DNA of 64,000 nt from Chitinivibrionales bacterium (GCA_038247415.1 JBBRUX010000007.1:42579-106578); one strand, 5' to 3'; numbered from the stretch's first letter, positions 1-64,000 are shown. Notes: generated by a model not told the origin, from the sequence alone. Numbers and translations are program-made.

Positions 1-18
1 AAATACAAGGAGAATATA

Positions 19-1194
19 ATGGTTTCAAAAAGCATGATATACACACCACTGTTTTTTGTGGTGTCAATACTGTCGGTAGGATGTTCTAAGAGAGAGAGCG
101 CACAAAAAGAGGAGTCTATCGTTATAGATACTGCTCAAATAGTTACGGTTACTTCTTTGACAGGAAAGGCAATTGGCCTTGTTTCTGAGCCGGTGGCGCT
201 CAAAAAACATACCCGGTTCCTAACCCTTCCTGCGAAGGTTGTGGTAGCGCAGGATAATGATGCTTTTGTGGGATCTCTTATATCGGGACGTGTATGCAAT
301 GTAGTTGTAAAGCTTGGTGACAGGGTAGCAGCAGGACAAACTCTCATGTTTGTGGAAGGACTGGAGATTGGCGAAATCAAGGCCCGGTATGCAACCGCAT
401 CGGCCGAATTCGAATTTGCAAAATCGAACCTTGATAGGCAAAAAAAGTTGTTAGAAAGCAATGTTTCTTCACAGAGGAGTCTTTTGGAAGCTCAGATGCA
501 CTATGATAAAGCAATGGCATTATTTGGTGCAGAAAAGAGCAGGATAAAAGCAATTGGGCTTTCGGAAAGCGATGCAGCAACCCAGGCTGTTTTTTCGGAA
601 GACCGGTGCAGTGGGACTTTGGCCATCAAATCTCCTCTGAGTGGCATTGTCGTAGAACGAAATGTTGTTATTGGTCAATTGGTTGACGGAGGAGTAAATG
701 CATTTAGAATTGTAAATTTGTCGTCTGTATGCGTCGATGCGCAGGTGTACGAAAAGGATCTTGATAAGTGTGTTCTTAAAAGCAGTGCAACATTTTCGGT
801 ATCGGCATACCCAGCAGAAGTTTTTGCAGGCATTGTTACCTCAATTGGTCAAATTGTGGACGAACAGACGCACACTCTGCGCATTCGTGCCGAATTAAAA
901 AATCCGTTTGCAAAGTTGAAGCCTTCTATGTTTGGAGAATTAACGCTTCCCGTTGATAATAAAAAAACTGCACTTATTGTTCCTGCCGAAGCCCTTTTAA
1001 AAATCGATAATGCAGATTGTGTCTTTATCCAAACTTCCGATTCAACGTTTGAAAAGCGAGTTGTTATGGCCAATCCAGCTCCGCGCGAAATGGTGGAAAT
1101 TCTCCAAGGAATCCGCGATGGAGAAAAAGTAGTTGTCAAGGGTGCCTTTTATCTTAAAAGTGAACTCTTAAAATCGTCTTTAGGAGGCGAATAA
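19..1194 (+). CDS. RND efflux periplasmic adaptor (CzcB/CusB family)
   Basis: Lipoprotein-like N-terminus (SVGC), biotinyl-lipoyl-like GRVxxVxVxLGDRV, KSPLSGIVVERNV and LKPSMF motifs; 1 bp upstream of an RND permease. Confidence 0.93.
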   Translation: MVSKSMIYTPLFFVVSILSVGCSKRESAQKEESIVIDTAQIVTVTSLTGKAIGLVSEPVALKKHTRFLTLPAKVVVAQDNDAFVGSLISGRVCNVVVKLGDRVAAGQTLMFVEGLEIGEIKARYATASAEFEFAKSNLDRQKKLLESNVSSQRSLLEAQMHYDKAMALFGAEKSRIKAIGLSESDAATQAVFSEDRCSGTLAIKSPLSGIVVERNVVIGQLVDGGVNAFRIVNLSSVCVDAQVYEKDLDKCVLKSSATFSVSAYPAEVFAGIVTSIGQIVDEQTHTLRIRAELKNPFAKLKPSMFGELTLPVDNKKTALIVPAEALLKIDNADCVFIQTSDSTFEKRVVMANPAPREMVEILQGIRDGEKVVVKGAFYLKSELLKSSLGGE

Positions 1195-1195
1195 T

Positions 1196-4100
1196 ATGTT
1201 GGAAAAAATTATTTCATCGCTTCTGAAACAACGTGCAGGCGTCTTGCTCATTATTGCGCTCATCATTGGCATCGGAACCTATTCGTATTACAAACTGACT
1301 ATCGATGCCTTTCCAGATGTAACCAATATTCAGGTTGATGTGGTGAGCTATGCAGATGGACTCTCGGCAGTTGAAATAGAGCGTTCTGTAACCTATCCGG
1401 TTGAGATGTCGATGCGAGGTTTGCCTAAAGTTAAGCAATTACGTTCCGTAACAAAATTTGGTTTGTCGCTTGTTACGATAGTTTTTGAGGATAATGTTGA
1501 TATTTATTTTGCCCGTCAACTAGTATTTGAGCGGCTGGCCCAAGCAAAAGAAAGCGTGCCGCCTGGTGTGGAGCTTTCTATGGGTCCTATTGCTACTGCA
1601 ATGGGAGAGATCTATCAATTTACGCTCGATGGGAAAATGCCCGATGATGCACAAAAAAAGAAAGAATATCTTACACAACTAAGAACTTTGCAGGAGTGGG
1701 TCATTAACCCGTTGCTCAAAAGTGTCCCCGGTGTCAATGAGATCAATTCCTTTGGGGGGTATTTTAAACAATACGATGTTATAGTATCTCCAGAAAAACT
1801 ACTTAAGTATAACATTGCCCTTTCTGATGTGTTTGCGGCAATAGAAAACAATAATCAGAATGCGGGCGGAAATATTCTAGAAAAATATTCCGATCAATAC
1901 ATTGTTAGAGGAATCGGGCTTATTAAAGACACTACGGATATTGGGAATATTGTCCTGAAAAGTATTGATGGAATCCCAACGCTTATCAAAGATGTTGCGC
2001 AGATACAGCTTGGTGAGGCAGTTCGCCAGGGAGCATCAATGATAAACGGTAAAGATGAAGTGGTTGGTGGAATTGTCATGATGCTGCGAGGTGAAAATAG
2101 CCGCGATGTTGTAAACCGCGTCAAAGCTAAAGTTAAGGAAATCAACGGGAATAATGCCTTGCCAAAAGGAATACAAATTGTTCCGTATTACGATAGATCA
2201 GATATAATCAATGCCTCGATAGGAACGGTAAACAAGGCTCTTTTAGAAGGGGCTCTGCTGGTATTGGTTGTTCTTTATTTGTTGCTGCGAAGCATGCGAG
2301 GTTCATGCGTGGTCCTTATGGGTTTGCCGCTTTCTCTTCTTGTAACTTTTATCGTAATGAAAGCATGGGGTATAAGCGCAAACTTGATGTCTCTGGGTGG
2401 GCTTGCCATTTCTATCGGAATGATCATGGATTCTACCATCATCCAGGTTGAAAATGTTCAGCGTAAACTCAATGAAGCCAAGGCTTCTGCGCACAGAATG
2501 TCGACTATTCTCAAAGCTGTGCTGGAAGTGCAGAAGCCGAGTATTTTTGGGGTTCTTATTATTGCTATTACTTTTATTCCTATTTTGTCGCTTGAAGGGA
2601 TCGAAGGCAAAATGTTTGCTCCCCTTGCTATAACGGTTGCTATAGCTCTTCTTGCGTCACTGGTAGTATCGATTCTCATTACTCCAGGTTTATGTCTTTT
2701 GTTTTTGAAGCCGCAAACAGAAAAGCCTGGCGGAATTATGAATGGCATTAAAAAAGTATATATGCCCCTTCTTCGAAAAAGTATTCGTAAGAAAAAAGTG
2801 ATGATTGGTATTGCAATTGCAGCTCTTGGTGTATCTTTGGGATTATTTACTAAAATTGGTACAGAATTTCTTCCGATTATGGATGAGAGCGCTTTTGATC
2901 TGGATGTTTCGCTTTTACCCGGTGTATCCCTTGACAAAGCCATGGAAATTAATATGCTTATCGGGGAAAAAATGAAAAAGTTTCCCGAACTCAAGACTGT
3001 TGTTTCCCGCACAGGACAAACCGGAGTTGCTCTTGATACCCGTGGAGTTGATAAAACAGGATATGTTGGCGTTCTGTATCCTAAAAAACAATGGAAAATT
3101 AAACGCACCCATGAACAATTGACAGAAGCAATGAGAGATTCCCTTTCATCCATTCCGGGGATCGCCTTTAGCTTTAGTCAGCCCATTCAATGCCGCATTG
3201 ATGAATTGGTTGCGGGAACCAAGGCACAGTTGATTTTAAAGCTTTTTGGTGACAATTTGGAAGTTTTAAAAGAAAAAGCAACAGATATCGAAAAAATCCT
3301 CTCGTCTATAGAAGGATGCACAGATCTTGTTACCGAGAGCATATCAGGGCAACCCTATCTAACTATCGAAATTGACAGATTAAAAATTGCCCGCTATGGG
3401 CTTGCGATACGAGATGTTCAGGAAATCATCGAAATTGCCCTTGCGGGAAAGATTGCATCGCAACTCTATGAAGCAAACAAGAGCTTTGATATTTCTGTTC
3501 GTCTTCCACAAGAGCATCGGACGTCTGTAGAAACAATTGGGAATATTCTGGTACCAACCCCAACTGGTTCCAATATTCCTCTTAGTCAAATTTCAACGAT
3601 TGCCATATCTGTTGGGCCTGTGCAGATAAGTCGTGATGATGGATTGCGCCGAATTGGTATTGAGCTTAATATTTCTGGAAGAGATATAGGGAGCTTTGTT
3701 GCAGAGGCTAAACAGAAAATTATGGAGAAGGCAAAACTTCCCGAGGGCTACTACATAATGTGGGGTGGGCAATTTGAAAACCAGCAGCGAGCAATGGCAA
3801 AACTTGTTATGGTGGGACCGATTGCCATCGGACTTATCCTTATATTACTCTTTTTGACATTTCGTACTATTAGGCTTTCGCTTCTTGTTATTTCCAATTT
3901 ACCGTTTGCGCTTATTGGTGGAATGTTTTCGCTCTGGATATCGGGGCTGTATCTTTCGGTACCGGCTGCGGTGGGTTTTATTGTACTGTTTGGTGTTGCC
4001 GTATTGAATGGCGTAGTTCTTGTTTCGCATATTGCACAACTGCGTGAAGAAGGAATGGATTTGCAAAATGCGCTTGAAACAGGATGCGCAAACAGGCTGC

Positions 4101-4303
4101 GTCCAGTGCTCATGACAGCATCCATTGCAATTTTCAGTCTCATTCCGATGCTGTATGCAAGCGGAACCGGCTCGGAAATACAAAAGCCATTGGCCGTAGT
4201 TGTTGTTGGGGGTCTGGTGACATCAACGCTTTTGACGCTTTTCTTAATTCCTTCCCTGTATGGGTGGTTTGAAAATCGAAAAAAGGTAGTTGAAGAGGTT
4301 TGA
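1196..4303 (+). CDS. Heavy-metal RND efflux permease (CusA/CzcA family)
   Basis: 1035 aa; IDAFPDVTNIQV, TM4 GMIMDSTIIQVEN and RLRPVLMTA motifs. Confidence 0.96.
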   Translation: MLEKIISSLLKQRAGVLLIIALIIGIGTYSYYKLTIDAFPDVTNIQVDVVSYADGLSAVEIERSVTYPVEMSMRGLPKVKQLRSVTKFGLSLVTIVFEDNVDIYFARQLVFERLAQAKESVPPGVELSMGPIATAMGEIYQFTLDGKMPDDAQKKKEYLTQLRTLQEWVINPLLKSVPGVNEINSFGGYFKQYDVIVSPEKLLKYNIALSDVFAAIENNNQNAGGNILEKYSDQYIVRGIGLIKDTTDIGNIVLKSIDGIPTLIKDVAQIQLGEAVRQGASMINGKDEVVGGIVMMLRGENSRDVVNRVKAKVKEINGNNALPKGIQIVPYYDRSDIINASIGTVNKALLEGALLVLVVLYLLLRSMRGSCVVLMGLPLSLLVTFIVMKAWGISANLMSLGGLAISIGMIMDSTIIQVENVQRKLNEAKASAHRMSTILKAVLEVQKPSIFGVLIIAITFIPILSLEGIEGKMFAPLAITVAIALLASLVVSILITPGLCLLFLKPQTEKPGGIMNGIKKVYMPLLRKSIRKKKVMIGIAIAALGVSLGLFTKIGTEFLPIMDESAFDLDVSLLPGVSLDKAMEINMLIGEKMKKFPELKTVVSRTGQTGVALDTRGVDKTGYVGVLYPKKQWKIKRTHEQLTEAMRDSLSSIPGIAFSFSQPIQCRIDELVAGTKAQLILKLFGDNLEVLKEKATDIEKILSSIEGCTDLVTESISGQPYLTIEIDRLKIARYGLAIRDVQEIIEIALAGKIASQLYEANKSFDISVRLPQEHRTSVETIGNILVPTPTGSNIPLSQISTIAISVGPVQISRDDGLRRIGIELNISGRDIGSFVAEAKQKIMEKAKLPEGYYIMWGGQFENQQRAMAKLVMVGPIAIGLILILLFLTFRTIRLSLLVISNLPFALIGGMFSLWISGLYLSVPAAVGFIVLFGVAVLNGVVLVSHIAQLREEGMDLQNALETGCANRLRPVLMTASIAIFSLIPMLYASGTGSEIQKPLAVVVVGGLVTSTLLTLFLIPSLYGWFENRKKVVEEV

Positions 4304-4314
4304 TTCACAGGATG

Positions 4315-4368
4315 AAAGCATTTTTATTGTGGGCTCCGTAAAGGAACTTGATTTAAAAATGCTTTTTT
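4315..4368 (+). terminator. Putative intrinsic terminator after the RND permease
   Basis: 12-bp inverted repeat AAAGCATTTTTA...TAAAAATGCTTT running into a T tract. The loop is long and the stem AT-rich. Confidence 0.4.
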
Positions 4369-4558
4369 CTTGTAGCACTAATCCTTTTGGTGTTCATCCC
4401 CGTCGAATTAAATCCACCCACATATCGACCGTGTTCCATGGCTAATGCGTGTCGTTGATATCACGAAATGGTTCTCCGATTGCTTTGGTTCCTTGGGGAG
4501 CAGTATATTTTACAGTATTAGATAGTGTCTCTCTTTTCTTTGCGCGAAGAGGTTGTAT

Positions 4559-5338
4559 ATGAAGAGAATTTTTTTTTCCTGCTTAAGCTGGATATTGGTT
4601 ACTGTGGGTCTTTTTAGCATGGCCGGGTGTAGCGCCAGCAAAAATAATGTATCTGGAAAGACTTCGGCACTCTTTGTTCGTGTGCAAGCAACGGTAAATG
4701 GGGAAGATTTGAAGTATGGTTCGGTTTATAAAACCAGCTCTGGTCGACAATTTAGGATTTCAGATTTTCGTTATTACCTCACGAGAATCGGCGCTACCCG
4801 TTCCGATGGAACTCAAAACGCCCCGTTTGATTCTGTTATCCTTATTTCTCCAGATTTACAAAGTTCCTATCTTCGTGTCCCTGTTTTACAAGGGGCGTAT
4901 AAATCCTTACAATTTACAATCGGTTTAGATTCACTCAAAAATCATGGAGATCCCACCGTATACGCTTTGCCTCATCCATTGGCTATTCAGACTCCGAGCA
5001 TGCATTGGGATTGGAACAGCGGGTATCTCTTTTTGAAATTAGAAGGGTTGGTTGATACTACGGTACAGGCAAATGGCCCAATAAATACGGAATATTTTTA
5101 CCATATTGGCCTCGATACTATGCTGCGAGCGGTTGATATCCCCATAGCATTTTCAGTGCCGTCTTCTGGTGCCTGCTCACTGGACGTACGCTGCGGGATC
5201 GATTCGATTATAGCGCATATCGATTTTTTAAAAGAGAGATCGACCCATACTTTTGATAATCTTCCCTTGGCGCAAAGGATTATGGATCGCATAATCAATT
5301 CGTTTGCTGTTGTCAATATACATCCTGCAATTCAGTGA
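4559..5338 (+). CDS. mbnP: MbnP-family copper-binding lipoprotein
   Basis: Lipobox MAGC; DFRYY, NHGDP and MHWDWNSGYLFLKLEG (WxW) motifs; directly precedes an MbnH-like gene. Confidence 0.85.
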   Translation: MKRIFFSCLSWILVTVGLFSMAGCSASKNNVSGKTSALFVRVQATVNGEDLKYGSVYKTSSGRQFRISDFRYYLTRIGATRSDGTQNAPFDSVILISPDLQSSYLRVPVLQGAYKSLQFTIGLDSLKNHGDPTVYALPHPLAIQTPSMHWDWNSGYLFLKLEGLVDTTVQANGPINTEYFYHIGLDTMLRAVDIPIAFSVPSSGACSLDVRCGIDSIIAHIDFLKERSTHTFDNLPLAQRIMDRIINSFAVVNIHPAIQ

Positions 5339-5361
5339 TAGTGTGCAGATTTGGCTGAGAG

Positions 5362-6390
5362 GTGCAATTTGTGGAAAAACAAACCCGATTTGTAGTATTT
5401 GTTCTTTGTGTATGTGGAGCAGGTATTGGCATTGGCTTAATTGGCGTGTATTTCTACTTTTCTCCCTTCTTGGATCAGAGCAATCAGATTGTACACTATA
5501 AAATACCCCGAGGTTTTCCGTATCCTCTAATTCCTGTTGATAATCAGCCTACCAAGAATCGTATCGCATTGGGTAAGCAGCTTTTTTTGGATCCTATCCT
5601 CTCAAAAGATTCAACTATTTCGTGCGCATCCTGCCATAAAGAATCGGCTGCGTTTGCTGATGGTTTGCCTAAAAGTAAAGGTATTAATGGGAACTTTGCT
5701 TTGCGTAATGCCCCAACTATAATTAATTGTGCATACCTGCCGTATACTACCTGGGATGGAGGGGTACCAACACTTGAGCAACAGGTTCTTGTTCCCATAG
5801 CAAATCCTTTAGAAATGGGCTTTGATATTAATAAGGTTGTGGAGAGGCTTAAAAGAGATCGAAATTATGTGAGTTTGTTTAAGAGTGCTTACCAACAAGG
5901 TCCCTCAGTATATACCCTTACTCGGGCTATTGCATGCTACGAACGTTCACTTTTGAGTACTGGTTCCCGATACGATAGATTTCTTTATGAGAAAGATACT
6001 ACCGCATTAACACAATCTGAAAAAAAAGGAAAAGATCTCTTTTTTGGTGAACGAGGAGAGTGCTTTCATTGTCATGGAGAATACAACTTTACCGATTATA
6101 GTTTCAAAAACAATGGGCTCTCTGAAATATATGCAGATTCAGGCAGAGCACGCATTACGTTATCGCGTAGTGATGTTGGCAAATTTAAGGTTCCATCGTT
6201 ACGAAATATTGCGCGCACAGCTCCTTATATGCATAATGGCTCTATTGTTACGCTAGAATTGGCGGTAGATCATTATGCACGGGGTGGATATGCTCATCCT
6301 AACAAGAGTGGCCTCATTAAACCCATCAATTTGACAGATAAAGAAAAAAGTGAACTTGTAGATTTTTTAAAAGCACTTTCCGATGATTAA
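5362..6390 (+). CDS. mbnH: Di-heme cytochrome c peroxidase, MbnH/MauG family
   Basis: Two CxxCH sites (CASCH, CFHCH), RNAPT, WDG and FKVPSLRNIARTAPYMHNGS. Confidence 0.9.
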   Translation: MQFVEKQTRFVVFVLCVCGAGIGIGLIGVYFYFSPFLDQSNQIVHYKIPRGFPYPLIPVDNQPTKNRIALGKQLFLDPILSKDSTISCASCHKESAAFADGLPKSKGINGNFALRNAPTIINCAYLPYTTWDGGVPTLEQQVLVPIANPLEMGFDINKVVERLKRDRNYVSLFKSAYQQGPSVYTLTRAIACYERSLLSTGSRYDRFLYEKDTTALTQSEKKGKDLFFGERGECFHCHGEYNFTDYSFKNNGLSEIYADSGRARITLSRSDVGKFKVPSLRNIARTAPYMHNGSIVTLELAVDHYARGGYAHPNKSGLIKPINLTDKEKSELVDFLKALSDD

Positions 6391-6501
6391 ACTGTTCTCT
6401 ATAAATGTCGTACCGAAAGAACAGTTTTCAAATGAAAGTTAATTGATACGGAGGAAGTTAGCGGGCGCCCGGAAGAACCCAGGCGCGCAAACCATGCTTT
6501 T

Positions 6502-6544
6502 TTTTGCTCCGCATAAATTCTCGTGATTTTTATGCGAAGCAAAA
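6502..6544. terminator. Putative bidirectional terminator
   Basis: TTTTGCTCCGCATAAA...TTTATGCGAAGCAAAA inverted repeat between the convergent mbnH and SPFH genes. Confidence 0.55.
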
Positions 6545-6551
6545 GCGGCTG

Positions 6552-7382
6552 CTATTTGTTAATATTTACAAAGGGCATTCCGCCGTTACCGGTGACTTGG
6601 GGAAGGATGCCATTCCATTTCTCGATAGCCTTAAGGTTTGCTTCGATTTTCCTAAGCTCGAGAAGATCACTTGAAATATTTGCTCTTTGAAGTCGCAGGG
6701 CTTCGGCTTCGGCCTGAGCTGCGGTGATTTTTTGTTCCGCCTCAATTTTAATTCTGTCAAGATCTCTTGTTGCCTTTTGAGCCAACTGTTCTGCTGCCTG
6801 TTTCGATTCAATCGCTTCTCCAAATATCCTTGAAAAATTGAACGCTACAATAGAAAAGGCATCGACAGTGATATTGTTGGTTGCAAGTCTTTCGGCTAAT
6901 GTTTGTCTCATTTCTTCGCCGACCTTTGATCTTTTTGTAATCAGTTCCTCTGCAGTGTATCTGGCTGAAACAGCTTTAACGACTTCAAGAATTGCTGGAT
7001 CGATAATACGTTCCTTGTATTCAATACCAATATTCTGGTATATGACATTAGCTTTTTCTGGCAAAACATGGTAATTGAGTGCAAGAGTCGAAGTTACGTC
7101 TTGCAGGTCGGATGAAGCCGCAACAGTTTCTGTGGTTGCCTTCTGAATCTGGACATTTATCACTGCCACCTTTTGCATAACGGGGATAAGGAAATGAAGC
7201 CCTTCTCCAAGGACTGTTTGCTGAACTGCCCCGAAATTGAGTACAACGCCACGTTGTCCAGCTCCGATTTGAACAAACGGACGGAAGAAAATGAGAATGA
7301 ATAATATCCCACCAACAACAAATACCCAACGCGGCATTTTTTTTATCTCTCGAGTAACATCATTGAAATTATCGCTAGCCAT
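6552..7382 (-). CDS. Prohibitin/SPFH (Band 7) family protein
   Basis: N-terminal TM, GQRGVVLNFG, SSDLQDV, EAIESKQAAEQ coiled coil, KWNGILP; AGGAG RBS before ATG 7382. Confidence 0.92.
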   Translation of the reverse strand: MASDNFNDVTREIKKMPRWVFVVGGILFILIFFRPFVQIGAGQRGVVLNFGAVQQTVLGEGLHFLIPVMQKVAVINVQIQKATTETVAASSDLQDVTSTLALNYHVLPEKANVIYQNIGIEYKERIIDPAILEVVKAVSARYTAEELITKRSKVGEEMRQTLAERLATNNITVDAFSIVAFNFSRIFGEAIESKQAAEQLAQKATRDLDRIKIEAEQKITAAQAEAEALRLQRANISSDLLELRKIEANLKAIEKWNGILPQVTGNGGMPFVNINK

Positions 7383-7570
7383 ACACGTAACTCCTTGCAC
7401 TGAATGGTGAATTAATAAATGTCAATAGACTGTGATTAAAGCCATGAGTAATTCGTTTCTTATTGCTTACTAAATTACATGATAGTCATGCCTACGCGTC
7501 AAAACATTTTTGGATCATCGAATCGAGAATGAGACTTTTGAGCCCAAGTACCGCTTAAACAGGGATGTTT

Positions 7571-7909
7571 TTAAAGGCGAAGAACCGTAGAGGAGAGTGC
7601 TACAAGAGAAATGTTTGGGAGAGGATTATTATCGCGGAAAATTAAGTCGTTTTTATCAGAAAGATTCTGATTGTTTTGGAATAGCCTCCTTGCTGATTGT
7701 TTTGATATTCTAATTTGATGAGTATTTTTGATAGTAAATGATTGAGCGATGCGACCGGTGACATCTTCTGAGGAGTATTCCCGATTATTTTCAGAGCTGG
7801 ATTTTGAACAATCTGAGTGGTTTAAAGAAATAGTGCAAGGGCTTTCCGCACCAAGAGCCAGAACAAAAATCACAAACAAGACAGAAATGAGCTGAAGAAA
7901 TTTGTCCAT
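7571..7909 (-). CDS. Small exported hypothetical protein, possible leader ORF
   Basis: Signal-peptide-like start MDKFLQLISVLFVIFVLALGA, low-complexity middle, C-terminal LVALSSTVLRL. Confidence 0.5.
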   Translation of the reverse strand: MDKFLQLISVLFVIFVLALGAESPCTISLNHSDCSKSSSENNREYSSEDVTGRIAQSFTIKNTHQIRISKQSARRLFQNNQNLSDKNDLIFRDNNPLPNISLVALSSTVLRL

Positions 7910-8065
7910 ATATTTATTTCGATTGTCCAAGGAATAAATTGTTTTGAATTGAGCCGGCCCTATTATGACGTCGGTGCACAATCCATTGCTTAATAGATCC
8001 ACAATGGCAAACGTGGCTGGGGATACCAAGGAAGCAATTTAAAATGGATGCCATTATAAAATCCT

Positions 8066-8895
8066 TTATCTGTTTTCTTTGGTCAAATCGGATCCTGCGA
8101 TTGATGGAATTAATTTTAAAAGTTCCATAAATGCAATTGCGATAACCCCACCGGAAAGTGCCAAAAGTACATCTGTTATAGAAACATTTCCAAACTGAAA
8201 AATATTTTTAAGAAAAGGCAGTGTGAAAATTAGGCTCATCAGGACTGTTGTTCCGTCCATTAGCCATCTGAACGCAGCATTCTTTTCAGCGTGCAGACGG
8301 GATCGATAATCAGTTCAAGAAAAACAATATGAACGGGAAATAGAATAAGAGGCCATTTAAAAAGGCCTGGTATCCATGAGAGTCCTGTAATTGGTATATG
8401 AACCGAGAGAATATACATCATAGCTTTTTTGAGGTTGTCATAGATGCGTCGTCCCATGCGAACTGCTGTCACAATAGAATTAAAATCGTCATCAGGAAGA
8501 ACAAGAGATGCAGCTTCGCGGGCAACATCGGTACTACGACCACCCATGGCTATGCCGATATGCGCAGCCTTAAGTGCGGGGGCACCGTTGACACCATCGC
8601 CGGTTGTGGCGACTATTTCCTTGTTAATCTTTAGAGCATTGACAATACGTAGTTTCTGTTCCGGTACCATGCGAGCGAATATATAACTTCTTTGATCTGC
8701 ACAGCAAGTTCATCATCACTCAGAGCTTCGAGTTTCGAGCCACTGTGTTTGTGTCTTGTCGAAGTGGCATAAGTCCGCACTTGCTTCTGGTGCGCCTTTG
8801 GCTGCAATTACCAATTAATCACCCGATTCGGAAGTCCACACGCGCGACATTGCGAGAAGCTCTTTACTGAGAGGATATTCGCGCTGTAAGTTCCA
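8066..8895 (-). pseudogene. Cation-transporting P-type ATPase relic
   Basis: Fragments REYPLSKELLAMSRVW, in-frame TAA at 8815-8817, AAKGAPEA, PEQKLRIV, TGDGVNGAPALKAAHIGIAMG and C-terminal TM pieces, in different frames with large deletions. Confidence 0.88.
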
Positions 8896-9253
8896 GGAAG
8901 CATAAAGATGCTCAATTTTTGCAAGACTACTTTCTAAATATATTGCAAGGTGAAAAGGAAATCAAATAGTAATTATCCTTATTTGAAGTTCAGCCAATTT
9001 GCAGCCCAATTTTTTAACTTTGTGGAAGTCATAGCTGCATACGCCAGTCGTGGGGGATGAGATTGCAATGATACGTTGAGATGATATGCTGCTGTCAATC
9101 AAGAGATTGGTCGCCGCTAGATCGACAATAGGTGACTAAGCGGCACTAGCTTTTGCCGCAATTATCATGTTGCCTATGAAAATTAGTCGTACCATTTTGT
9201 CGAGAGCAAATTTCAATGGCGACGAAATCATTGCGGAAGCTTTATTACCCGGC

Positions 9254-10438
9254 CTAAAACTTTTTCGTTATCGACATATCAATGGTGTGATACGTATAAG
9301 AATTTTTTCCAAAAAAAGAATAAGCACTATAAGGTTGTGAATAAATCTTATACTCGACACCAAGGGAGGTATTCCACCAAAGGTTTTTTGCCATTGAAGC
9401 TGTAAAAGTCAACGGAGCCAAGCCATTATAGAAGTAGTAAAAATCTCCAAAGCCAGCAAGGATATTTTTGGGGACAGATTGATAGTATCCCCGATACGTT
9501 CCGCCAGAAACAAGAGGCATGGTAATTTTACTAAACAAATTATTGATTAGCGCTTCGTTACTGGCCCATTTCTTTTCAAATGCTAGAATGCAATGAGCAG
9601 ACCATTCATCTTGTGGTGTTGTATAAGGTGCATAGCCGTATAGAATTTCGCCAGAATCAGTTTCTGCTAATGGTAGATAAAAATTTTCTTGGGTTGTACG
9701 GTAAGCGATTGACAAGCCACCATACAAAACAGGAGTAATGGGGCCGAATGTGTAAAATGAAAAGTTGTGAAGTGTATTTTCGGGGAGTGGGTTTGTAGCA
9801 TCATCAATAAAATTTCTCAGTGGATTTACCACGTCAAAAAATGTCTTGAAAAACAGAGTGTCATTTAAAATCGTATTCAGGTCTTTTCTGTCAACACTCT
9901 TATACTGATCATTCTGGTAATCGCAGTGGAACTCCCACTGTGCAACCTGTGCGGCGACATCGGCGCCAATGGAGCGTTTTGTAACGCCGATATATTGTGC
10001 AAAAGGATTTTCGGCAGTAACGCCATAATCAAATCGCACGTGGGGTGACCATCGAACGGCCGGTGCCGCAGGTAGTGTAAATGACAGTGGTAGCGAACCA
10101 CTGAAACGCATGCGACCAGATTTTCCTGTTGGATACCAGACCTGCTGATATGTGGGTGTGGCCTCAAAGGCGCCAATCGTTAAAAAATAACTGCACCCCG
10201 CAGAAATCCTTTTGTCTGCAATGGGTGCAAATCCGCTGATGGAATGGGATATTTTAGATTCCTGATAATCAACCGATGCAGAAATAAGTCCAAGACCAGC
10301 TTTAAAATTTTTCAATTTCGCTTCTACGTCTGTGGCATGGAAGTATGTGTTGTCAAAAAGATAGCTGTACATTCCAGAGATCTCCCGACTTGAAACGATG
10401 GATACGGTGAGCATAAGTATGCTCAACAGAATTTTCAT
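9254..10438 (-). CDS. Putative outer-membrane beta-barrel protein
   Basis: Signal peptide, aromatic-rich alternating strands, C-terminal Phe (ITKKF); 4-bp overlap with the upstream gene. Confidence 0.6.
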   Translation of the reverse strand: MKILLSILMLTVSIVSSREISGMYSYLFDNTYFHATDVEAKLKNFKAGLGLISASVDYQESKISHSISGFAPIADKRISAGCSYFLTIGAFEATPTYQQVWYPTGKSGRMRFSGSLPLSFTLPAAPAVRWSPHVRFDYGVTAENPFAQYIGVTKRSIGADVAAQVAQWEFHCDYQNDQYKSVDRKDLNTILNDTLFFKTFFDVVNPLRNFIDDATNPLPENTLHNFSFYTFGPITPVLYGGLSIAYRTTQENFYLPLAETDSGEILYGYAPYTTPQDEWSAHCILAFEKKWASNEALINNLFSKITMPLVSGGTYRGYYQSVPKNILAGFGDFYYFYNGLAPLTFTASMAKNLWWNTSLGVEYKIYSQPYSAYSFFGKNSYTYHTIDMSITKKF

Positions 10439-11775
10439 CGTATAACCCTATTCTTAAATGTAAAAACGTCTAGATTATTGCTGATAGTTACTACATACAT
10501 TCCCTTGACGATAGGCTTTGAAAAGTTGATAGATGTAGTGTTGTGCTCTACCGGCATTTGGAGCAACAGTTTTCCGTCGGGTGTGTGTATCCGCACCATT
10601 GCACCTAGCAAGCCGGTCATTGCGCCCATAGCAAGGCTGGAACGGGTAAGTGTGGGCGATAAGGCGGTTCTGCGTATCGATGGAATCAAATTTTTTACAT
10701 CGCGAACATCGGTAAAAAGCGACATCGGAGCTATTTTGAGCGTCATTGACGTTCCGCTCTTGTCGAACCAGCACAGCGTGTCGCTATGTAGTGTTGGATG
10801 TCCCTGGTATCCTGGCGCAACAACAAGCGGAACGGTAGTGCCGGACACGGTATTATACCCATAGATGTCTGCATTGGTACTGTCGGTTGATGTTGCGTTG
10901 CGAAAGTCTTCCCATACAATCCAGTTCCCTCGAACAAAGGGGTTTCCTTGATATTTTGAGGCTATACAAATCGGAGTTGTTACTCCATTTGTCAAATTGT
11001 ATGAATAGATGTCTCCGTTTTTATGATCTACTGTGGCATTACGATAATCTACCCAGACAGCGACATTACCATCGATGCGTGGATCATCTTTCCCAGCAGA
11101 AAAAGGGGCAATTTCGATACCTGATGAGGTGACTGGAGTATACGAAAAAAGCCGCCCAAAAGACTGTGCATTATCTATCCAGACAATCGAACTACCGTCG
11201 GTAAACGGTTTGCCTTGGTATGCATGATCATTGGTTATTCGACGCTCTTGGTTTGCAGAAAGATCATACATGAAGATTTCGCTATTGAGACTGTCGACTG
11301 AGGTAGAATCCCAATAGCGGTAATCCACCCAAATAGCATAGTTCCCCCCAACCCAGACAGCTTCTTTCCAACTGCTGTTTGTGGTCAATTGTCGAGTAAC
11401 ATTGGTACTAATATTTTTTTCATAGAGATAACAGGTACGGCCTCCGCTACCTGCTCCACCACCAGAACCAGGCGTTCCAGATGCAAGGTATGGAACATAC
11501 ACCAATCGGTTATTCGCATAGCCATAAGTGATGTAATAGGGCATTGAGTTGTCGCTTGGGACAGCAACGGTTTTAGCTTTTGTAGCAAGTGTTACGAGTG
11601 AAACCTGGGCCCAGTAGAGAGAGGACGTGGCATAATGGTAGTCAAAACAGGCCATTTTTCCCTGAGACATGACCCCCCAGGTATCGGTGCTTACCGATGT
11701 CAATACTTCCTCGGAAGAAACCGCAGCAATGAGTAGTGGAAAGCTTACCGTTAGTATTTTGAGTATGCGATTCAT
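10435..11775 (-). CDS. Secreted beta-propeller repeat protein with T9SS-like C-terminal domain
   Basis: Repeated (I/V)W(V/E)D(Y/F)R...(D/E)I(Y/F)xY(D/N) blades with YQGxP turns; tail TPDGK...KGMYVVTIS. Confidence 0.75.
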   Translation of the reverse strand: MNRILKILTVSFPLLIAAVSSEEVLTSVSTDTWGVMSQGKMACFDYHYATSSLYWAQVSLVTLATKAKTVAVPSDNSMPYYITYGYANNRLVYVPYLASGTPGSGGGAGSGGRTCYLYEKNISTNVTRQLTTNSSWKEAVWVGGNYAIWVDYRYWDSTSVDSLNSEIFMYDLSANQERRITNDHAYQGKPFTDGSSIVWIDNAQSFGRLFSYTPVTSSGIEIAPFSAGKDDPRIDGNVAVWVDYRNATVDHKNGDIYSYNLTNGVTTPICIASKYQGNPFVRGNWIVWEDFRNATSTDSTNADIYGYNTVSGTTVPLVVAPGYQGHPTLHSDTLCWFDKSGTSMTLKIAPMSLFTDVRDVKNLIPSIRRTALSPTLTRSSLAMGAMTGLLGAMVRIHTPDGKLLLQMPVEHNTTSINFSKPIVKGMYVVTISNNLDVFTFKNRVIR

Positions 11776-12854
11776 AGATTTTCTCCTTTGTGATAGGTTT
11801 TGATTTTTATGTGATCTGTAATTTCTTTTTTGTCTATTTTTGTATACACCTCCGCATCGCTTGTGAAACTCAGGTCAACCGGTAATCCTGACGGTGTCTG
11901 TGCCTGGGGCGCATCGAATATTATAAGGCCTTTAACAAGAGGGAAGTTTTTGGTGGCAAGCGAGTGAAACATATCGCGGTACCAGTCGTTCTTGTTGCCG
12001 CCGCCTTGCCCACACCCAGCCTCGGCGATTATAATGGGCTTATTATAGCCCTTAACAGCATCGTAGAGGATTTTTGTTACCGTATAAAAATCCATCCACA
12101 AACCGTTTTCGGCCAGCGAACCAAAGTTAAATATGTCGAGTCCGATCCAATCGACATATTTATCGCCAGGGTAGTTTGCCGTGTCTGCTGGGATATAGGG
12201 ATTCCAAACAAAAGCGACATTACGCGCTCCTTCCTGGGCAAAGATGTCGTGCACATGGCGCCAGAACCTCTTGTATGATTCTGGCGAATTTCCGTGTGAG
12301 GTACTCCAAGAGTACCACGGGTTGGACATCTCGTGCCCGGGTCGAAGGAAAAAAGGCTTTTTAAGCTTCGCCGCCTCCCGTGCCCAGGCATGTATAAACA
12401 AATCAAATTGACCTTGACTGATGATATTCAGGGACGAGTCTACCTGACTATCCCTAAATTTTTTAAAGGCCGATACCCAAGGCTCCCAGGTTATCAAGGG
12501 AGTGTAACCGCCATTGACAAGATTACGATTGACATCGGTTAAAAAAGCATGCTCTTTCTGGTCTCCCCAAGCCTGGTAATAGGAGACGATTGAGACCTGC
12601 GCACTTAACCCTTCCTGAACCACAAACAGCATTCCGAATTCATAGGGTAATTCGGGCCGGTAAAGTCCAAGAAAAAATTCACTTTCTTGTGTCAATGCAA
12701 TCTTGTCTTGGACCAGGTTTTTTGTAACACGCTGATAATAGACTTCGAGCCCCACACGCTCAAATGGTTTTATCGCATAGATATAGGCTGCAACAATAAT
12801 ACCAGATATTAGAGCAATTTTTAGCATGATAAAAATGCTTTTCATGCACCACAC
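11772..12854 (-). CDS. Glycoside hydrolase family 26, membrane-anchored
   Basis: PLITWEPW, RPGHEMSNPWYSW (acid/base), YPGDKYVDWIGLDIFNFG, KPIIIAE (nucleophile). The start may be ATG 12845. Confidence 0.9.
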   Translation of the reverse strand: MWCMKSIFIMLKIALISGIIVAAYIYAIKPFERVGLEVYYQRVTKNLVQDKIALTQESEFFLGLYRPELPYEFGMLFVVQEGLSAQVSIVSYYQAWGDQKEHAFLTDVNRNLVNGGYTPLITWEPWVSAFKKFRDSQVDSSLNIISQGQFDLFIHAWAREAAKLKKPFFLRPGHEMSNPWYSWSTSHGNSPESYKRFWRHVHDIFAQEGARNVAFVWNPYIPADTANYPGDKYVDWIGLDIFNFGSLAENGLWMDFYTVTKILYDAVKGYNKPIIIAEAGCGQGGGNKNDWYRDMFHSLATKNFPLVKGLIIFDAPQAQTPSGLPVDLSFTSDAEVYTKIDKKEITDHIKIKTYHKGENL

Positions 12855-14359
12855 CCCTTTTTTGGAAACAAGCCCCAGAATACCACAGGGGCTAATGACA
12901 CAACATTCATTACTGCAAATACCATCATAAGCTGCGTGCCGCTATCGATCCGAGGATATGTTGTTAGGACAAATGCGATTGACATACACGACAAAAGGAT
13001 GGCGATTATATGCGGGAGCACAAGCGTTATGCTTGTTTTTTCGGATCCCGATTTAGGCGTGGGAATCCAGACAATATTCTTTCCTGTTAATGAATAAAAA
13101 AGAGCCAGCGTATAGATGTGCCATGTCCCTTTTTCCAAAAACATCGAACGCCAGGGGAAGCCTTTTTCCTGCGGCGCCGAATACCAGCGCTGGATATACA
13201 TACTGAGCATAAGCGAAGCGATCACATACGGCGTTATGTGCAGGAAATATCCGCTTATAGGCATTTCTATTGCATATATCTTGAAAAAGATAAAAATGAC
13301 AGGCAGAATAATTGTTAATAAAGTAACAGCTCCATTCAGATAAAATGTCCCGGCAAACAGGTAGTAGATTTTTTGTTGAATATTGAGATTAAAAAATGCC
13401 TTTGGATATTCGTGCAGCAAAAGATCAAACATTCCTTTGGCCCATTTGATCTGCTGTTTAAAGAATGACGCAAGGTCTTCGGGTACGAGTCCGTATGATG
13501 CACGATACGGCACGTATCGTCCTTTCCATCCGGCAGCATGCAATCGAAGGGATGTGCAGGCATCTTCGGCCAAATGGACTGCATGGCCATCAATAGAATC
13601 AAGTGCCGCGCGACGAAAAGTACAATTAGCACCAATGGCAATTGCTGAATCAAGGCCAGAAAGTCCCATTTGCAGTGGCCCGTAAAATCCAAACCCCTGC
13701 TCGGCAGCGGCGTGTGCAACCACATTTTTATCAGCGTTATAATATGCCTGAACAACCTGAACAAATCCCACTTTTTCATCGTTGAAATATGGCAGTGTTC
13801 TGTCAAGAAAATCCGGTTCGGGTATGTGGTCGGGGTCAAGCACCAGAACAAGCTCAGCCTTCGAGAAGTTTTTAAGGCAGTAGTTTATTTTCCCCGCCTT
13901 TGCTCCGGGCACCCCTTTACAATTTATATGCCCAACTCCCAATTCTGAGCACAGCGATTTAAGTTGCGGATCATCGCTTCCATCAAGAAGGTAGGATGTG
14001 TGTGGATGTGTAATCTTTTGCATTGCAATCAGGGTTGTCCGGAACATATCACATGGCTCGCCCGGCATGGCAGTTGTAAAAATATCGACTGTCCGGTGCG
14101 TTGTTGAGGTGTGTAGTGACGGGATGGCAATAAACTGGAAAAAGATCCAACTTATTACTGATCTAACAACGCCACGAAAAACAGCATAACTGAGGAGTAT
14201 AAACAGAAAAATATTGACGCGATGGCCTCCAAAAAACCAGTAGTCGGCCCAGTACAGTGCTGCTTCGATAGCAAGTATCGTGAGTATGGCAAACAGTATT
14301 CTGTCCCACCAGCCAATCCTTATGGTTGTCTGCCCTGTAGAGTACATTATTTTACCCAT
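12842..14359 (-). CDS. Cellulose-synthase-like GT2 membrane glycosyltransferase without PilZ domain
   Basis: LLDG, GAKAGKIN, DPD, FVQVVQ, AED and QQIKW (QxxRW variant); 2 N-terminal and several C-terminal TM segments. Confidence 0.92.
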   Translation of the reverse strand: MGKIMYSTGQTTIRIGWWDRILFAILTILAIEAALYWADYWFFGGHRVNIFLFILLSYAVFRGVVRSVISWIFFQFIAIPSLHTSTTHRTVDIFTTAMPGEPCDMFRTTLIAMQKITHPHTSYLLDGSDDPQLKSLCSELGVGHINCKGVPGAKAGKINYCLKNFSKAELVLVLDPDHIPEPDFLDRTLPYFNDEKVGFVQVVQAYYNADKNVVAHAAAEQGFGFYGPLQMGLSGLDSAIAIGANCTFRRAALDSIDGHAVHLAEDACTSLRLHAAGWKGRYVPYRASYGLVPEDLASFFKQQIKWAKGMFDLLLHEYPKAFFNLNIQQKIYYLFAGTFYLNGAVTLLTIILPVIFIFFKIYAIEMPISGYFLHITPYVIASLMLSMYIQRWYSAPQEKGFPWRSMFLEKGTWHIYTLALFYSLTGKNIVWIPTPKSGSEKTSITLVLPHIIAILLSCMSIAFVLTTYPRIDSGTQLMMVFAVMNVVSLAPVVFWGLFPKKGCGA

Positions 14360-15201
14360 AAGAGTTTTTCCAGACTTAGTTTGGCACGTTTGTTGTCGGG
14401 AGCTATAATTATCATGTTTTTATATGCATCCCGCGCTTCACTAAATTTACCCGTCCACTCAAGTATCTGGCCCTTGAGTTGCAATGCGTCAAGAATGCGA
14501 TCACGTACTTCTGGAGGAGCGCTTGCCGGCTTTCGATCCATTGCAATGACACTGTCCAGTTCACTTAATGCCGCGAGCGACTGGCCCTTCCATGCAGTTA
14601 CTTCCGCACGACGGATTTTAGCGTGCATACGAAGGGTACGAGGGGCACTTGGGTCATCGACAACTCTGGTAAAAAGCGCTATCGATTCGTCAAACTTCTT
14701 TTTCCAGGAAAGAACCTCGGCTTTATGGTTCATTGTTGCCCAAGGTTGCTTTTCTTTTGCGATCATGCTGTCGTAACATGCAATGGCTTCATCGAATTTT
14801 CCCAGCATTTCCAAACGCATGGCAAAAACATTTTTATAGGCATGTTGGGTTTTGTTAGTTACTTTGTCGAGCAAACTGCCGGCTTTTTTGAATTCTTTTT
14901 TCCACAGCAATACTTCTGAGTAATGTATAAGCACAGGATCATCGGCCTTCCCTGATGCAACTACCATTTCTAGATACAAAACAGCCGAATCTGCTTTGTA
15001 AATATGATAAAATGCTTCCCCTTTAAGCCGGAATGTTTCGTTGTTGTGTGTGCATTCTGCCAGAATTACAAGCGCTGTGTCATAATTTTGTTTACTAATG
15101 GCCTGCATCGCTTTTTTCTGACAGGCATCTTGTGCCTGCAATGGCATAGTCACGTAGAACAGCATCAGAATCGACCAATGAGCAATGGTCATGGTTCGCA
15201 T
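14347..15201 (-). CDS. Exported tetratricopeptide-repeat protein
   Basis: Signal peptide; helical repeats with the recurring (A/G)xxLxWxxxxxx(A/S) pattern (EVLLWKKEF, EVLSWKKKF, EVTAWKGQ, QILEWTGKF). Confidence 0.82.
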   Translation of the reverse strand: MRTMTIAHWSILMLFYVTMPLQAQDACQKKAMQAISKQNYDTALVILAECTHNNETFRLKGEAFYHIYKADSAVLYLEMVVASGKADDPVLIHYSEVLLWKKEFKKAGSLLDKVTNKTQHAYKNVFAMRLEMLGKFDEAIACYDSMIAKEKQPWATMNHKAEVLSWKKKFDESIALFTRVVDDPSAPRTLRMHAKIRRAEVTAWKGQSLAALSELDSVIAMDRKPASAPPEVRDRILDALQLKGQILEWTGKFSEARDAYKNMIIIAPDNKRAKLSLEKLLWVK

Positions 15202-16133
15202 ACAGCAACTCTCCTTTTGCGTTCAAAGTCAATGGTTTTATTTATTCCAGCATCCAGACTTGTACTCGGTTGCCAGTTGAGAATTTTTTTAGCTTTTGTG
15301 CCGTCAACGCAATACTCCCACGACTCTTTGTCGCGATAAGGAATCGCACCTGGCCGTACTTTATTCTTTTCACCAACCAATTTTTCTACCATGACAGCAA
15401 CATCTCGCAGCATGGGAGCATGTCCGGTTCCAAGGTTGAAAAGACCGGAAATTTCGGGCTGATCAAGAACAATCTCAATGGCATTGACCAGGTCATCGAT
15501 ATAAATAAAGTCTCGGGTCTGTTCGCCTTTTGTCATGGGAAATTCCTTTCCATCCAGCAGCGATGAAACCAGCGTTGGAATAAACATTGCGTTTGTCTGA
15601 CCAGCACCATAGAGTATACCTATTCTGAAAATCACCCACGAAAGAGCGTATCTGTTGCCATAAAATCGGATAAGCTGCTCACTCATAAGTTTTGATAAGG
15701 CGTAAAAATCGCCCGGATCAGTCTGCATCGCTTCGGTGAATGGACCTTTTTGACTGCCATATACCAGTGCTGTTGACGGAAAGACTATACGCGCCTTGTG
15801 CTCTTGTGCCATTTCGAGGAGGAGAAACGTTGCCTGAATATTTGAATTCATAATAGCAAAGTAGGTGTTCGTGTCTGATGCTTGGGAAATGATTGCTGCA
15901 AGATGTATGATAGTGTCAAACCTATACATTAGAGAAAGTTTTTCGATACACGGTCGGCTTGATAAATCCCCTTTATGATATTCTATACCTGCGTGAAGGT
16001 TTTCGTTCAATGGAATAAAGTTTTCGTGAACATCAACGGCGACAATATTCGTTTTTGGCCGATTGACAAGAAAATTGATGAGATTGCGACCCACAAAGCC
16101 GTTTGCGCCGGTAACAAGAATTACATTGTCCAT
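15189..16133 (-). CDS. NAD(P)-dependent nucleotide-sugar epimerase/reductase (extended SDR)
   Basis: VTGANGFVG, HLAA, YALSK, GEQTRDFIYIDD; AGGAGG RBS before ATG 16133. Confidence 0.9.
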   Translation of the reverse strand: MDNVILVTGANGFVGRNLINFLVNRPKTNIVAVDVHENFIPLNENLHAGIEYHKGDLSSRPCIEKLSLMYRFDTIIHLAAIISQASDTNTYFAIMNSNIQATFLLLEMAQEHKARIVFPSTALVYGSQKGPFTEAMQTDPGDFYALSKLMSEQLIRFYGNRYALSWVIFRIGILYGAGQTNAMFIPTLVSSLLDGKEFPMTKGEQTRDFIYIDDLVNAIEIVLDQPEISGLFNLGTGHAPMLRDVAVMVEKLVGEKNKVRPGAIPYRDKESWEYCVDGTKAKKILNWQPSTSLDAGINKTIDFERKRRVAVCEP

Positions 16134-17224
16134 GGTAAACCTCCTTGTGCAGCTTTTTCCACATAGAGTGCCAAATCTTCTGCTGTGGAAACAGTATTGA
16201 TGGTATAAAAGTTTTTGTACCACTGAACTGTCCGTTCAAACGTAGTTTCGAGATCCCATGTTGGATGCCACTTTAGCATTGAATGCGCCTTTGAGCAATC
16301 AAGACTGAGGAAGCGCGCTTCGTGGGGGTTTTTTTCCGACGATTGGATTTCGTATGCGATGGCAGCCCAGTATTTTTTGACTTTGCGTACAACCTCTTCG
16401 ACGCACAGCGAACCTTCGGGTGGTGGACCGAAATTAAACGCAGTTGCAAAGTCGCGCTGCTCCAGCAGTAGGTGTTGACCTACTGTTAAATAGCCGCTTA
16501 AACATTCCAGAACATGCTGCCATGGGCGTGTAGCATGGGGACTGCGAATGACAACTGTTTCCTTGTGGGAACACGATCGCATGATGTCGGGAATAAGCCT
16601 ATCTCGCGCCCAGTCTCCGCCACCAATCACATTGCCTGCACGCACACTTGACAAAAGGATGTTGTGGGATTTGCCATATTCTGCAAGATTAAAAAATGAA
16701 TTGCGATAGCTTGCAATCATTATCTCTGCGCATGCTTTAGAGGAGCTGTATGGGTCATATCCTCCGAGTTCATCAACTTCCCGATATCCCCACCACCATT
16801 CCCGATTCTGATAGACTTTGTCTGTGGTGATTGCCACAATAGCGCGCACCGATTCGGATGCGCGACACGCTTCCAATACATTCATTGTGCCAATAACATT
16901 TGTGCTGTAGGTACCCACCGGATCGACATATGAATCGCGCACAAGGGCTTGCGCTGCAAGGTGAAACACAATTTCAGGTTTTTTTTCTGCTATTGTTTTA
17001 CCGAGCAATTCAGTGTCGCGAATATCACCGATGATTGAATTGATATCTAAGAATAGGCTGCTAAAGTGATTAGGTTCAGATTGTGGCTGCAAGGAGTATC
17101 CGGTGACCTCGGCTCCCATTTTTTTGAGCCAATATACCAACCATGACCCCTTGAAGCCCGTGTGACCTGTTACAAAAACTTTTTTACCTGCGTAAACTCC
17201 ATTAAACAAATTTCGAAATTGCAT
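16121..17224 (-). CDS. rfbG: CDP-glucose 4,6-dehydratase
   Basis: VTGHTGFKGSWL, HLAAQALV, TTDKVY, DPYSSSK, RAGNVIGGGDW, RPWQHVLE. Confidence 0.97.
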   Translation of the reverse strand: MQFRNLFNGVYAGKKVFVTGHTGFKGSWLVYWLKKMGAEVTGYSLQPQSEPNHFSSLFLDINSIIGDIRDTELLGKTIAEKKPEIVFHLAAQALVRDSYVDPVGTYSTNVIGTMNVLEACRASESVRAIVAITTDKVYQNREWWWGYREVDELGGYDPYSSSKACAEIMIASYRNSFFNLAEYGKSHNILLSSVRAGNVIGGGDWARDRLIPDIMRSCSHKETVVIRSPHATRPWQHVLECLSGYLTVGQHLLLEQRDFATAFNFGPPPEGSLCVEEVVRKVKKYWAAIAYEIQSSEKNPHEARFLSLDCSKAHSMLKWHPTWDLETTFERTVQWYKNFYTINTVSTAEDLALYVEKAAQGGLPWTM

Positions 17225-17235
17225 CGTGTGCTCCT

Positions 17236-18084
17236 TTACCAGATTTTCCAGGGTGCTTTTTTATCATTCCACATCGCGTTGAGGGCCATGTAGTCTTTAT
17301 ACGTGTCCATGCAGTGCCAGAAACCTTCGTGCTTGAACATTCCCAATTGACTGCTGCGTGCTAATCGCTTGAAAGGCATCTCCTCAAGAACACAATCGTC
17401 ACCAGTTATTATGTCGAATATACCCCGATTGAAAACAAAAAAACCGCCATTGATAAGACCTGACATAACTGGCTTTTCCCGGAATGATGTCACCATATCT
17501 TCGGCATCAGCTTCAACGATTCCAAAGGTTGTTGGAAGATGCACTCCGGTAAGTGTTGCGGTTTTACATTTTTTTTTGTGAAAAGCCAGCAGAGCACTGA
17601 TATCTACGTCTGAAACGCCATCACCATAGGTACAAAAAAAGAGGTCTTCGGTGATATACTTTTCGATTCGTTTTATTCGGCCGCCGGTCATAGTGTTTTC
17701 GCCGGTAAGGGCAAAGGTGATTTCCCATTCATCAACGTCTGCGTCGGTGGCTGGGCTCATTTTATTTAAATCACTTCTTTCTCCGGGACCTTGTGGATTA
17801 AGATTTCTGGTAAAAGGAGAGCTGCTAATTTTCATGGTAAAATCGTGATTGCGTTTGTGGTAATTTGCAAAGTAATCGATGATTGTTTCGCCTTTATAGC
17901 CAAGGCACAAAACAAATTTTTTAATGCCATAGGTCGAATACGTCTTCATGATATGCCAGAGAATTGGCTTACCGCCAACATCGATGAGCGGCTTTGGGAG
18001 CGATTCCGAAACCCCCTTTATCCGTGTTCCCTGTCCGCCGCACAGAATAACTACCTGATACTCGGCCAGATCACTGATAGCCAT
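17236..18084 (-). CDS. rfbF: Glucose-1-phosphate cytidylyltransferase
   Basis: ILCGGQGTRI, PKPL, WHIMK, TMTGGRIKR, TYGDGVSD, INGGFF, GFWHCMDT, APWKIW. Confidence 0.93.
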   Translation of the reverse strand: MAISDLAEYQVVILCGGQGTRIKGVSESLPKPLIDVGGKPILWHIMKTYSTYGIKKFVLCLGYKGETIIDYFANYHKRNHDFTMKISSSPFTRNLNPQGPGERSDLNKMSPATDADVDEWEITFALTGENTMTGGRIKRIEKYITEDLFFCTYGDGVSDVDISALLAFHKKKCKTATLTGVHLPTTFGIVEADAEDMVTSFREKPVMSGLINGGFFVFNRGIFDIITGDDCVLEEMPFKRLARSSQLGMFKHEGFWHCMDTYKDYMALNAMWNDKKAPWKIW

Positions 18085-18318
18085 AAAACCCTCCTGAAAA
18101 TTTTAAGTTTCCTGCATGTCTGTATGGGTGTGTCTCTTGAAATATAGCATTTTTAAAATTAAATGTGAATAGAATTAATTCAATTAATTTTTATTTTTTT
18201 TCTTAATTAAGTATTTAGCCTATTAAAATCAATAAGTTGCATAATATTAGTGAATAAAATATTTTATAAAATATTTATATGTGTTGAAGTGTTCGTCAGT
18301 TTTGTATATTATCATAGT

Positions 18319-19152
18319 ATGAAACCAGAGCTTTTTACCTATCTCGATTACCGACATTATCTCAAGGACCTTTTTGAAGCGCTGAAAAAAGGAGATGAGG
18401 GATTATCGTACCGCATGTTTGCAAAAATGGCCGGTTCAAGTTCGCCTAATTTTTTACAGCTCATCATCCAGCGCAAACTTAACATTGGGCAATCGCATAT
18501 CAGAGCTCTTGCTGAATCGATAGTGCTTTCCAAAAAAGAGGAAGGTTTTTTAGAAACCATTGTTGCCTTTGACCATGCCAAAACGCATGAAGAAAAAAAC
18601 AAATACTACCGCAGAATGCTTTTAACGCGTGAATATAGCTCAATAAGGCAATTGCAAAAGGAACAATACTCCTATTTTTCCAAATGGTATCTGCCGGTTA
18701 TTCGTGAATTGGTTGTTGCATCGGACTTTACAGGAAATATGACCGCGCTTGGTGATCGTATTGTCCCGCCTGTATCTGCGAGCAAAGTTAAAAAAGGAAT
18801 TGCACTATTGGAATCGTTGGGACTTATACAAAAAGATCCAGACCGCTATATACTATCAAATGCAGTTTTAAGTACGCCTTCCGAGGTTATCTCGCTGGCA
18901 GTAACTCACTACCACAAAGACGTGATTGCGCTTGCGGCAGAGGCAATCGAAAAGTTTCCTGCGCAGGATCGCGACATTCGCGCAGTAACGCTGGGTGTTG
19001 ATGCCGACGGATTCCTGGAAGTTAAACAACGCCTCGAAAGGTTTTGGAAGGAGCTTCTAGAATTTGCTGATACGCAGAAAACTCCCACCCGGGTCGTGCA
19101 GGTCAACATGCAGCTTTTTCCGTTGACAAAAGACAAGGAATTTAAAGCATGA
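18319..19152 (+). CDS. TIGR02147 family protein (DUF4423, N-terminal HTH)
   Basis: FTYLDYRHYLKD, SYRMFAKMAGSSSPNFL, YFSKWYLPVIREL, QVNMQLFPL. Confidence 0.9.
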   Translation: MKPELFTYLDYRHYLKDLFEALKKGDEGLSYRMFAKMAGSSSPNFLQLIIQRKLNIGQSHIRALAESIVLSKKEEGFLETIVAFDHAKTHEEKNKYYRRMLLTREYSSIRQLQKEQYSYFSKWYLPVIRELVVASDFTGNMTALGDRIVPPVSASKVKKGIALLESLGLIQKDPDRYILSNAVLSTPSEVISLAVTHYHKDVIALAAEAIEKFPAQDRDIRAVTLGVDADGFLEVKQRLERFWKELLEFADTQKTPTRVVQVNMQLFPLTKDKEFKA

Positions 19153-20045
19153 TAATCAGAACAAAGAGTACCGTCTTTTGCTGTGCACTGCTTTTGTGTG
19201 CATTTCTTAAATGTACCTCAGGCAGTGGCGACCCGCTTGCAGGTGGTTCGGGTAGTGGAAATCCAGGTGGTGGATACACAACGCTCTCACTTTTCGTAGA
19301 CACATCCGCCACAGGCAATTTACAAAAAACAATTGCGCAAGCACCAGCACAACCCTCAACTGGTGGTCCTCAAACCGGACGTCAGCGCTATTCTGTCCAT
19401 GATGCATCTGGCATGGTCCTTACCATCGACTCTGTTGTCATTATAGCACAGCATGTGTCCTTTGCACTCGATTACTTGTTGTCGTGCGACTCATTGCTGG
19501 CAGGTTTTGATACATCGCTTCATTGTGGCTATTCTGGCATGAGCATTAAGGGCCCAATACAATTTAATTGCCTCGCGCGTTCATCTGTTCCGGCTCTTGG
19601 TTTTGTCAAGCTTCCGATTGCCAGCTATACAGGCGTTGTATTTCATATTAGCATCGACACGACCCAGCCAGGAATTCAGTCCACGACAAGTGCGGCCGAT
19701 TCCGCATGGCCAATTTTCGTGCATGGTTCATTTACATACCTCGATACACTCAGGTCGTTTTTTGTCCGGTGCTCACTGAATATGGCCATTCCTTTCAGAA
19801 GTGCAGATTCTGGGTTTACGGTCTCACAAGGGGACACCACAGATCTGTCGGTGGTTTTTGACTGTCGCGACTGGTTTGCTGGGATGAATCTGAAAGAGAG
19901 TCTTGATAATAGGGATATCTTACTTGATAGCCAAGGGAACTTGATTATCGATGATACGCAAGCAACCGGGCCAGGGTCTAATGTGGTGGTGCAAATTAGG
20001 AACAATCTCATTGGCTCGGGGAGGTTGGGTGTTAATCGACGGTAG
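19149..20045 (+). CDS. Hypothetical lipoprotein coupled to the TIGR02147 gene
   Basis: ATGA overlap; hydrophobic signal ending FLKC followed by Gly-rich LAGGSGSGNP. Confidence 0.7.
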   Translation: MIIRTKSTVFCCALLLCAFLKCTSGSGDPLAGGSGSGNPGGGYTTLSLFVDTSATGNLQKTIAQAPAQPSTGGPQTGRQRYSVHDASGMVLTIDSVVIIAQHVSFALDYLLSCDSLLAGFDTSLHCGYSGMSIKGPIQFNCLARSSVPALGFVKLPIASYTGVVFHISIDTTQPGIQSTTSAADSAWPIFVHGSFTYLDTLRSFFVRCSLNMAIPFRSADSGFTVSQGDTTDLSVVFDCRDWFAGMNLKESLDNRDILLDSQGNLIIDDTQATGPGSNVVVQIRNNLIGSGRLGVNRR

Positions 20046-20068
20046 GAAAAATGAAAATTAATTAATTG

Positions 20069-20905
20069 TCAAGTCGATTGGTTGGATGTTCCGTCGTCCT
20101 GTACTCTCATTGTTTGCAAGAGAAACTTTTTTCTGCCCACAAAAATAAAGGTTAAGAACAACGCAAACAGTCCAATACAGAGTACCTGATTATGACTCAA
20201 TGGACCAAGTCGCTCGCTGGGCGGATAAAATCTGGTTAGGTCGATGATAAATCTGAGAACAGCATAGAGCAGCCCGACAAGATAGAACTGAAATCCATGA
20301 AACGTTTTTTTACGGCCGGCAAGCAGCACAATTCCCGCAATGACAAGTCCACCCACAGATTCAAATACCTGGGAAGGCAGTAAACCTGTCGCATGTAAAG
20401 AAGCCTGATATGCTCCGGCAGGGCTATTTACAGGAAAGTTTACCGAACATATATCAGAGGCCGCTCCGTAACAGCATCCATTGAGATAACAACCAATGCG
20501 CGTGAAAAATATTCCTATACCAAGACTTGGAGCAAGAGCATCTGCATACGGCAAAAAAGGAAGTTTTTTAATCTTGAAGAAAAAGATACTCGCGGCAATT
20601 GCACCGATAAAACCGCCGTACATCACTAACCCACCAAGTCCCACAGCTCCGTCTTGAAATGGATTTATGATATTGAGAAGATTGCCACTAAATTCGCCCG
20701 GCTTTAGAAGCACATAGTAAAGTCGCGCTCCGACAATTGCAGAAATAATCAGCCAGAAAGATACGTCTGAAATAATTTCTGGCTTTAGCCCTGCTCTTTT
20801 TGCTCGTACTGTCGCAAGCCAGATTCCAACCAGGAAAGACGTTGCAAGCATTGCGCCATATGAATGAATAGGAAAACCGAAAATATGAAATAGAATTGTG
20901 TGCAT
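20069..20905 (-). CDS. lgt: Prolipoprotein diacylglyceryl transferase
   Basis: HSYG, GARLYYV, GGLVMYGG, RIGCYLNGCCYG, PSQVFE. Confidence 0.92.
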   Translation of the reverse strand: MHTILFHIFGFPIHSYGAMLATSFLVGIWLATVRAKRAGLKPEIISDVSFWLIISAIVGARLYYVLLKPGEFSGNLLNIINPFQDGAVGLGGLVMYGGFIGAIAASIFFFKIKKLPFLPYADALAPSLGIGIFFTRIGCYLNGCCYGAASDICSVNFPVNSPAGAYQASLHATGLLPSQVFESVGGLVIAGIVLLAGRKKTFHGFQFYLVGLLYAVLRFIIDLTRFYPPSERLGPLSHNQVLCIGLFALFLTFIFVGRKKFLLQTMRVQDDGTSNQST

Positions 20906-21322
20906 TTGATTCCTTTATAATTAGTTATCTATATATGACTGCGGACATCCCAATAAACGTATAGTTTTCTTGCATAGAGACGTTAGTGCCGTATCCGATT
21001 TTTAAAATCGGTAAAGTGCGTTGACCTGCATATGAATAATCTGAATTACTCTCTTATTTCGACCCAAAAAAGATGACGCTGTTTGCAGTAACTGTTAATG
21101 GTTAATGATAACCGTGATGAACTTTTCGTAACTTGAATATACCTCATATCCGCAATGAGATGAAATTATTCCCATTTGCTCTCAAATTAGATATTCCACT
21201 TGTCAATAAAATCAATAAAATCAATGAAAGGGATTGAAATTCGCCTCAATTGAAGCCACTATCTCTAAAAGCCTGCTCTTAAAAGGAGCGATCCAAGGAA
21301 TAGACCGAGTTAACTAATTCGA

Positions 21323-21338
21323 TGGCACATCAATTGCT
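21323..21338 (+). promoter_or_regulatory. Sigma-54 (-24/-12) promoter upstream of the thioredoxin cluster
   Basis: TGGCACATCAATTGCT, with exact GG-N10-GC spacing, about 50 bp before ATG 21390. Confidence 0.8.
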
Positions 21339-21389
21339 ATAATACTAAGCAAGATAAACAAATGGTTCATAAACAAAAGGAGTCGAGCT

Positions 21390-21773
21390 ATGGAACATCT
21401 CACTGTAGAGAGCTTTAAGGAAAAGGTATGCGAATGCGGTCTTGATGGAAAGAGCACTACAGAGTGGAAATTCAAGGGATCGATTCCCGCAATAATCGAT
21501 TTTTACGCTGATTGGTGCGGACCGTGCAAAATGGTTTCTCCAATCCTTGAACAACTCTCCAAAGAATATGAAGGACGATTGAATATTTACAAAGTAAATA
21601 CTGAGACCGAACGTCAACTCGCAGGCTCATTCGGGATTTCGAGCATTCCGAGCATTCTTTTCATTCCCGTGACTGGGCAGCCGCAGATGTCGGCAGGGGC
21701 TTTGCCAAAGAACACTTTGAAAAAGATGATTAGAGACGTTTTGGGTGTTGAAGAAGCCGTTGCTGTTAATTAG
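21390..21773 (+). CDS. trxA: Thioredoxin
   Basis: DFYADWCGPCK active site and SIP cis-Pro motif. Confidence 0.93.
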   Translation: MEHLTVESFKEKVCECGLDGKSTTEWKFKGSIPAIIDFYADWCGPCKMVSPILEQLSKEYEGRLNIYKVNTETERQLAGSFGISSIPSILFIPVTGQPQMSAGALPKNTLKKMIRDVLGVEEAVAVN

Positions 21774-21781
21774 CATGAGCG

Positions 21782-22294
21782 ATGAAAACTGCACCCATTA
21801 TTATGGAAAGGATGTATACAATGAAAATAAATAAAACTCAGGTTTTTGTAGGTCTTGTAATTTTGGTTGCGGCTTATTTTGTTGCCCAGCCACTATTCGC
21901 ATCCATGAAAGGTTCAGTCCCAGAATCGACAAATTTCACGAGGATAGCCACGGAGCGGGAGTTCGATTCGATCATTGAGAATGCTGGCTCAAGGCTGATT
22001 GTTCTTGATCTCTACGCAGACTGGTGCGGACCATGCCGGGTATTGCATCCAACGCTTTTAGCACTGGCAAACAAGTATGCAGGAAAAGCAAGTTTTTATC
22101 GTGTAAATGTGGATGCAAATCCAAAGATAGCGGCAGCGTTTGGTACAAATGGAATCCCTTATGTTGTATTCGTAAAAGATCGTAAGGCAATAGAATCCCT
22201 AGTTGGTGTAAACCCTTCGAAAGAGTATGAGAAAATTATTATTGGCACTATCAATCCGAATGGTCAACAAAAAGCCCCTGGGATTGCATTGTGA
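21782..22294 (+). CDS. Membrane-anchored or exported thioredoxin-family protein
   Basis: N-terminal TM segment and YADWCGPCR. The start may be 21821. Confidence 0.88.
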   Translation: MKTAPIIMERMYTMKINKTQVFVGLVILVAAYFVAQPLFASMKGSVPESTNFTRIATEREFDSIIENAGSRLIVLDLYADWCGPCRVLHPTLLALANKYAGKASFYRVNVDANPKIAAAFGTNGIPYVVFVKDRKAIESLVGVNPSKEYEKIIIGTINPNGQQKAPGIAL

Positions 22295-22360
22295 CTTAAC
22301 CCGCAATCTTAGGAGAATATCATATAATTAGCCACATGTATAAACTTAAGGAGGGATCCT

Positions 22361-22546
22361 ATGACCATATCAGTTTTAAAAAACCGATGTCCACAAAATC
22401 ATCCGTGTCCGTCAATAAGTGTGTGTCCGGTGGGGGCACTTTCACAGAATGGTTATGATGCGCCAACGATCGATCTTGCCAAGTGCACGGGGTGTGGAAA
22501 ATGTGCACGCTTTTGCCCGAGGGGTGCTCTTGTGTTGATAAATTAA
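22361..22546 (+). CDS. Small 4Fe-4S ferredoxin
   Basis: CPQNHPCPSISVCP and CTGCGKCARFCP; GGAGG RBS. Confidence 0.88.
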   Translation: MTISVLKNRCPQNHPCPSISVCPVGALSQNGYDAPTIDLAKCTGCGKCARFCPRGALVLIN

Positions 22547-22573
22547 CAAGAGTGTTTGCTCGAGATTTGAAGA

Positions 22574-22640
22574 GGGAGCTTTATTGTAGTTCATACTCAT
22601 TGAGGAATTCTCATGAGTATCAAAAAATCAATTAGCTCCC
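22574..22640. repeat. Long imperfect inverted repeat (stem-loop)
   Basis: GGGAGCT/AGCTCCC outer arms and ATACTCAT/ATGAGTAT inner arms. Confidence 0.6.
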
Positions 22641-22677
22641 CGTGGAGTTATCTGGTCATTAAACAGGAGCGCTCGCT

Positions 22678-23628
22678 ATGGGACACATTCTTTTGCAGCT
22701 CGCATTCTTTTTTATCAAGATAGGGGTGGCTTTTGTGCCACAGGGCCCCTATGTTGAAAAGATTAAAAATATTCCTTCGATCGAGAGCCAGTTTGCGGCT
22801 ATGGACCTGCAAGGTTGGGAGTATCGCACCATCGCATCATCGAAACCCGGAATGATGCACCGCTATCTCTATCATCCCGGACCTTCGATTGACGCCCCGG
22901 TATTTCTGCTTATTCATGGGATGAATCTTGACGCGCGAAATTTTCTACATCTTGGATCGCTTGCAAAAAAGTACCAATTGCTTGCGTACGACTTTCCAGA
23001 TCAAAGCCCATTTTATAATGGATCCCTCGATGGTTTTACTTTGCTATTGCAGGAGTTTCTCCAGAAACTTGACGTGCGTGACCTCCATATAGCGGGGGTA
23101 TCTTTCGGCGGCGTTGTAGCGCTGCGCTTGGCAGCAAATTCACCGGCGCTGAACATACGTTCTCTTGTTCTTGCGTCAAGTGGTGTTGTGGGGACAAATG
23201 AGCAGGAGCGTAAACGAAATAAAAATATGGGCGCTTGGGTGGCTAGTCTCAAAGATTACCAGGTCTATTGGGTAATGGAAAAGATCACCACATCATTTAT
23301 GAGGAATCTGTCAAAAAATGATGCCAAAGCGATATCATCTATTTTGCGCCTCAAGCACCCAACATTTTATCGACAGGTTGTTGCATCAACTGGGGGATAC
23401 GATGCCAGTATAGATGCGAGAAGTCTTAAATGTCCAGTACTCGTTCTTGTAGGATCAAAAGATGAGATTTTTCCACCCGGTGACACCATTGCCGTTAGGG
23501 CAAATATTCCTGCAGCCCAAATTCAAATTGTTCCTGGTGCAACGCATGCTATGACATTTGTTGCTGCTACGGATATTGGTCGCCGCATTGAAAATTTTAC
23601 ATCGGCTCATTTTCCTAATAATCACTGA
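22678..23628 (+). CDS. Alpha/beta hydrolase
   Basis: LIHG, GVSFGG nucleophile elbow, GSKD acid and GATH His. Confidence 0.9.
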   Translation: MGHILLQLAFFFIKIGVAFVPQGPYVEKIKNIPSIESQFAAMDLQGWEYRTIASSKPGMMHRYLYHPGPSIDAPVFLLIHGMNLDARNFLHLGSLAKKYQLLAYDFPDQSPFYNGSLDGFTLLLQEFLQKLDVRDLHIAGVSFGGVVALRLAANSPALNIRSLVLASSGVVGTNEQERKRNKNMGAWVASLKDYQVYWVMEKITTSFMRNLSKNDAKAISSILRLKHPTFYRQVVASTGGYDASIDARSLKCPVLVLVGSKDEIFPPGDTIAVRANIPAAQIQIVPGATHAMTFVAATDIGRRIENFTSAHFPNNH

Positions 23629-23696
23629 GAGAATCGTGTATTTTTTAGTAATGTGAACAACTTAGAATATTCAGTTTTTTTTGAGGGGAAAATTAC

Positions 23697-24854
23697 ATGA
23701 TTAAGTCGCTCGCAACGATTGTTGTCGTGGTTGTTGCTGTTATCTTTTTGTCGTTGATTTCAGTTAAGGTTCAGGGGCATAAGGAAGAAAATTCGGGAAC
23801 GAAGGCGATAGTTGTCAATGAATCCATGACCATCGGCCAATTTGGAGAAGTGAATGGTATTGCCAATCCGCATCTTAAAAAAGTTTTACAACTGGAAAGC
23901 AAAAACGATCTCAATAAAAACATTCTTCAAGCAGGGCTCACGCGCGAACAGTTGATACAAAGGTTTACTAAGGATTTAACTCTCAAAGCCGAATACGAAT
24001 CGCGTAACTGGATTAAGATCCCTTTGAAGTTTATATTGACAATAGGTGTGCTCGTGTTGGTGTTTATCTTCCTTCGCAAAAGAAAAATAACCACTACCAA
24101 CCGCATAATTTTTCTCGGTAGCTCAGTTTTTGTGTTTGGGGTACTTCTGGGATCTGACCCTAATCCAATGGGAACAGTAAAAGATGCGATTGTCCTGTTT
24201 GGAACAAAGCATGTTATTTTTCCGCCCCGAATGGTGGCCTTGACACTGTTTCTTTTAATGGTACTCCTGGCAAATAAATTCATTTGCTCTTGGGCATGTC
24301 AATTTGGTACTCTGCAGGATCTGTTGTTTCAACTTGGGCGAAAAAAGGAGCGAAACGGGAAGGTCTTTATTCCTCAATTCAAAGTACCGTTTGTTGTCAC
24401 CAATACGATTCGTGTCGTCTTTTTCGTTCTTCTGTCGGCTGCTGCTCTTTTCATTGCAGTAGACATTGTCAACCCCATAGACCCGTTTAAAGTGTTCAAT
24501 CCTGCAAAACTTGGCATCCTAGGAGCCATATTCGCGGGACTGATACTGGTAATGAGCGTTTTTATCTATCGACCCTGGTGCCACTTTTTTTGCCCGTTTG
24601 GTCTTGTCGGCTGGCTGCTAGAAAAAATAAGCATCTTTAAAATTCAGGTGAATTACGACACCTGCATTGCCTGTCGTAAATGTGAACAATCTTGTCCGTC
24701 GAGTGTGATGGGAGCTATTTTGAAGCGTGACAGAATAATTCCTGATTGCTTTCCTTGTGGCATCTGTATTGAAGCGTGTCCGACAAAATCTATTTCATTC
24801 AATAAAGGCAGAAGAACAAATCCTCCACACGGAAAATTCCATGAGGTAGGGTAG
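23697..24854 (+). CDS. Membrane polyferredoxin (NapH/MauN-like 4Fe-4S binding protein)
   Basis: CSWACQFGTLQD, RPWCHFFCPFG, CIACRKCEQSCP, CFPCGICIEACP and several TM helices. Confidence 0.9.
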   Translation: MIKSLATIVVVVVAVIFLSLISVKVQGHKEENSGTKAIVVNESMTIGQFGEVNGIANPHLKKVLQLESKNDLNKNILQAGLTREQLIQRFTKDLTLKAEYESRNWIKIPLKFILTIGVLVLVFIFLRKRKITTTNRIIFLGSSVFVFGVLLGSDPNPMGTVKDAIVLFGTKHVIFPPRMVALTLFLLMVLLANKFICSWACQFGTLQDLLFQLGRKKERNGKVFIPQFKVPFVVTNTIRVVFFVLLSAAALFIAVDIVNPIDPFKVFNPAKLGILGAIFAGLILVMSVFIYRPWCHFFCPFGLVGWLLEKISIFKIQVNYDTCIACRKCEQSCPSSVMGAILKRDRIIPDCFPCGICIEACPTKSISFNKGRRTNPPHGKFHEVG

Positions 24855-24946
24855 TAGCAACCTGATAGGTTCTTGAGTCAATAGACTTGTGGAAATGTGT
24901 ATTTGTAAATAATATTATTTTTAAAAATTAAACAAAAAGGCAACCA

Positions 24947-25549
24947 ATGAGAAAAAAAGAGTCTTCAAAAATTATTGCTTCATTGATAGTTCTTCTCACT
25001 CTGGCGTCGGCGTCTTTTGCCCAAAGCAAGGGTGATATGAAAATGGGTGTTTTAGCGATGGTTGGGGGCCGGTACGACAACATGCGAATGTGTGTCGCCT
25101 CCCCAAGTGGCACCAAAGGCGGACCTATAGCCGACATTATGTTGACCGGAAGATATGGTGTCAACGATAATGTAGGGTTTGGTGTTAACCTTCCCGTAAT
25201 GCGTCCGATTCTGTTTGGCCTTGCATTTAAGATGCTTCAGTTTGAACCGGAAATGGTGGTGGATCTCCGATCGCAGATCAATGACAAACTTGCATTTGTA
25301 TCGTCGCCATCATTGGGGATTAGTTTGCACTATGGACCCGATTATAAATCTGATCGTACAAACCGTTCCCCCTCATTTTATGCGGCTGGGCCTATTGCGG
25401 GAATTCACGTGGGATTAGGTTTGAAGGATGAAAATGGTTCGATCAAAAATATCGTCGGGATCAAACCTTTTTATGTGGCACTCTTTTCCAAAGATCATGG
25501 AACGGGTACCGTAATCGGCGGTGCACTTGAATATCAACATCTTTGGTAG
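24947..25549 (+). CDS. Exported hypothetical protein, possible small beta-barrel
   Basis: Signal peptide ending SFA-Q, beta-strand-like pattern, aromatic C-terminus. Confidence 0.6.
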   Translation: MRKKESSKIIASLIVLLTLASASFAQSKGDMKMGVLAMVGGRYDNMRMCVASPSGTKGGPIADIMLTGRYGVNDNVGFGVNLPVMRPILFGLAFKMLQFEPEMVVDLRSQINDKLAFVSSPSLGISLHYGPDYKSDRTNRSPSFYAAGPIAGIHVGLGLKDENGSIKNIVGIKPFYVALFSKDHGTGTVIGGALEYQHLW

Positions 25550-25612
25550 AAACTGGATCATTCGCAAGGCAAAAAAAGGATACGTGAAATCGTATCCGCG
25601 CTTACTTCCACG

Positions 25613-26614
25613 CTATTGGCCAACTCGCCATGGATCGCATTTATCGGGAGGAAGCGAGGATATATCGTAGATAGCGGTCTGGTTATGCCATGTGACCTTG
25701 ACTTTCGATTGCGCATGTTCCCGAGCAGCCCTGCAATACCTTGCAAGAATTCGGCAGCATAGAATAATATCACCGTCCTTTTCCACCGTACCTCTCGCAC
25801 AACATAGAGGACCACTCATCCCAACGATTTCAAGTCGATAATCGATGGGAAGGAGCATGCTCTCAAGCAGAATGTTTTCAGCTTCGTCCCTGGCGACAAT
25901 AAGTAGGAGTTTCTTAGAAATTCGAAAGTGGCGGCCGATGGAAATAAGACGCAAATCGTTCAGGGTGTATTCGCTGTTATACAAGGAGAGATCCCTGATC
26001 CGCTCAACCGCACTGTCAAAAGTCAACAAACATCCGCCTGCGGGTGGCAGATACGAAAGACCGTATGTGGCTGCGTACTCGAGCTGTGTTTTTCTACAAC
26101 GACCCTGAATTGAAAAAAGCTTGTTTCGATCGACGAGGCCATTTAATTCAGAAACAGTTGGAAAGAGTAGACCAGCGGATAGCGGACGGAGCACATATCC
26201 TTCAAGGCCTGCTTGTTTTGCAATTACATAGAGACGATCTCGTCGCTGAGACATGGGCCGCTGTCCAACAACCTCGCCCGTGGCGATAAAATCTGCCTGC
26301 CGTTGGTCAAGATATTTTTTTGCACGAACTAGTCTTCTGATCCGGCAGTCGATGCAAGGATTGGCATGCTTGCCAAAGCCGAAAATAGGATTCTTGAGCA
26401 TGCTTAAAAATTCATCGCCGTCTTCCTCAATGTGAAGTGATACGCCCAGTGCTTCTGCCGACCGGGAGATTACCGAAAGTTTGTTCTGGTTGGCCTGGTC
26501 GAAGGGTAAGACAAAATGCAGCGCTTCAACTTCGATACCCTGTTGCTGCAGAAGATGAATGGCAATGACGCTATCCAGACCACCTGAGAAGAGTGTAATG
26601 CATTTTGTCATCAA
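25613..26614 (-). CDS. PP-loop tRNA thiouridylase-like protein (ThiI/MnmA-like)
   Basis: FSGGLDS PP-loop, NPCIDCR, TGEVVGQRPMSQ, PAGGCLLT, GRHFR. Confidence 0.82.
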   Translation of the reverse strand: MMTKCITLFSGGLDSVIAIHLLQQQGIEVEALHFVLPFDQANQNKLSVISRSAEALGVSLHIEEDGDEFLSMLKNPIFGFGKHANPCIDCRIRRLVRAKKYLDQRQADFIATGEVVGQRPMSQRRDRLYVIAKQAGLEGYVLRPLSAGLLFPTVSELNGLVDRNKLFSIQGRCRKTQLEYAATYGLSYLPPAGGCLLTFDSAVERIRDLSLYNSEYTLNDLRLISIGRHFRISKKLLLIVARDEAENILLESMLLPIDYRLEIVGMSGPLCCARGTVEKDGDIILCCRILARYCRAAREHAQSKVKVTWHNQTAIYDISSLPPDKCDPWRVGQ

Positions 26615-26687
26615 TCAACCTTTTGAAATAAAAAAGAATTGTGCCACCGCAAACGGAATAATGTTTTGAACTGATCAGAAAATCTGC

Positions 26688-26724
26688 AATTTCTGGCATA
26701 TGCTAGCAACAAATTATATTTTGC
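26688..26724. repeat. 37-bp element, copy 1 (copy 2 at 51785-51821)
   Basis: AATTTCTGGCATATGCTAGCAACAAATTATATTTTGC; 32/37 identical to copy 2 by hand count. Confidence 0.75.
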
Positions 26725-26861
26725 CTTGTAGAACAACAAGCGATTGGGCCGCGTACTACATAATCAAGATCGGTATATCTTAACTGCACGTGCGCAATGC
26801 GCTGTTCGGCAATTGCGCCTGTCGTCTGTTACGGTAGCGGTGAAAATAAGAGAATATCCTA

Positions 26862-28205
26862 ATGCATAAAACAAAAACCAATCCTGAACCTAGCAGCATC
26901 TACGACCCCATTCTCGACTCGATTGCCGATGGTGTATTTACCGTTGACAAGGATTGGAATGTTACAACCTTCAACAGAGCTGCGGAGCAGATCACAGGAA
27001 CGCAGCGAATCGATGCAATTGGACGCAAGTGTTGGGAAGTATTTCATGCCGATGTTTGCGAGCGGGATTGCCTGCTTAAGAAAACGCTCAAAACCAATCG
27101 CCAATGTGTCAACAAAACGGTACATATCGTCAATAAACAGGGATCGACGATACCCATCAGTATTTCAACTGCAATTCTAAAGGATTCAACGGGCAACGTG
27201 ATCGGTGGGGTCGAGACTTTTCGCGATCTCAGTGAAATTGAAGAACTGCGCAAAGAAGTCCTTGGTAAATTTACGTATGCCGACATTATCACCCGTGACC
27301 ATCGGCTTCTTGATCTGTTCAACACGCTTCCCGTGATCGCCCGGAGCGAATCTCCCGTCCTGATTCTGGGAGAAAGTGGCACCGGCAAAGAACTGCTTGC
27401 AAAAGCGATCCATAATCAGAGCGGCAGGGGCAAAGAGCCTTTTATTGCAGTCAACTGCGGAGCGCTGCCGGAAAATCTTCTTGAATCCGAGCTATTTGGC
27501 TACAAAAAAGGCGCATTTACAGATGCAAAAGTCGACAAGCCCGGACGGTTTGAACGTGCAAAGAATGGCTCCCTGTTTCTTGACGAAATCGGCGATATGC
27601 CCAAGAGTGTCCAGGTGAAGTTGTTGCGGGTGCTTCAGGAGAAGGTGTACGAACCGCTGGGGGCCACTGAGTCTGTCAAATCCGAGGCCCGCATTATCGC
27701 GGCGACCAACCGCAACCTCGAGCAGATGGTCGAGTCGGGAGAATTTCGGCAGGATCTGTATTACCGGATACATGTGATCCCCATAACCCTTCCTCCGTTA
27801 CGTGACAGACAGACTGATATACCGCTTTTGGTCGATCATTTTCTTGCGCACTTCAATAGGGTGCATGGAAGATCCATCGAGCGACTCTCCGCCGATGCGA
27901 TGAGCGTTGTGCTTGCACACCGGTATCCCGGCAACATCAGGGAACTGGAAAACATTTTGCAGCATGCATTTATATTGTGTCAAGGAAGCGTTATTGAGCG
28001 GAAACACCTTCCCGTGTATCTTTTTGCGCCCGCAAAACCCATGCAGGCTTCGAAGGATGAACGGTCAATCGAAGCGTTTGACAAGCGTAGAATCGAGGAG
28101 TCGCTTGTCGAAAATAAATTCAACAGGACTGAGACTGCCCGTGAACTCGGGATACACGTCGCTACGCTGTGGCGGAAGATGAAGAAATATGGAATTCGGG
28201 TATGA
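26862..28205 (+). CDS. PAS-domain sigma-54 enhancer-binding activator (OrpR-like)
   Basis: PAS domain with Cx8Cx3C (KCWEVFHADVCERDC), GESGTGKE, GAFTDA, LFLDEIGD, Fis-type HTH. Confidence 0.92.
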   Translation: MHKTKTNPEPSSIYDPILDSIADGVFTVDKDWNVTTFNRAAEQITGTQRIDAIGRKCWEVFHADVCERDCLLKKTLKTNRQCVNKTVHIVNKQGSTIPISISTAILKDSTGNVIGGVETFRDLSEIEELRKEVLGKFTYADIITRDHRLLDLFNTLPVIARSESPVLILGESGTGKELLAKAIHNQSGRGKEPFIAVNCGALPENLLESELFGYKKGAFTDAKVDKPGRFERAKNGSLFLDEIGDMPKSVQVKLLRVLQEKVYEPLGATESVKSEARIIAATNRNLEQMVESGEFRQDLYYRIHVIPITLPPLRDRQTDIPLLVDHFLAHFNRVHGRSIERLSADAMSVVLAHRYPGNIRELENILQHAFILCQGSVIERKHLPVYLFAPAKPMQASKDERSIEAFDKRRIEESLVENKFNRTETARELGIHVATLWRKMKKYGIRV

Positions 28206-28222
28206 CCTGCCTGCAACATTGA

Positions 28223-28367
28223 ATTTTCTACCCTTAATCTACCGTCACGTTCAATCGAAAAGACGTTATAATGAGCAGCATGCAAAGAATCATCGGAAGA
28301 CAGGTTCTCGATTTACGAGGAAATCCCACAGTGGAAGTCGACGTGCAGCTCCAATGCGGTGCCATGG
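28223..28367 (+). pseudogene. eno: Displaced copy of the enolase upstream region plus first ~32 codons
   Basis: Gap-free alignment to 41488-41632 with about 120/145 identities by hand; translates as [31 protein letters not shown]. Confidence 0.9.
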
Positions 28368-28405
28368 AATTAGGGCCGAGGGTGGGCTCTGCAATCTCCT
28401 CTTTG

Positions 28406-28606
28406 TTACACAGCAGTTATCTTTTCCGCCAGCCCCATAAAGAACTCCCTCGACCAAAAGTCAAGGGACATTTTGTCTGTCACAAACGGAGCAACATCTT
28501 CCTTAACCTTTATGATGTCAACTTCGTTAAAACGAGATTGCAGAAGTTCAATAAGTTTTTTTAAGTCTAAAATATCATTGAGGGCAAGATGGCGGATCGG
28601 TATCAA
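28406..28606 (-). pseudogene. C-terminal fragment resembling an AbiEii/AbiGii nucleotidyltransferase toxin
   Basis: SRFNEVDIIKVKEDVAPFVTDKMSLDFWSREFF resembles the family C-terminus; the N-terminal catalytic part is absent. Confidence 0.6.
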
Positions 28607-28826
28607 ATTCGAGTTTTATTTTAAGAATTGCATCTCAATATTCTTTACAAAGGGTTCTGTGGTATCAATTTTAAGCTAATGAGATAGATCGGTAAACTAT
28701 ACGATTGAATCGTATAAATAGTATAAAAGGTATACGATACAATAATGTATATTAGACTATCTAATCAAGCCTACAGAAAATAAATTTTGTATTTTTAAAT
28801 AATACAGACACTTACAAAGATATACT

Positions 28827-29386
28827 ATGTTTCTAGTCGAAGAATCTGCGCTTGAATCTCAGTTACATCGAATCAACCCTTGGTGGGAATCCGACTCCTT
28901 CCCCGAACTCTTTCCTCGCAAAGGGATGCTCGATCGATTGCTCAATCAGCTACAGGACAAGTCGTAACAATACTTACCGGGCTTCGCAGGATCGGCAAGA
29001 CCACGCTTATGCGTATGCTTATACGGCATTGCATCGAAAACGAGATATTTACATCACGTCAAGTGCTGTACATCAGTTGCGATGATTACATTCTGGGACA
29101 TCAGTCTATACTGGAGCTTATCGATCTTTTTCGTAGAATTCATCGTCATTCCTACGATACCCGGCTTCTTATTTGCATAGATGAAATCACCTATCATCCA
29201 AGATTTGAGCAGCAACTCAAAACGCTGTACGATAGTCAAAATGTAAAGATTTACGCATCATCATCGAGCGCGTCCATGCTCAGACAGCAAAAGGCGCTTC
29301 TTACGGGAAGAAGCCGTACTATCGAGATATTACCCCTTGATTTTAAAGAATTGTTGGAAGTCGTGGGTGCTTCTATGGCAAAGTAG
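28827..29386 (+). pseudogene. AAA_14/DUF4143-type ATPase, frameshifted and truncated
   Basis: ATG 28827 gives ...RINPWW... then a stop. A second frame carries TGLRRIGKTT, CIDEI, SSSS and LTGR...ILPLDFKE, then ends early. Confidence 0.82.
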
Positions 29387-29578
29387 GAGTTTGAGCGAAG
29401 GAAAACCCATCCGGTTTCTGCAGAATTAAAGGATGAAGGCAGGATGTCGGAAAAGGCTGGTAGGATGGATTGTAGCACTTATCCATTTGCTCATTGGCGC
29501 AAACAAGAGAACTATGTATGTATTTTGTAATGGTTGGGTAAAGTCTACCCATTTCATAAACTGGATCATGGAGAAAAA

Positions 29579-29755
29579 ATGCCAGCCATATCAATGTTTT
29601 TTGGAATCATCATCTACCTCTATTACAAAGACAATAAAAAGCATCATACACCACATATCCATGCAGAATATGGAGAATTTGAGGGGGTGTTTGATATTAC
29701 CACCGGTGAACTGATAGTCGGAGAACTTCCATTTAAAATTGACCCGTTGCGATAA
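29579..29755 (+). pseudogene. DUF4160 family protein with internal deletion
   Basis: MPAISMFFGIIIYLYY..HHTPHIHAEY..GELP is joined directly to FKIDPLR; the usual helix between them is missing. Confidence 0.72.
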
Positions 29756-29757
29756 CC

Positions 29758-30006
29758 ATGATCACCAATAAAATCATATCAGCAAAACCATTGCCTCACC
29801 ATCGCGTTGAAGTAGTATTCAAAAATGGTGCCCATGGGATTTTCGATTGTACGCCCTATCTTGAAGAAGGCGTGTTTAGGCAACTTCAAGATGAACAAGT
29901 TTTCCGGTCAGTTCGCGTGGATTATGGGACATTGGTGTGGCCTGGAGAGATTGATATTGCTCCGGATACCATTGAAGCGGAATTACTGCATGATCAAGTG
30001 ACTTAG
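29758..30006 (+). CDS. DUF2442 family protein (partner of DUF4160)
   Basis: VVFKNG..FDCTPYL..GVFRQL..F..V..GTLVWPGEIDIAPDT. Confidence 0.85.
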   Translation: MITNKIISAKPLPHHRVEVVFKNGAHGIFDCTPYLEEGVFRQLQDEQVFRSVRVDYGTLVWPGEIDIAPDTIEAELLHDQVT

Positions 30007-30169
30007 ATTGTCATTTCCCTTTCGCGAACAAAAGATTTTATTGGCGAATCCTCCTGTGGAGTTGCAAATTCGTTTCAGGAAAATGGCTGAAGCGTCGGAA
30101 TCATTCACTTGCCAACGGCCAATATTTGACTGGCCGCGCCGGTACCGGCTGCTCGTAGGCACCGGGCGA

Positions 30170-30882
30170 TTATTTATCTCGCACCAGTCGAACCGAGAAA
30201 CCGCAAAACTTGTCGTAGTAGTGCCTGTCAATGGAGTTGTACAAAGCGCCAAACGTGGCCTCGTTTGCTGCGCCATCATTGCTATAAAAGCAGTAGCCTG
30301 GTGTCGTCAGAGCTACCCGCATCTGTCAATCGTGCACTTTTCTTGAGCGTCGCACGTGCTCCTGTAAAGCATCGGGTGCTCAGGGTAATGGAATTACTGT
30401 CCAGAGACTCAACAGGGATCCCTTCAAGAGCCCCGGTTTTTGGATCGCAGAAAAAACCCATGGCAAAATGACCAGCCGGAAGCTTTATGGGAATTTTTAT
30501 GCTCATATCATTGGCTGCATACTCACCCCCGTAGGTCACCGAAATAAGCGGTGTAAGAAAAGTAACGTTTGGCCCGAGAGTATGTTTGATAATTTCGGAA
30601 TAGGAGACGGTAAATGTTTGTGTCTGGGCGAATGAGTTGGCCGGGACATATATTTAATCCACGAAGCGGGTTTGCAGCTTGGGCAACGGTAATATTTCCC
30701 CCTGTTACGTCAATTGAAGTTGTCGAAAGTAGTATCGAAGGGGTGGTTTCGATAACCGGACTGGTTGGAATGGTATCGGTCGATCGGGGGTTGACAAGAT
30801 CATCCTTCTCGGTACACGTTAAAAATTAAAACGGCATTAAAAAGAGAACAATAAAAGCAATTTGGTAATACTGTTGTTTCAA
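30170..30882 (-). pseudogene. Relic of a large FISUMP (Fib_succ_major) domain lipoprotein
   Basis: TTG start with GGAG RBS and a signal peptide interrupted by TAA before FLTC; ends PGYCFYSND...FGALYN...GFSVRLVRDK*, the two ends of a FISUMP domain with the middle deleted. Confidence 0.72.
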
Positions 30883-31171
30883 ATAACTCCATTATTTGAG
30901 GCTCATTCAAAATTCGTTGCGGCGGGATAAATTTACGCCCATTTTGCTCTGCCGTCCTCTGCTGACGGGCTCTTCCGGCCACACCACTTTCTAGAAAATA
31001 ACTGTTGTGATGCCTAAAATCAACGAAAAAGGCAGAGGAGCATGAGCCTAAGCGCTGCGTATTTGCGATGTATGGAAAATAGGAAATGCAGAAGTTCATC
31101 TGCTTAAAAAACATTCAAATTGATTGAAGGTGTGCTGAGTTGAACATCTGATATTTACAAGCTCGAGGCTA

Positions 31172-31188
31172 TTGCAAATAAATTGCAT
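31172..31188. promoter_or_regulatory. Putative Fur/Zur operator
   Basis: Palindrome TGCAA-N5-TTGCA about 45 bp upstream of the Fur-family gene heading the metal-uptake operon. Confidence 0.6.
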
Positions 31189-31232
31189 TAGCAACTCAGC
31201 AGCAATTATTTTATTATGCAGGAGAATTTCTT

Positions 31233-31679
31233 ATGACTGCCGATCCGAATTTCATAGAAAACCACCTTTCAATTTTACGAAATCAAGGCTGCAGGATTAC
31301 CCCTATTGTAACTGCGGTTCTCAATCATTTATGCGGGAATCACAAGGTTCGGACTGCAAGTGAGCTTCAGCTTGAAATCAGTAGCAGTCTGGGTTATGAA
31401 GTGGGTAGTCCCACGGTATACAGAATTTGCGAACGATTGGCTAAAAGCGGCGTGCTTTGCTCAATGCACAGCTCAGACGGAATCATGCGTTATTTTATCT
31501 GTGGCAATCCCGGCAATGTCAACCATCTGCATTTTATTTGTACTCGGTGCAAAGAAGTTCAAGAAGTTGAATGCCGTATCAATGAGCAAATAACAGCCCA
31601 TGTCAAATCGAAATTAGGAGCAGTAGTGTCGGCTAATTTTGTTCAGGTTGAAGGGTTGTGTGAAGAGTGCAATGCATGA
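31233..31679 (+). CDS. Fur-family transcriptional repressor (Zur-like by context)
   Basis: RIT..., PTVYR, HLHFICTRC, GLCEEC. Confidence 0.88.
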   Translation: MTADPNFIENHLSILRNQGCRITPIVTAVLNHLCGNHKVRTASELQLEISSSLGYEVGSPTVYRICERLAKSGVLCSMHSSDGIMRYFICGNPGNVNHLHFICTRCKEVQEVECRINEQITAHVKSKLGAVVSANFVQVEGLCEECNA

Positions 31680-31951
31680 AAAAACACATAAATAGTATCG
31701 CAAAAATAGGGCTGGCCTTTTATCTGGCTCTTCTATTTGCAATAGTAATGCCCAATCACCACCACCAGGACAATACAGAACACGCTGATTGCGTGGTTTG
31801 CATAATCGCCAATCAACCTGCGCTGGTTGCCATAGCCATTGCTCTGGCCATTATAGTTAGTCTCCTTATCATCAGATTTGTTCTTCCTGTAACAATTTTT
31901 TTCTGCCAAACCCCCGTTTCGTTTCAATCCCGCGCGCCGCCACTTCTGTAA
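31676..31951 (+). CDS. DUF2946-like leader protein with CxxC and RAPP motifs
   Basis: Signal/TM segment, PNHHHQDNTEHADCVVC, C-terminal SRAPPLL; ATGA overlap with fur. Confidence 0.75.
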   Translation: MKKHINSIAKIGLAFYLALLFAIVMPNHHHQDNTEHADCVVCIIANQPALVAIAIALAIIVSLLIIRFVLPVTIFFCQTPVSFQSRAPPLL

Positions 31952-32038
31952 GTTTTCAATCTATGATTCCTAATGCAGTGCCGCCTTTCTTCGAGGAGAG
32001 CGCGACGTTTCTATCTATTTACATAGTGGAGGATTGAT

Positions 32039-33103
32039 ATGTTTTCAAAATATTTGAACGTACTTGCTATTTTAATATTCATGTGTCAATTGTTGCCGTT
32101 TGAGGTCAAGGCTGGTGTAACAAATCCGGATCTTTCCGCAATCGGTCAGGTTATTGGAACGTATACAAATGATACCTTTGTCGAAGCGCACGATAAATTC
32201 GCACTCACACTCGGCGAAGCCGAAATTGTTCTCGATGCGTCACTCAATCCCTATTTCAATGGCGCATTCGTGCTTTCTATTGGCGAGGAAGGTATTGAAG
32301 TCGAAGAGGCGTATGCTTCAATGATTCGGGGACTTCCATTAAACCTTGCTCTTAAAGCGGGTAAATATCGTTTGAATTTCGGCAAACTTAATCAGGTACA
32401 TCCGCACGCATATCCATTCCTCCGGGCGCCACGGATACTTGCTCCTGATGGTGCAAAGCTCTTACCCGGCGAAGAAAGTTTCAATGACATTGCAGTTGAG
32501 GCATCTGCGTTGATTCCGGTTGTTGGGAGCTGGGCAACCATATTGTCAGCGGATTTCCTCGGAGGTGGATCGTTTCACCCCGAAGAACCAGCGATCGCTC
32601 AAGGATGGCTTGCGCATGTGTCAAATACATTCAGTATTGATCCGGCGAATTTCGATATTGGCGCATCGGCTACCCAGGGTATAAACAATGCTGCCGCAAA
32701 AACTCAGACGACGGTGATCGGTCTCGATGCAAAAGCAAAAATAGCGGTGACACCTGCCTATTCGTTGACTTTTGGAAGTGAGTATCTCTACAAGCTGGCG
32801 GAGATCGCGGATACTGCGGGTGTTAAAAGCCGAGATGATCGCTACGGGGTTTACGCATATGTCAACAACCAGTTTTTTACCCGGTATAATGTCGGAGTCC
32901 TTTACGAACAGTATCAGAATCCCGATGATCGCAACGTGATCGATCGGTCGATCAAACCGTTCGTGGGATTCGCTGTGCTTGAGGAAAGTACTCTGCTGAG
33001 GGCTTCCTACGAATACTTTATTGCAGGTAATGCTCAGAAGACAAGTACCGTTGAAGTGCAACTGCTGTTCAGCATGGGTCCCCATAAAGCGCACCATTTT
33101 TAA
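32039..33103 (+). CDS. Outer-membrane protein associated with zinc uptake
   Basis: Signal peptide, NPDLSAIG, EVEEAY, KAGKYRLNFGKLNQVHPH, C-terminal GPHKAHHF. Confidence 0.78.
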   Translation: MFSKYLNVLAILIFMCQLLPFEVKAGVTNPDLSAIGQVIGTYTNDTFVEAHDKFALTLGEAEIVLDASLNPYFNGAFVLSIGEEGIEVEEAYASMIRGLPLNLALKAGKYRLNFGKLNQVHPHAYPFLRAPRILAPDGAKLLPGEESFNDIAVEASALIPVVGSWATILSADFLGGGSFHPEEPAIAQGWLAHVSNTFSIDPANFDIGASATQGINNAAAKTQTTVIGLDAKAKIAVTPAYSLTFGSEYLYKLAEIADTAGVKSRDDRYGVYAYVNNQFFTRYNVGVLYEQYQNPDDRNVIDRSIKPFVGFAVLEESTLLRASYEYFIAGNAQKTSTVEVQLLFSMGPHKAHHF

Positions 33104-33127
33104 CATTCATCAATAGGAGAGAATATC

Positions 33128-34027
33128 ATGAAATCATTTTCAAGAAACGTATGGTCACGTGCTATCGGGGCTTTGCTTCTGATCGTTTCGAGCGGCAGTG
33201 CCGCGATTCGTGTCGTTGCAGCAACACCCGATCTCGGATCGATTGCGGCATACATTGGGGCTGACAAAGTGGAGGTTTCGTCGATTGCCAAGGCAAACTC
33301 CAACCCGCACTCTGTTGAAGTATTCCCCTCATTCATGGCGAAAGTATCTCAGGCCGCTATCTACCTCAAATCTGGTTTGGGGCTTGATCAGTGGTCCGAT
33401 GCTATAATCGACGGTTCCCGAAACAATAAACTGCGAGTCGTTGATTGCGCAAACGGTGTTGCTGTTCTTGAGAAGCCGACCAAAGTTGACGCATCCATGG
33501 GCGATGTTCATCCATTTGGCAATCCACATTACTGGCTCGATCCGCGAAACGGCATTATTGCCGGTCAGAATATCCTCGGTGCGCTGAAGTCCGCAGACCC
33601 TTCCAATGCATCCCTTTACGAAAGTAATTTCGCAACATTTAAAACAGAATGCGAAAGAAAATTTTCAGGATGGCAAACGACCATGAAACCACTCGCAGGC
33701 AGAAAAATCATTACCTACCATTCCTCATGGGCCTATTTTGCCAATGCATTTCAGTTATCTATTATCGAGCATATTGAACCGTTCCCCGGCATTCCTCCTA
33801 CGGGAAATCATCTTGCTCAACTTGTCGATGTAATCAAAAAGGAGAATGTCGCATTAATTCTTCAAGAACCTTACTTTCCGGATGATGCTCCGAAATTTCT
33901 GAATCGTCAAACAGGTATCAAAATATTCAAGTGCGCTCCATCCTGCTCTGATGTTAAACCTTCGGCGTATCTAATGCATTTTAACGAAATTATTAGTCAA
34001 CTATCGACCGTTGCCGGAGACAAATAA
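33128..34027 (+). CDS. Zn/Mn ABC transporter substrate-binding protein (ZnuA/TroA family)
   Basis: NPHSVE, GDVHPFGNPHYWLDP, TYHSSWAYF. Confidence 0.93.
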   Translation: MKSFSRNVWSRAIGALLLIVSSGSAAIRVVAATPDLGSIAAYIGADKVEVSSIAKANSNPHSVEVFPSFMAKVSQAAIYLKSGLGLDQWSDAIIDGSRNNKLRVVDCANGVAVLEKPTKVDASMGDVHPFGNPHYWLDPRNGIIAGQNILGALKSADPSNASLYESNFATFKTECERKFSGWQTTMKPLAGRKIITYHSSWAYFANAFQLSIIEHIEPFPGIPPTGNHLAQLVDVIKKENVALILQEPYFPDDAPKFLNRQTGIKIFKCAPSCSDVKPSAYLMHFNEIISQLSTVAGDK

Positions 34028-34028
34028 A

Positions 34029-34871
34029 ATGATGCTGTTCCACTACTCATTCATGCTGCCTGCGCTTGTTGTCTGCCTTATTTTGGCCGGGATTCATACC
34101 TATTTCGGGTATCATATCGTGCGTCGAGGGGTTATCTTTGTTGATCTCTCGTTATCACAAATCGCAGCCCTTGGCGCATGCGTTGCCCTGCTGCTGGGAT
34201 GGGGAGAAAACGATCCAGGCAAAGCGTTTGTTATGAGTTTGGCCTTTACTTTTGGTGGTGCAGTCCTATTCGCATTACTGAGAAGAAGTCAGAAAATTGT
34301 TCCAATGGAAGCGCTCATCGGTATTGCCTACGCCGGAGCGATTGCCGTATCGCTGCTTTTGTTGGAAAAATCAGCAACCGGAACGGAACATATCAAGGAG
34401 ATGTTGGTGGGAACCATTCTCACGGTTTCTTGGTATGATGTCATCCAGCTTGGTGCGATTGTTCTGGTTGTAGGGATAATTCATGCCGTGTTCTTTAAAC
34501 GATTTCTTCATTTATCGGAAAATGCTGATTCTACCGGCAAAGGGCAAGCGGGAATCCTGTTGTGGGACATTATCTTTTATGCGACCTTCGGCATTGTCGT
34601 GACGTCATCTGTCAAGATTGCCGGTGTTGTGCTCATTTTTTCTTTGCTGACTATCCCGGCGGTTACGGCCATGATCTGCAGCGCAGGTACGATTCGGCGT
34701 ATTGTATTGGGTTGGATTTTTGGTCTTGCTGGATGCATGCTTGGATTAGAACTTTCCCTCCGGATTGACTCTGCGGCAGGGCCATCGATCATCACGACGT
34801 TGCTGGCGATAATGCTGCTGGTCGCCGCTATCAGTCCAATGATGAGAAGAATTCGGGCTGGGGGTAAATGA
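34029..34871 (+). CDS. Zn/Mn ABC transporter permease
   Basis: HTYFGYHIVRRGVIFVDLSLSQIAALG and multiple TM helices. Confidence 0.9.
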   Translation: MMLFHYSFMLPALVVCLILAGIHTYFGYHIVRRGVIFVDLSLSQIAALGACVALLLGWGENDPGKAFVMSLAFTFGGAVLFALLRRSQKIVPMEALIGIAYAGAIAVSLLLLEKSATGTEHIKEMLVGTILTVSWYDVIQLGAIVLVVGIIHAVFFKRFLHLSENADSTGKGQAGILLWDIIFYATFGIVVTSSVKIAGVVLIFSLLTIPAVTAMICSAGTIRRIVLGWIFGLAGCMLGLELSLRIDSAAGPSIITTLLAIMLLVAAISPMMRRIRAGGK

Positions 34872-34922
34872 GGCTTGGGAAGCATTATGTATCACAATCA
34901 ACACTTTTAAAAGGATATTTTC

Positions 34923-35801
34923 ATGAATCGGATTTTTCGTTTCGGGTTGCTCGTAATGACTATTGCCGCAGCACTATGGGCAAATGATGCAGCAAAACAA
35001 AATGATCGCATTATCCTTGCCTCGTTTTATCCTATGTACATCACTACTCTCAACGTAGCGCAGGGCGTGCCTGGTGTCAATGTTGTCAATATGACAAAAC
35101 CGCAAACCGGTTGTCTGCATGATTATCAAGTGACGCCTCAGGATATGAAGACAATTTCCACTGCATGGGCATTTGTTGCAAATGGCGCAGGCATGGAATC
35201 GTTCATTGACAAAGCTGTTAAGCAGTCACCACAGCTGAACGTCATTGATGCGAGTAAAGGAATCGAGTTGATAAAAGGTGATGGTGAAGAAGGGGATAAT
35301 CCGCATGTATGGGTATCAGTCTCGTCGGCAATTGACCAGGTAAAAAATGTGGCAGAGGGATTGTCGGTAATTGATACTGCAAATGCCGCAAAATACCGTG
35401 TCAACGCCGACGTCTATATTGTCAGGTTGCAAGAGCTCCGGAAGAAAATGCATGAAGGTCTCGCGAGTATCTCTTCTCGCGACATTATCACTTTTCACGA
35501 GGCTTTTCCCTATTTCGCGAAAGAGTTCAATCTTACTATCGTAGCGGTAATTGAGCGTGAGCCCGGTTCCGAACCGAGCGCAGGAGAACTTGCCGAAACA
35601 GTAAAGATTGTCAAATCGCATAAGGTTAAAGCCCTCTTTGCAGAACCGCAATATCCTGCAAAGGCGGCACAGACCATTGCGCGCGAGACAGGCGCAAAGC
35701 TCCATGTCCTTGATCCGGCAGTGACAGGTTCTGCCACGCCCGACGCTTACATCCGGATAATGGAATCGAATCTTGCTGTGCTGCAGGAAGCCCTGAAATA
35801 G
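34923..35801 (+). CDS. Second Zn/Mn ABC substrate-binding protein
   Basis: ASFYP, TGCLHDYQ, NGAGME, NPHVWVS, FHEAFPYF. Confidence 0.93.
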   Translation: MNRIFRFGLLVMTIAAALWANDAAKQNDRIILASFYPMYITTLNVAQGVPGVNVVNMTKPQTGCLHDYQVTPQDMKTISTAWAFVANGAGMESFIDKAVKQSPQLNVIDASKGIELIKGDGEEGDNPHVWVSVSSAIDQVKNVAEGLSVIDTANAAKYRVNADVYIVRLQELRKKMHEGLASISSRDIITFHEAFPYFAKEFNLTIVAVIEREPGSEPSAGELAETVKIVKSHKVKALFAEPQYPAKAAQTIARETGAKLHVLDPAVTGSATPDAYIRIMESNLAVLQEALK

Positions 35802-35808
35802 AGGTTTA

Positions 35809-36630
35809 ATGATGAAAGACAATAATCAAAATGCCAACCCTGGTCTCGTGTGCGGCGCATGCTGCACTCGTCTTGAAAACGTCGGGGTATCATTTGGAAA
35901 GAATGAGGTGCTTAAGGGGATTAATCTGCATATCCACTGCGGGCAACTCGCGGCGATCATTGGGCCAAATGGCGCGGGAAAAACAACGTTGTTCCGAGCT
36001 ATCCTTGGCGAAATTCCATACACCGGAACTATCCACAATGAATTGTCTGATGTTAAAAGCATGCGTAAATTGACGATGGGGTATGTGCCGCAGCGGCTGG
36101 ATTTCGATGCATCGTCCCCGGTGTCGGTACTCGACCTGTTTTCGGCATCACTCTCATCCCGTCCTGTCTGGTTGGGCCATAGTTCAATTGTAAAAAACCA
36201 GGCAATTCACGCTTTGGAAAGTGTAGATGCAAAACACCTTATTCATGCCCGGCTGGGGACTCTTTCCGGTGGGCAACTTCAACGGGTGCTTCTTGCCCTG
36301 GCACTTACGCCAATTCCAGACCTGTTGCTGCTGGATGAGCCGGTTTCGGGCGTTGACCCGTCGGGCATAGAACTGTTCTATCGCATGGTGTCGGAACTCA
36401 GGCGAACCTATCATCTGGCAGTGCTCCTTATTTCACACGACTGCGCAATCGCCGGCCGCTATGCAGACCGAATGCTTTTTCTTAATCAAGCAGTACTCTG
36501 CGACGGGAAGCCAGCAGATGTTCTACGCAACGATATCGTTGTGAAGACATTTGGATCGATTGCAGTAACGGATCTTCCACGAACTAACGAGCCGTCTCCT
36601 GTCTGCGATATAACTGGCAAGGAGGTATAA
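35809..36630 (+). CDS. Metal ABC transporter ATP-binding protein
   Basis: GPNGAGKT, GYVPQ, LSGGQLQR, LLLDEP; Cys-rich N-terminus CGACC. Confidence 0.94.
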   Translation: MMKDNNQNANPGLVCGACCTRLENVGVSFGKNEVLKGINLHIHCGQLAAIIGPNGAGKTTLFRAILGEIPYTGTIHNELSDVKSMRKLTMGYVPQRLDFDASSPVSVLDLFSASLSSRPVWLGHSSIVKNQAIHALESVDAKHLIHARLGTLSGGQLQRVLLALALTPIPDLLLLDEPVSGVDPSGIELFYRMVSELRRTYHLAVLLISHDCAIAGRYADRMLFLNQAVLCDGKPADVLRNDIVVKTFGSIAVTDLPRTNEPSPVCDITGKEV

Positions 36631-36632
36631 GC

Positions 36633-37472
36633 ATGCTGGTATGGACATCGCTGGTGTCGACGCTTCCCTTTGAGTGGGCACAATTCGGATTTATGCAAAA
36701 CGCATTGCTGGCTGTGCTTATTGTTACACCACTTTTCGCATTCCTTGGTTGCATGGTTATCAACAATCAGATGGCATTCTTCTCGGATGCGATCGGGCAT
36801 TCCGCGCTTACCGGTATAGCGATTGGAGTGATTGTTGGTCTTGCCAACCCTCTTTGGGCAATGGCGCTGTTTGCTTTACTGCTTGCGGTAGGAATCACCA
36901 TTCTACGCCGCTACAGTGCCGCATCAAGTGATACGGTAATCGGGATTGTCATGTCCTTCACTGTTGCGCTGGGTATTGTCATTTTGTCTCGTGGCGGCGG
37001 TTTCAACCGGTATTCGAGATATTTAATTGGAGACCTTCTCAGCATCACACCCGCTGAAATCGTTATGCTGTGTATCGTTACTGTTGTTTTCCTGACTATT
37101 TGGGTAACCCTGTTTAACCGGATATTTCTCGTCTCTATCAATACGTCACTTGCACGCAGCAGAAAAATACCTGTCTGGATTACCCAGGGGTTGTTCGCAT
37201 CGATCACTGCACTCATAGTTACCCTGAGCATTCAATGGGTTGGAATCCTTGTGATAAACGCACTCATCATTCTCCCTGCAACTGCGTCGCGCAATGTGGC
37301 GAAATCCATGAAGGAATATCTCTGGTTTTCCGCGCTTATAAGCGTGATCGCGGGTGTTTCAGGGCTGATAGCATCGTACTATATGTCAACAGCCACCGGC
37401 GCTACGATAGTACTCTTTTCAATGATATTCTACGTATGCTCCCTTATTGGCGGAAAGATACGGGGAAGATAG
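36633..37472 (+). CDS. Metal ABC transporter permease (ZnuB/MntB family)
   Basis: FMQNAL, MAFFSDAIGHSALTG, YLIGDLLSIT. Confidence 0.93.
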   Translation: MLVWTSLVSTLPFEWAQFGFMQNALLAVLIVTPLFAFLGCMVINNQMAFFSDAIGHSALTGIAIGVIVGLANPLWAMALFALLLAVGITILRRYSAASSDTVIGIVMSFTVALGIVILSRGGGFNRYSRYLIGDLLSITPAEIVMLCIVTVVFLTIWVTLFNRIFLVSINTSLARSRKIPVWITQGLFASITALIVTLSIQWVGILVINALIILPATASRNVAKSMKEYLWFSALISVIAGVSGLIASYYMSTATGATIVLFSMIFYVCSLIGGKIRGR

Positions 37473-37473
37473 G

Positions 37474-38475
37474 ATGCAAACGACCCTCAATGACCTAACC
37501 GTTCTTTTTCTCAGCATTCTGCTGGAGGCGCTCCCTTTTGTGCTACTTGGTTCTGTAATCGCTGCGGCCATCGGGATGTTCGTCTCAGAGAACCTTTTGT
37601 ACAGGTTGATCCCGAAGAACCGGTTGGCGGGTCTGGTTGTCGTTTCTTTTATGGGTATCGCGTTTCCAGTGTGCGACTGCACCGTTATTCCCATCATGCG
37701 ACGGCTGATCCGCAAAGGACTGCCGCCGTCCCTCGCAATAGCGTTCATGTGCAGTGTACCTATTGTAAATCCAGTAGTCATCGCCTCAACGTATTGGGCT
37801 TTTGCAGGTCAGCCGCATATAGTCTGGCTTCGCATGATAGTGGGATTGAGTACTGCAATCGCGGCTGGATTCATAGTGAGCAAAGTGACTCGCGATGTAA
37901 ACCCGCTTCTTGATGAAGCACACACAAAAATGCCGCAACACACCTGTTCGTGCGGTGAAGCGCATCATGACCACGCACACGTGCATGCAGGATGTGCATG
38001 TGGCAGCCATCATCATGACTCTATTCATAAAAAGGCCGAAGAAACACGCTGGAATAGCCTATCCAATAAAGTGCATGGTTTCCTGGCCCATGTGACCAAC
38101 GAGTTTATTGACAGCGCATCGCTCATCGTTATCGGTGCCTTTCTGTCAGCGGCGATCCAAATGCTCGTTCCCCGCACAATCATGTATCCGGTGGCCGCAT
38201 CGCCGGTTGCCTCGGTTGCATCAATGATGGGATTTACCTGGTTGATTTCTCTTTGCGCAAACGCAGACGCATTTGTGGCAAAATCATTTTATGGACTTTT
38301 CACCACTGGTGCGGTAATAGCGTTTATGACATTCGGACAAATGATTGATTTGAAAAACACCATGGTAATGTTAGGTTTTTTCAAGAAAAGATTCATTGTC
38401 ACCACCGTCATCATTATCAGCATTCTATGCTTGATGTGGGGTGTCACCATCAATCTTTTAGGGAGGGGCGCATGA
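37474..38475 (+). CDS. DUF318 (ArsP_1-type) permease with His/Cys-rich loop
   Basis: EALPFVLLG, FPVCDC, PIVNP, HTCSCGEAHHDHAHVHAGCACGSHHHD, SLCANADAFVA. Confidence 0.9.
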   Translation: MQTTLNDLTVLFLSILLEALPFVLLGSVIAAAIGMFVSENLLYRLIPKNRLAGLVVVSFMGIAFPVCDCTVIPIMRRLIRKGLPPSLAIAFMCSVPIVNPVVIASTYWAFAGQPHIVWLRMIVGLSTAIAAGFIVSKVTRDVNPLLDEAHTKMPQHTCSCGEAHHDHAHVHAGCACGSHHHDSIHKKAEETRWNSLSNKVHGFLAHVTNEFIDSASLIVIGAFLSAAIQMLVPRTIMYPVAASPVASVASMMGFTWLISLCANADAFVAKSFYGLFTTGAVIAFMTFGQMIDLKNTMVMLGFFKKRFIVTTVIIISILCLMWGVTINLLGRGA

Positions 38476-39233
38476 ACTTCAGCGAATTCAATAAGCATGC
38501 GCGGCTTCTGACTCTCGCATGCGTGTGCGTTGCATTATATGCGGTAATAAACTCGGGCAAGATTCTCCTGTTCCTGCATCCACGATCACTGCTGCTTATA
38601 AAAATCGGATGGATCGTTCTTGTCGCCTTGACCCTTAATGAATTGAAAACATTCCTGGGGCAAAACAGCAGAATAAAATTGGATTGGCGCTATTTCGCTC
38701 TCATGTTTCCGATTCTTGCAGTGCTGTATGTGAACCCGACTGGCCTTTCTTCTCGGATAGCCGTACAGAAGGGCGTTTCGTCCATGGCATTGACAGCAAA
38801 TCGCAACACGCCACTTCCCCAATGTCTTGTTAGAGATACTGCTGGGCCTGTTGCTTATACGATAAAAGATGATTCAATGTACGCGCAACTTGACCGTCTA
38901 TATGCCGATCCTGTAAAGCATGTCGGAGAAATAATTACGATGTTAGGGTTTGTCGCACCTGATACAATCCTTGGGAGAAAGAGCTTCTTTCTTGCCCGAA
39001 TGATGGTTGCTTGTTGCGCTGCCGATGGCATGCCCATAGGCTTTTATTGTGCTACCGATTCGACGATTGGAATCCATGAAAATGACTGGGTTATTTTGAC
39101 AGGAAAGCTGGAAACCCGCTCGGTAAAGTTTCCCTGGAATACAGACAAAAAAACAATCCCGTTGCTTAAGATGATATCAGTGAAGAAAGCAACCAAACCA
39201 CAAAATGAATATGTTTATCCGGTGGCGTATTGA
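38472..39233 (+). CDS. TIGR03943/DUF1980 family membrane protein
   Basis: FLHPR, GFV, RMMVACCAAD, PQNEYVYP; usual partner of DUF318. Confidence 0.87.
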   Translation: MNFSEFNKHARLLTLACVCVALYAVINSGKILLFLHPRSLLLIKIGWIVLVALTLNELKTFLGQNSRIKLDWRYFALMFPILAVLYVNPTGLSSRIAVQKGVSSMALTANRNTPLPQCLVRDTAGPVAYTIKDDSMYAQLDRLYADPVKHVGEIITMLGFVAPDTILGRKSFFLARMMVACCAADGMPIGFYCATDSTIGIHENDWVILTGKLETRSVKFPWNTDKKTIPLLKMISVKKATKPQNEYVYPVAY

Positions 39234-39240
39234 TAACAAT

Positions 39241-39453
39241 TCAATGCCATAGACTTGACAAAGATGTGAATGATTTACTGATGCACACACTGCCTGATTT
39301 GTCATCCAGAGCCGAAATTCTCCATGTCAGTCTGGGAGCTGTTTGGAACACGTTTCGCAGTGGAGATGTCTTGCTGGTGAATACAGAAAGCACTTCACTA
39401 TTTCCGTTTTTGAAAAATGAGTAGGCATTCGTATCTATAAGAATTTTTTTCAT
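39241..39453 (-). pseudogene. Truncated VapC/PIN toxin
   Basis: MKKILIDTNAYSFFKNG matches a PIN N-terminus; similarity is lost after about 25 residues. Confidence 0.72.
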
Positions 39454-39707
39454 TGCCAATCAGCCTTGTCAATTTTTTCGAAATCTGATACTGCTGCATC
39501 AAACTGCTGTTTTTCTTTCGCACTCCAGGTTCCGCATAACTCTTCGAACTGATGACGGTGTGGCTGAGAAACCTTTTTGGCAACGCCTAACGACTGCTCC
39601 AGGAGCTCTTTAATGATCTGGTTTATGCTATAACCGGCATTGTGAGCCCGTGTCTTGAGCAACTGGTAAACTGAATCATCGATACCGTGAATAGATAATG
39701 ACCGCAT
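39450..39707 (-). CDS. Antitoxin (FitA/VapB-like, ribbon-helix-helix)
   Basis: MRSLSIHGIDD..LK.RA...G.SINQ, LCGTWS..E...FD, EKID...W; ATGA overlap with the PIN fragment. Confidence 0.82.
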   Translation of the reverse strand: MRSLSIHGIDDSVYQLLKTRAHNAGYSINQIIKELLEQSLGVAKKVSQPHRHQFEELCGTWSAKEKQQFDAAVSDFEKIDKADWQ

Positions 39708-39914
39708 AGTTCCTCCTATAAAAATCAGCATCATAAGTATACATCATTTTACGAACCATAATCAAAAATTTTGAATCACCATTAAACATCGTTAAACTTT
39801 CGATTAAACATGTAATAATCATGATTCCTGATGGTTGCGGAATCGTACAGTCCTCTCTTTCCCGTTTGTTCAAGAATGCTCATTTCCACTCTTGAAATCG
39901 CTAAAGCATTATGT

Positions 39915-41234
39915 TTACTTATTGCGGGAAATGGTAAGATTACCTGCTGCATACAGAGGAACAACAGAAATCCGGTCTAACTCAGAAAAGTTCTCATTTG
40001 ATAGCCGAATACCCTTTTGGGCACGGCCTTCATCAAGAAAGAGGTTCATGCTTTTCATGCTGCCCCGGACACCTGCCTTTACCTCAATAGGAATAATTGC
40101 AGTACTTTTGGCAATCACATAATCAACTTCGGCATTACTTGCCCGGGCTTCACGATGCCAATAAAAAAGTTGCGGAAGAACACGGGCCGAAAACCCCGCT
40201 ATCATTTCAATACCCGCATATATTTCGGCCATTTTCCCCTCATGTATCAACTTTTCATTGCTGCGTGTAAGATATTCTCCAAGATCAAGGCCCAGTACCC
40301 TCTGATAGATTCCAATATCTAAGGGAAGAGTTTTGAATTTTTTTTCGTCAATTTGTGCAGCCAAAGGGATACCGTGTGCCGAGGAGTGATAGATTTTATA
40401 CACCAATCCTGCACGTACCAACAAATCGAGTGCTGTTTTATACGAATCAATTGAAGTATCCAAAGCGGCTCGGGCATACACAAACTTGCCACCAGCCTGA
40501 TATACTGACGATGCAAAAGTATCGGCGAGTTTGGTAACCGGAATTCGATGGGCGTACTTTCCAAAATCATCGCGAATAGATAACAACATACTATCAATAA
40601 CGCTTTGACACAAAAGAATATCTGTATGTTTACGATACACTTCAACCACTGCCGGCATTCCGCCTACCAGTTGATGCGTTCTCATACTGTCTAATAATTT
40701 ATTATGAAACACCTCATGAGCCGGCGCATTGACAGACGCACTTTGCAGCAGTTGAGCCAGATCTTCTTCGCCGGTTGCCCATAAAAATTCGATAAACGAC
40801 ATCGGGTACATGAACAACGACTCAATGCGACCAACACCAAATGACGGTATTTCTGCCAAAGCAAATTCAAGGAGTGAACCAGTTGCAACCGTATGCAACT
40901 GGGGCATTTGCTCATAAAAAAAACGGAGTGCTCGCAATGCATTTGGACACGCTTGAATTTCATCAAAAAAAAGTAAGGTTTTACCTGGAGTAATAGGCGT
41001 TTTTGTAAAAGTCCCAAGGTTTCTGCACAGCGCAGGAGCGTCAAGATCACCCTCAAAAAACCGATGAACGCTCCGCATTGCTTCGAAATTTATTTCAACA
41101 AAATGTTCAAATTGAGCACCGAGTGCACGAATCGAATAGGTCTTGCCCACCTGACGAGCACCACGCAGAAGCAAAACTCTCTTTTCAGGATCATTTCGCC
41201 AATTATTTAAATAGCCTTCAATTTTCCGTTTCAT
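39915..41234 (-). CDS. AAA_14 + DUF4143 ATP-binding protein
   Basis: GARQVGKT, FFDEIQ, TGSLL, VGGMP, and C-terminal EVDYV..PIEVK nuclease-like motif. Confidence 0.93.
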   Translation of the reverse strand: MKRKIEGYLNNWRNDPEKRVLLLRGARQVGKTYSIRALGAQFEHFVEINFEAMRSVHRFFEGDLDAPALCRNLGTFTKTPITPGKTLLFFDEIQACPNALRALRFFYEQMPQLHTVATGSLLEFALAEIPSFGVGRIESLFMYPMSFIEFLWATGEEDLAQLLQSASVNAPAHEVFHNKLLDSMRTHQLVGGMPAVVEVYRKHTDILLCQSVIDSMLLSIRDDFGKYAHRIPVTKLADTFASSVYQAGGKFVYARAALDTSIDSYKTALDLLVRAGLVYKIYHSSAHGIPLAAQIDEKKFKTLPLDIGIYQRVLGLDLGEYLTRSNEKLIHEGKMAEIYAGIEMIAGFSARVLPQLFYWHREARASNAEVDYVIAKSTAIIPIEVKAGVRGSMKSMNLFLDEGRAQKGIRLSNENFSELDRISVVPLYAAGNLTISRNK

Positions 41235-41250
41235 ACTCAAAAAGCCTTTT

Positions 41251-41323
41251 ATCATTGATTTTCTTAACGATCATTGGTTTTTTCAAGGATAATATACGAT
41301 GAATCGTTGGTTTTATCAAGGAT
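41251..41323. repeat. Three ~19-bp direct repeats upstream of the ATPase
   Basis: ATCATTGATTTTCTTAACG (41251), ATCATTGGTTTTTTCAAGG (41270), ATCGTTGGTTTTATCAAGG (41303). Confidence 0.7.
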
Positions 41324-41394
41324 AGCGGGCATTGAAGATAGGTTTATGGATTTTTAGAGTAATTGAGGTGGGCAAGATCCTCAGGACTCGCTAA

Positions 41395-42840
<1,446 letters not shown>

Positions 42841-42860
42841 TTATTTTTGATCATTCCCCG

Positions 42861-42887
42861 CCCTGCTGGCAGCTCTGGCCGGCAGGG
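42861..42887. terminator. GC-rich hairpin between convergent eno and radical SAM genes
   Basis: CCCTGCTGGC-7 nt-GCCGGCAGGG; no clear T tract. Confidence 0.45.
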
Positions 42888-42912
42888 TCCTTCTGCTCGC
42901 CCCCACGTGGGA

Positions 42913-43917
42913 TCACGTTGCCGAGTAAAAGCGCGAAGGACCATGCAAAACATCCCAATCCGCTTCCTTGAAAATGTTAGCACAATCAGCAACGGTATCT
43001 CCCCGTCCTTCCTCTGTTTTTTCCTCAATATCCCTTGGATTTGCACCTGCCTCAGCCCAGAAAAGATTTGCACCTGCCAGTGCACCGAGAGTACATGGTT
43101 CATGGGTACAATTGCCGATGGTTGCTCTGGGTGTTGCAAGTCTGGTCACCGCCACGATCTGGGCCATACGCAGCTCCGAAATCATTCCCCGTTTTGCCAT
43201 TTCGGTACCAGGAATGGCAATTCGACGCGCTGCCCCGGAATACACCGGATTGAATGAAGCCGCGAGCATGATAGCATCTGCCAGTTCTTCGTTGGTATGT
43301 TCAGGTCCAACCGGTTCGACACAGGTTCCGACATGAAGACCAGCTTCCTTGAAGTTTGCAATTGATGCAACCCGTTGACGTGGATCGATATTTGTGTCAA
43401 TTCCTTCCCGCAGACGGACGGCATGATAGACTCCGCTGAAACCCGATTCTGCAAGTTTTTTTGCAGTGGCACTATCCTGGTCCCCTACATTGGCGATCAA
43501 AATTGTAGATTGCAGTAGGTTGCGCCGCACTTCGGCCGCCACTTCAAAATAATCACCCATTGGAAAATGTGCTGTTGCCATAATGAACACCGCATTAGCG
43601 CCATCTGCTTCAAATTGACAGGCGCAACGTATGGCTTCTTCAACGGTTATGCGAGTACTCTTTTTGAACACATTGTTGACCGCTGCAAACGAGCAAAAAA
43701 GACATCCGCAGGAACAGGGTGCTACATTGACCGCAAACTGTGCATGGACTTCGGCTTTGCCGTTGCAAACTGAACCCGACAGTTTTCGCGCGGCAGCCAT
43801 AAGGGCATAGTTTTCAGCAGAAACCGGAGGGCAAGAGAGAAGGTGCATGATCTGCTCTTTGGTAAGAGATGCACCGTTTTCCACGTTGGATAGGGCTGCC
43901 GGAATTTTAGGATCCAT
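42913..43917 (-). CDS. Radical SAM protein (BioB-like fold, function unknown)
   Basis: CSCGCLFC (CxxxCxxC), YHAVRLREG, CVEPVGPEH, CTHEP, EAGANPRD. Confidence 0.87.
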   Translation of the reverse strand: MDPKIPAALSNVENGASLTKEQIMHLLSCPPVSAENYALMAAARKLSGSVCNGKAEVHAQFAVNVAPCSCGCLFCSFAAVNNVFKKSTRITVEEAIRCACQFEADGANAVFIMATAHFPMGDYFEVAAEVRRNLLQSTILIANVGDQDSATAKKLAESGFSGVYHAVRLREGIDTNIDPRQRVASIANFKEAGLHVGTCVEPVGPEHTNEELADAIMLAASFNPVYSGAARRIAIPGTEMAKRGMISELRMAQIVAVTRLATPRATIGNCTHEPCTLGALAGANLFWAEAGANPRDIEEKTEEGRGDTVADCANIFKEADWDVLHGPSRFYSAT

Positions 43918-44056
43918 ACAATTTGTTTCCCTTTGCATTTGAATATTCGAAAAAAACGTCGGTCCATATGTATTTGGTGAAACCATCGGATTGACTGTTG
44001 ACGATTCCGTGCGAACCTCCTTGAAAAGGGTGTGTGTATTTGTACCAGACCAGTGC

Positions 44057-44383
44057 CTACCCCAACCTGCAGCTCCCGCCATTCTCCAGATCAACATCCT
44101 TGGCCAGCAGCGAAGCATACTGGGGATGCCTCCGGTAAAAAACCACGGCATACGAACAACTGGACATTATGCTTAGTCCCTGAGCTGTTGCAAATTCTGA
44201 AATTGCAACAAGCAGGTCTTCGGCAATGCCCTTACCGCGAAGGTCGGGATGCACAAATGTTTTGTAAATATCTATAATAGTAGGGGTCGAGTCTTTCCGG
44301 TCATAATCGGCCGAACACTCCAGATTGTCGACGGTACAGAAAAATCGTTTTTTACTCTCATCGTGCTCAATTGGATAGCTCAT
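44057..44383 (-). CDS. Small GNAT acetyltransferase (YjdJ-like)
   Basis: TFVHPDLRGKGIA and SCSY motifs. Confidence 0.87.
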   Translation of the reverse strand: MSYPIEHDESKKRFFCTVDNLECSADYDRKDSTPTIIDIYKTFVHPDLRGKGIAEDLLVAISEFATAQGLSIMSSCSYAVVFYRRHPQYASLLAKDVDLENGGSCRLG

Positions 44384-44397
44384 GGAGATCCTCCGGT

Positions 44398-45195
44398 TCA
44401 TTGTGCTATTTTGTCAACTATCATCATTATGGTATCAAAGCTCTTTCCACCTGTTTTTAAATCGACCATTGCATTTCCCTGATCGCTGAGCGAAACGAAT
44501 TGTGGGTCAATCGGAATGGAGCCCAGAAAAGGTATGCCAAGCTCATCAGCCATCCGTTTACCGCCTCCAATGCTGAATATGGCAGTCTCAGTATTGCAGT
44601 GTGGGCAGACAAATCCGCTCATATTTTCTATAACTCCAAACACCGGCAGATTCAATTTATTACAAAAGTCTATTGACTTACGCACATCAAAGGTGGCCAC
44701 ATCCTGCGGGGTTGTGACAATAATTGCGCCGTCGGGTTTTGCGGTCTGGACAACCGATAGAGGCTCATCACCTGTCCCTGGAGGCGAATCAATAATGAGA
44801 TAGTCAAGCTCGCCCCACACTGTGTAGCCAATGAATTGCGAGATGACCGCATGTTTGAGTGGCCCCCGCCAGATTACTGAGTCGTGAAGATTCTGCAGCA
44901 TAAATTGAACGGACATGACTTTCAGAAGCCCGTCATACCGAATTGCCGGTTCCAGATGTGTTTCATCGCCAGCAGTCACAAAGTTTTCGAGCCCGAGCAT
45001 CTTTGGAACCGATGGTCCATGCAGGTCTGTGTCGAGAAGCCCGGTCTTTTTGCCTTTGAGTGCCAGTCCAACAGCAAGGTTGACAGCTACAGTGCTTTTA
45101 CCAACCCCGCCTTTGCCGGAGAGAACAACGAACTTCTGTTTGATGGTTGAGAGTGTTTCCGCCAATCGTTTTTCATCTGCGCCTTGATGACTCAT
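44398..45195 (-). CDS. Mrp/NBP35 iron-sulfur cluster carrier ATPase
   Basis: SGKGGVGKST, WRGP, DSPPGTGD, VTTPQ, ENMS..CPHC. Confidence 0.95.
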   Translation of the reverse strand: MSHQGADEKRLAETLSTIKQKFVVLSGKGGVGKSTVAVNLAVGLALKGKKTGLLDTDLHGPSVPKMLGLENFVTAGDETHLEPAIRYDGLLKVMSVQFMLQNLHDSVIWRGPLKHAVISQFIGYTVWGELDYLIIDSPPGTGDEPLSVVQTAKPDGAIIVTTPQDVATFDVRKSIDFCNKLNLPVFGVIENMSGFVCPHCNTETAIFSIGGGKRMADELGIPFLGSIPIDPQFVSLSDQGNAMVDLKTGGKSFDTIMMIVDKIAQ

Positions 45196-45238
45196 GGAAA
45201 TATGCTCCTTTTATATAATACGGTCAGTTTCCTTATTA

Positions 45239-45254
45239 CGCAAAGGCTGTGCCT
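45239..45254 (-). promoter_or_regulatory. Sigma-54 promoter for mrp-GNAT-radical SAM
   Basis: Minus strand reads AGGCACAGCCTTTGCG, with exact GG-N10-GC spacing. Confidence 0.72.
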
Positions 45255-45294
45255 TTGTTTTTGTGCAAAAAACGACAATAAATTCACCCGGACT

Positions 45295-45338
45295 TTGCAA
45301 TGATGCAATGTTTAATTGCACTGTTTGCATTAATGCAG
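45295..45338. promoter_or_regulatory. Paired palindromes, candidate enhancer (UAS)
   Basis: TTGCAATGATGCAA (45295-45308) and TTGCATTAATGCAG (45325-45338), 30 bp apart, midway between two divergent sigma-54 promoters. Confidence 0.6.
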
Positions 45339-45403
45339 GGCTGAATTGTCCAAATGCTGCACAGAAGGCTCGCTTCCCTGCAAAAACAGGCTTTTTTGCA
45401 GAC

Positions 45404-45419
45404 GGGCACAAGAATAGCT
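45404..45419 (+). promoter_or_regulatory. Sigma-54 promoter for the NifX-like operon
   Basis: GGGCACAAGAATAGCT, with GG-N10-GC spacing. Confidence 0.62.
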
Positions 45420-45430
45420 TATAAACTGTT

Positions 45431-45814
45431 GTGATGGAAACAATAGCAATAACAAATTGGAATGATATCGTCTCGCCGCTCTACGATTCCGCGTGCAGTA
45501 TAAAAATACTTGCAACCGATGGCAGTCGCAAGGTAGTGGATGTACGCAGAATGTCTTTGGTTGATAAAGCCGAGGCTTGTTCGAAGGAAGGAGTGACAGT
45601 TCTGATGTGTGGCGCAATTTCGAATATCGGCAACGCAATTTTGCAGGATAAGAATATCAAGGTGCTTGCGTGGATTCGTGGGTCGGTCGATGAAGTAATT
45701 GATGCGTATTTGAATGATGTCAATGTGGCGGAACGCTATTCGATGCCTGGGTGTCGAGGAAAATTGTGCGGGAAAAGCAAACAGTTTCGCCATCACAGAA
45801 GTTGTTGTGATTAA
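45431..45814 (+). CDS. NifB/NifX-family protein
   Basis: IAI..W...VSPLYDSA, LMCGAIS, WIRG.V.EVI.AY, MPGC. Confidence 0.82.
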   Translation: MMETIAITNWNDIVSPLYDSACSIKILATDGSRKVVDVRRMSLVDKAEACSKEGVTVLMCGAISNIGNAILQDKNIKVLAWIRGSVDEVIDAYLNDVNVAERYSMPGCRGKLCGKSKQFRHHRSCCD

Positions 45815-45851
45815 TATCGAAAAATTGCACGTATCTAAAGGAGAAAAAGAT

Positions 45852-46211
45852 ATGAAAATAGGAGTATCTGCAGAAGAATCCAAACCGGATAGCCTGATCG
45901 ACCCTCGATTTGGTCGAGCAAAATATTTCATGATGTACGATGATGTAACTAAGAACTGGGAATCTATCGACAACACCCAGAATCTTCAAGCTGCACAAGG
46001 CGCAGGAATTCAATCTGCTGCAAATGTTGTCAATGCTGGTTGCGAAGTCTTGATAAGTGGGCATTGTGGCCCAAAAGCTTTTGCAGTACTGGACAAGGCA
46101 GGTGTTATCGTATATACAGTATCAGGGGGAACTGTTCAAAATGCTTTCGATTCGTTTAAGCAAGGGCAACTCACCAAAATTGAGTCCGCTGATGTTGATG
46201 GGCATTGGTGA
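45852..46211 (+). CDS. NifB/NifX-family protein (orange-protein-like)
   Basis: DPRFGRAKYF, GAGIQSA, SGHCGPKAF, ADVDGHW. Confidence 0.9.
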   Translation: MKIGVSAEESKPDSLIDPRFGRAKYFMMYDDVTKNWESIDNTQNLQAAQGAGIQSAANVVNAGCEVLISGHCGPKAFAVLDKAGVIVYTVSGGTVQNAFDSFKQGQLTKIESADVDGHW

Positions 46212-46268
46212 GTGATCTTTCAATTTAAAAATGTGTAGGTCAATAACAAAATAACCAGGGGAGGTCTT

Positions 46269-46607
46269 ATGAAAATTGCCATACCAACAGCAGATGGAAA
46301 ACTTTGCATGCATTTCGGTCATTGTGAGAAATTCGTCATCGCAACCGTTGACGAGCAAACAAAAACAATCACCAGCACAGAAGAAATTGTTCCGCCACCT
46401 CATGAGCCAGGGCTGCTGCCTAAGTGGCTTCATGAAAAAGGCGCAAATGTTATTATCGCGGGGGGCATGGGTATGCGGGCGCAGCAGCTCTTTACTCAGA
46501 ATAGTATCCAGGTGGTGGTAGGTGCGCCACCTGAGCACCCGCAGACGGTGATTCTTAATTGGCTTAATGGTACCCTTGTTACCGGAGGAAACAGTTGCGA
46601 CCATTGA
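46269..46607 (+). CDS. NifB/NifX-family protein
   Basis: HFGHCEKF, PPPHEPG, AGGMG, NSCDH. Confidence 0.9.
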   Translation: MKIAIPTADGKLCMHFGHCEKFVIATVDEQTKTITSTEEIVPPPHEPGLLPKWLHEKGANVIIAGGMGMRAQQLFTQNSIQVVVGAPPEHPQTVILNWLNGTLVTGGNSCDH

Positions 46608-46717
46608 CACTTGAACAAGCCCTGAGCGAAGAAGGCGGGAGTGTTAACGAGAGCACGATACAGGATATTAACAGTTTCAAGACTTCTCAAGGTAGTGCTT
46701 ATTACGAAGGAAATCTA

Positions 46718-47116
46718 ATGCGGCTCAGAGAGATCCACCATTCGCAATGTTTGTTCAATCGTCAACGTTCAATTGTGCCAGGGCTGAAATTCACGTTTGA
46801 TGATGCCGGCACACTGCATGGCACATTCAACTGCAATGGATTTCAGCAAGGCTATGACAACATGGTTCATGGCGGGGTGATCGCGGCAATAATAGATGCC
46901 TCAATGGCCCAATGCCTGATGGGGCACGGAGTGGTTGGATATACAGCGAATTTGTCGATCAAGTACCGCAAACCAGTTAAAATTCGCACAATGGCTTATC
47001 TTGAAACGTCAATTACGGCGATCAATTGTGGCCTTTTGCATTCGATGAAATGCGAGATCGTTCAAAACCGGAATCTGGTTGTTCAAGCTACAGGTCGGTT
47101 CTTTAAAGTAAAATAA
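46718..47116 (+). CDS. PaaI-family hotdog thioesterase
   Basis: QGYDNMVHGGVIAAIID, TANLSIKYRKPV. Confidence 0.88.
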   Translation: MRLREIHHSQCLFNRQRSIVPGLKFTFDDAGTLHGTFNCNGFQQGYDNMVHGGVIAAIIDASMAQCLMGHGVVGYTANLSIKYRKPVKIRTMAYLETSITAINCGLLHSMKCEIVQNRNLVVQATGRFFKVK

Positions 47117-47174
47117 GGGTATCTGGCTTGGGGGTGTGCATTGATAATTATCCGATGGAGGCAGGTCACAACTC

Positions 47175-48023
47175 ATGAACATAGCAATCGCAAGCGGTAA
47201 AGGTGGAACCGGCAAGACCACCGTCTCGACCAATCTTGCCATGTTACTTGGAGAAATGGGAGAAGCGGTTCGCTACCTTGACTGTGACGTTGAAGAGCCG
47301 AATGGTCACCTTTTTCTTAATCCCTACATTAGGGAGAAACATGCTGCTGTCATCCCCGTGCCGCTCATTGATGAATCAAAGTGCACGGCTTGCGGAGAAT
47401 GCGTCAGGTTCTGTCAATATAAAGCGCTTATTCGCCTGAGTAAACTGGTTATGGTTTTCCCGGAATTGTGCCATGGGTGCGGCGGGTGCACGCTCGTTTG
47501 CCCGCAGCAGGCGATTGCTGAGCAGGCAAAGGAAATCGGCTTTGTAGAGACGGGTACATCGGGAATGATCGGTTTCGTGCACGGAAGGCTCAACATTGGC
47601 GAGGCAATGAGTCCGCCTCTTATTCGCAAAGTGCTTGAACTAACTATGCCCGACACGATCAATATCATCGACGCTCCACCGGGAACATCATGCCCGGTCA
47701 TTGCTTCGATACGGAAAGCTGACTATGTAGTACTTGTTACTGAACCAACGCCGTTTGGACTCAACGATCTGGGTCTTGCCCTTGATATGATTCAAGAGCT
47801 CGGTGTACCTCATGGCATAGTTATTAATCGGGACGAAGAGGGGAATACCGATGCTCAGAAGTTTTGTGAAAAGAGGCAGGTGCAGATACTCGCACAGATC
47901 CCCGATGATCGCCGTATTGCAGAGAGCTACTCGCGTGGCGAAATGATCATCAGCGCTGTTCCCGGAATTCGTGAACGCTTTACAGAACTGTGGCGATCGA
48001 TTCGAAAGCAGGTACAGGCATGA
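47175..48023 (+). CDS. MinD-superfamily ATPase with inserted ferredoxin domain
   Basis: SGKGGTGKT, DCDVEEPN, CTACGEC, CHGCGGC, DAPPGTSCP, TEPTPFG. Confidence 0.93.
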   Translation: MNIAIASGKGGTGKTTVSTNLAMLLGEMGEAVRYLDCDVEEPNGHLFLNPYIREKHAAVIPVPLIDESKCTACGECVRFCQYKALIRLSKLVMVFPELCHGCGGCTLVCPQQAIAEQAKEIGFVETGTSGMIGFVHGRLNIGEAMSPPLIRKVLELTMPDTINIIDAPPGTSCPVIASIRKADYVVLVTEPTPFGLNDLGLALDMIQELGVPHGIVINRDEEGNTDAQKFCEKRQVQILAQIPDDRRIAESYSRGEMIISAVPGIRERFTELWRSIRKQVQA

Positions 48024-48940
48024 AAGAAATCGTGATTATCAGCGGCAAAGGCGGGACCGGCAAGACGAGTATCGCGGCTTCATTCGCCGCACTTGCAAAG
48101 GGCAAAGCAGTAATGGCAGACTGCGATGTTGATGCTGCGGACCTTCATCTTATTCTGAAACCGCAAATCGGTTTGCGCTCAGAGTTTCGCAGTGGGCATA
48201 AGGCGCTCATTCGTGCGCAAGACTGTACCGGTTGTGGTACCTGCGCCGATGTATGCCGATTTGGCGCGGTGCGTGACGGAACAACGTGGGATACGTATCC
48301 CCGCGTCACCTATTTTATTGATCCGATTTCCTGTGAAGGGTGTGGTGTATGCGTACGTTTATGCCCCGCCAAAGCGATAGATTTTGCAGAAGAAGTTTGC
48401 GGGGAATGGTTTGTTTCCACTACCCGGTTCGGCTCAATGGTTCACGCCAAACTCGGAATCGCAGCAGAAAATTCGGGAAAGCTGGTGACACTCGTTCGAA
48501 ATGAGGCAAAGAGGCTTGCACAGGAGCAAGAAGCGAAATATGTGCTCATCGATGGTTCCCCGGGCATCGGGTGTCCGGTCATCGCATCGTTGACATCCGC
48601 GAGCCTCGCGCTTATTGTTACGGAACCTACCGTGTCTGGCGATCATGACCTGCGTCGAATAGCGGGTCTGACAAAACAGCTTCGGGTTCCCGCAATGGTA
48701 TGCGTCAATAAGTGGGATATCAACGTTTCCGCAACAGAAAAAATCAAGGAGTTTGCACAGTCACAGGACATTGGCTTTGCCGGACTGGTGCGGTACGATA
48801 AGGCTGTCACGCAAGCGCAGCGGAAACAAGAAACGGTTACGGAATTTTGCTCGGAGGGTGTTGCGATTGACATACAAAACATATGGGATGCGGTTACCAA
48901 AGCGCTTGCGGAATATCTGATCAAAACACAGAATAGTTGA
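48020..48940 (+). CDS. Second MinD-superfamily ATPase with ferredoxin domain
   Basis: SGKGGTGKT, DCDVDAADL, CTGCGTC, CEGCGVC, ENSGKLV, DGSPGIGCP. Confidence 0.93.
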   Translation: MKEIVIISGKGGTGKTSIAASFAALAKGKAVMADCDVDAADLHLILKPQIGLRSEFRSGHKALIRAQDCTGCGTCADVCRFGAVRDGTTWDTYPRVTYFIDPISCEGCGVCVRLCPAKAIDFAEEVCGEWFVSTTRFGSMVHAKLGIAAENSGKLVTLVRNEAKRLAQEQEAKYVLIDGSPGIGCPVIASLTSASLALIVTEPTVSGDHDLRRIAGLTKQLRVPAMVCVNKWDINVSATEKIKEFAQSQDIGFAGLVRYDKAVTQAQRKQETVTEFCSEGVAIDIQNIWDAVTKALAEYLIKTQNS

Positions 48941-48947
48941 GTCGCCA

Positions 48948-49247
48948 ATGACAATCTTGATTTTAATCATTTTTTTCTGTCTGTTGGGGAGTGTAATTTC
49001 AGTTTTTCTTGCGGCAGTTGTTTTGATACTGTCGCAAAAAATGAGGAGCTTTCTGCTACCAATGCTGGCGAGTTATGCGGCCGGAACACTTCTTGGCGCG
49101 GCATTTCTTGGCATGTTGCCAACGGCCCTTAAAATGGGTGGTCTGCCCGATCAAATTATTGTCAAGTTTGTCCGCAATTCTGGCCGGAATTGCGACTATA
49201 CTTTTAATAAAGGGTTTGAAAGGCTAATGAACCAGTCAATCCGGTGA
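48948..49247 (+). pseudogene. ZIP-family metal transporter N-terminal fragment
   Basis: SYAAGTLLGAAFLGMLP in the first ~60 aa, followed by an unrelated tail. Confidence 0.72.
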
Positions 49248-49302
49248 TTTCATGGTGGGCGAGGTGTGCAATTGTGAAAATGCAAATCAAAGGAAATACT
49301 AC

Positions 49303-50088
49303 ATGGTAAGCGAAAAAGATCTTCTGTGGATAAAGAATTGGTTTGATACGTACGTGCATCATTTCTGCACTGGTAATGAACGATTCGATTCGGCAATCTG
49401 CTTAAAAGTCCGTCATACAAAAAATGTCGCACGTGAGATTCTTGATATCTCAAATTCTTTAAACCTTGGAGCTGGTGACTGTTTCCTTGCCGAGATCACA
49501 GCGCTTCTCCATGATATTGGTCGCTTTGAGCAATACATGAAATACCAGACCTACTCCGATCAAAAATCGGAAGACCATGCAAAACTCGGTATAGAGATTC
49601 TTAAAAAAACAGGCGCACTCAACAGGCTGGATAGTGCAGACCGGGAGGTTATCGAAGCCGTAGTTATCCACCATAACAAGGCAATCCTCCCGCAAAGCAG
49701 TGACCCGAGGTTTCTGCTTTTTCTCAAACTCCTTCGCGATGCGGATAAAATCGACATCCTGCATGTAGTAACCGAGCACTATCAGGGAATCAACACCAAT
49801 AATGCAATCGAACTCGGCCTGCCGGACGATCCGGAAATATCCAACCGGATTATTCAAAATGTAATGAACGGGAAAATCGCCCGCGCGGAGGACATGCTGA
49901 CACTGAACGATTTCAAGCTATTGCAGATCGGATGGGTGTTCGATCTCAATTTCCCGCGATCATTCGAGATGGTCAAACAGCGGAAATACCTTCAGAACAT
50001 CAGTGCCGTACTGCCGCTGAGTGACGCTGTGACACAGGCTCTTGCGGTTGCACTCCAGCATATTGATAAAAACTGCGCGAAGGCATAG
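49303..50088 (+). CDS. HD-domain phosphohydrolase
   Basis: KVRHT, LLHDIGRFEQY, DHA, HN, RDADKID. Confidence 0.92.
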   Translation: MVSEKDLLWIKNWFDTYVHHFCTGNERFDSAICLKVRHTKNVAREILDISNSLNLGAGDCFLAEITALLHDIGRFEQYMKYQTYSDQKSEDHAKLGIEILKKTGALNRLDSADREVIEAVVIHHNKAILPQSSDPRFLLFLKLLRDADKIDILHVVTEHYQGINTNNAIELGLPDDPEISNRIIQNVMNGKIARAEDMLTLNDFKLLQIGWVFDLNFPRSFEMVKQRKYLQNISAVLPLSDAVTQALAVALQHIDKNCAKA

Positions 50089-50225
50089 AATAACGGGAAA
50101 GTGGTACTCGAATAACTATCGAGCTGGTTGACTTTACGCTAATGTTTCAAAGAAGGTTCAATGAGTATAATACACCCATCCGCAAGCGATCCGACAAAAC
50201 TCGAGCGCAATGATCCCGCGCCGGC

Positions 50226-50348
50226 ACCTCGGCAAACTGTCAAGCTCGGCGGCTGTCATGGCGGAAGGCGCCCATTCGTTCATGGACGTGGTTTCCTCTG
50301 TCGTCAGTTACGTCGGACTTTATGTTATTAAAGAATCCTTGCTCTAGC
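50226..50348 (+). pseudogene. Cation diffusion facilitator (CDF) fragment
   Basis: Frame reads LGKLSSSAAVMAEGAHSFMDVVSSVVSYVGL, matching the CDF TM2 HxxxD region; no start codon or remainder. Confidence 0.62.
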
Positions 50349-50398
50349 CTGAAGTGTCCCATCTGTAATGTTGACTTAAGAAAAGAAGGGGGGGCGTT

Positions 50399-50542
50399 AT
50401 GAACGTTTCATTGCCGGATGAAGTAGTGCAGGCCTGGAAAAATCGCGAAGGGCCGTTAGTGTTGACAACGGTCAATAAAGAGGGTGCGCCCAATGCGATT
50501 TATGCGTCTATTGTCAATATTATTGCAGATGGGCTTGCATGA
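50399..50542 (+). pseudogene. Pyridoxamine 5'-phosphate oxidase-family N-terminal fragment
   Basis: MNVSLPDEVVQAWKNREGPLVLTTVNKEGAPNAIYA stops after 47 aa, overlapping the next start (ATGA). Confidence 0.6.
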
Positions 50543-51384
50543 TTCAAAAACTGACCATCACCATTCTCGTTGACAATAATTCCGTTAATCCACAACTGGC
50601 AAGCGAGCACGGATTGTCAATCTGGATTGAAGCCGACGATTTCCGGTTTTTGTTCGACACTGGCCAGAGCGATAGTCTCATCCAGAATGCCGAAATGTTA
50701 GGCATAGATCTGAGCACTGCCGACGCGCTCGTTCTTTCTCATGGACATTATGATCATACCGGGGGTATCGTAGAAGTTCTGAACCTGAATCCAGGGATTA
50801 CCGTGTACTGTCATCCGGGAGTTTTTGTTCCGCGCTATAGCCGACAGCCGGACGGCACCATGAAACCTGTTGGTATGACACCTGAAGCATCGGATGCGCT
50901 TCATAAAAAAAATAATTTTCTTCATTGGGTATCTGGCCCAACACTTATTTCAGCAGACATCGGTATTACCAGTCAAGTACCCAGAATAACGGCATTTGAA
51001 GATACAGGAGGGGCATTTTACCTTGACGCAGAAGCCATGCTTCCGGACATGATCGATGATGATCTTGCAATGTGGATCAGGACTGAATCCGGGATAGTTA
51101 TCATAACTGGATGCTGCCATTCTGGCCTTGTCAATACACTAAAGTACATTGAAAAACTTTCTGATGTTTCGGAAATACATACAGTAATTGGAGGATTTCA
51201 CCTTCTTCATGCTTCACCGGAACGCATGAAGAAAACGTGTGATTATTTACAGTCAAAAAAAATTGCTCGGCTCGTATCTTGTCACTGCACCGGGGAAAAT
51301 GCCGCTAAATATTTACAGAAACAATGTGGCGAAAAACTGGTTTCGGGTGCTGTTGGGAAAAAACTTTCCGTTTCTTGTCAATGA
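50539..51384 (+). CDS. MBL-fold metallo-hydrolase
   Basis: EHGLS, LFDTG, SHGHYDHTGG, GCCHSG, GGFHL, CHCTG. Confidence 0.93.
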   Translation: MIQKLTITILVDNNSVNPQLASEHGLSIWIEADDFRFLFDTGQSDSLIQNAEMLGIDLSTADALVLSHGHYDHTGGIVEVLNLNPGITVYCHPGVFVPRYSRQPDGTMKPVGMTPEASDALHKKNNFLHWVSGPTLISADIGITSQVPRITAFEDTGGAFYLDAEAMLPDMIDDDLAMWIRTESGIVIITGCCHSGLVNTLKYIEKLSDVSEIHTVIGGFHLLHASPERMKKTCDYLQSKKIARLVSCHCTGENAAKYLQKQCGEKLVSGAVGKKLSVSCQ

Positions 51385-51752
51385 GCGCACTTGTGCTCTT
51401 CGCCCTGGTTTCCATGCGCCTGGCAACCATCACCCGAATCAATGACTTTTCCCTGCAAATATGCCTCGGCAACCTGTCGGGCATCCCCACTGTTACCACG
51501 AAACACCTCAATCCCATGCATGTTTAATACCCGCAGCGCTCCATCGCCCATATTTCCCGCAAGTAAAACAGATACGCCCTGTTCTTGTAATATGCTGGCA
51601 ATATTACTTTTGCATCCGCACCCTTGGGGTGACGGTAACTCTTGTGAAAGTGTAATCTTCTTATTGTCGTCAATTGTAAAAAGGGTGTACTTTTCGCAAT
51701 GACCAAAATGGTCGTCGACGTTCGTCCCTTTGGTAGGTAATGCAATTTTCAT
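51378..51752 (-). CDS. NifB/NifX-family protein
   Basis: DDHFGHCEKY, PSPQGCGCKS, AGNMGDGA. Confidence 0.9.
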   Translation of the reverse strand: MKIALPTKGTNVDDHFGHCEKYTLFTIDDNKKITLSQELPSPQGCGCKSNIASILQEQGVSVLLAGNMGDGALRVLNMHGIEVFRGNSGDARQVAEAYLQGKVIDSGDGCQAHGNQGEEHKCAH

Positions 51753-51784
51753 AAATCTCTCCAGTATTTGTTTGGTGCTTATTG

Positions 51785-51821
51785 AATTTCTGGTATATAA
51801 TAATAACAAATTATATTTTGC
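51785..51821. repeat. 37-bp element, copy 2
   Basis: AATTTCTGGTATATAATAATAACAAATTATATTTTGC, same orientation as 26688-26724. Confidence 0.75.
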
Positions 51822-51982
51822 TTACACTGATAAACAAGCTCTACACTTTGATATGTTCGATAATCCAAAACGGGTAGGAGTGTGTTCTAGCGCGGGAATG
51901 TTTTTAAAATTTGAAGAGTTATATACTATATTTGTTACGATTGACTATATTCAAATATTATGCAGTAAAGGACTATCACAGA

Positions 51983-52780
51983 ATGCTCTACAAGCAATAT
52001 TGGTTCTGGCTCATGGTTATTTCGGCGATCGTCTTTCTGCTAGAACGAATAGCACCGTGGCGTAAGAAGCAGAGAGCCCTTCGGCCCCAACTATTACAGG
52101 ACTTCTTTTGGCTTGCCTTCAACGGTTACCTCTTCGGCCGTTTTTTTGTCTTTATCCTAAAACCAATAAAGAGTGCTCTATTTGCCGCCTTCGAATCGGT
52201 TTTTAGGGTAGCACCTACACTTGATATCCTGCACAGCCTTCCCCTGATAGCACAGGTGCTTATGTGCCTTATTTTCCTTGACTTTATTGAATGGTGTGTC
52301 CACAACATGTTGCATCGCATTGGTTTTCTCTGGAGTTTTCACCGGGTACATCACTCCATTCATACCATGGACTGGATCGGAAACTTCAGGTTTCACTGGA
52401 TGGAGTTGATTATCTATAACACCTTCAAGTTTCTTCCGATAGCGCTGGTTATCGGTAATCGCTGGGAGGTGCTGCTGTGGGTTGCTATTATTTCAACGTT
52501 CGTAGGCCACCTTAATCATTCCAACTTATTCATTTCGTGGGGCCCTTTGCGGTACATTTTCAACTCTCCCCGAATGCATATCTGGCACCATGATAAGCGC
52601 CCGTCGAACAAGGTTGGATATAACTTTGGTATTGTGTTAAGCTGCTGGGATTGGATATTTGGTACAGCGTATATGCCGCTTACTAGAACACCAGAGGCAC
52701 TCGGCTTTCGTGGAGATGAAAGATTTCCCGATTGTATTGCAAGTAGGTTTTTTGCACCGTTTATTGATCGGAAATCCTGA
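51983..52780 (+). CDS. Sterol desaturase / fatty acid hydroxylase family protein
   Basis: His boxes HNMLH, HRVHH, HLNH and HIWHH. Confidence 0.92.
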   Translation: MLYKQYWFWLMVISAIVFLLERIAPWRKKQRALRPQLLQDFFWLAFNGYLFGRFFVFILKPIKSALFAAFESVFRVAPTLDILHSLPLIAQVLMCLIFLDFIEWCVHNMLHRIGFLWSFHRVHHSIHTMDWIGNFRFHWMELIIYNTFKFLPIALVIGNRWEVLLWVAIISTFVGHLNHSNLFISWGPLRYIFNSPRMHIWHHDKRPSNKVGYNFGIVLSCWDWIFGTAYMPLTRTPEALGFRGDERFPDCIASRFFAPFIDRKS

Positions 52781-52784
52781 CAGG

Positions 52785-53678
52785 CTAATGCGAGCTTTCC
52801 GACATCAATTCATATCCAGCAATAACATCGAACAACTCTTCGTCAATCGAGTCCTGACGCAACCGATGGAATGTCCCCGTGAACTCTCCCAGCAGTTCAT
52901 CAATATTTTTATCGGCTCGCTCCATTGCTGCCAGCCGGCTTGCATTCTCGCTCGCTAGCGATTCGGCGCACGCTCGAAAAAGCGAGACGAAAAGGTATTC
53001 GCGGATTAGTGCGCTCAGGATTACACGCTTGTCGTTTAAGACTTCGGGGAGATTTTCTGTGGGCCATGAAAGATCTATAAGTCTGTCGCGCCAGGCCTTG
53101 TCCAATGGCAGTAATTTCTGACAAACTGGCTTGTATGCCGATCCCGCTGTCGGGCGATTGTAGAAGAGATGGAGTGTGGCGACTTCTCCTCTTGTGCGAT
53201 GCTTCTGGTTTTCGATAAGAATCTTGCCTACAAGTGGGGCGATTCCCTTTACAGAATTTGGAACAGCAAATAGTCCTGCCATCGATTGTCCCGCATCCGT
53301 CAGCCGTACATGAACTCGTTCTCCTACAGCCCATATACGCGGTTTTCCGGGAAGCTTAGCAAGACTATTCGTTGCATAATCTGCCACCACATCATTAAAC
53401 CGGCCTACGAGACCCTGGTCGGAACCAAACACGACCGCGCCAAACGTTCCTGCATCGTCCTGTGTATGCATCTCATCAATCAAAACATCCGGGCCGCGTT
53501 CACGAAAACAGACTCCGAGTCCACGCTCAACAGTGTGGTAATAGTCTGCCAATGCACGCACGGAATTCTCATATTGTCCAATGCTTGAGGCTGCCATTGC
53601 TTTCATGGTGCGGACAACCGATTGGAGGTCTGAGGCGCTCTTAATTTTTCGACGCAGGCTGGCAATGGAATCGCTCAT
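52785..53678 (-). CDS. atpG: N-type ATP synthase gamma subunit
   Basis: [36 protein letters not shown]. Confidence 0.96.
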
Positions 53679-55261
53679 GGATTCTCCTTAAGAGCAGGAT
53701 CTGGTTTGCCCTCGGGTACAGGTTCCGGTGGTGCCGGCAGGAAACGTGCGAGGGCTTTTCGGGCGATATCGATAACTGTATTCCGATCCTCATCACTCAA
53801 TTTCGCTGCGGTTTCGAATCGTGTACGCACGGGCGCCGCAATGTGTACCGCCGCCTCGATTACCGCGTGCTCGGCCTCTGCCATTTTGTTTAGCGGCACA
53901 GCATCGAAGAGCTTTTCAGTCAATGCCAGAAGCATCGTAATTTGGGCTGGTACCGACACCGGGGAGAATTCCGGTTGCTTAAGGACGGCACGGATCCGTC
54001 GTCCATGCTCGATAATCATACGTGTGTTATCATCCAGACGCGCGCCGAACCGGGCGAACGTTTCGAGCTCCCCGAACTGCGAGTAGGCGAGTTTGAGGTC
54101 GCCTGCAACTGATCGGTAGGCTGCAAACTGCGCCTTGCCGCCCACACGCGACACAGATTTTCCCACGTCAACCGCGGGAAGCACACCTAATTCGAAGAGC
54201 GACGGAGAAAGGTAGATTTGACCATCGGTTATGGAAATCAGGTTGGTCGGTATGTAGGCTGAAATGTTCTGAGCTTCGGTCTCGATGATGGGTAGTGCAG
54301 TAAGGGATCCATTGCCGCGTTCTTTTGACAGATGTGTTGCTCGTTCGAGCAGTCGCGAATGTATATAAAAGATATCGCCGGGGAACGCTTCGCGTCCAGG
54401 GGGTCGACGAAGCAGCAGTGAAAGCTCACGATATGCGCGGGCATGCTGCGTAAGGTCATCGTATACGATAAGAACGTCCCGTCCCGATTCCATGAAATGT
54501 TCCGCGATACTCGTTGCTGCATAGGGTGCGATATAGGTGAGCCCTGGGGGCGCGTTGCCTTCGGTTACCACAACTACAGTGTACTCCATCGCATTTTTTT
54601 CTCGCAAGACGGCCACTGTTTTTGCCACGGCAGAAGCACGTTGACCGATAGCACAGTAAACACACAAGACATTCTTGCCGCGCTGGTTAAGGATCGTGTC
54701 GATCGCAATTGCAGTTTTCCCTGTCTGACGATCACCCAGAATGAGTTCCCGCTGGCCACGTCCAACAGGAATAAGCGCATCAATAACTTTAAGGCCAGTT
54801 TGGAGCGGTACAGTAACCGGAGCGCGATCCATGATAGGCGCCGCGCGTCGTTCGATGGGTAAACGCTTACTTGCTGCTACAATTCCTTTTGTATCCAGAG
54901 GTCTTCCCAGCGGATCAATAATACGACCTAATAATCCGTCTCCTACCGCTACATCCATGACTCGGCCGGTGCGTTCAACTTCATCACCGGCATGGAGATG
55001 TTGATATTCTCCAAGCAGTACGACACCTATTTCGTCTTCATCTACATCAAACGCGATACCGAACGTATCGCCGGGAAATACCACCAGTTCCTCAAAACCA
55101 ACTCCCGGAAGACCACAGACCCGTGCAATTCCTGTGGAAACCATGGTGATTGTGCCAACTTCGCGCGGTATAAATGACGATCCAATTGTTTCCCGAACTT
55201 GAGCAACGGCGGTAAACACATTGTCAACAACTGTCTGAAGGTTCGGAGAGTTGCTATTCAT
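53675..55261 (-). CDS. atpA: N-type ATP synthase alpha subunit
   Basis: [34 protein letters not shown]. Confidence 0.98.
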
Positions 55262-56079
55262 TGTTTTTTTTGCTCTAGCTCAGGTTCAAGGGATTTAGTC
55301 GGTACGGGGGCTTGGAGTTTGTTACTTTCTTTAAGGAGCTCATCAACACTTTTTTCCATCGATGTCAAATATTCTTTTATGCTCCAGGCTACTTTCTGCC
55401 CATTACTCGTGAGTTCGATTCCACTAACGAGCTCCGGAGAGGTTTCGAACTGGATGTGGATTTCTGCGGAAAACGTTTCGTTGAGTGCGTTGTGCAGTGC
55501 AGTCTGTTGCTCTGGAGGCAAGTCGATAGCGCTGCGTAAAAGGAGAGGGTCGGACGTTGCTTTTTGAGTTTGAAGGAAAAGCTGTTTTGCCTGATCGTCC
55601 AGAGCCCTCAGATTACGAATGAACGCGTCTACCATTCGTTCTTCCAGATTCGCATGAGCGAGATCTGTTAGCGTCTTTCTCGCTATGACAAATACCTCCT
55701 GACTGATCCGGCTACTAAGAGCCTGCTGCAAGTTATGGGCTTCGGTTGCTCGCGTTTCGCTGTGCTTACTGTTTAAGGTTTCAGCATCGGTGCGCGCTTG
55801 GGCAAGAAGTCTTTCCCGTTCTGTATTTGCATCGTCTGTAGCTTTAGTCAAGAGTATGGCACGTTGTTTCTCGAACTCTTCGTTTTTGTGTGCAAACTCA
55901 TCACGCTCCTTTTGGGCTTCTGTCTTTTTGTGGGCGGCATCCGCAATCTTGGCGACGATCAGCTTCTCCCGTGCATCGATGGCGTTGAGTATGGGCTTGT
56001 ACAAAAAACGCTTCATCAACCAAATTAGAATGACAAAGTTGAGCACTTGCGCTGCAATAGTAAACCAATCTATAAGCAT
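55258..56079 (-). CDS. atpF: N-type ATP synthase subunit b with delta-like extension
   Basis: MLIDWFT..AQ..NF, coiled coil, C-terminal GIEL...G.KVAWS. Confidence 0.93.
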
Positions 56080-56082
56080 AGG

Positions 56083-56364
56083 TTACTTCCCTACGGTTTG
56101 AGCTATAACATAGTTCCAGAATGGGTTGGCAAAAATAAGAATCATTGACACCACAAAACAGTAAATGGCCGTTGATTCGATCATCGCCAGACCTACAAAA
56201 AGCGTTCGGGTTATAGTCGCCGAAGCATCGGGCTGTTGTGCCAACGAAGAAAGTGCGGTCGCAACTGCTTTCCCTTCGGAGAGCGCCGGTCCCATTGTAC
56301 CGAAACCGGTGGTAATGCCCGCGAATGCGATTGAGGCAACTGCAATGATGGTCATGCTGTCCAT
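56083..56364 (-). CDS. atpE: N-type ATP synthase subunit c
   Basis: PALSEG, AQQP, MIESTAIY (Na+-type ligand set). Confidence 0.97.
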   Translation of the reverse strand: MDSMTIIAVASIAFAGITTGFGTMGPALSEGKAVATALSSLAQQPDASATITRTLFVGLAMIESTAIYCFVVSMILIFANPFWNYVIAQTVGK

Positions 56365-56385
56365 GGAGACTCCCTTGGTTGATTT

Positions 56386-57096
56386 TTAGGCGTTTTTCAA
56401 TTTCTGTTTCGTTTCAGTATGCTTTTTTGGTTTACTCGCGCGAGTTGCGGCTGCAATATATACCGCTGCCAGTATTGCGAATATATAGGCCTGAACCATT
56501 CCCGTAAGCAGGCCGAGTACCGTCATAACAATAGGAAAAATGAACGGCGTTATGGTAAGCAGTATCCCGATAATCATCGCGCCGCTCATCATGTTTCCGA
56601 ACAGGCGGATTGCTAGGGCAAGGGTGCGGGAAATTTCGCTGATTATATTAAATGGCAGCATGATGAATGTCGGTTCGACATAGGACTTGAGGTAGCTGCC
56701 CAACCCCTGTTGACGGATGCCGAAAAGTGGCACGGCCACAAACACACACAAGGCAAGCGCCGCGGTGGTCGAGACTGAGCCGGTGGGTGGCTCATAGCCG
56801 GGAATGACTGTAAAGAGATTCGCCATGGCAATAAACAGGAAAATCGTCCCCAAAAAACCGAGATACTTTTCAGGATTTGGCAGGCCGATTTCTTCGATCT
56901 GTTTCTTAAAGGCGGTAACGATGATTTCCAGCATGTTCTGCCAGCGCGAACGATTGTGATCGGTTGATAATTTGCGCGTAATCAGTTTTGAGCCTAGGGC
57001 CAAGAAAAGCATGAGCGCCCACGTGAATACGATGGTGGCGTTGAGCTTGAGAAATCCGTAGTGCCAGAAGACCATTTGGTCGGGGCTAAGGCGCAT
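56386..57096 (-). CDS. atpB: N-type ATP synthase subunit a
   Basis: PPT, SRTLALAIRLFGN, QAYIF..LA..YI. Confidence 0.96.
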   Translation of the reverse strand: MRLSPDQMVFWHYGFLKLNATIVFTWALMLFLALGSKLITRKLSTDHNRSRWQNMLEIIVTAFKKQIEEIGLPNPEKYLGFLGTIFLFIAMANLFTVIPGYEPPTGSVSTTAALALCVFVAVPLFGIRQQGLGSYLKSYVEPTFIMLPFNIISEISRTLALAIRLFGNMMSGAMIIGILLTITPFIFPIVMTVLGLLTGMVQAYIFAILAAVYIAAATRASKPKKHTETKQKLKNA

Positions 57097-57394
57097 AGCG
57101 AGCCTCCTGTACCGGGCGGTTTTTTCCCGGCCGTTGGGTCATCCGCGTCACAACCAGCCGCGCCACGAAAAATCCAACAAGACACAGTAACAGCCTTTCC
57201 CAATGATTGCTGGACACAAGGTAAAAACCTCCCAGAATGATGCTTGTTCGCAGCAACAAGCTGCCCACGAACCAGAGCGCTGGCCGTTTTGATGAGATCC
57301 CTTTTCGAACTGTCCACCACAGGCCGCCAAAAAAGATTATACCAAGCGCCCCACCTGCCAACAACGAAAGTATTAAGGTAAGCGTTTCATTCAT
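57086..57394 (-). CDS. atpR: N-ATPase AtpR subunit
   Basis: FFGGLWWTV, SLLLR, GFFVAR; position between atpQ and atpB. Confidence 0.87.
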   Translation of the reverse strand: MNETLTLILSLLAGGALGIIFFGGLWWTVRKGISSKRPALWFVGSLLLRTSIILGGFYLVSSNHWERLLLCLVGFFVARLVVTRMTQRPGKNRPVQEARYAP

Positions 57395-57717
57395 CGTTCT
57401 CCTCCTGTTCCTCTCGCATGAGTGTATCTTGCCGTGAAACCCAATGCCATGCATTGAGGCAACCGATGATCAGACCGAATAGCAGCAGCGTGAGGGTCCA
57501 CGAGATAGTGCCGTGTTTACTAGTGTCAATCCACACACCGAGCGCCGCGCCAAGGAGTGTGGGTACGACCACCGACCAGCCAATCAGTCCCATCATGCCA
57601 AGGCCAAACCAGACCCCCGCAGATGCATTACGGCGCGATTTAAGTTTACGTGCCACTTTCATACCGACCTGGCCGACCAGTGACGGTTCGTTTTTCGCTT
57701 GTTGAGACGGAATTTTG

Positions 57718-57725
<8 letters not shown>
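57387..57725 (-). CDS. atpQ: N-ATPase AtpQ (AtpZ/AtpI family) subunit
   Basis: WFGLGMMGLIGWSVVVPTLLG, GCLNAWHWV. Confidence 0.9.
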
Positions 57726-59551
<1,826 letters not shown>

Positions 59552-60631
59552 TTACCCCTTGAATTTCGCGCTCTTTCCCGCGATGCAGTCCATGAGTTCG
59601 CTCCACGACTTTCTGAATGACTGCGCTCCCTCACGCTGAAGCTGCGTGGCAAGCGCAGTTTCATCGACTCCGGCTCGCGCAAATTCAGCTATCACAGCAT
59701 CGGAATCCCCGCCATCAAGAGGCATTTCGCCTGTCACCAATCCATGGTCCGCAAAAGCAAGCAGCGTCTTTTCGGGCATGGTGTTGATTGTGTCGGGGGC
59801 CGCCAGCTTTTCGACATAAAGAGTGTCAAGGGCGTGTGGGTCCTTGGTTCCCGTGCTGCCCCATAAAAGGCGTTGTGGTTGTGCGCCTCCTTTGGCGAGA
59901 TCTTGCCAATGGGGCGTGGCCAACAGCTCACGATAGGCCTTGTAGGTTTTCCTGGCAACCGCAATCGCAAGAGAATTGCGATGATCTGCGGGATTTTTTT
60001 TATGTATGGCCACGTCCCAGCGACTGACAAATATCGATGCAACGGAACTGACATTTGGGTCAAGACCGGCTTCAATCCGCCGTGCAATACCTCGCATATA
60101 TGCCCTTGCGGCTGCAATGTATTGTTCCTTGGAAAACAACAGGGTAACATTCACGGAAACCCCGGCAAAGATTGTCTCCTCGATAGCATGTATACCCTGC
60201 GGCGTACCTGGAATCTTGATAAAAAGATTTGGCCGGTTCGCGCGATCATGAAGTTCCTTCGCGGCTTTGATTGTCCCGGCCGTATCGTCGGACAAAAAGG
60301 GGGAAACTTCCAGTGATACCCACCCGTCAACTCCTCCGGTGGCGTCATAGGTGGGCCGAAAGAGGTCCGCGGCCCGTTTCAGGTCCTCAAGAGCAAGCTC
60401 GAAGAACAGCGCCTCCCCCGACATTCCCGCGGCTGCCTTCCGATGTATGGCGTCGTCATAGAACCCCGCGTCCTTGATCGCCTTTTCGAATATTGTGGGG
60501 TTGGAGGTCAGTCCGGTAACCGATAACCCGTCGATATACTTCCGGAGCGTACCGCTGTCGAGTAATTGGCGTGTGATGTCATCGAGCCACAGGCTCTGGC
60601 CGAGATCGTGTAGTTGCTGTGTCGATTTCAT
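59552..60631 (-). CDS. tal: Transaldolase
   Basis: GQSLWLD, TSNPTIF, FIKIPGT, NVTLLFS, STGTK. Confidence 0.95.
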
Positions 60632-63021
60632 TTTTTCTCCTTGTTAGGCGTGTGATGAGAGAACGTGGGCCACTTCCAGTCCCTGATTTCCGGCAAATCC
60701 AGACCGTTTTTGTTGATGTATTCCCGATGTTCGACGAGCTTATCCTCCAATGTCCGTTTCAACGCAACGCCTCTTGCCCCCAATTGTGGCAGACGATTAA
60801 TTACATCTATTACCAGGTGAAACCGATCGAGGTCGTTGAGCACCAGATTGTCAAAAAAGGTAGTGATCGTACCTTCCTCCTTGTAACCACGGACATGCAT
60901 GTTTGCATGGTTGGTACGGCGGTAGGTAAGAAGATGTATTAGCTTTGGATATCCGTGAAAGGCAAAAACAATGTGCTTGTTTTTTGTAAATATGGTATCA
61001 AATTCAGCATCCGTTAGTCCGTGTGGATGTTCTGTGCTGGATTCAAGTTTCATAAGATCGACTACATTAACCACCCTGATTTTCAGGTCAGGAAAATGTT
61101 CCCGAAGAATAGAAACTGCTGCCAGTGATTCGAGTGTTGGCACGTCACCACAACTCGCCATGACCACATCAGGCTCTGAGTCCTGATCATTACTTGCCCA
61201 TTGCCAGATACTAATTCCACGGGTGCAATGTGCGATGGCATCTTCCATGTTTAACCATTGAGGAGCCAGATATTTTCCGGCAATCACCACATTTACATAA
61301 TGGCGGCTTCTCAGGCAATGATCCGCAACGGACAATAAGCAGTTGGCATCCGGTGGCAGATACACCCGCGCGATCGACGCTTTTTTGTTTACCACATGGT
61401 CAATGAACCCCGGATCCTGATGCGTGTCGCCATTGTGTGCCTGTTGCCAGACATGTGAGGCAAGCAGGTAATTCAGTGATGCTATTTTTTTTCTCCAAGG
61501 CAACTTGGCGCTAATTTTCAACCACTTGGCATGTTGATTAAACATCGAGTCGACAATATGAATAAATGCTTCATAGCTTGTAAACAGCCCGTGCCGTCCG
61601 GTAAGCAGATACCCTTCAAGCCAGCCTTCACACTGATGCTCGCTCAACATTTCCATGGCACGTCCCTGATTTGCAAGGAATTCATCGTTTTCGACTGTTT
61701 CAGCTTCCCACTGTCGGTTTGTCACTTCAAAAACGGCATTCAACCGGTTGGAAAGGATTTCGTCGGGGCCGAAAATCCGGAAATTTCTTTGTTTCATGTT
61801 GAGCTTGATTACATCTCTAAGAAATACACCCAATTCATGCGTGTCGGAAGCGTCGACCGATCCCGGCGAAGGCACGTTCACCGCATAGGCGCGAAAATCC
61901 GGTAAAGTCAAGTCGCGCAGCAACAACCCCCCGTTGGCATGAGGATTAGACCCCATCCTTCGTTCTCCTTTGGGCGCAAGCTCTGCCAATTCAGAATTGA
62001 GCCGTCCCTCTTTGTCAAAGAGTTCCTCCGGCTTATAACTTTTCATCCAGTTTTCAAGAATCGCCAGGTGATCCGGATGATCAACATCAACGAGTAGTGG
62101 AATTTGATGTGCCCGAAATGTCCCCTCTATCTGGAGTCCATCTACTTTTTTAGGTCCGGTCCAACCCTTAGGCGAATTGAATACAATCATTGGCCAGCGT
62201 GGCCTTTTGGGGTCGTTATGATTTCGCGCATTGTTTTGAATGTGTTGAATATCCTCCACAACTTCTTCTAAAACACCTGCCATGAGTTGATGCATCTCCT
62301 GCGGATTATCCCCTTCGACAAAGTATGGCTTCCACCCATAGCCCAAGAGCAACTGTTCCAGTTCTTCATGTGGAATTCGAGCCAGCACAGCAGGATTGGC
62401 AATCTTGTATCCATTCAAATGCAGAATGGGTAATACTGCTCCGTCTGTAATGGGGTTGAGAAATTTGTTGGAATGCCATGCCGTCGCCAGGGGACCGGTT
62501 TCTGCTTCGCCATCACCGATAATACACGCCACTATCATCTCCGGATTATCAAATGCGGCCCCGAAGGCATGACTGAGCGAATACCCCAGTTCCCCACCTT
62601 CGTGAATAGATCCCGGGCAATCGGGCGAGACATGACTTGGAATGCCACCTGGAAAAGAAAATTGAGTGAATAATTTTTTCAGTCCAGCTTCATTCTGGCT
62701 GATATTTGGATAGATCTCACTGTACGTGCCTTCCAAATAAGTATTACCTACCAAGGCCGGGCCACCGTGACCGGGCCCCGCGATGTAGATCATGTCAAGG
62801 TCATACTTCCTGATGACCCGGTTGAGGTGCGCATAGATAAAATTCTGCCCCGGTGTGGTGCCCCAGTGCCCAAGGAGCATCGATTTTACATGCGATAGTT
62901 GCAGCGGCTCCCGAAGCAAGGGATTGTCCCGGAGATAAAGCTGGCCAACCGACAGATAGTTGGCCGCGCGCCAATAGGCGCTTATTTTTCGCAAATCTTC
63001 GGACGACAATGGTGTGTTCAT
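60628..63021 (-). CDS. xfp: Phosphoketolase (XFP family)
   Basis: [47 protein letters not shown]. Confidence 0.96.
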
Positions 63022-63563
63022 GATTCATTTTCTCCTCTATTTTTCGTATGGTTACTGCGTTTGTTAAGCATAGGTTTGATTCCATTTTTTTCAATTTTAT
63101 TTATTTTAGTCAAACGGCGGCGATGACGTGGCATATCGTTAAACCGTGCGTCAAGGAATGTTTTCACCAGCTCCCAGGCAAGCGCCGGTCCAACCACGCG
63201 TCCACCTATACAAATCATATTCAGGTTATCGTCCTCAACACCCTGATGAGCGGAAAAGGTGTCGTTGATCAAACATGCCCTTACATCCGCCACCTTGTTG
63301 CCGGCGACACACGCGCCCACACCGCTGCCGCAAATGGCCACGCCGCGATCGACTTCGCCCCGGGCTATGGCCTGGGCCATGGGAACAACATAATCCGGGA
63401 AATCATCTTTTTTATCCATGCGTATGTTGCCGAAGTCTGAGACCTTGTATCCTGCCGCACGCAACAGCTTCACCAGGTTCTGTTTTAATTCAAAACCTCC
63501 ATGATCGGCGGCTATGCCGATGCGTTTGGGAACAGACTGCGAATTTTTATTCATCATTTCCAC
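63018..63563 (-). CDS. rpiB: Ribose 5-phosphate isomerase B (RpiB/LacA/LacB family)
   Basis: AADHGG, DFPD, CGSGVG, RHRRR. Confidence 0.93.
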
Positions 63564-63588
63564 TTGCTAATTTACCTTTTTTAAAAAA

Positions 63589-64000
63589 TCATTTCTTGGT
63601 CCCCTGTTCTTCTGTCCAATACCCGTTTTGTTTGTAATGCCGGTGCAATTCGGTTTCATAATCCCGGGTGAGAGATTCCTGCGTGTATTCCGGCGCTTGC
63701 TTGATATTATCGCACGATAAGTTGACAAATACCTTCGCTTCATCCCAACTGACCCGTTCAATCCATTTCGGTGAAACCAAGACGTGTTTTCCTGGCCACC
63801 AGTTTTTTGTATCGACAACAAGATATCGAATCGACCACGTCTCCTCATCGATAATGAAATCTTCAATATGGCCGATTTCACCATCCGTCGCCTGGATATG
63901 ATAGCCGGTCACTGCGTTTGAGCTTCGTAGATTATGGTCCCAGGCTTTCTCACGGATGGCTCTGTTCTTTGCGGTATCTGGATCATCGTTGATATTTGGA
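63589..64000 (-). CDS. PRC-barrel domain protein (5' end outside window)
   Basis: Frame open to the window edge: WDHNLRSSNAVTGYHIQATDGEIGHIEDFIID..W.IRYLVVDT..WWPG. Confidence 0.87.
   Translation of the reverse strand, partial: PNINDDPDTAKNRAIREKAWDHNLRSSNAVTGYHIQATDGEIGHIEDFIIDEETWSIRYLVVDTKNWWPGKHVLVSPKWIERVSWDEAKVFVNLSCDNIKQAPEYTQESLTRDYETELHRHYKQNGYWTEEQGTKK

What the first reader, a model, noticed from the sequence alone, without database searches (positions are those of the whole stretch)
9254..18084. Synthase-type polysaccharide system with a dedicated CDP-6-deoxyhexose pathway: candidate novel glycan
Seen: eight co-oriented genes, all overlapping except for an 11-bp gap after rfbF: rfbF, rfbG, SDR, exported TPR, BcsA-like GT2 (DPD, AED, QQIKW, no PilZ), membrane-anchored GH26 with both catalytic Glu, secreted beta-propeller, OM barrel. 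Established: RfbF and RfbG make CDP-4-keto-6-deoxy-D-glucose, normally for O-antigen dideoxy sugars via DdhC/DdhD. GT2 + glycosidase + TPR + barrel is the layout of synthase-dependent secretion (Bcs, Alg, Pga), which uses UDP or GDP sugars. ddhC, ddhD, wzx, wzy and any second glycosyltransferase are absent from this operon. Inference: the SDR reduces the 4-keto intermediate directly to a CDP-6-deoxyhexose (for example quinovose or D-fucose). The single GT2 then polymerises or incorporates it, giving a c-di-GMP-independent deoxy-sugar polymer exported via TPR and barrel.
Basis: partly seen in the sequence, partly recalled or inferred. Interest (0 to 1): 0.78.

Follow-up and report, generated by a model that had tools for sequence, protein, structure and literature searches.

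The report
Polysaccharide synthase operon with CDP-deoxysugar genes
A Fibrobacterota bacterium carries an eight-gene operon that joins a cellulose-synthase-like secretion machine to three enzymes for a CDP-linked 6-deoxy sugar, which points to an undescribed secreted deoxy-sugar polymer.

Summary
Eight co-oriented, translationally coupled genes lie on the minus strand at 9254-18084. They encode RfbF, RfbG, an extended SDR, an exported TPR protein, a PilZ-less BcsA-like GT2, a membrane-anchored Lic26A-like GH26, a secreted beta-propeller and an outer-membrane barrel. The barrel's predicted fold matches BcsC, PgaA and PelB best.

In 25 of 29 related Fibrobacterota loci the whole order is kept, and the other four are cut by contig ends. 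GT2 and SDR orthologues each occur in 30 of 296 genomes of the phylum and share 28.

The linked synthases form one clade with changed nucleotide-binding motifs: DGG for DDG, and KAGK for KAGN. In 80 metagenome loci, all 4 assessable KAGK loci carry rfbF and rfbG, and none of the 71 KAGN loci does. The genome has no RfbH/DdhC.

My best reading (about 0.55) is a synthase-dependent system that polymerises a CDP-6-deoxyhexose made by direct 4-keto reduction. The donor, the sugar and the polymer are inferred, not shown.

Against it, sister-clade systems work without CDP genes, and one genome keeps the three sugar genes alone. I class it as a new variant of a known kind. The scan met CDP-less relatives of this synthase before, on other DNA.

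The parts
17236..18084 (-). rfbF-like glucose-1-phosphate cytidylyltransferase. It makes CDP-D-glucose.
   Evidence: TIGR02623 E 3.3e-88, 295.4 bits against a cut-off of 300.25, matched in two stretches around an insertion; PF00483. It is the only copy of this type in the genome. Relatives are 53-68% identical at the same position.
16121..17224 (-). rfbG, CDP-glucose 4,6-dehydratase. It makes CDP-4-keto-6-deoxy-D-glucose.
   Evidence: TIGR02622 equivalog at 496.2 bits against a cut-off of 278.45. It is the only copy over the cut-off in the genome. It falls in the clade of synthase-linked RfbG proteins, support 100.
15189..16133 (-). Extended short-chain dehydrogenase/reductase, the proposed CDP-4-keto-6-deoxyglucose C4 reductase.
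   Evidence: PF01370 at 156 bits; no NCBIfam model is over its cut-off. Best solved relatives are generic epimerases and dehydratases at about 1e-29. The S/T-Y-K triad is invariant in 27 of 27 orthologues. The subfamily is found in 30 of 296 genomes of the phylum, and 28 of these also hold the GT2. The function is inferred from its position after rfbG.
14347..15201 (-). Exported TPR protein, the periplasmic scaffold.
   Evidence: Several TPR Pfam families. The N-terminus is hydrophobic and signal-like. It is conserved directly upstream of the GT2 in 26 of 29 loci.
12842..14359 (-). BcsA-like processive GT2 synthase without PilZ, of the 'KAGK' clade.
   Evidence: PF13632, PF13641 and PF03552; TIGR03030 at 178 bits, far under its 699 cut-off. 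BcsA structures match at E 2.5e-37. About seven hydrophobic segments. Motif comparison; clade tree.
11772..12854 (-). Membrane-anchored GH26 glycosidase, Lic26A-like. It probably starts at the ATG at 12845.
   Evidence: PF02156 at 55.5 bits. CelH/Lic26A match at E 1.2e-24, with HE and AE aligned. Both Glu are kept in the 27 Fibrobacterota orthologues aligned, except one broken copy, L045. One N-terminal TM segment. It is fused to the GT2 in other phyla.
10435..11775 (-). Secreted beta-propeller with a C-terminal sandwich resembling a T9SS sorting domain. Role unknown.
   Evidence: TIGR04275 repeats; TIGR04183 at 18.4 bits, under its cut-off. The AF2 model has pLDDT 85. Top Foldseek hits are TolB-type propellers. 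Atlas neighbours carry Por_Secre_tail. Homologues are present in 23 of 29 loci.
9254..10438 (-). Outer-membrane beta-barrel porin of the BcsC/PgaA/PelB fold class.
   Evidence: No family hit. The AF2 model has pLDDT 89 and pTM 0.83. The Foldseek top five are BcsC three times, PgaA and PelB. VIA-align gives Z 22.6, 22.3, 21.9 and 21.2 for the same proteins, and 17.6 for the next hit. The same family sits between the SDR and the TPR gene in other loci (hhalign 99.9%).
18250..19152 (+). Divergent TIGR02147/DUF4423 protein, a possible regulator. Membership is uncertain.
   Evidence: TIGR02147 at 256.9 bits and PF14394. A homologue lies beside the operon in 9 of 29 related loci.

Best explanation
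This is a synthase-dependent exopolysaccharide system with its own private sugar-nucleotide supply.

Proposed pathway:
1. RfbF makes CDP-D-glucose.
2. RfbG dehydrates it to CDP-4-keto-6-deoxy-D-glucose.
3. The adjacent SDR reduces C4 directly, without 3-deoxygenation, to a CDP-6-deoxyhexose. I favour D-quinovose (gluco configuration). D-fucose is possible.
4. The inner-membrane BcsA-like GT2 uses this CDP sugar, alone or together with CDP-glucose, to build a beta-linked chain and thread it through its own channel.
5. The membrane-anchored Lic26A-like GH26 trims or releases the chain at the periplasmic face. The GH26 is fused to the synthase in other phyla.
6. The TPR protein and the BcsC/PgaA/PelB-like barrel carry the chain across the periplasm and the outer membrane.
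7. The propeller, which has a tail resembling a T9SS sorting domain, acts at the cell surface in an unknown way.

Shown here: the gene content, the family and fold assignments, the conserved linkage, the clade-specific motif changes, and the absence of RfbH.

Inferred: the SDR's reaction, the GT2's donor, the polymer, and its regulation.
For: **Operon structure.** The genes overlap by 4 or 13 nt, and most junctions have AGGAG-like sites.

**Synteny.** Of 29 Fibrobacterota loci, 25 keep rfbF-rfbG-SDR upstream of TPR-GT2-GH26 in the same orientation. The other 4 are cut by contig ends. They come from 29 genomes spread over more than ten family codes.

**Co-occurrence in 296 genomes of the phylum.**
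- The GT2 orthologue is in 30 genomes and the SDR subfamily in 30, with an overlap of 28.
- The two genomes with GT2 but no SDR are fragmented (550 and 650 contigs).
- One genome with SDR but no GT2 (G074) has a contig that ends right after rfbG-SDR-MBOAT-SGNH-barrel-TPR.

**One glycosyltransferase.** The GT2 is the only glycosyltransferase in the operon.

**Motif changes in the linked GT2 clade.**
- The linked clade reads LLDGG(N/D)D and GAKAGK(I/V)N(H/Y). The CDP-less relatives read LCDE(G/A)ND or DDG and AKAGNINN, as E. coli BcsA does.
- In poplar CesA8 the DDG Asp bonds the uracil ring nitrogen, and a Lys (Lys436) stacks on the uridine (PMC9934533, passages). That this Lys is the one in the KAG motif is my assignment from the BcsA alignment.

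**Metagenome loci (80 examined).**
- Nine are KAGK-type. The 4 with at least 4 kb upstream all carry rfbF and rfbG. Two of those 4 are the same DNA as genome loci already counted.
- Seventy-one are KAGN-type, 34 of them with at least 4 kb upstream. None carries rfbF or rfbG.
- L110, the most divergent KAGK locus, has the same order but an rfbG from the other RfbG clade. That suggests the link was made or renewed independently.

**No 3-deoxygenation route.** No RfbH/DdhC was found in the genome: the best hit scores 194 bits against a cut-off of 423.

**Chemical precedent.** C. jejuni HS41.18 reduces CDP-4-keto-6-deoxyglucose to CDP-D-fucose (PMC12369002; abstract and sections 5 and 22). CDP-paratose synthase reduces the same compound to CDP-6-deoxy-D-glucose (PMC7851689, passages).

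**Secretion context.** The barrel fold is that of the known exopolysaccharide porins. Some relatives insert an AlgI-like MBOAT and an AlgX/J-like SGNH gene, the usual periplasmic O-acetylation pair of synthase systems.
Against: - The sister clade of GT2-GH26 systems works without any linked CDP genes. It includes 1260-aa fusions in Bacteroidota, Planctomycetota and Verrucomicrobiota, and 71 metagenome loci. The core machine therefore does not need a CDP sugar.
- The KAGK and DGG changes and the CDP link define one clade. Their association is one evolutionary event, or two counting L110, not many independent ones.
- One genome (G075, 94% complete) has rfbF-rfbG-SDR of the linked type followed by unrelated genes. 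No GT2 orthologue or GH26 was found in it. The three genes can therefore persist alone.
- The SDR has no characterised close relative. Its nearest solved structures are epimerases and dehydratases, not reductases. It keeps an Asp at the end of beta-2 in 23 of 27 orthologues, which by a recalled rule favours NAD(H) over NADPH.
- I know of no processive membrane GT2 synthase shown to use a CDP sugar. My searches found none.
- Expression is not shown.
Confidence: 0.55

Rival explanations
1. The GT2 is an ordinary UDP-glucose beta-glucan synthase, like its CDP-less relatives presumably are. The rfbF-rfbG-SDR genes are co-transcribed with it but feed another acceptor, such as LPS, a glycoprotein or a glycolipid, through a transferase encoded elsewhere.
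For: - Sister-clade systems lack CDP genes.
- The GH26 is closest to a beta-1,3-1,4-glucanase.
- The catalytic motifs D, D, D and QxxKW and the gating loop are shared by both clades.
- G075 keeps the three sugar genes without the synthase.
- CDP-glucose dehydratases also sit in Wzx-type clusters in 55 other genomes of the phylum.
Against: - No second transferase is in the operon.
- Adjacency and orientation are kept in all 25 assessable loci, and again in L103 and L110.
- The SDR subfamily is found almost only in genomes that hold the GT2.
- The linked RfbG proteins form their own clade, apart from those of the Wzx-type clusters.
- The clade-specific changes lie in nucleotide-contacting motifs.
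Confidence: 0.2
2. The GT2 makes a mixed polymer. CDP-glucose from RfbF is the main donor, and the 6-deoxyhexose is inserted at intervals or alternately, as two-donor synthases such as hyaluronan synthase do.
For: - RfbF's product is itself a possible donor.
- The changed nucleotide motifs would fit any CDP sugar.
- The lichenase-like GH26 suggests a glucan-like backbone.
- One active site using two donors has precedent. This point is recalled, not tested here.
Against: If CDP-glucose alone were enough, rfbG and the SDR would not need to be so strictly kept. Nothing in the sequence speaks for two donors.
Confidence: 0.15
3. The SDR is an epimerase rather than a reductase, and the operon makes another CDP sugar. 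The 4-keto sugar would then be processed by an enzyme encoded elsewhere.
For: - The nearest solved relatives are 4-epimerases and dehydratase-like proteins.
- An Asp at the end of beta-2 suggests bound NAD (the rule is recalled).
- CDP-tyvelose 2-epimerase-like enzymes interconvert CDP-glucose and CDP-mannose (PMC7851689, abstract passage).
Against: - RfbG scores as a full equivalog, and its product needs a 4-reductase to become a usable donor.
- No other candidate reductase is linked in any of the loci.
- The solved CDP-tyvelose 2-epimerases are not among the closest relatives (E 1e-16 and 3e-13 against 1e-29 for the top hits).
Confidence: 0.07

Closest known systems
Bacterial cellulose synthase system (BcsA-BcsB-BcsZ-BcsC)
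   Same: A membrane GT2 homologous to BcsA, with the D, D, D motifs, a Q-x-x-(R/K)-W motif and a gating loop. A periplasmic glycosidase. TPR repeats plus an outer-membrane barrel whose best structural match is BcsC.
   Different: There is no PilZ and no BcsB hit. The glycosidase is GH26 instead of GH8. TPR and barrel are separate proteins. TIGR03030 scores 178 bits against a cut-off of 699. Dedicated CDP-sugar genes are attached, and the nucleotide-binding motifs are changed.
Alginate, Pga and Pel synthase-dependent systems (AlgK/AlgE, AlgI/J/X, PgaA, PelB)
   Same: The TPR protein and the barrel are split, as AlgK and AlgE are (recalled). The barrel fold is near PgaA and PelB. Relatives insert an AlgI-like MBOAT with an AlgX/J-like SGNH gene.
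   Different: The synthase family relations, the sugar and the hydrolase differ. No c-di-GMP receptor was found.
CDP-D-fucose pathway of Campylobacter jejuni HS:41 (HS41.21, HS41.20, HS41.18)
   Same: A cytidylyltransferase, a CDP-glucose 4,6-dehydratase and a direct C4 reduction without 3-deoxygenation (PMC12369002).
   Different: In C. jejuni the sugar goes on through a 3,5-epimerase and a pyranose-furanose mutase into a capsule repeat unit. Here neither enzyme is linked, and the only transferase is a processive synthase. Homology of the two reductases could not be tested.
CDP-3,6-dideoxyhexose pathway of Salmonella and Yersinia (DdhA-D / RfbF, G, H, I)
   Same: The first two enzymes, RfbF and RfbG.
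   Different: No RfbH/DdhC was found in the operon or the genome. There are no wzx or wzy genes in the operon.
Uncharacterised GT2-GH26 synthase systems of other phyla (fused 1260-aa proteins; earlier scan notes e1-4194308 and e1-1533515)
   Same: The GT2 is homologous at 33-47% identity, with a GH26-like domain or gene and, in some loci, a TPR-barrel exporter.
   Different: They have no CDP genes and keep the canonical D(D/E)x and KAGN motifs. They form the other side of the tree.
Clostridium thermocellum Lic26A (GH26 module of CelH)
   Same: It is the best solved relative of the GH26 (E 1.2e-24), and both Glu positions are aligned.
   Different: Lic26A is a secreted cellulosomal beta-1,3-1,4-glucanase. 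This protein is membrane-anchored and encoded in a biosynthetic operon.

Membership tests
Synthase-dependent exopolysaccharide secretion systems | Inner-membrane processive glycosyltransferase with its own channel | tested here: met
   BcsA homology across the GT domain, the interface helices and the TM region. About seven hydrophobic segments.
Synthase-dependent exopolysaccharide secretion systems | Periplasmic TPR scaffold | tested here: met
   TPR Pfam families and a signal-like N-terminus.
Synthase-dependent exopolysaccharide secretion systems | Outer-membrane beta-barrel porin | tested here: met
   On the predicted fold only. BcsC, PgaA and PelB score Z 21-23 and the next hit 17.6.
Synthase-dependent exopolysaccharide secretion systems | Periplasmic polymer-cleaving enzyme | tested here: met
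   GH26 with a TM anchor and both Glu positions kept. Activity was not assayed.
Synthase-dependent exopolysaccharide secretion systems | c-di-GMP receptor (PilZ, Alg44, PelD or PgaCD type) | tested here: not met
   None of the eight proteins gave a PilZ or other receptor hit in Pfam or NCBIfam. A novel receptor is not excluded.
Bcs cellulose synthase proper | BcsA over the curated family cut-off, with a PilZ domain | tested here: not met
   TIGR03030 at 177.8 bits against 699.1, and NF008558 at 148 against 992. No PilZ.
Bcs cellulose synthase proper | BcsB partner subunit | tested here: not met
   No BcsB family hit among the operon's proteins. The rest of the genome was not searched.
Bcs cellulose synthase proper | UDP-glucose as donor, beta-1,4-glucan as product | not testable with these tools
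   This needs an enzyme assay.
CDP-3,6-dideoxyhexose (Ddh/Rfb) pathway | Glucose-1-phosphate cytidylyltransferase | tested here: inconclusive
   TIGR02623 is by far the best family (E 3e-88) but falls 5 bits under its cut-off, because of an insertion.
CDP-3,6-dideoxyhexose (Ddh/Rfb) pathway | CDP-glucose 4,6-dehydratase | tested here: met
   TIGR02622 at 496 bits against 278.
CDP-3,6-dideoxyhexose (Ddh/Rfb) pathway | E1 dehydrase (DdhC/RfbH) | tested here: not met
   NF011936 scores at best 194 bits against 423 in the whole genome. The two DegT-family proteins score better as PseC/ArnB-like and LegC-like. The genome is 96% complete.
CDP-3,6-dideoxyhexose (Ddh/Rfb) pathway | E3 reductase (DdhD) | not tested
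   It was not searched for, and it is moot without E1.
Direct-reduction CDP-6-deoxyhexose pathway (C. jejuni HS:41 type) | Cytidylyltransferase and 4,6-dehydratase adjacent to an SDR with an intact catalytic triad | tested here: met
   Gene order. S/T-Y-K is invariant in 27 of 27 orthologues.
Direct-reduction CDP-6-deoxyhexose pathway (C. jejuni HS:41 type) | The SDR is a C4 reductase, homologous to HS41.18 or shown to have the activity | not testable with these tools
   The HS41.18 sequence is not on hand in any tool, and the activity needs an assay.
Glycoside hydrolase family 26 | Family profile match and two catalytic Glu | tested here: met
   PF02156 at 55.5 bits against 20.2. The HE and AE motifs align with those of Lic26A. 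That these are the acid/base and the nucleophile is recalled.

The most novel reading that the evidence does not exclude
This would be the first processive, membrane-embedded BcsA-type synthase that takes a CDP-activated 6-deoxyhexose. It would make a secreted 6-deoxyhexan, for instance a beta-linked D-quinovan (a 'deoxy-cellulose or deoxy-lichenan'), exported through a BcsC-like porin. The DDG-to-DGG and KAGN-to-KAGK changes would be the switch from uridine to cytidine recognition.
Probability: 0.4. Interest if true: 0.8.

Novelty: new variant of a known kind. Interest (0 to 1): 0.62.

Why it matters
To my knowledge (recalled), every synthase-dependent polymer described so far is built from UDP or GDP sugars: cellulose, PNAG, Pel, alginate, hyaluronan, curdlan and mixed-linkage glucan. 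A synthase clade tied to a private CDP-6-deoxyhexose supply would add a new donor class and probably a new hydrophobic deoxy-sugar polymer.

It would also offer a natural experiment on how GT-A synthases read the nucleotide base, because two motif changes separate the linked clade from the unlinked one.

The system is compact at eight genes and is found across many Fibrobacterota lineages, so it can be tested by heterologous expression. The CDP-less parent family is widespread and also uncharacterised.

Tried and rejected
**Sequencing runs.** No RNA holder was listed, so read laying was not used and expression stays untested.

**Promoter and terminator scan.** Counts were at the level of shuffled sequence. 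One promoter-like site lies upstream of rfbF at 18169-18141, but it carries no weight.

**Propeller.** The atlas search and Foldseek gave only generic TolB/PD40-type propellers and neighbours with T9SS tails. No function could be assigned.

**Protein-name searches for the SDR and the GT2.** They returned only generic names such as 'nucleoside-diphosphate-sugar epimerase' and 'cellulose synthase (UDP-forming)', with no characterised relative.

**Literature.**
- Nothing joins CDP-glucose with BcsA (0 papers).
- Nothing joins glucose-1-phosphate cytidylyltransferase with 'synthase-dependent' (0 papers).
- A GH26 / synthase-dependent / exopolysaccharide search led only to an Actinoplanes Wzx/Wzy cluster, which is irrelevant (passages).
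- A Chitinivibrionia / exopolysaccharide search gave nothing on this system (listing only).
- The Romboutsia mixed-linkage glucan synthase paper (passages) served as background only.

**Left open or not run.**
- The genome-contig scan used strict peptide patterns and returned only 14 loci. Polyangia proteins with the DGG and KAGK signature were seen, but their gene context could not be fetched.
- Complex prediction was not run. That the GH26 sits with the GT2 is inferred from the fusions in other phyla.
- No supplementary files were consulted.

**Chance juxtaposition.** I considered it and rejected it.

Full report
**1. What is there**

The window lies in a 3.84-Mb, 96% complete genome of the phylum Fibrobacterota. 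On the minus strand, 9254-18084 holds eight ORFs in a row.

Profile searches give:
- RfbF: TIGR02623, E 3e-88, 295 bits, 5 bits under the cut-off because of an insertion.
- RfbG: TIGR02622, 496 bits against 278.
- An extended SDR with no specific family.
- A TPR protein.
- A GT2 of the cellulose-synthase kind (TIGR03030 at 178 bits, far under 699), with no PilZ.
- A GH26 (PF02156).
- A protein with beta-propeller repeats and a weak T9SS tail.
- A protein with no family.

The junctions are an 11-nt gap after rfbF and then overlaps of 4 or 13 nt, mostly behind AGGAG-like sites. The SDR most likely starts at the ATG at 16133 and the GH26 at the ATG at 12845.

Hydrophobicity shows about seven membrane segments in the GT2, one N-terminal anchor in the GH26, and signal-like N-termini in the propeller and the barrel. 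The flanks are unrelated genes. Downstream are an RND pump, an MbnP/MauG pair, a Band-7 protein and a P-type ATPase fragment. Upstream are a divergent TIGR02147/DUF4423 gene, lgt and thioredoxins.

**2. The parts, one by one**

*GT2.* Its best solved relatives are BcsA of R. sphaeroides (E 2.5e-37) and of E. coli (E 3e-33). [quoted passage not shown] It places DPD on the DxD motif, AED on TED, QQIKW on QxxRW, and WIPTPK on the FxVTxK gating loop.

*GH26.* Its best solved relative is the GH26 module of C. thermocellum CelH (Lic26A, a beta-1,3-1,4-glucanase) at E 1.2e-24. Mannanases score 1e-8 or worse. The HE and AE motifs are aligned. Both are kept in the 27 Fibrobacterota orthologues aligned, except one broken copy.

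*Barrel.* I folded it with an 18-sequence alignment and obtained pLDDT 89 and pTM 0.83. The five best Foldseek hits are BcsC (three entries), PgaA and PelB. An independent all-against-all search with VIA-align gives Z 22.6 and 22.3 for BcsC, 21.9 for PgaA and 21.2 for PelB, and then drops to 17.6.

*Propeller.* The model (pLDDT 85) is a TolB/PD40-like propeller followed by a C-terminal sandwich. The matches are generic.

*SDR.* It keeps the S/T-Y-K triad in 27 of 27 orthologues. It has S-T-(G/A)-L where 4,6-dehydratases carry T-D-E (that motif is recalled). Its nearest solved structures are generic epimerases and dehydratases at about 1e-29. Source names for its relatives are uninformative.

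**3. Is the linkage real?**

A search of 296 genomes of the phylum found GT2 orthologues (48-65% identity) in 30, spread over many family codes. The large genus g42 has only 29%-identical proteins of about 1050 aa.

I fetched about 19 kb around 29 of them and laid the window's proteins on them:
- In 25 of 29, rfbF-rfbG-SDR lies upstream of TPR-GT2-GH26 in the same orientation.
- The other four (L057, L060, L063, L068) end before that region.
- GH26 follows the GT2 in 28 of 29. The remaining contig ends at the GT2.
- A propeller homologue is present in 23 of 29.

The barrel is seen by tblastn in 10 loci. In 7 further loci, a roughly 400-aa ORF between the SDR and the TPR gene proved to belong to the same family (hhalign 99.9%). 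In the others it was not looked for with the second profile.

L058 and L072 carry an AlgI-like MBOAT and an AlgX/J-like SGNH gene between the SDR and the barrel gene. L071 and L060 carry the MBOAT, without a Pfam SGNH hit. G074's contig L102 matches L058's MBOAT and SGNH proteins by tblastn.

The SDR subfamily (E below 1e-35) is found in 30 of 296 genomes, and 28 of them are GT2 holders:
- The two GT2 holders without it are assemblies of 550 and 650 contigs.
- One SDR holder without GT2 (G074) has a contig that reads rfbG-SDR-MBOAT-SGNH-barrel-TPR and then ends.
- The other (G075, 94% complete) has rfbF-rfbG-SDR followed by unrelated genes, and neither a GT2 orthologue nor a GH26 was found with these queries.

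**4. The same genes elsewhere**

CDP-glucose dehydratase over the family cut-off occurs in 84 of 296 genomes. Twenty-nine of the 30 GT2 holders are among them.

The copies not linked to a synthase sit in ordinary clusters. One holds a C-methyltransferase, a 3,5-epimerase, a DegT aminotransferase and a flippase (L094). Another holds a 477-aa DegT-family protein and a TPP enzyme (L100).

In a FastTree of 39 RfbG sequences, 29 of 30 linked copies plus the G075 copy form one clade (support 100), apart from the unlinked ones. The exception is metagenome locus L110.

**5. Outside the clade**

In other phyla the homologous GT2 (33-41% identity) is fused to a GH26-like domain and a further GH-A-type TIM domain, in proteins of about 1260 aa (L003 Tepidisphaeraceae, L004 Opitutaceae, L005 Chitinophaga, L009 Gillisia). 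Alternatively it stands with other genes (Ignavibacteria). None has CDP genes. L003 has a BcsQ-like ATPase upstream and a TPR-barrel protein downstream.

Two earlier notes of this scan describe such CDP-less systems in a Bacteroidota genome and an acidobacterial genome. I confirm the architecture on my own loci. However, in L005 and L009 the two Glu of the GH26-like domain are kept.

The fusion argues that the synthase and the GH26 work side by side at the periplasmic face. That is an inference.

**6. A signature in the synthase**

The linked GT2s read LLDGG(N/D)D and GAKAGK(I/V)N(H/Y). The CDP-less ones read LCDE(G/A)ND or L(L/V)DDG and AKAGNINN, as E. coli BcsA does (ILDDGG, HAKAGNINN).

In poplar CesA8 the Asp of DDG bonds the ring nitrogen of uracil, and the uridine is stacked between a Glu (Glu265) and a Lys (Lys436) (PMC9934533, passages only). 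That these are the Glu next to the first strand's motif and the Lys of the KAG motif is my assignment from the BcsA alignment. Under that assignment both changes touch the nucleotide pocket. The gating loop and QQxKW do not differ between the two groups.

I then scanned metagenome contigs with an alignment that holds both groups and sorted the 80 loci:
- Nine are KAGK-type. The 4 with at least 4 kb upstream (L103, L104, L110, L168) all have rfbF, rfbG, SDR and TPR upstream. L104 and L168 are the same DNA as L055 and L058, so only two are new. L108, a short contig, shows SDR and TPR.
- Seventy-one are KAGN-type, 34 of them with at least 4 kb upstream. None has an rfbF-like or rfbG hit.

On a FastTree of 113 GT2 sequences the 38 KAGK rows are one side of a branch (support 92, one change). 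The association is therefore one event, not many.

L110 matters for this reason. It is the most divergent KAGK member (47% identity). It has the same gene order and no further sugar-modifying genes, but its rfbG belongs to the other RfbG clade. That suggests the link was renewed or made twice.

Proteins named as Polyangia (52-55% identity) carry the same signature. Their context could not be fetched.

**7. The chemistry**

The genome has one rfbF and one rfbG and no RfbH/DdhC. The best score to NF011936 is 194 bits against 423. The two DegT-family proteins fit PseC/ArnB-like and LegC-like models better and sit in other clusters. The 3-deoxygenation route is therefore not available. RfbG's product needs a C4 reduction, and the SDR coupled to rfbG is the only candidate.

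That reaction has precedent:
- HS41.18 of C. jejuni makes CDP-D-fucose from CDP-4-keto-6-deoxyglucose (PMC12369002; abstract and sections 5 and 22).
- CDP-paratose synthase reduces the same compound to CDP-6-deoxy-D-glucose (PMC7851689, passages).

Which epimer is made here cannot be read from the sequence. I lean to the gluco form. The parent family's hydrolase is lichenase-like, and a 6-deoxyglucose would ask the least change of the synthase and the hydrolase. This is inference only.

**8. Verdict**

I put it at about 0.55. The main rival, at about 0.2, is a plain UDP-glucose glucan synthase with co-transcribed CDP-sugar genes that serve another acceptor.

Three things speak against my reading: the CDP-less sister clade, the single-event nature of the signature, and G075.

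No paper in the library joins CDP sugars with BcsA-type synthases. The wider GT2-GH26 family also has no characterised member that I could find.

I class it as a new variant of a known kind and score its interest at 0.62.

Noticed in passing
window 8260-8670 (-): A 136-aa ORF matches only positions 572-693 of an 854-position P-type Ca-ATPase model (TIGR01522, 111 bits). It looks like a remnant of a much larger gene, just downstream of the operon.
   Followed up: partly
window 18250-19152 (+): A TIGR02147/DUF4423 protein is transcribed divergently from rfbF. A homologue lies beside the operon in 9 of 29 related loci, so it may be a regulator.
   Followed up: partly
window 19-6390 (+): An RND efflux pair (HlyD-like and AcrB-like) is followed by MbnP and a di-haem cytochrome c peroxidase/MauG-like protein. 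This is an MbnPH-like, copper-related pair.
   Followed up: no
L058:4920-7470, L072:12851-15374, L071:9031-10473, L060:17-1414: Some relatives insert an O-acetylation module between the SDR and the barrel and TPR genes. L058 and L072 carry an AlgI-like MBOAT and an AlgX/J-like SGNH gene; in L071 and L060 only the MBOAT has a Pfam hit. G074's contig L102 (1751-4320) matches L058's MBOAT and SGNH proteins by tblastn. Their polymer is probably O-acetylated. The window's operon lacks the module.
   Followed up: partly
L003:2864-6829, L004:2669-6490, L005:5034-8807, L009:9944-13741: In Planctomycetota, Verrucomicrobiota and Bacteroidota the homologous synthase is one 1257-1321-aa protein: GT2, a GH26-like domain and a GH2_C-like TIM domain. 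In L005 and L009 the GH26 Glu pair is kept. In L003 and L004 that region is degenerate.
   Followed up: partly
L110:4156-9476: A divergent metagenome locus has the same rfbF-rfbG-SDR-TPR-GT2 order, but its rfbG belongs to the RfbG clade otherwise found in Wzx-type clusters.
   Followed up: partly
L093:1758-4700 (G075): A genome of the window's own family keeps rfbF-rfbG-SDR of the linked type, followed by unrelated genes (a cNMP-binding kinase-like protein, TonB, PriA). No synthase or GH26 was found in it.
   Followed up: yes
L050:24-2752, L053:16884-19476, L073:3398-4870: In a few relatives the propeller and barrel genes lie upstream of rfbF instead of downstream of GH26. In L050 and L053 a second TPR gene lies there too. 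The module order is therefore shuffled while the linkage is kept.
   Followed up: no
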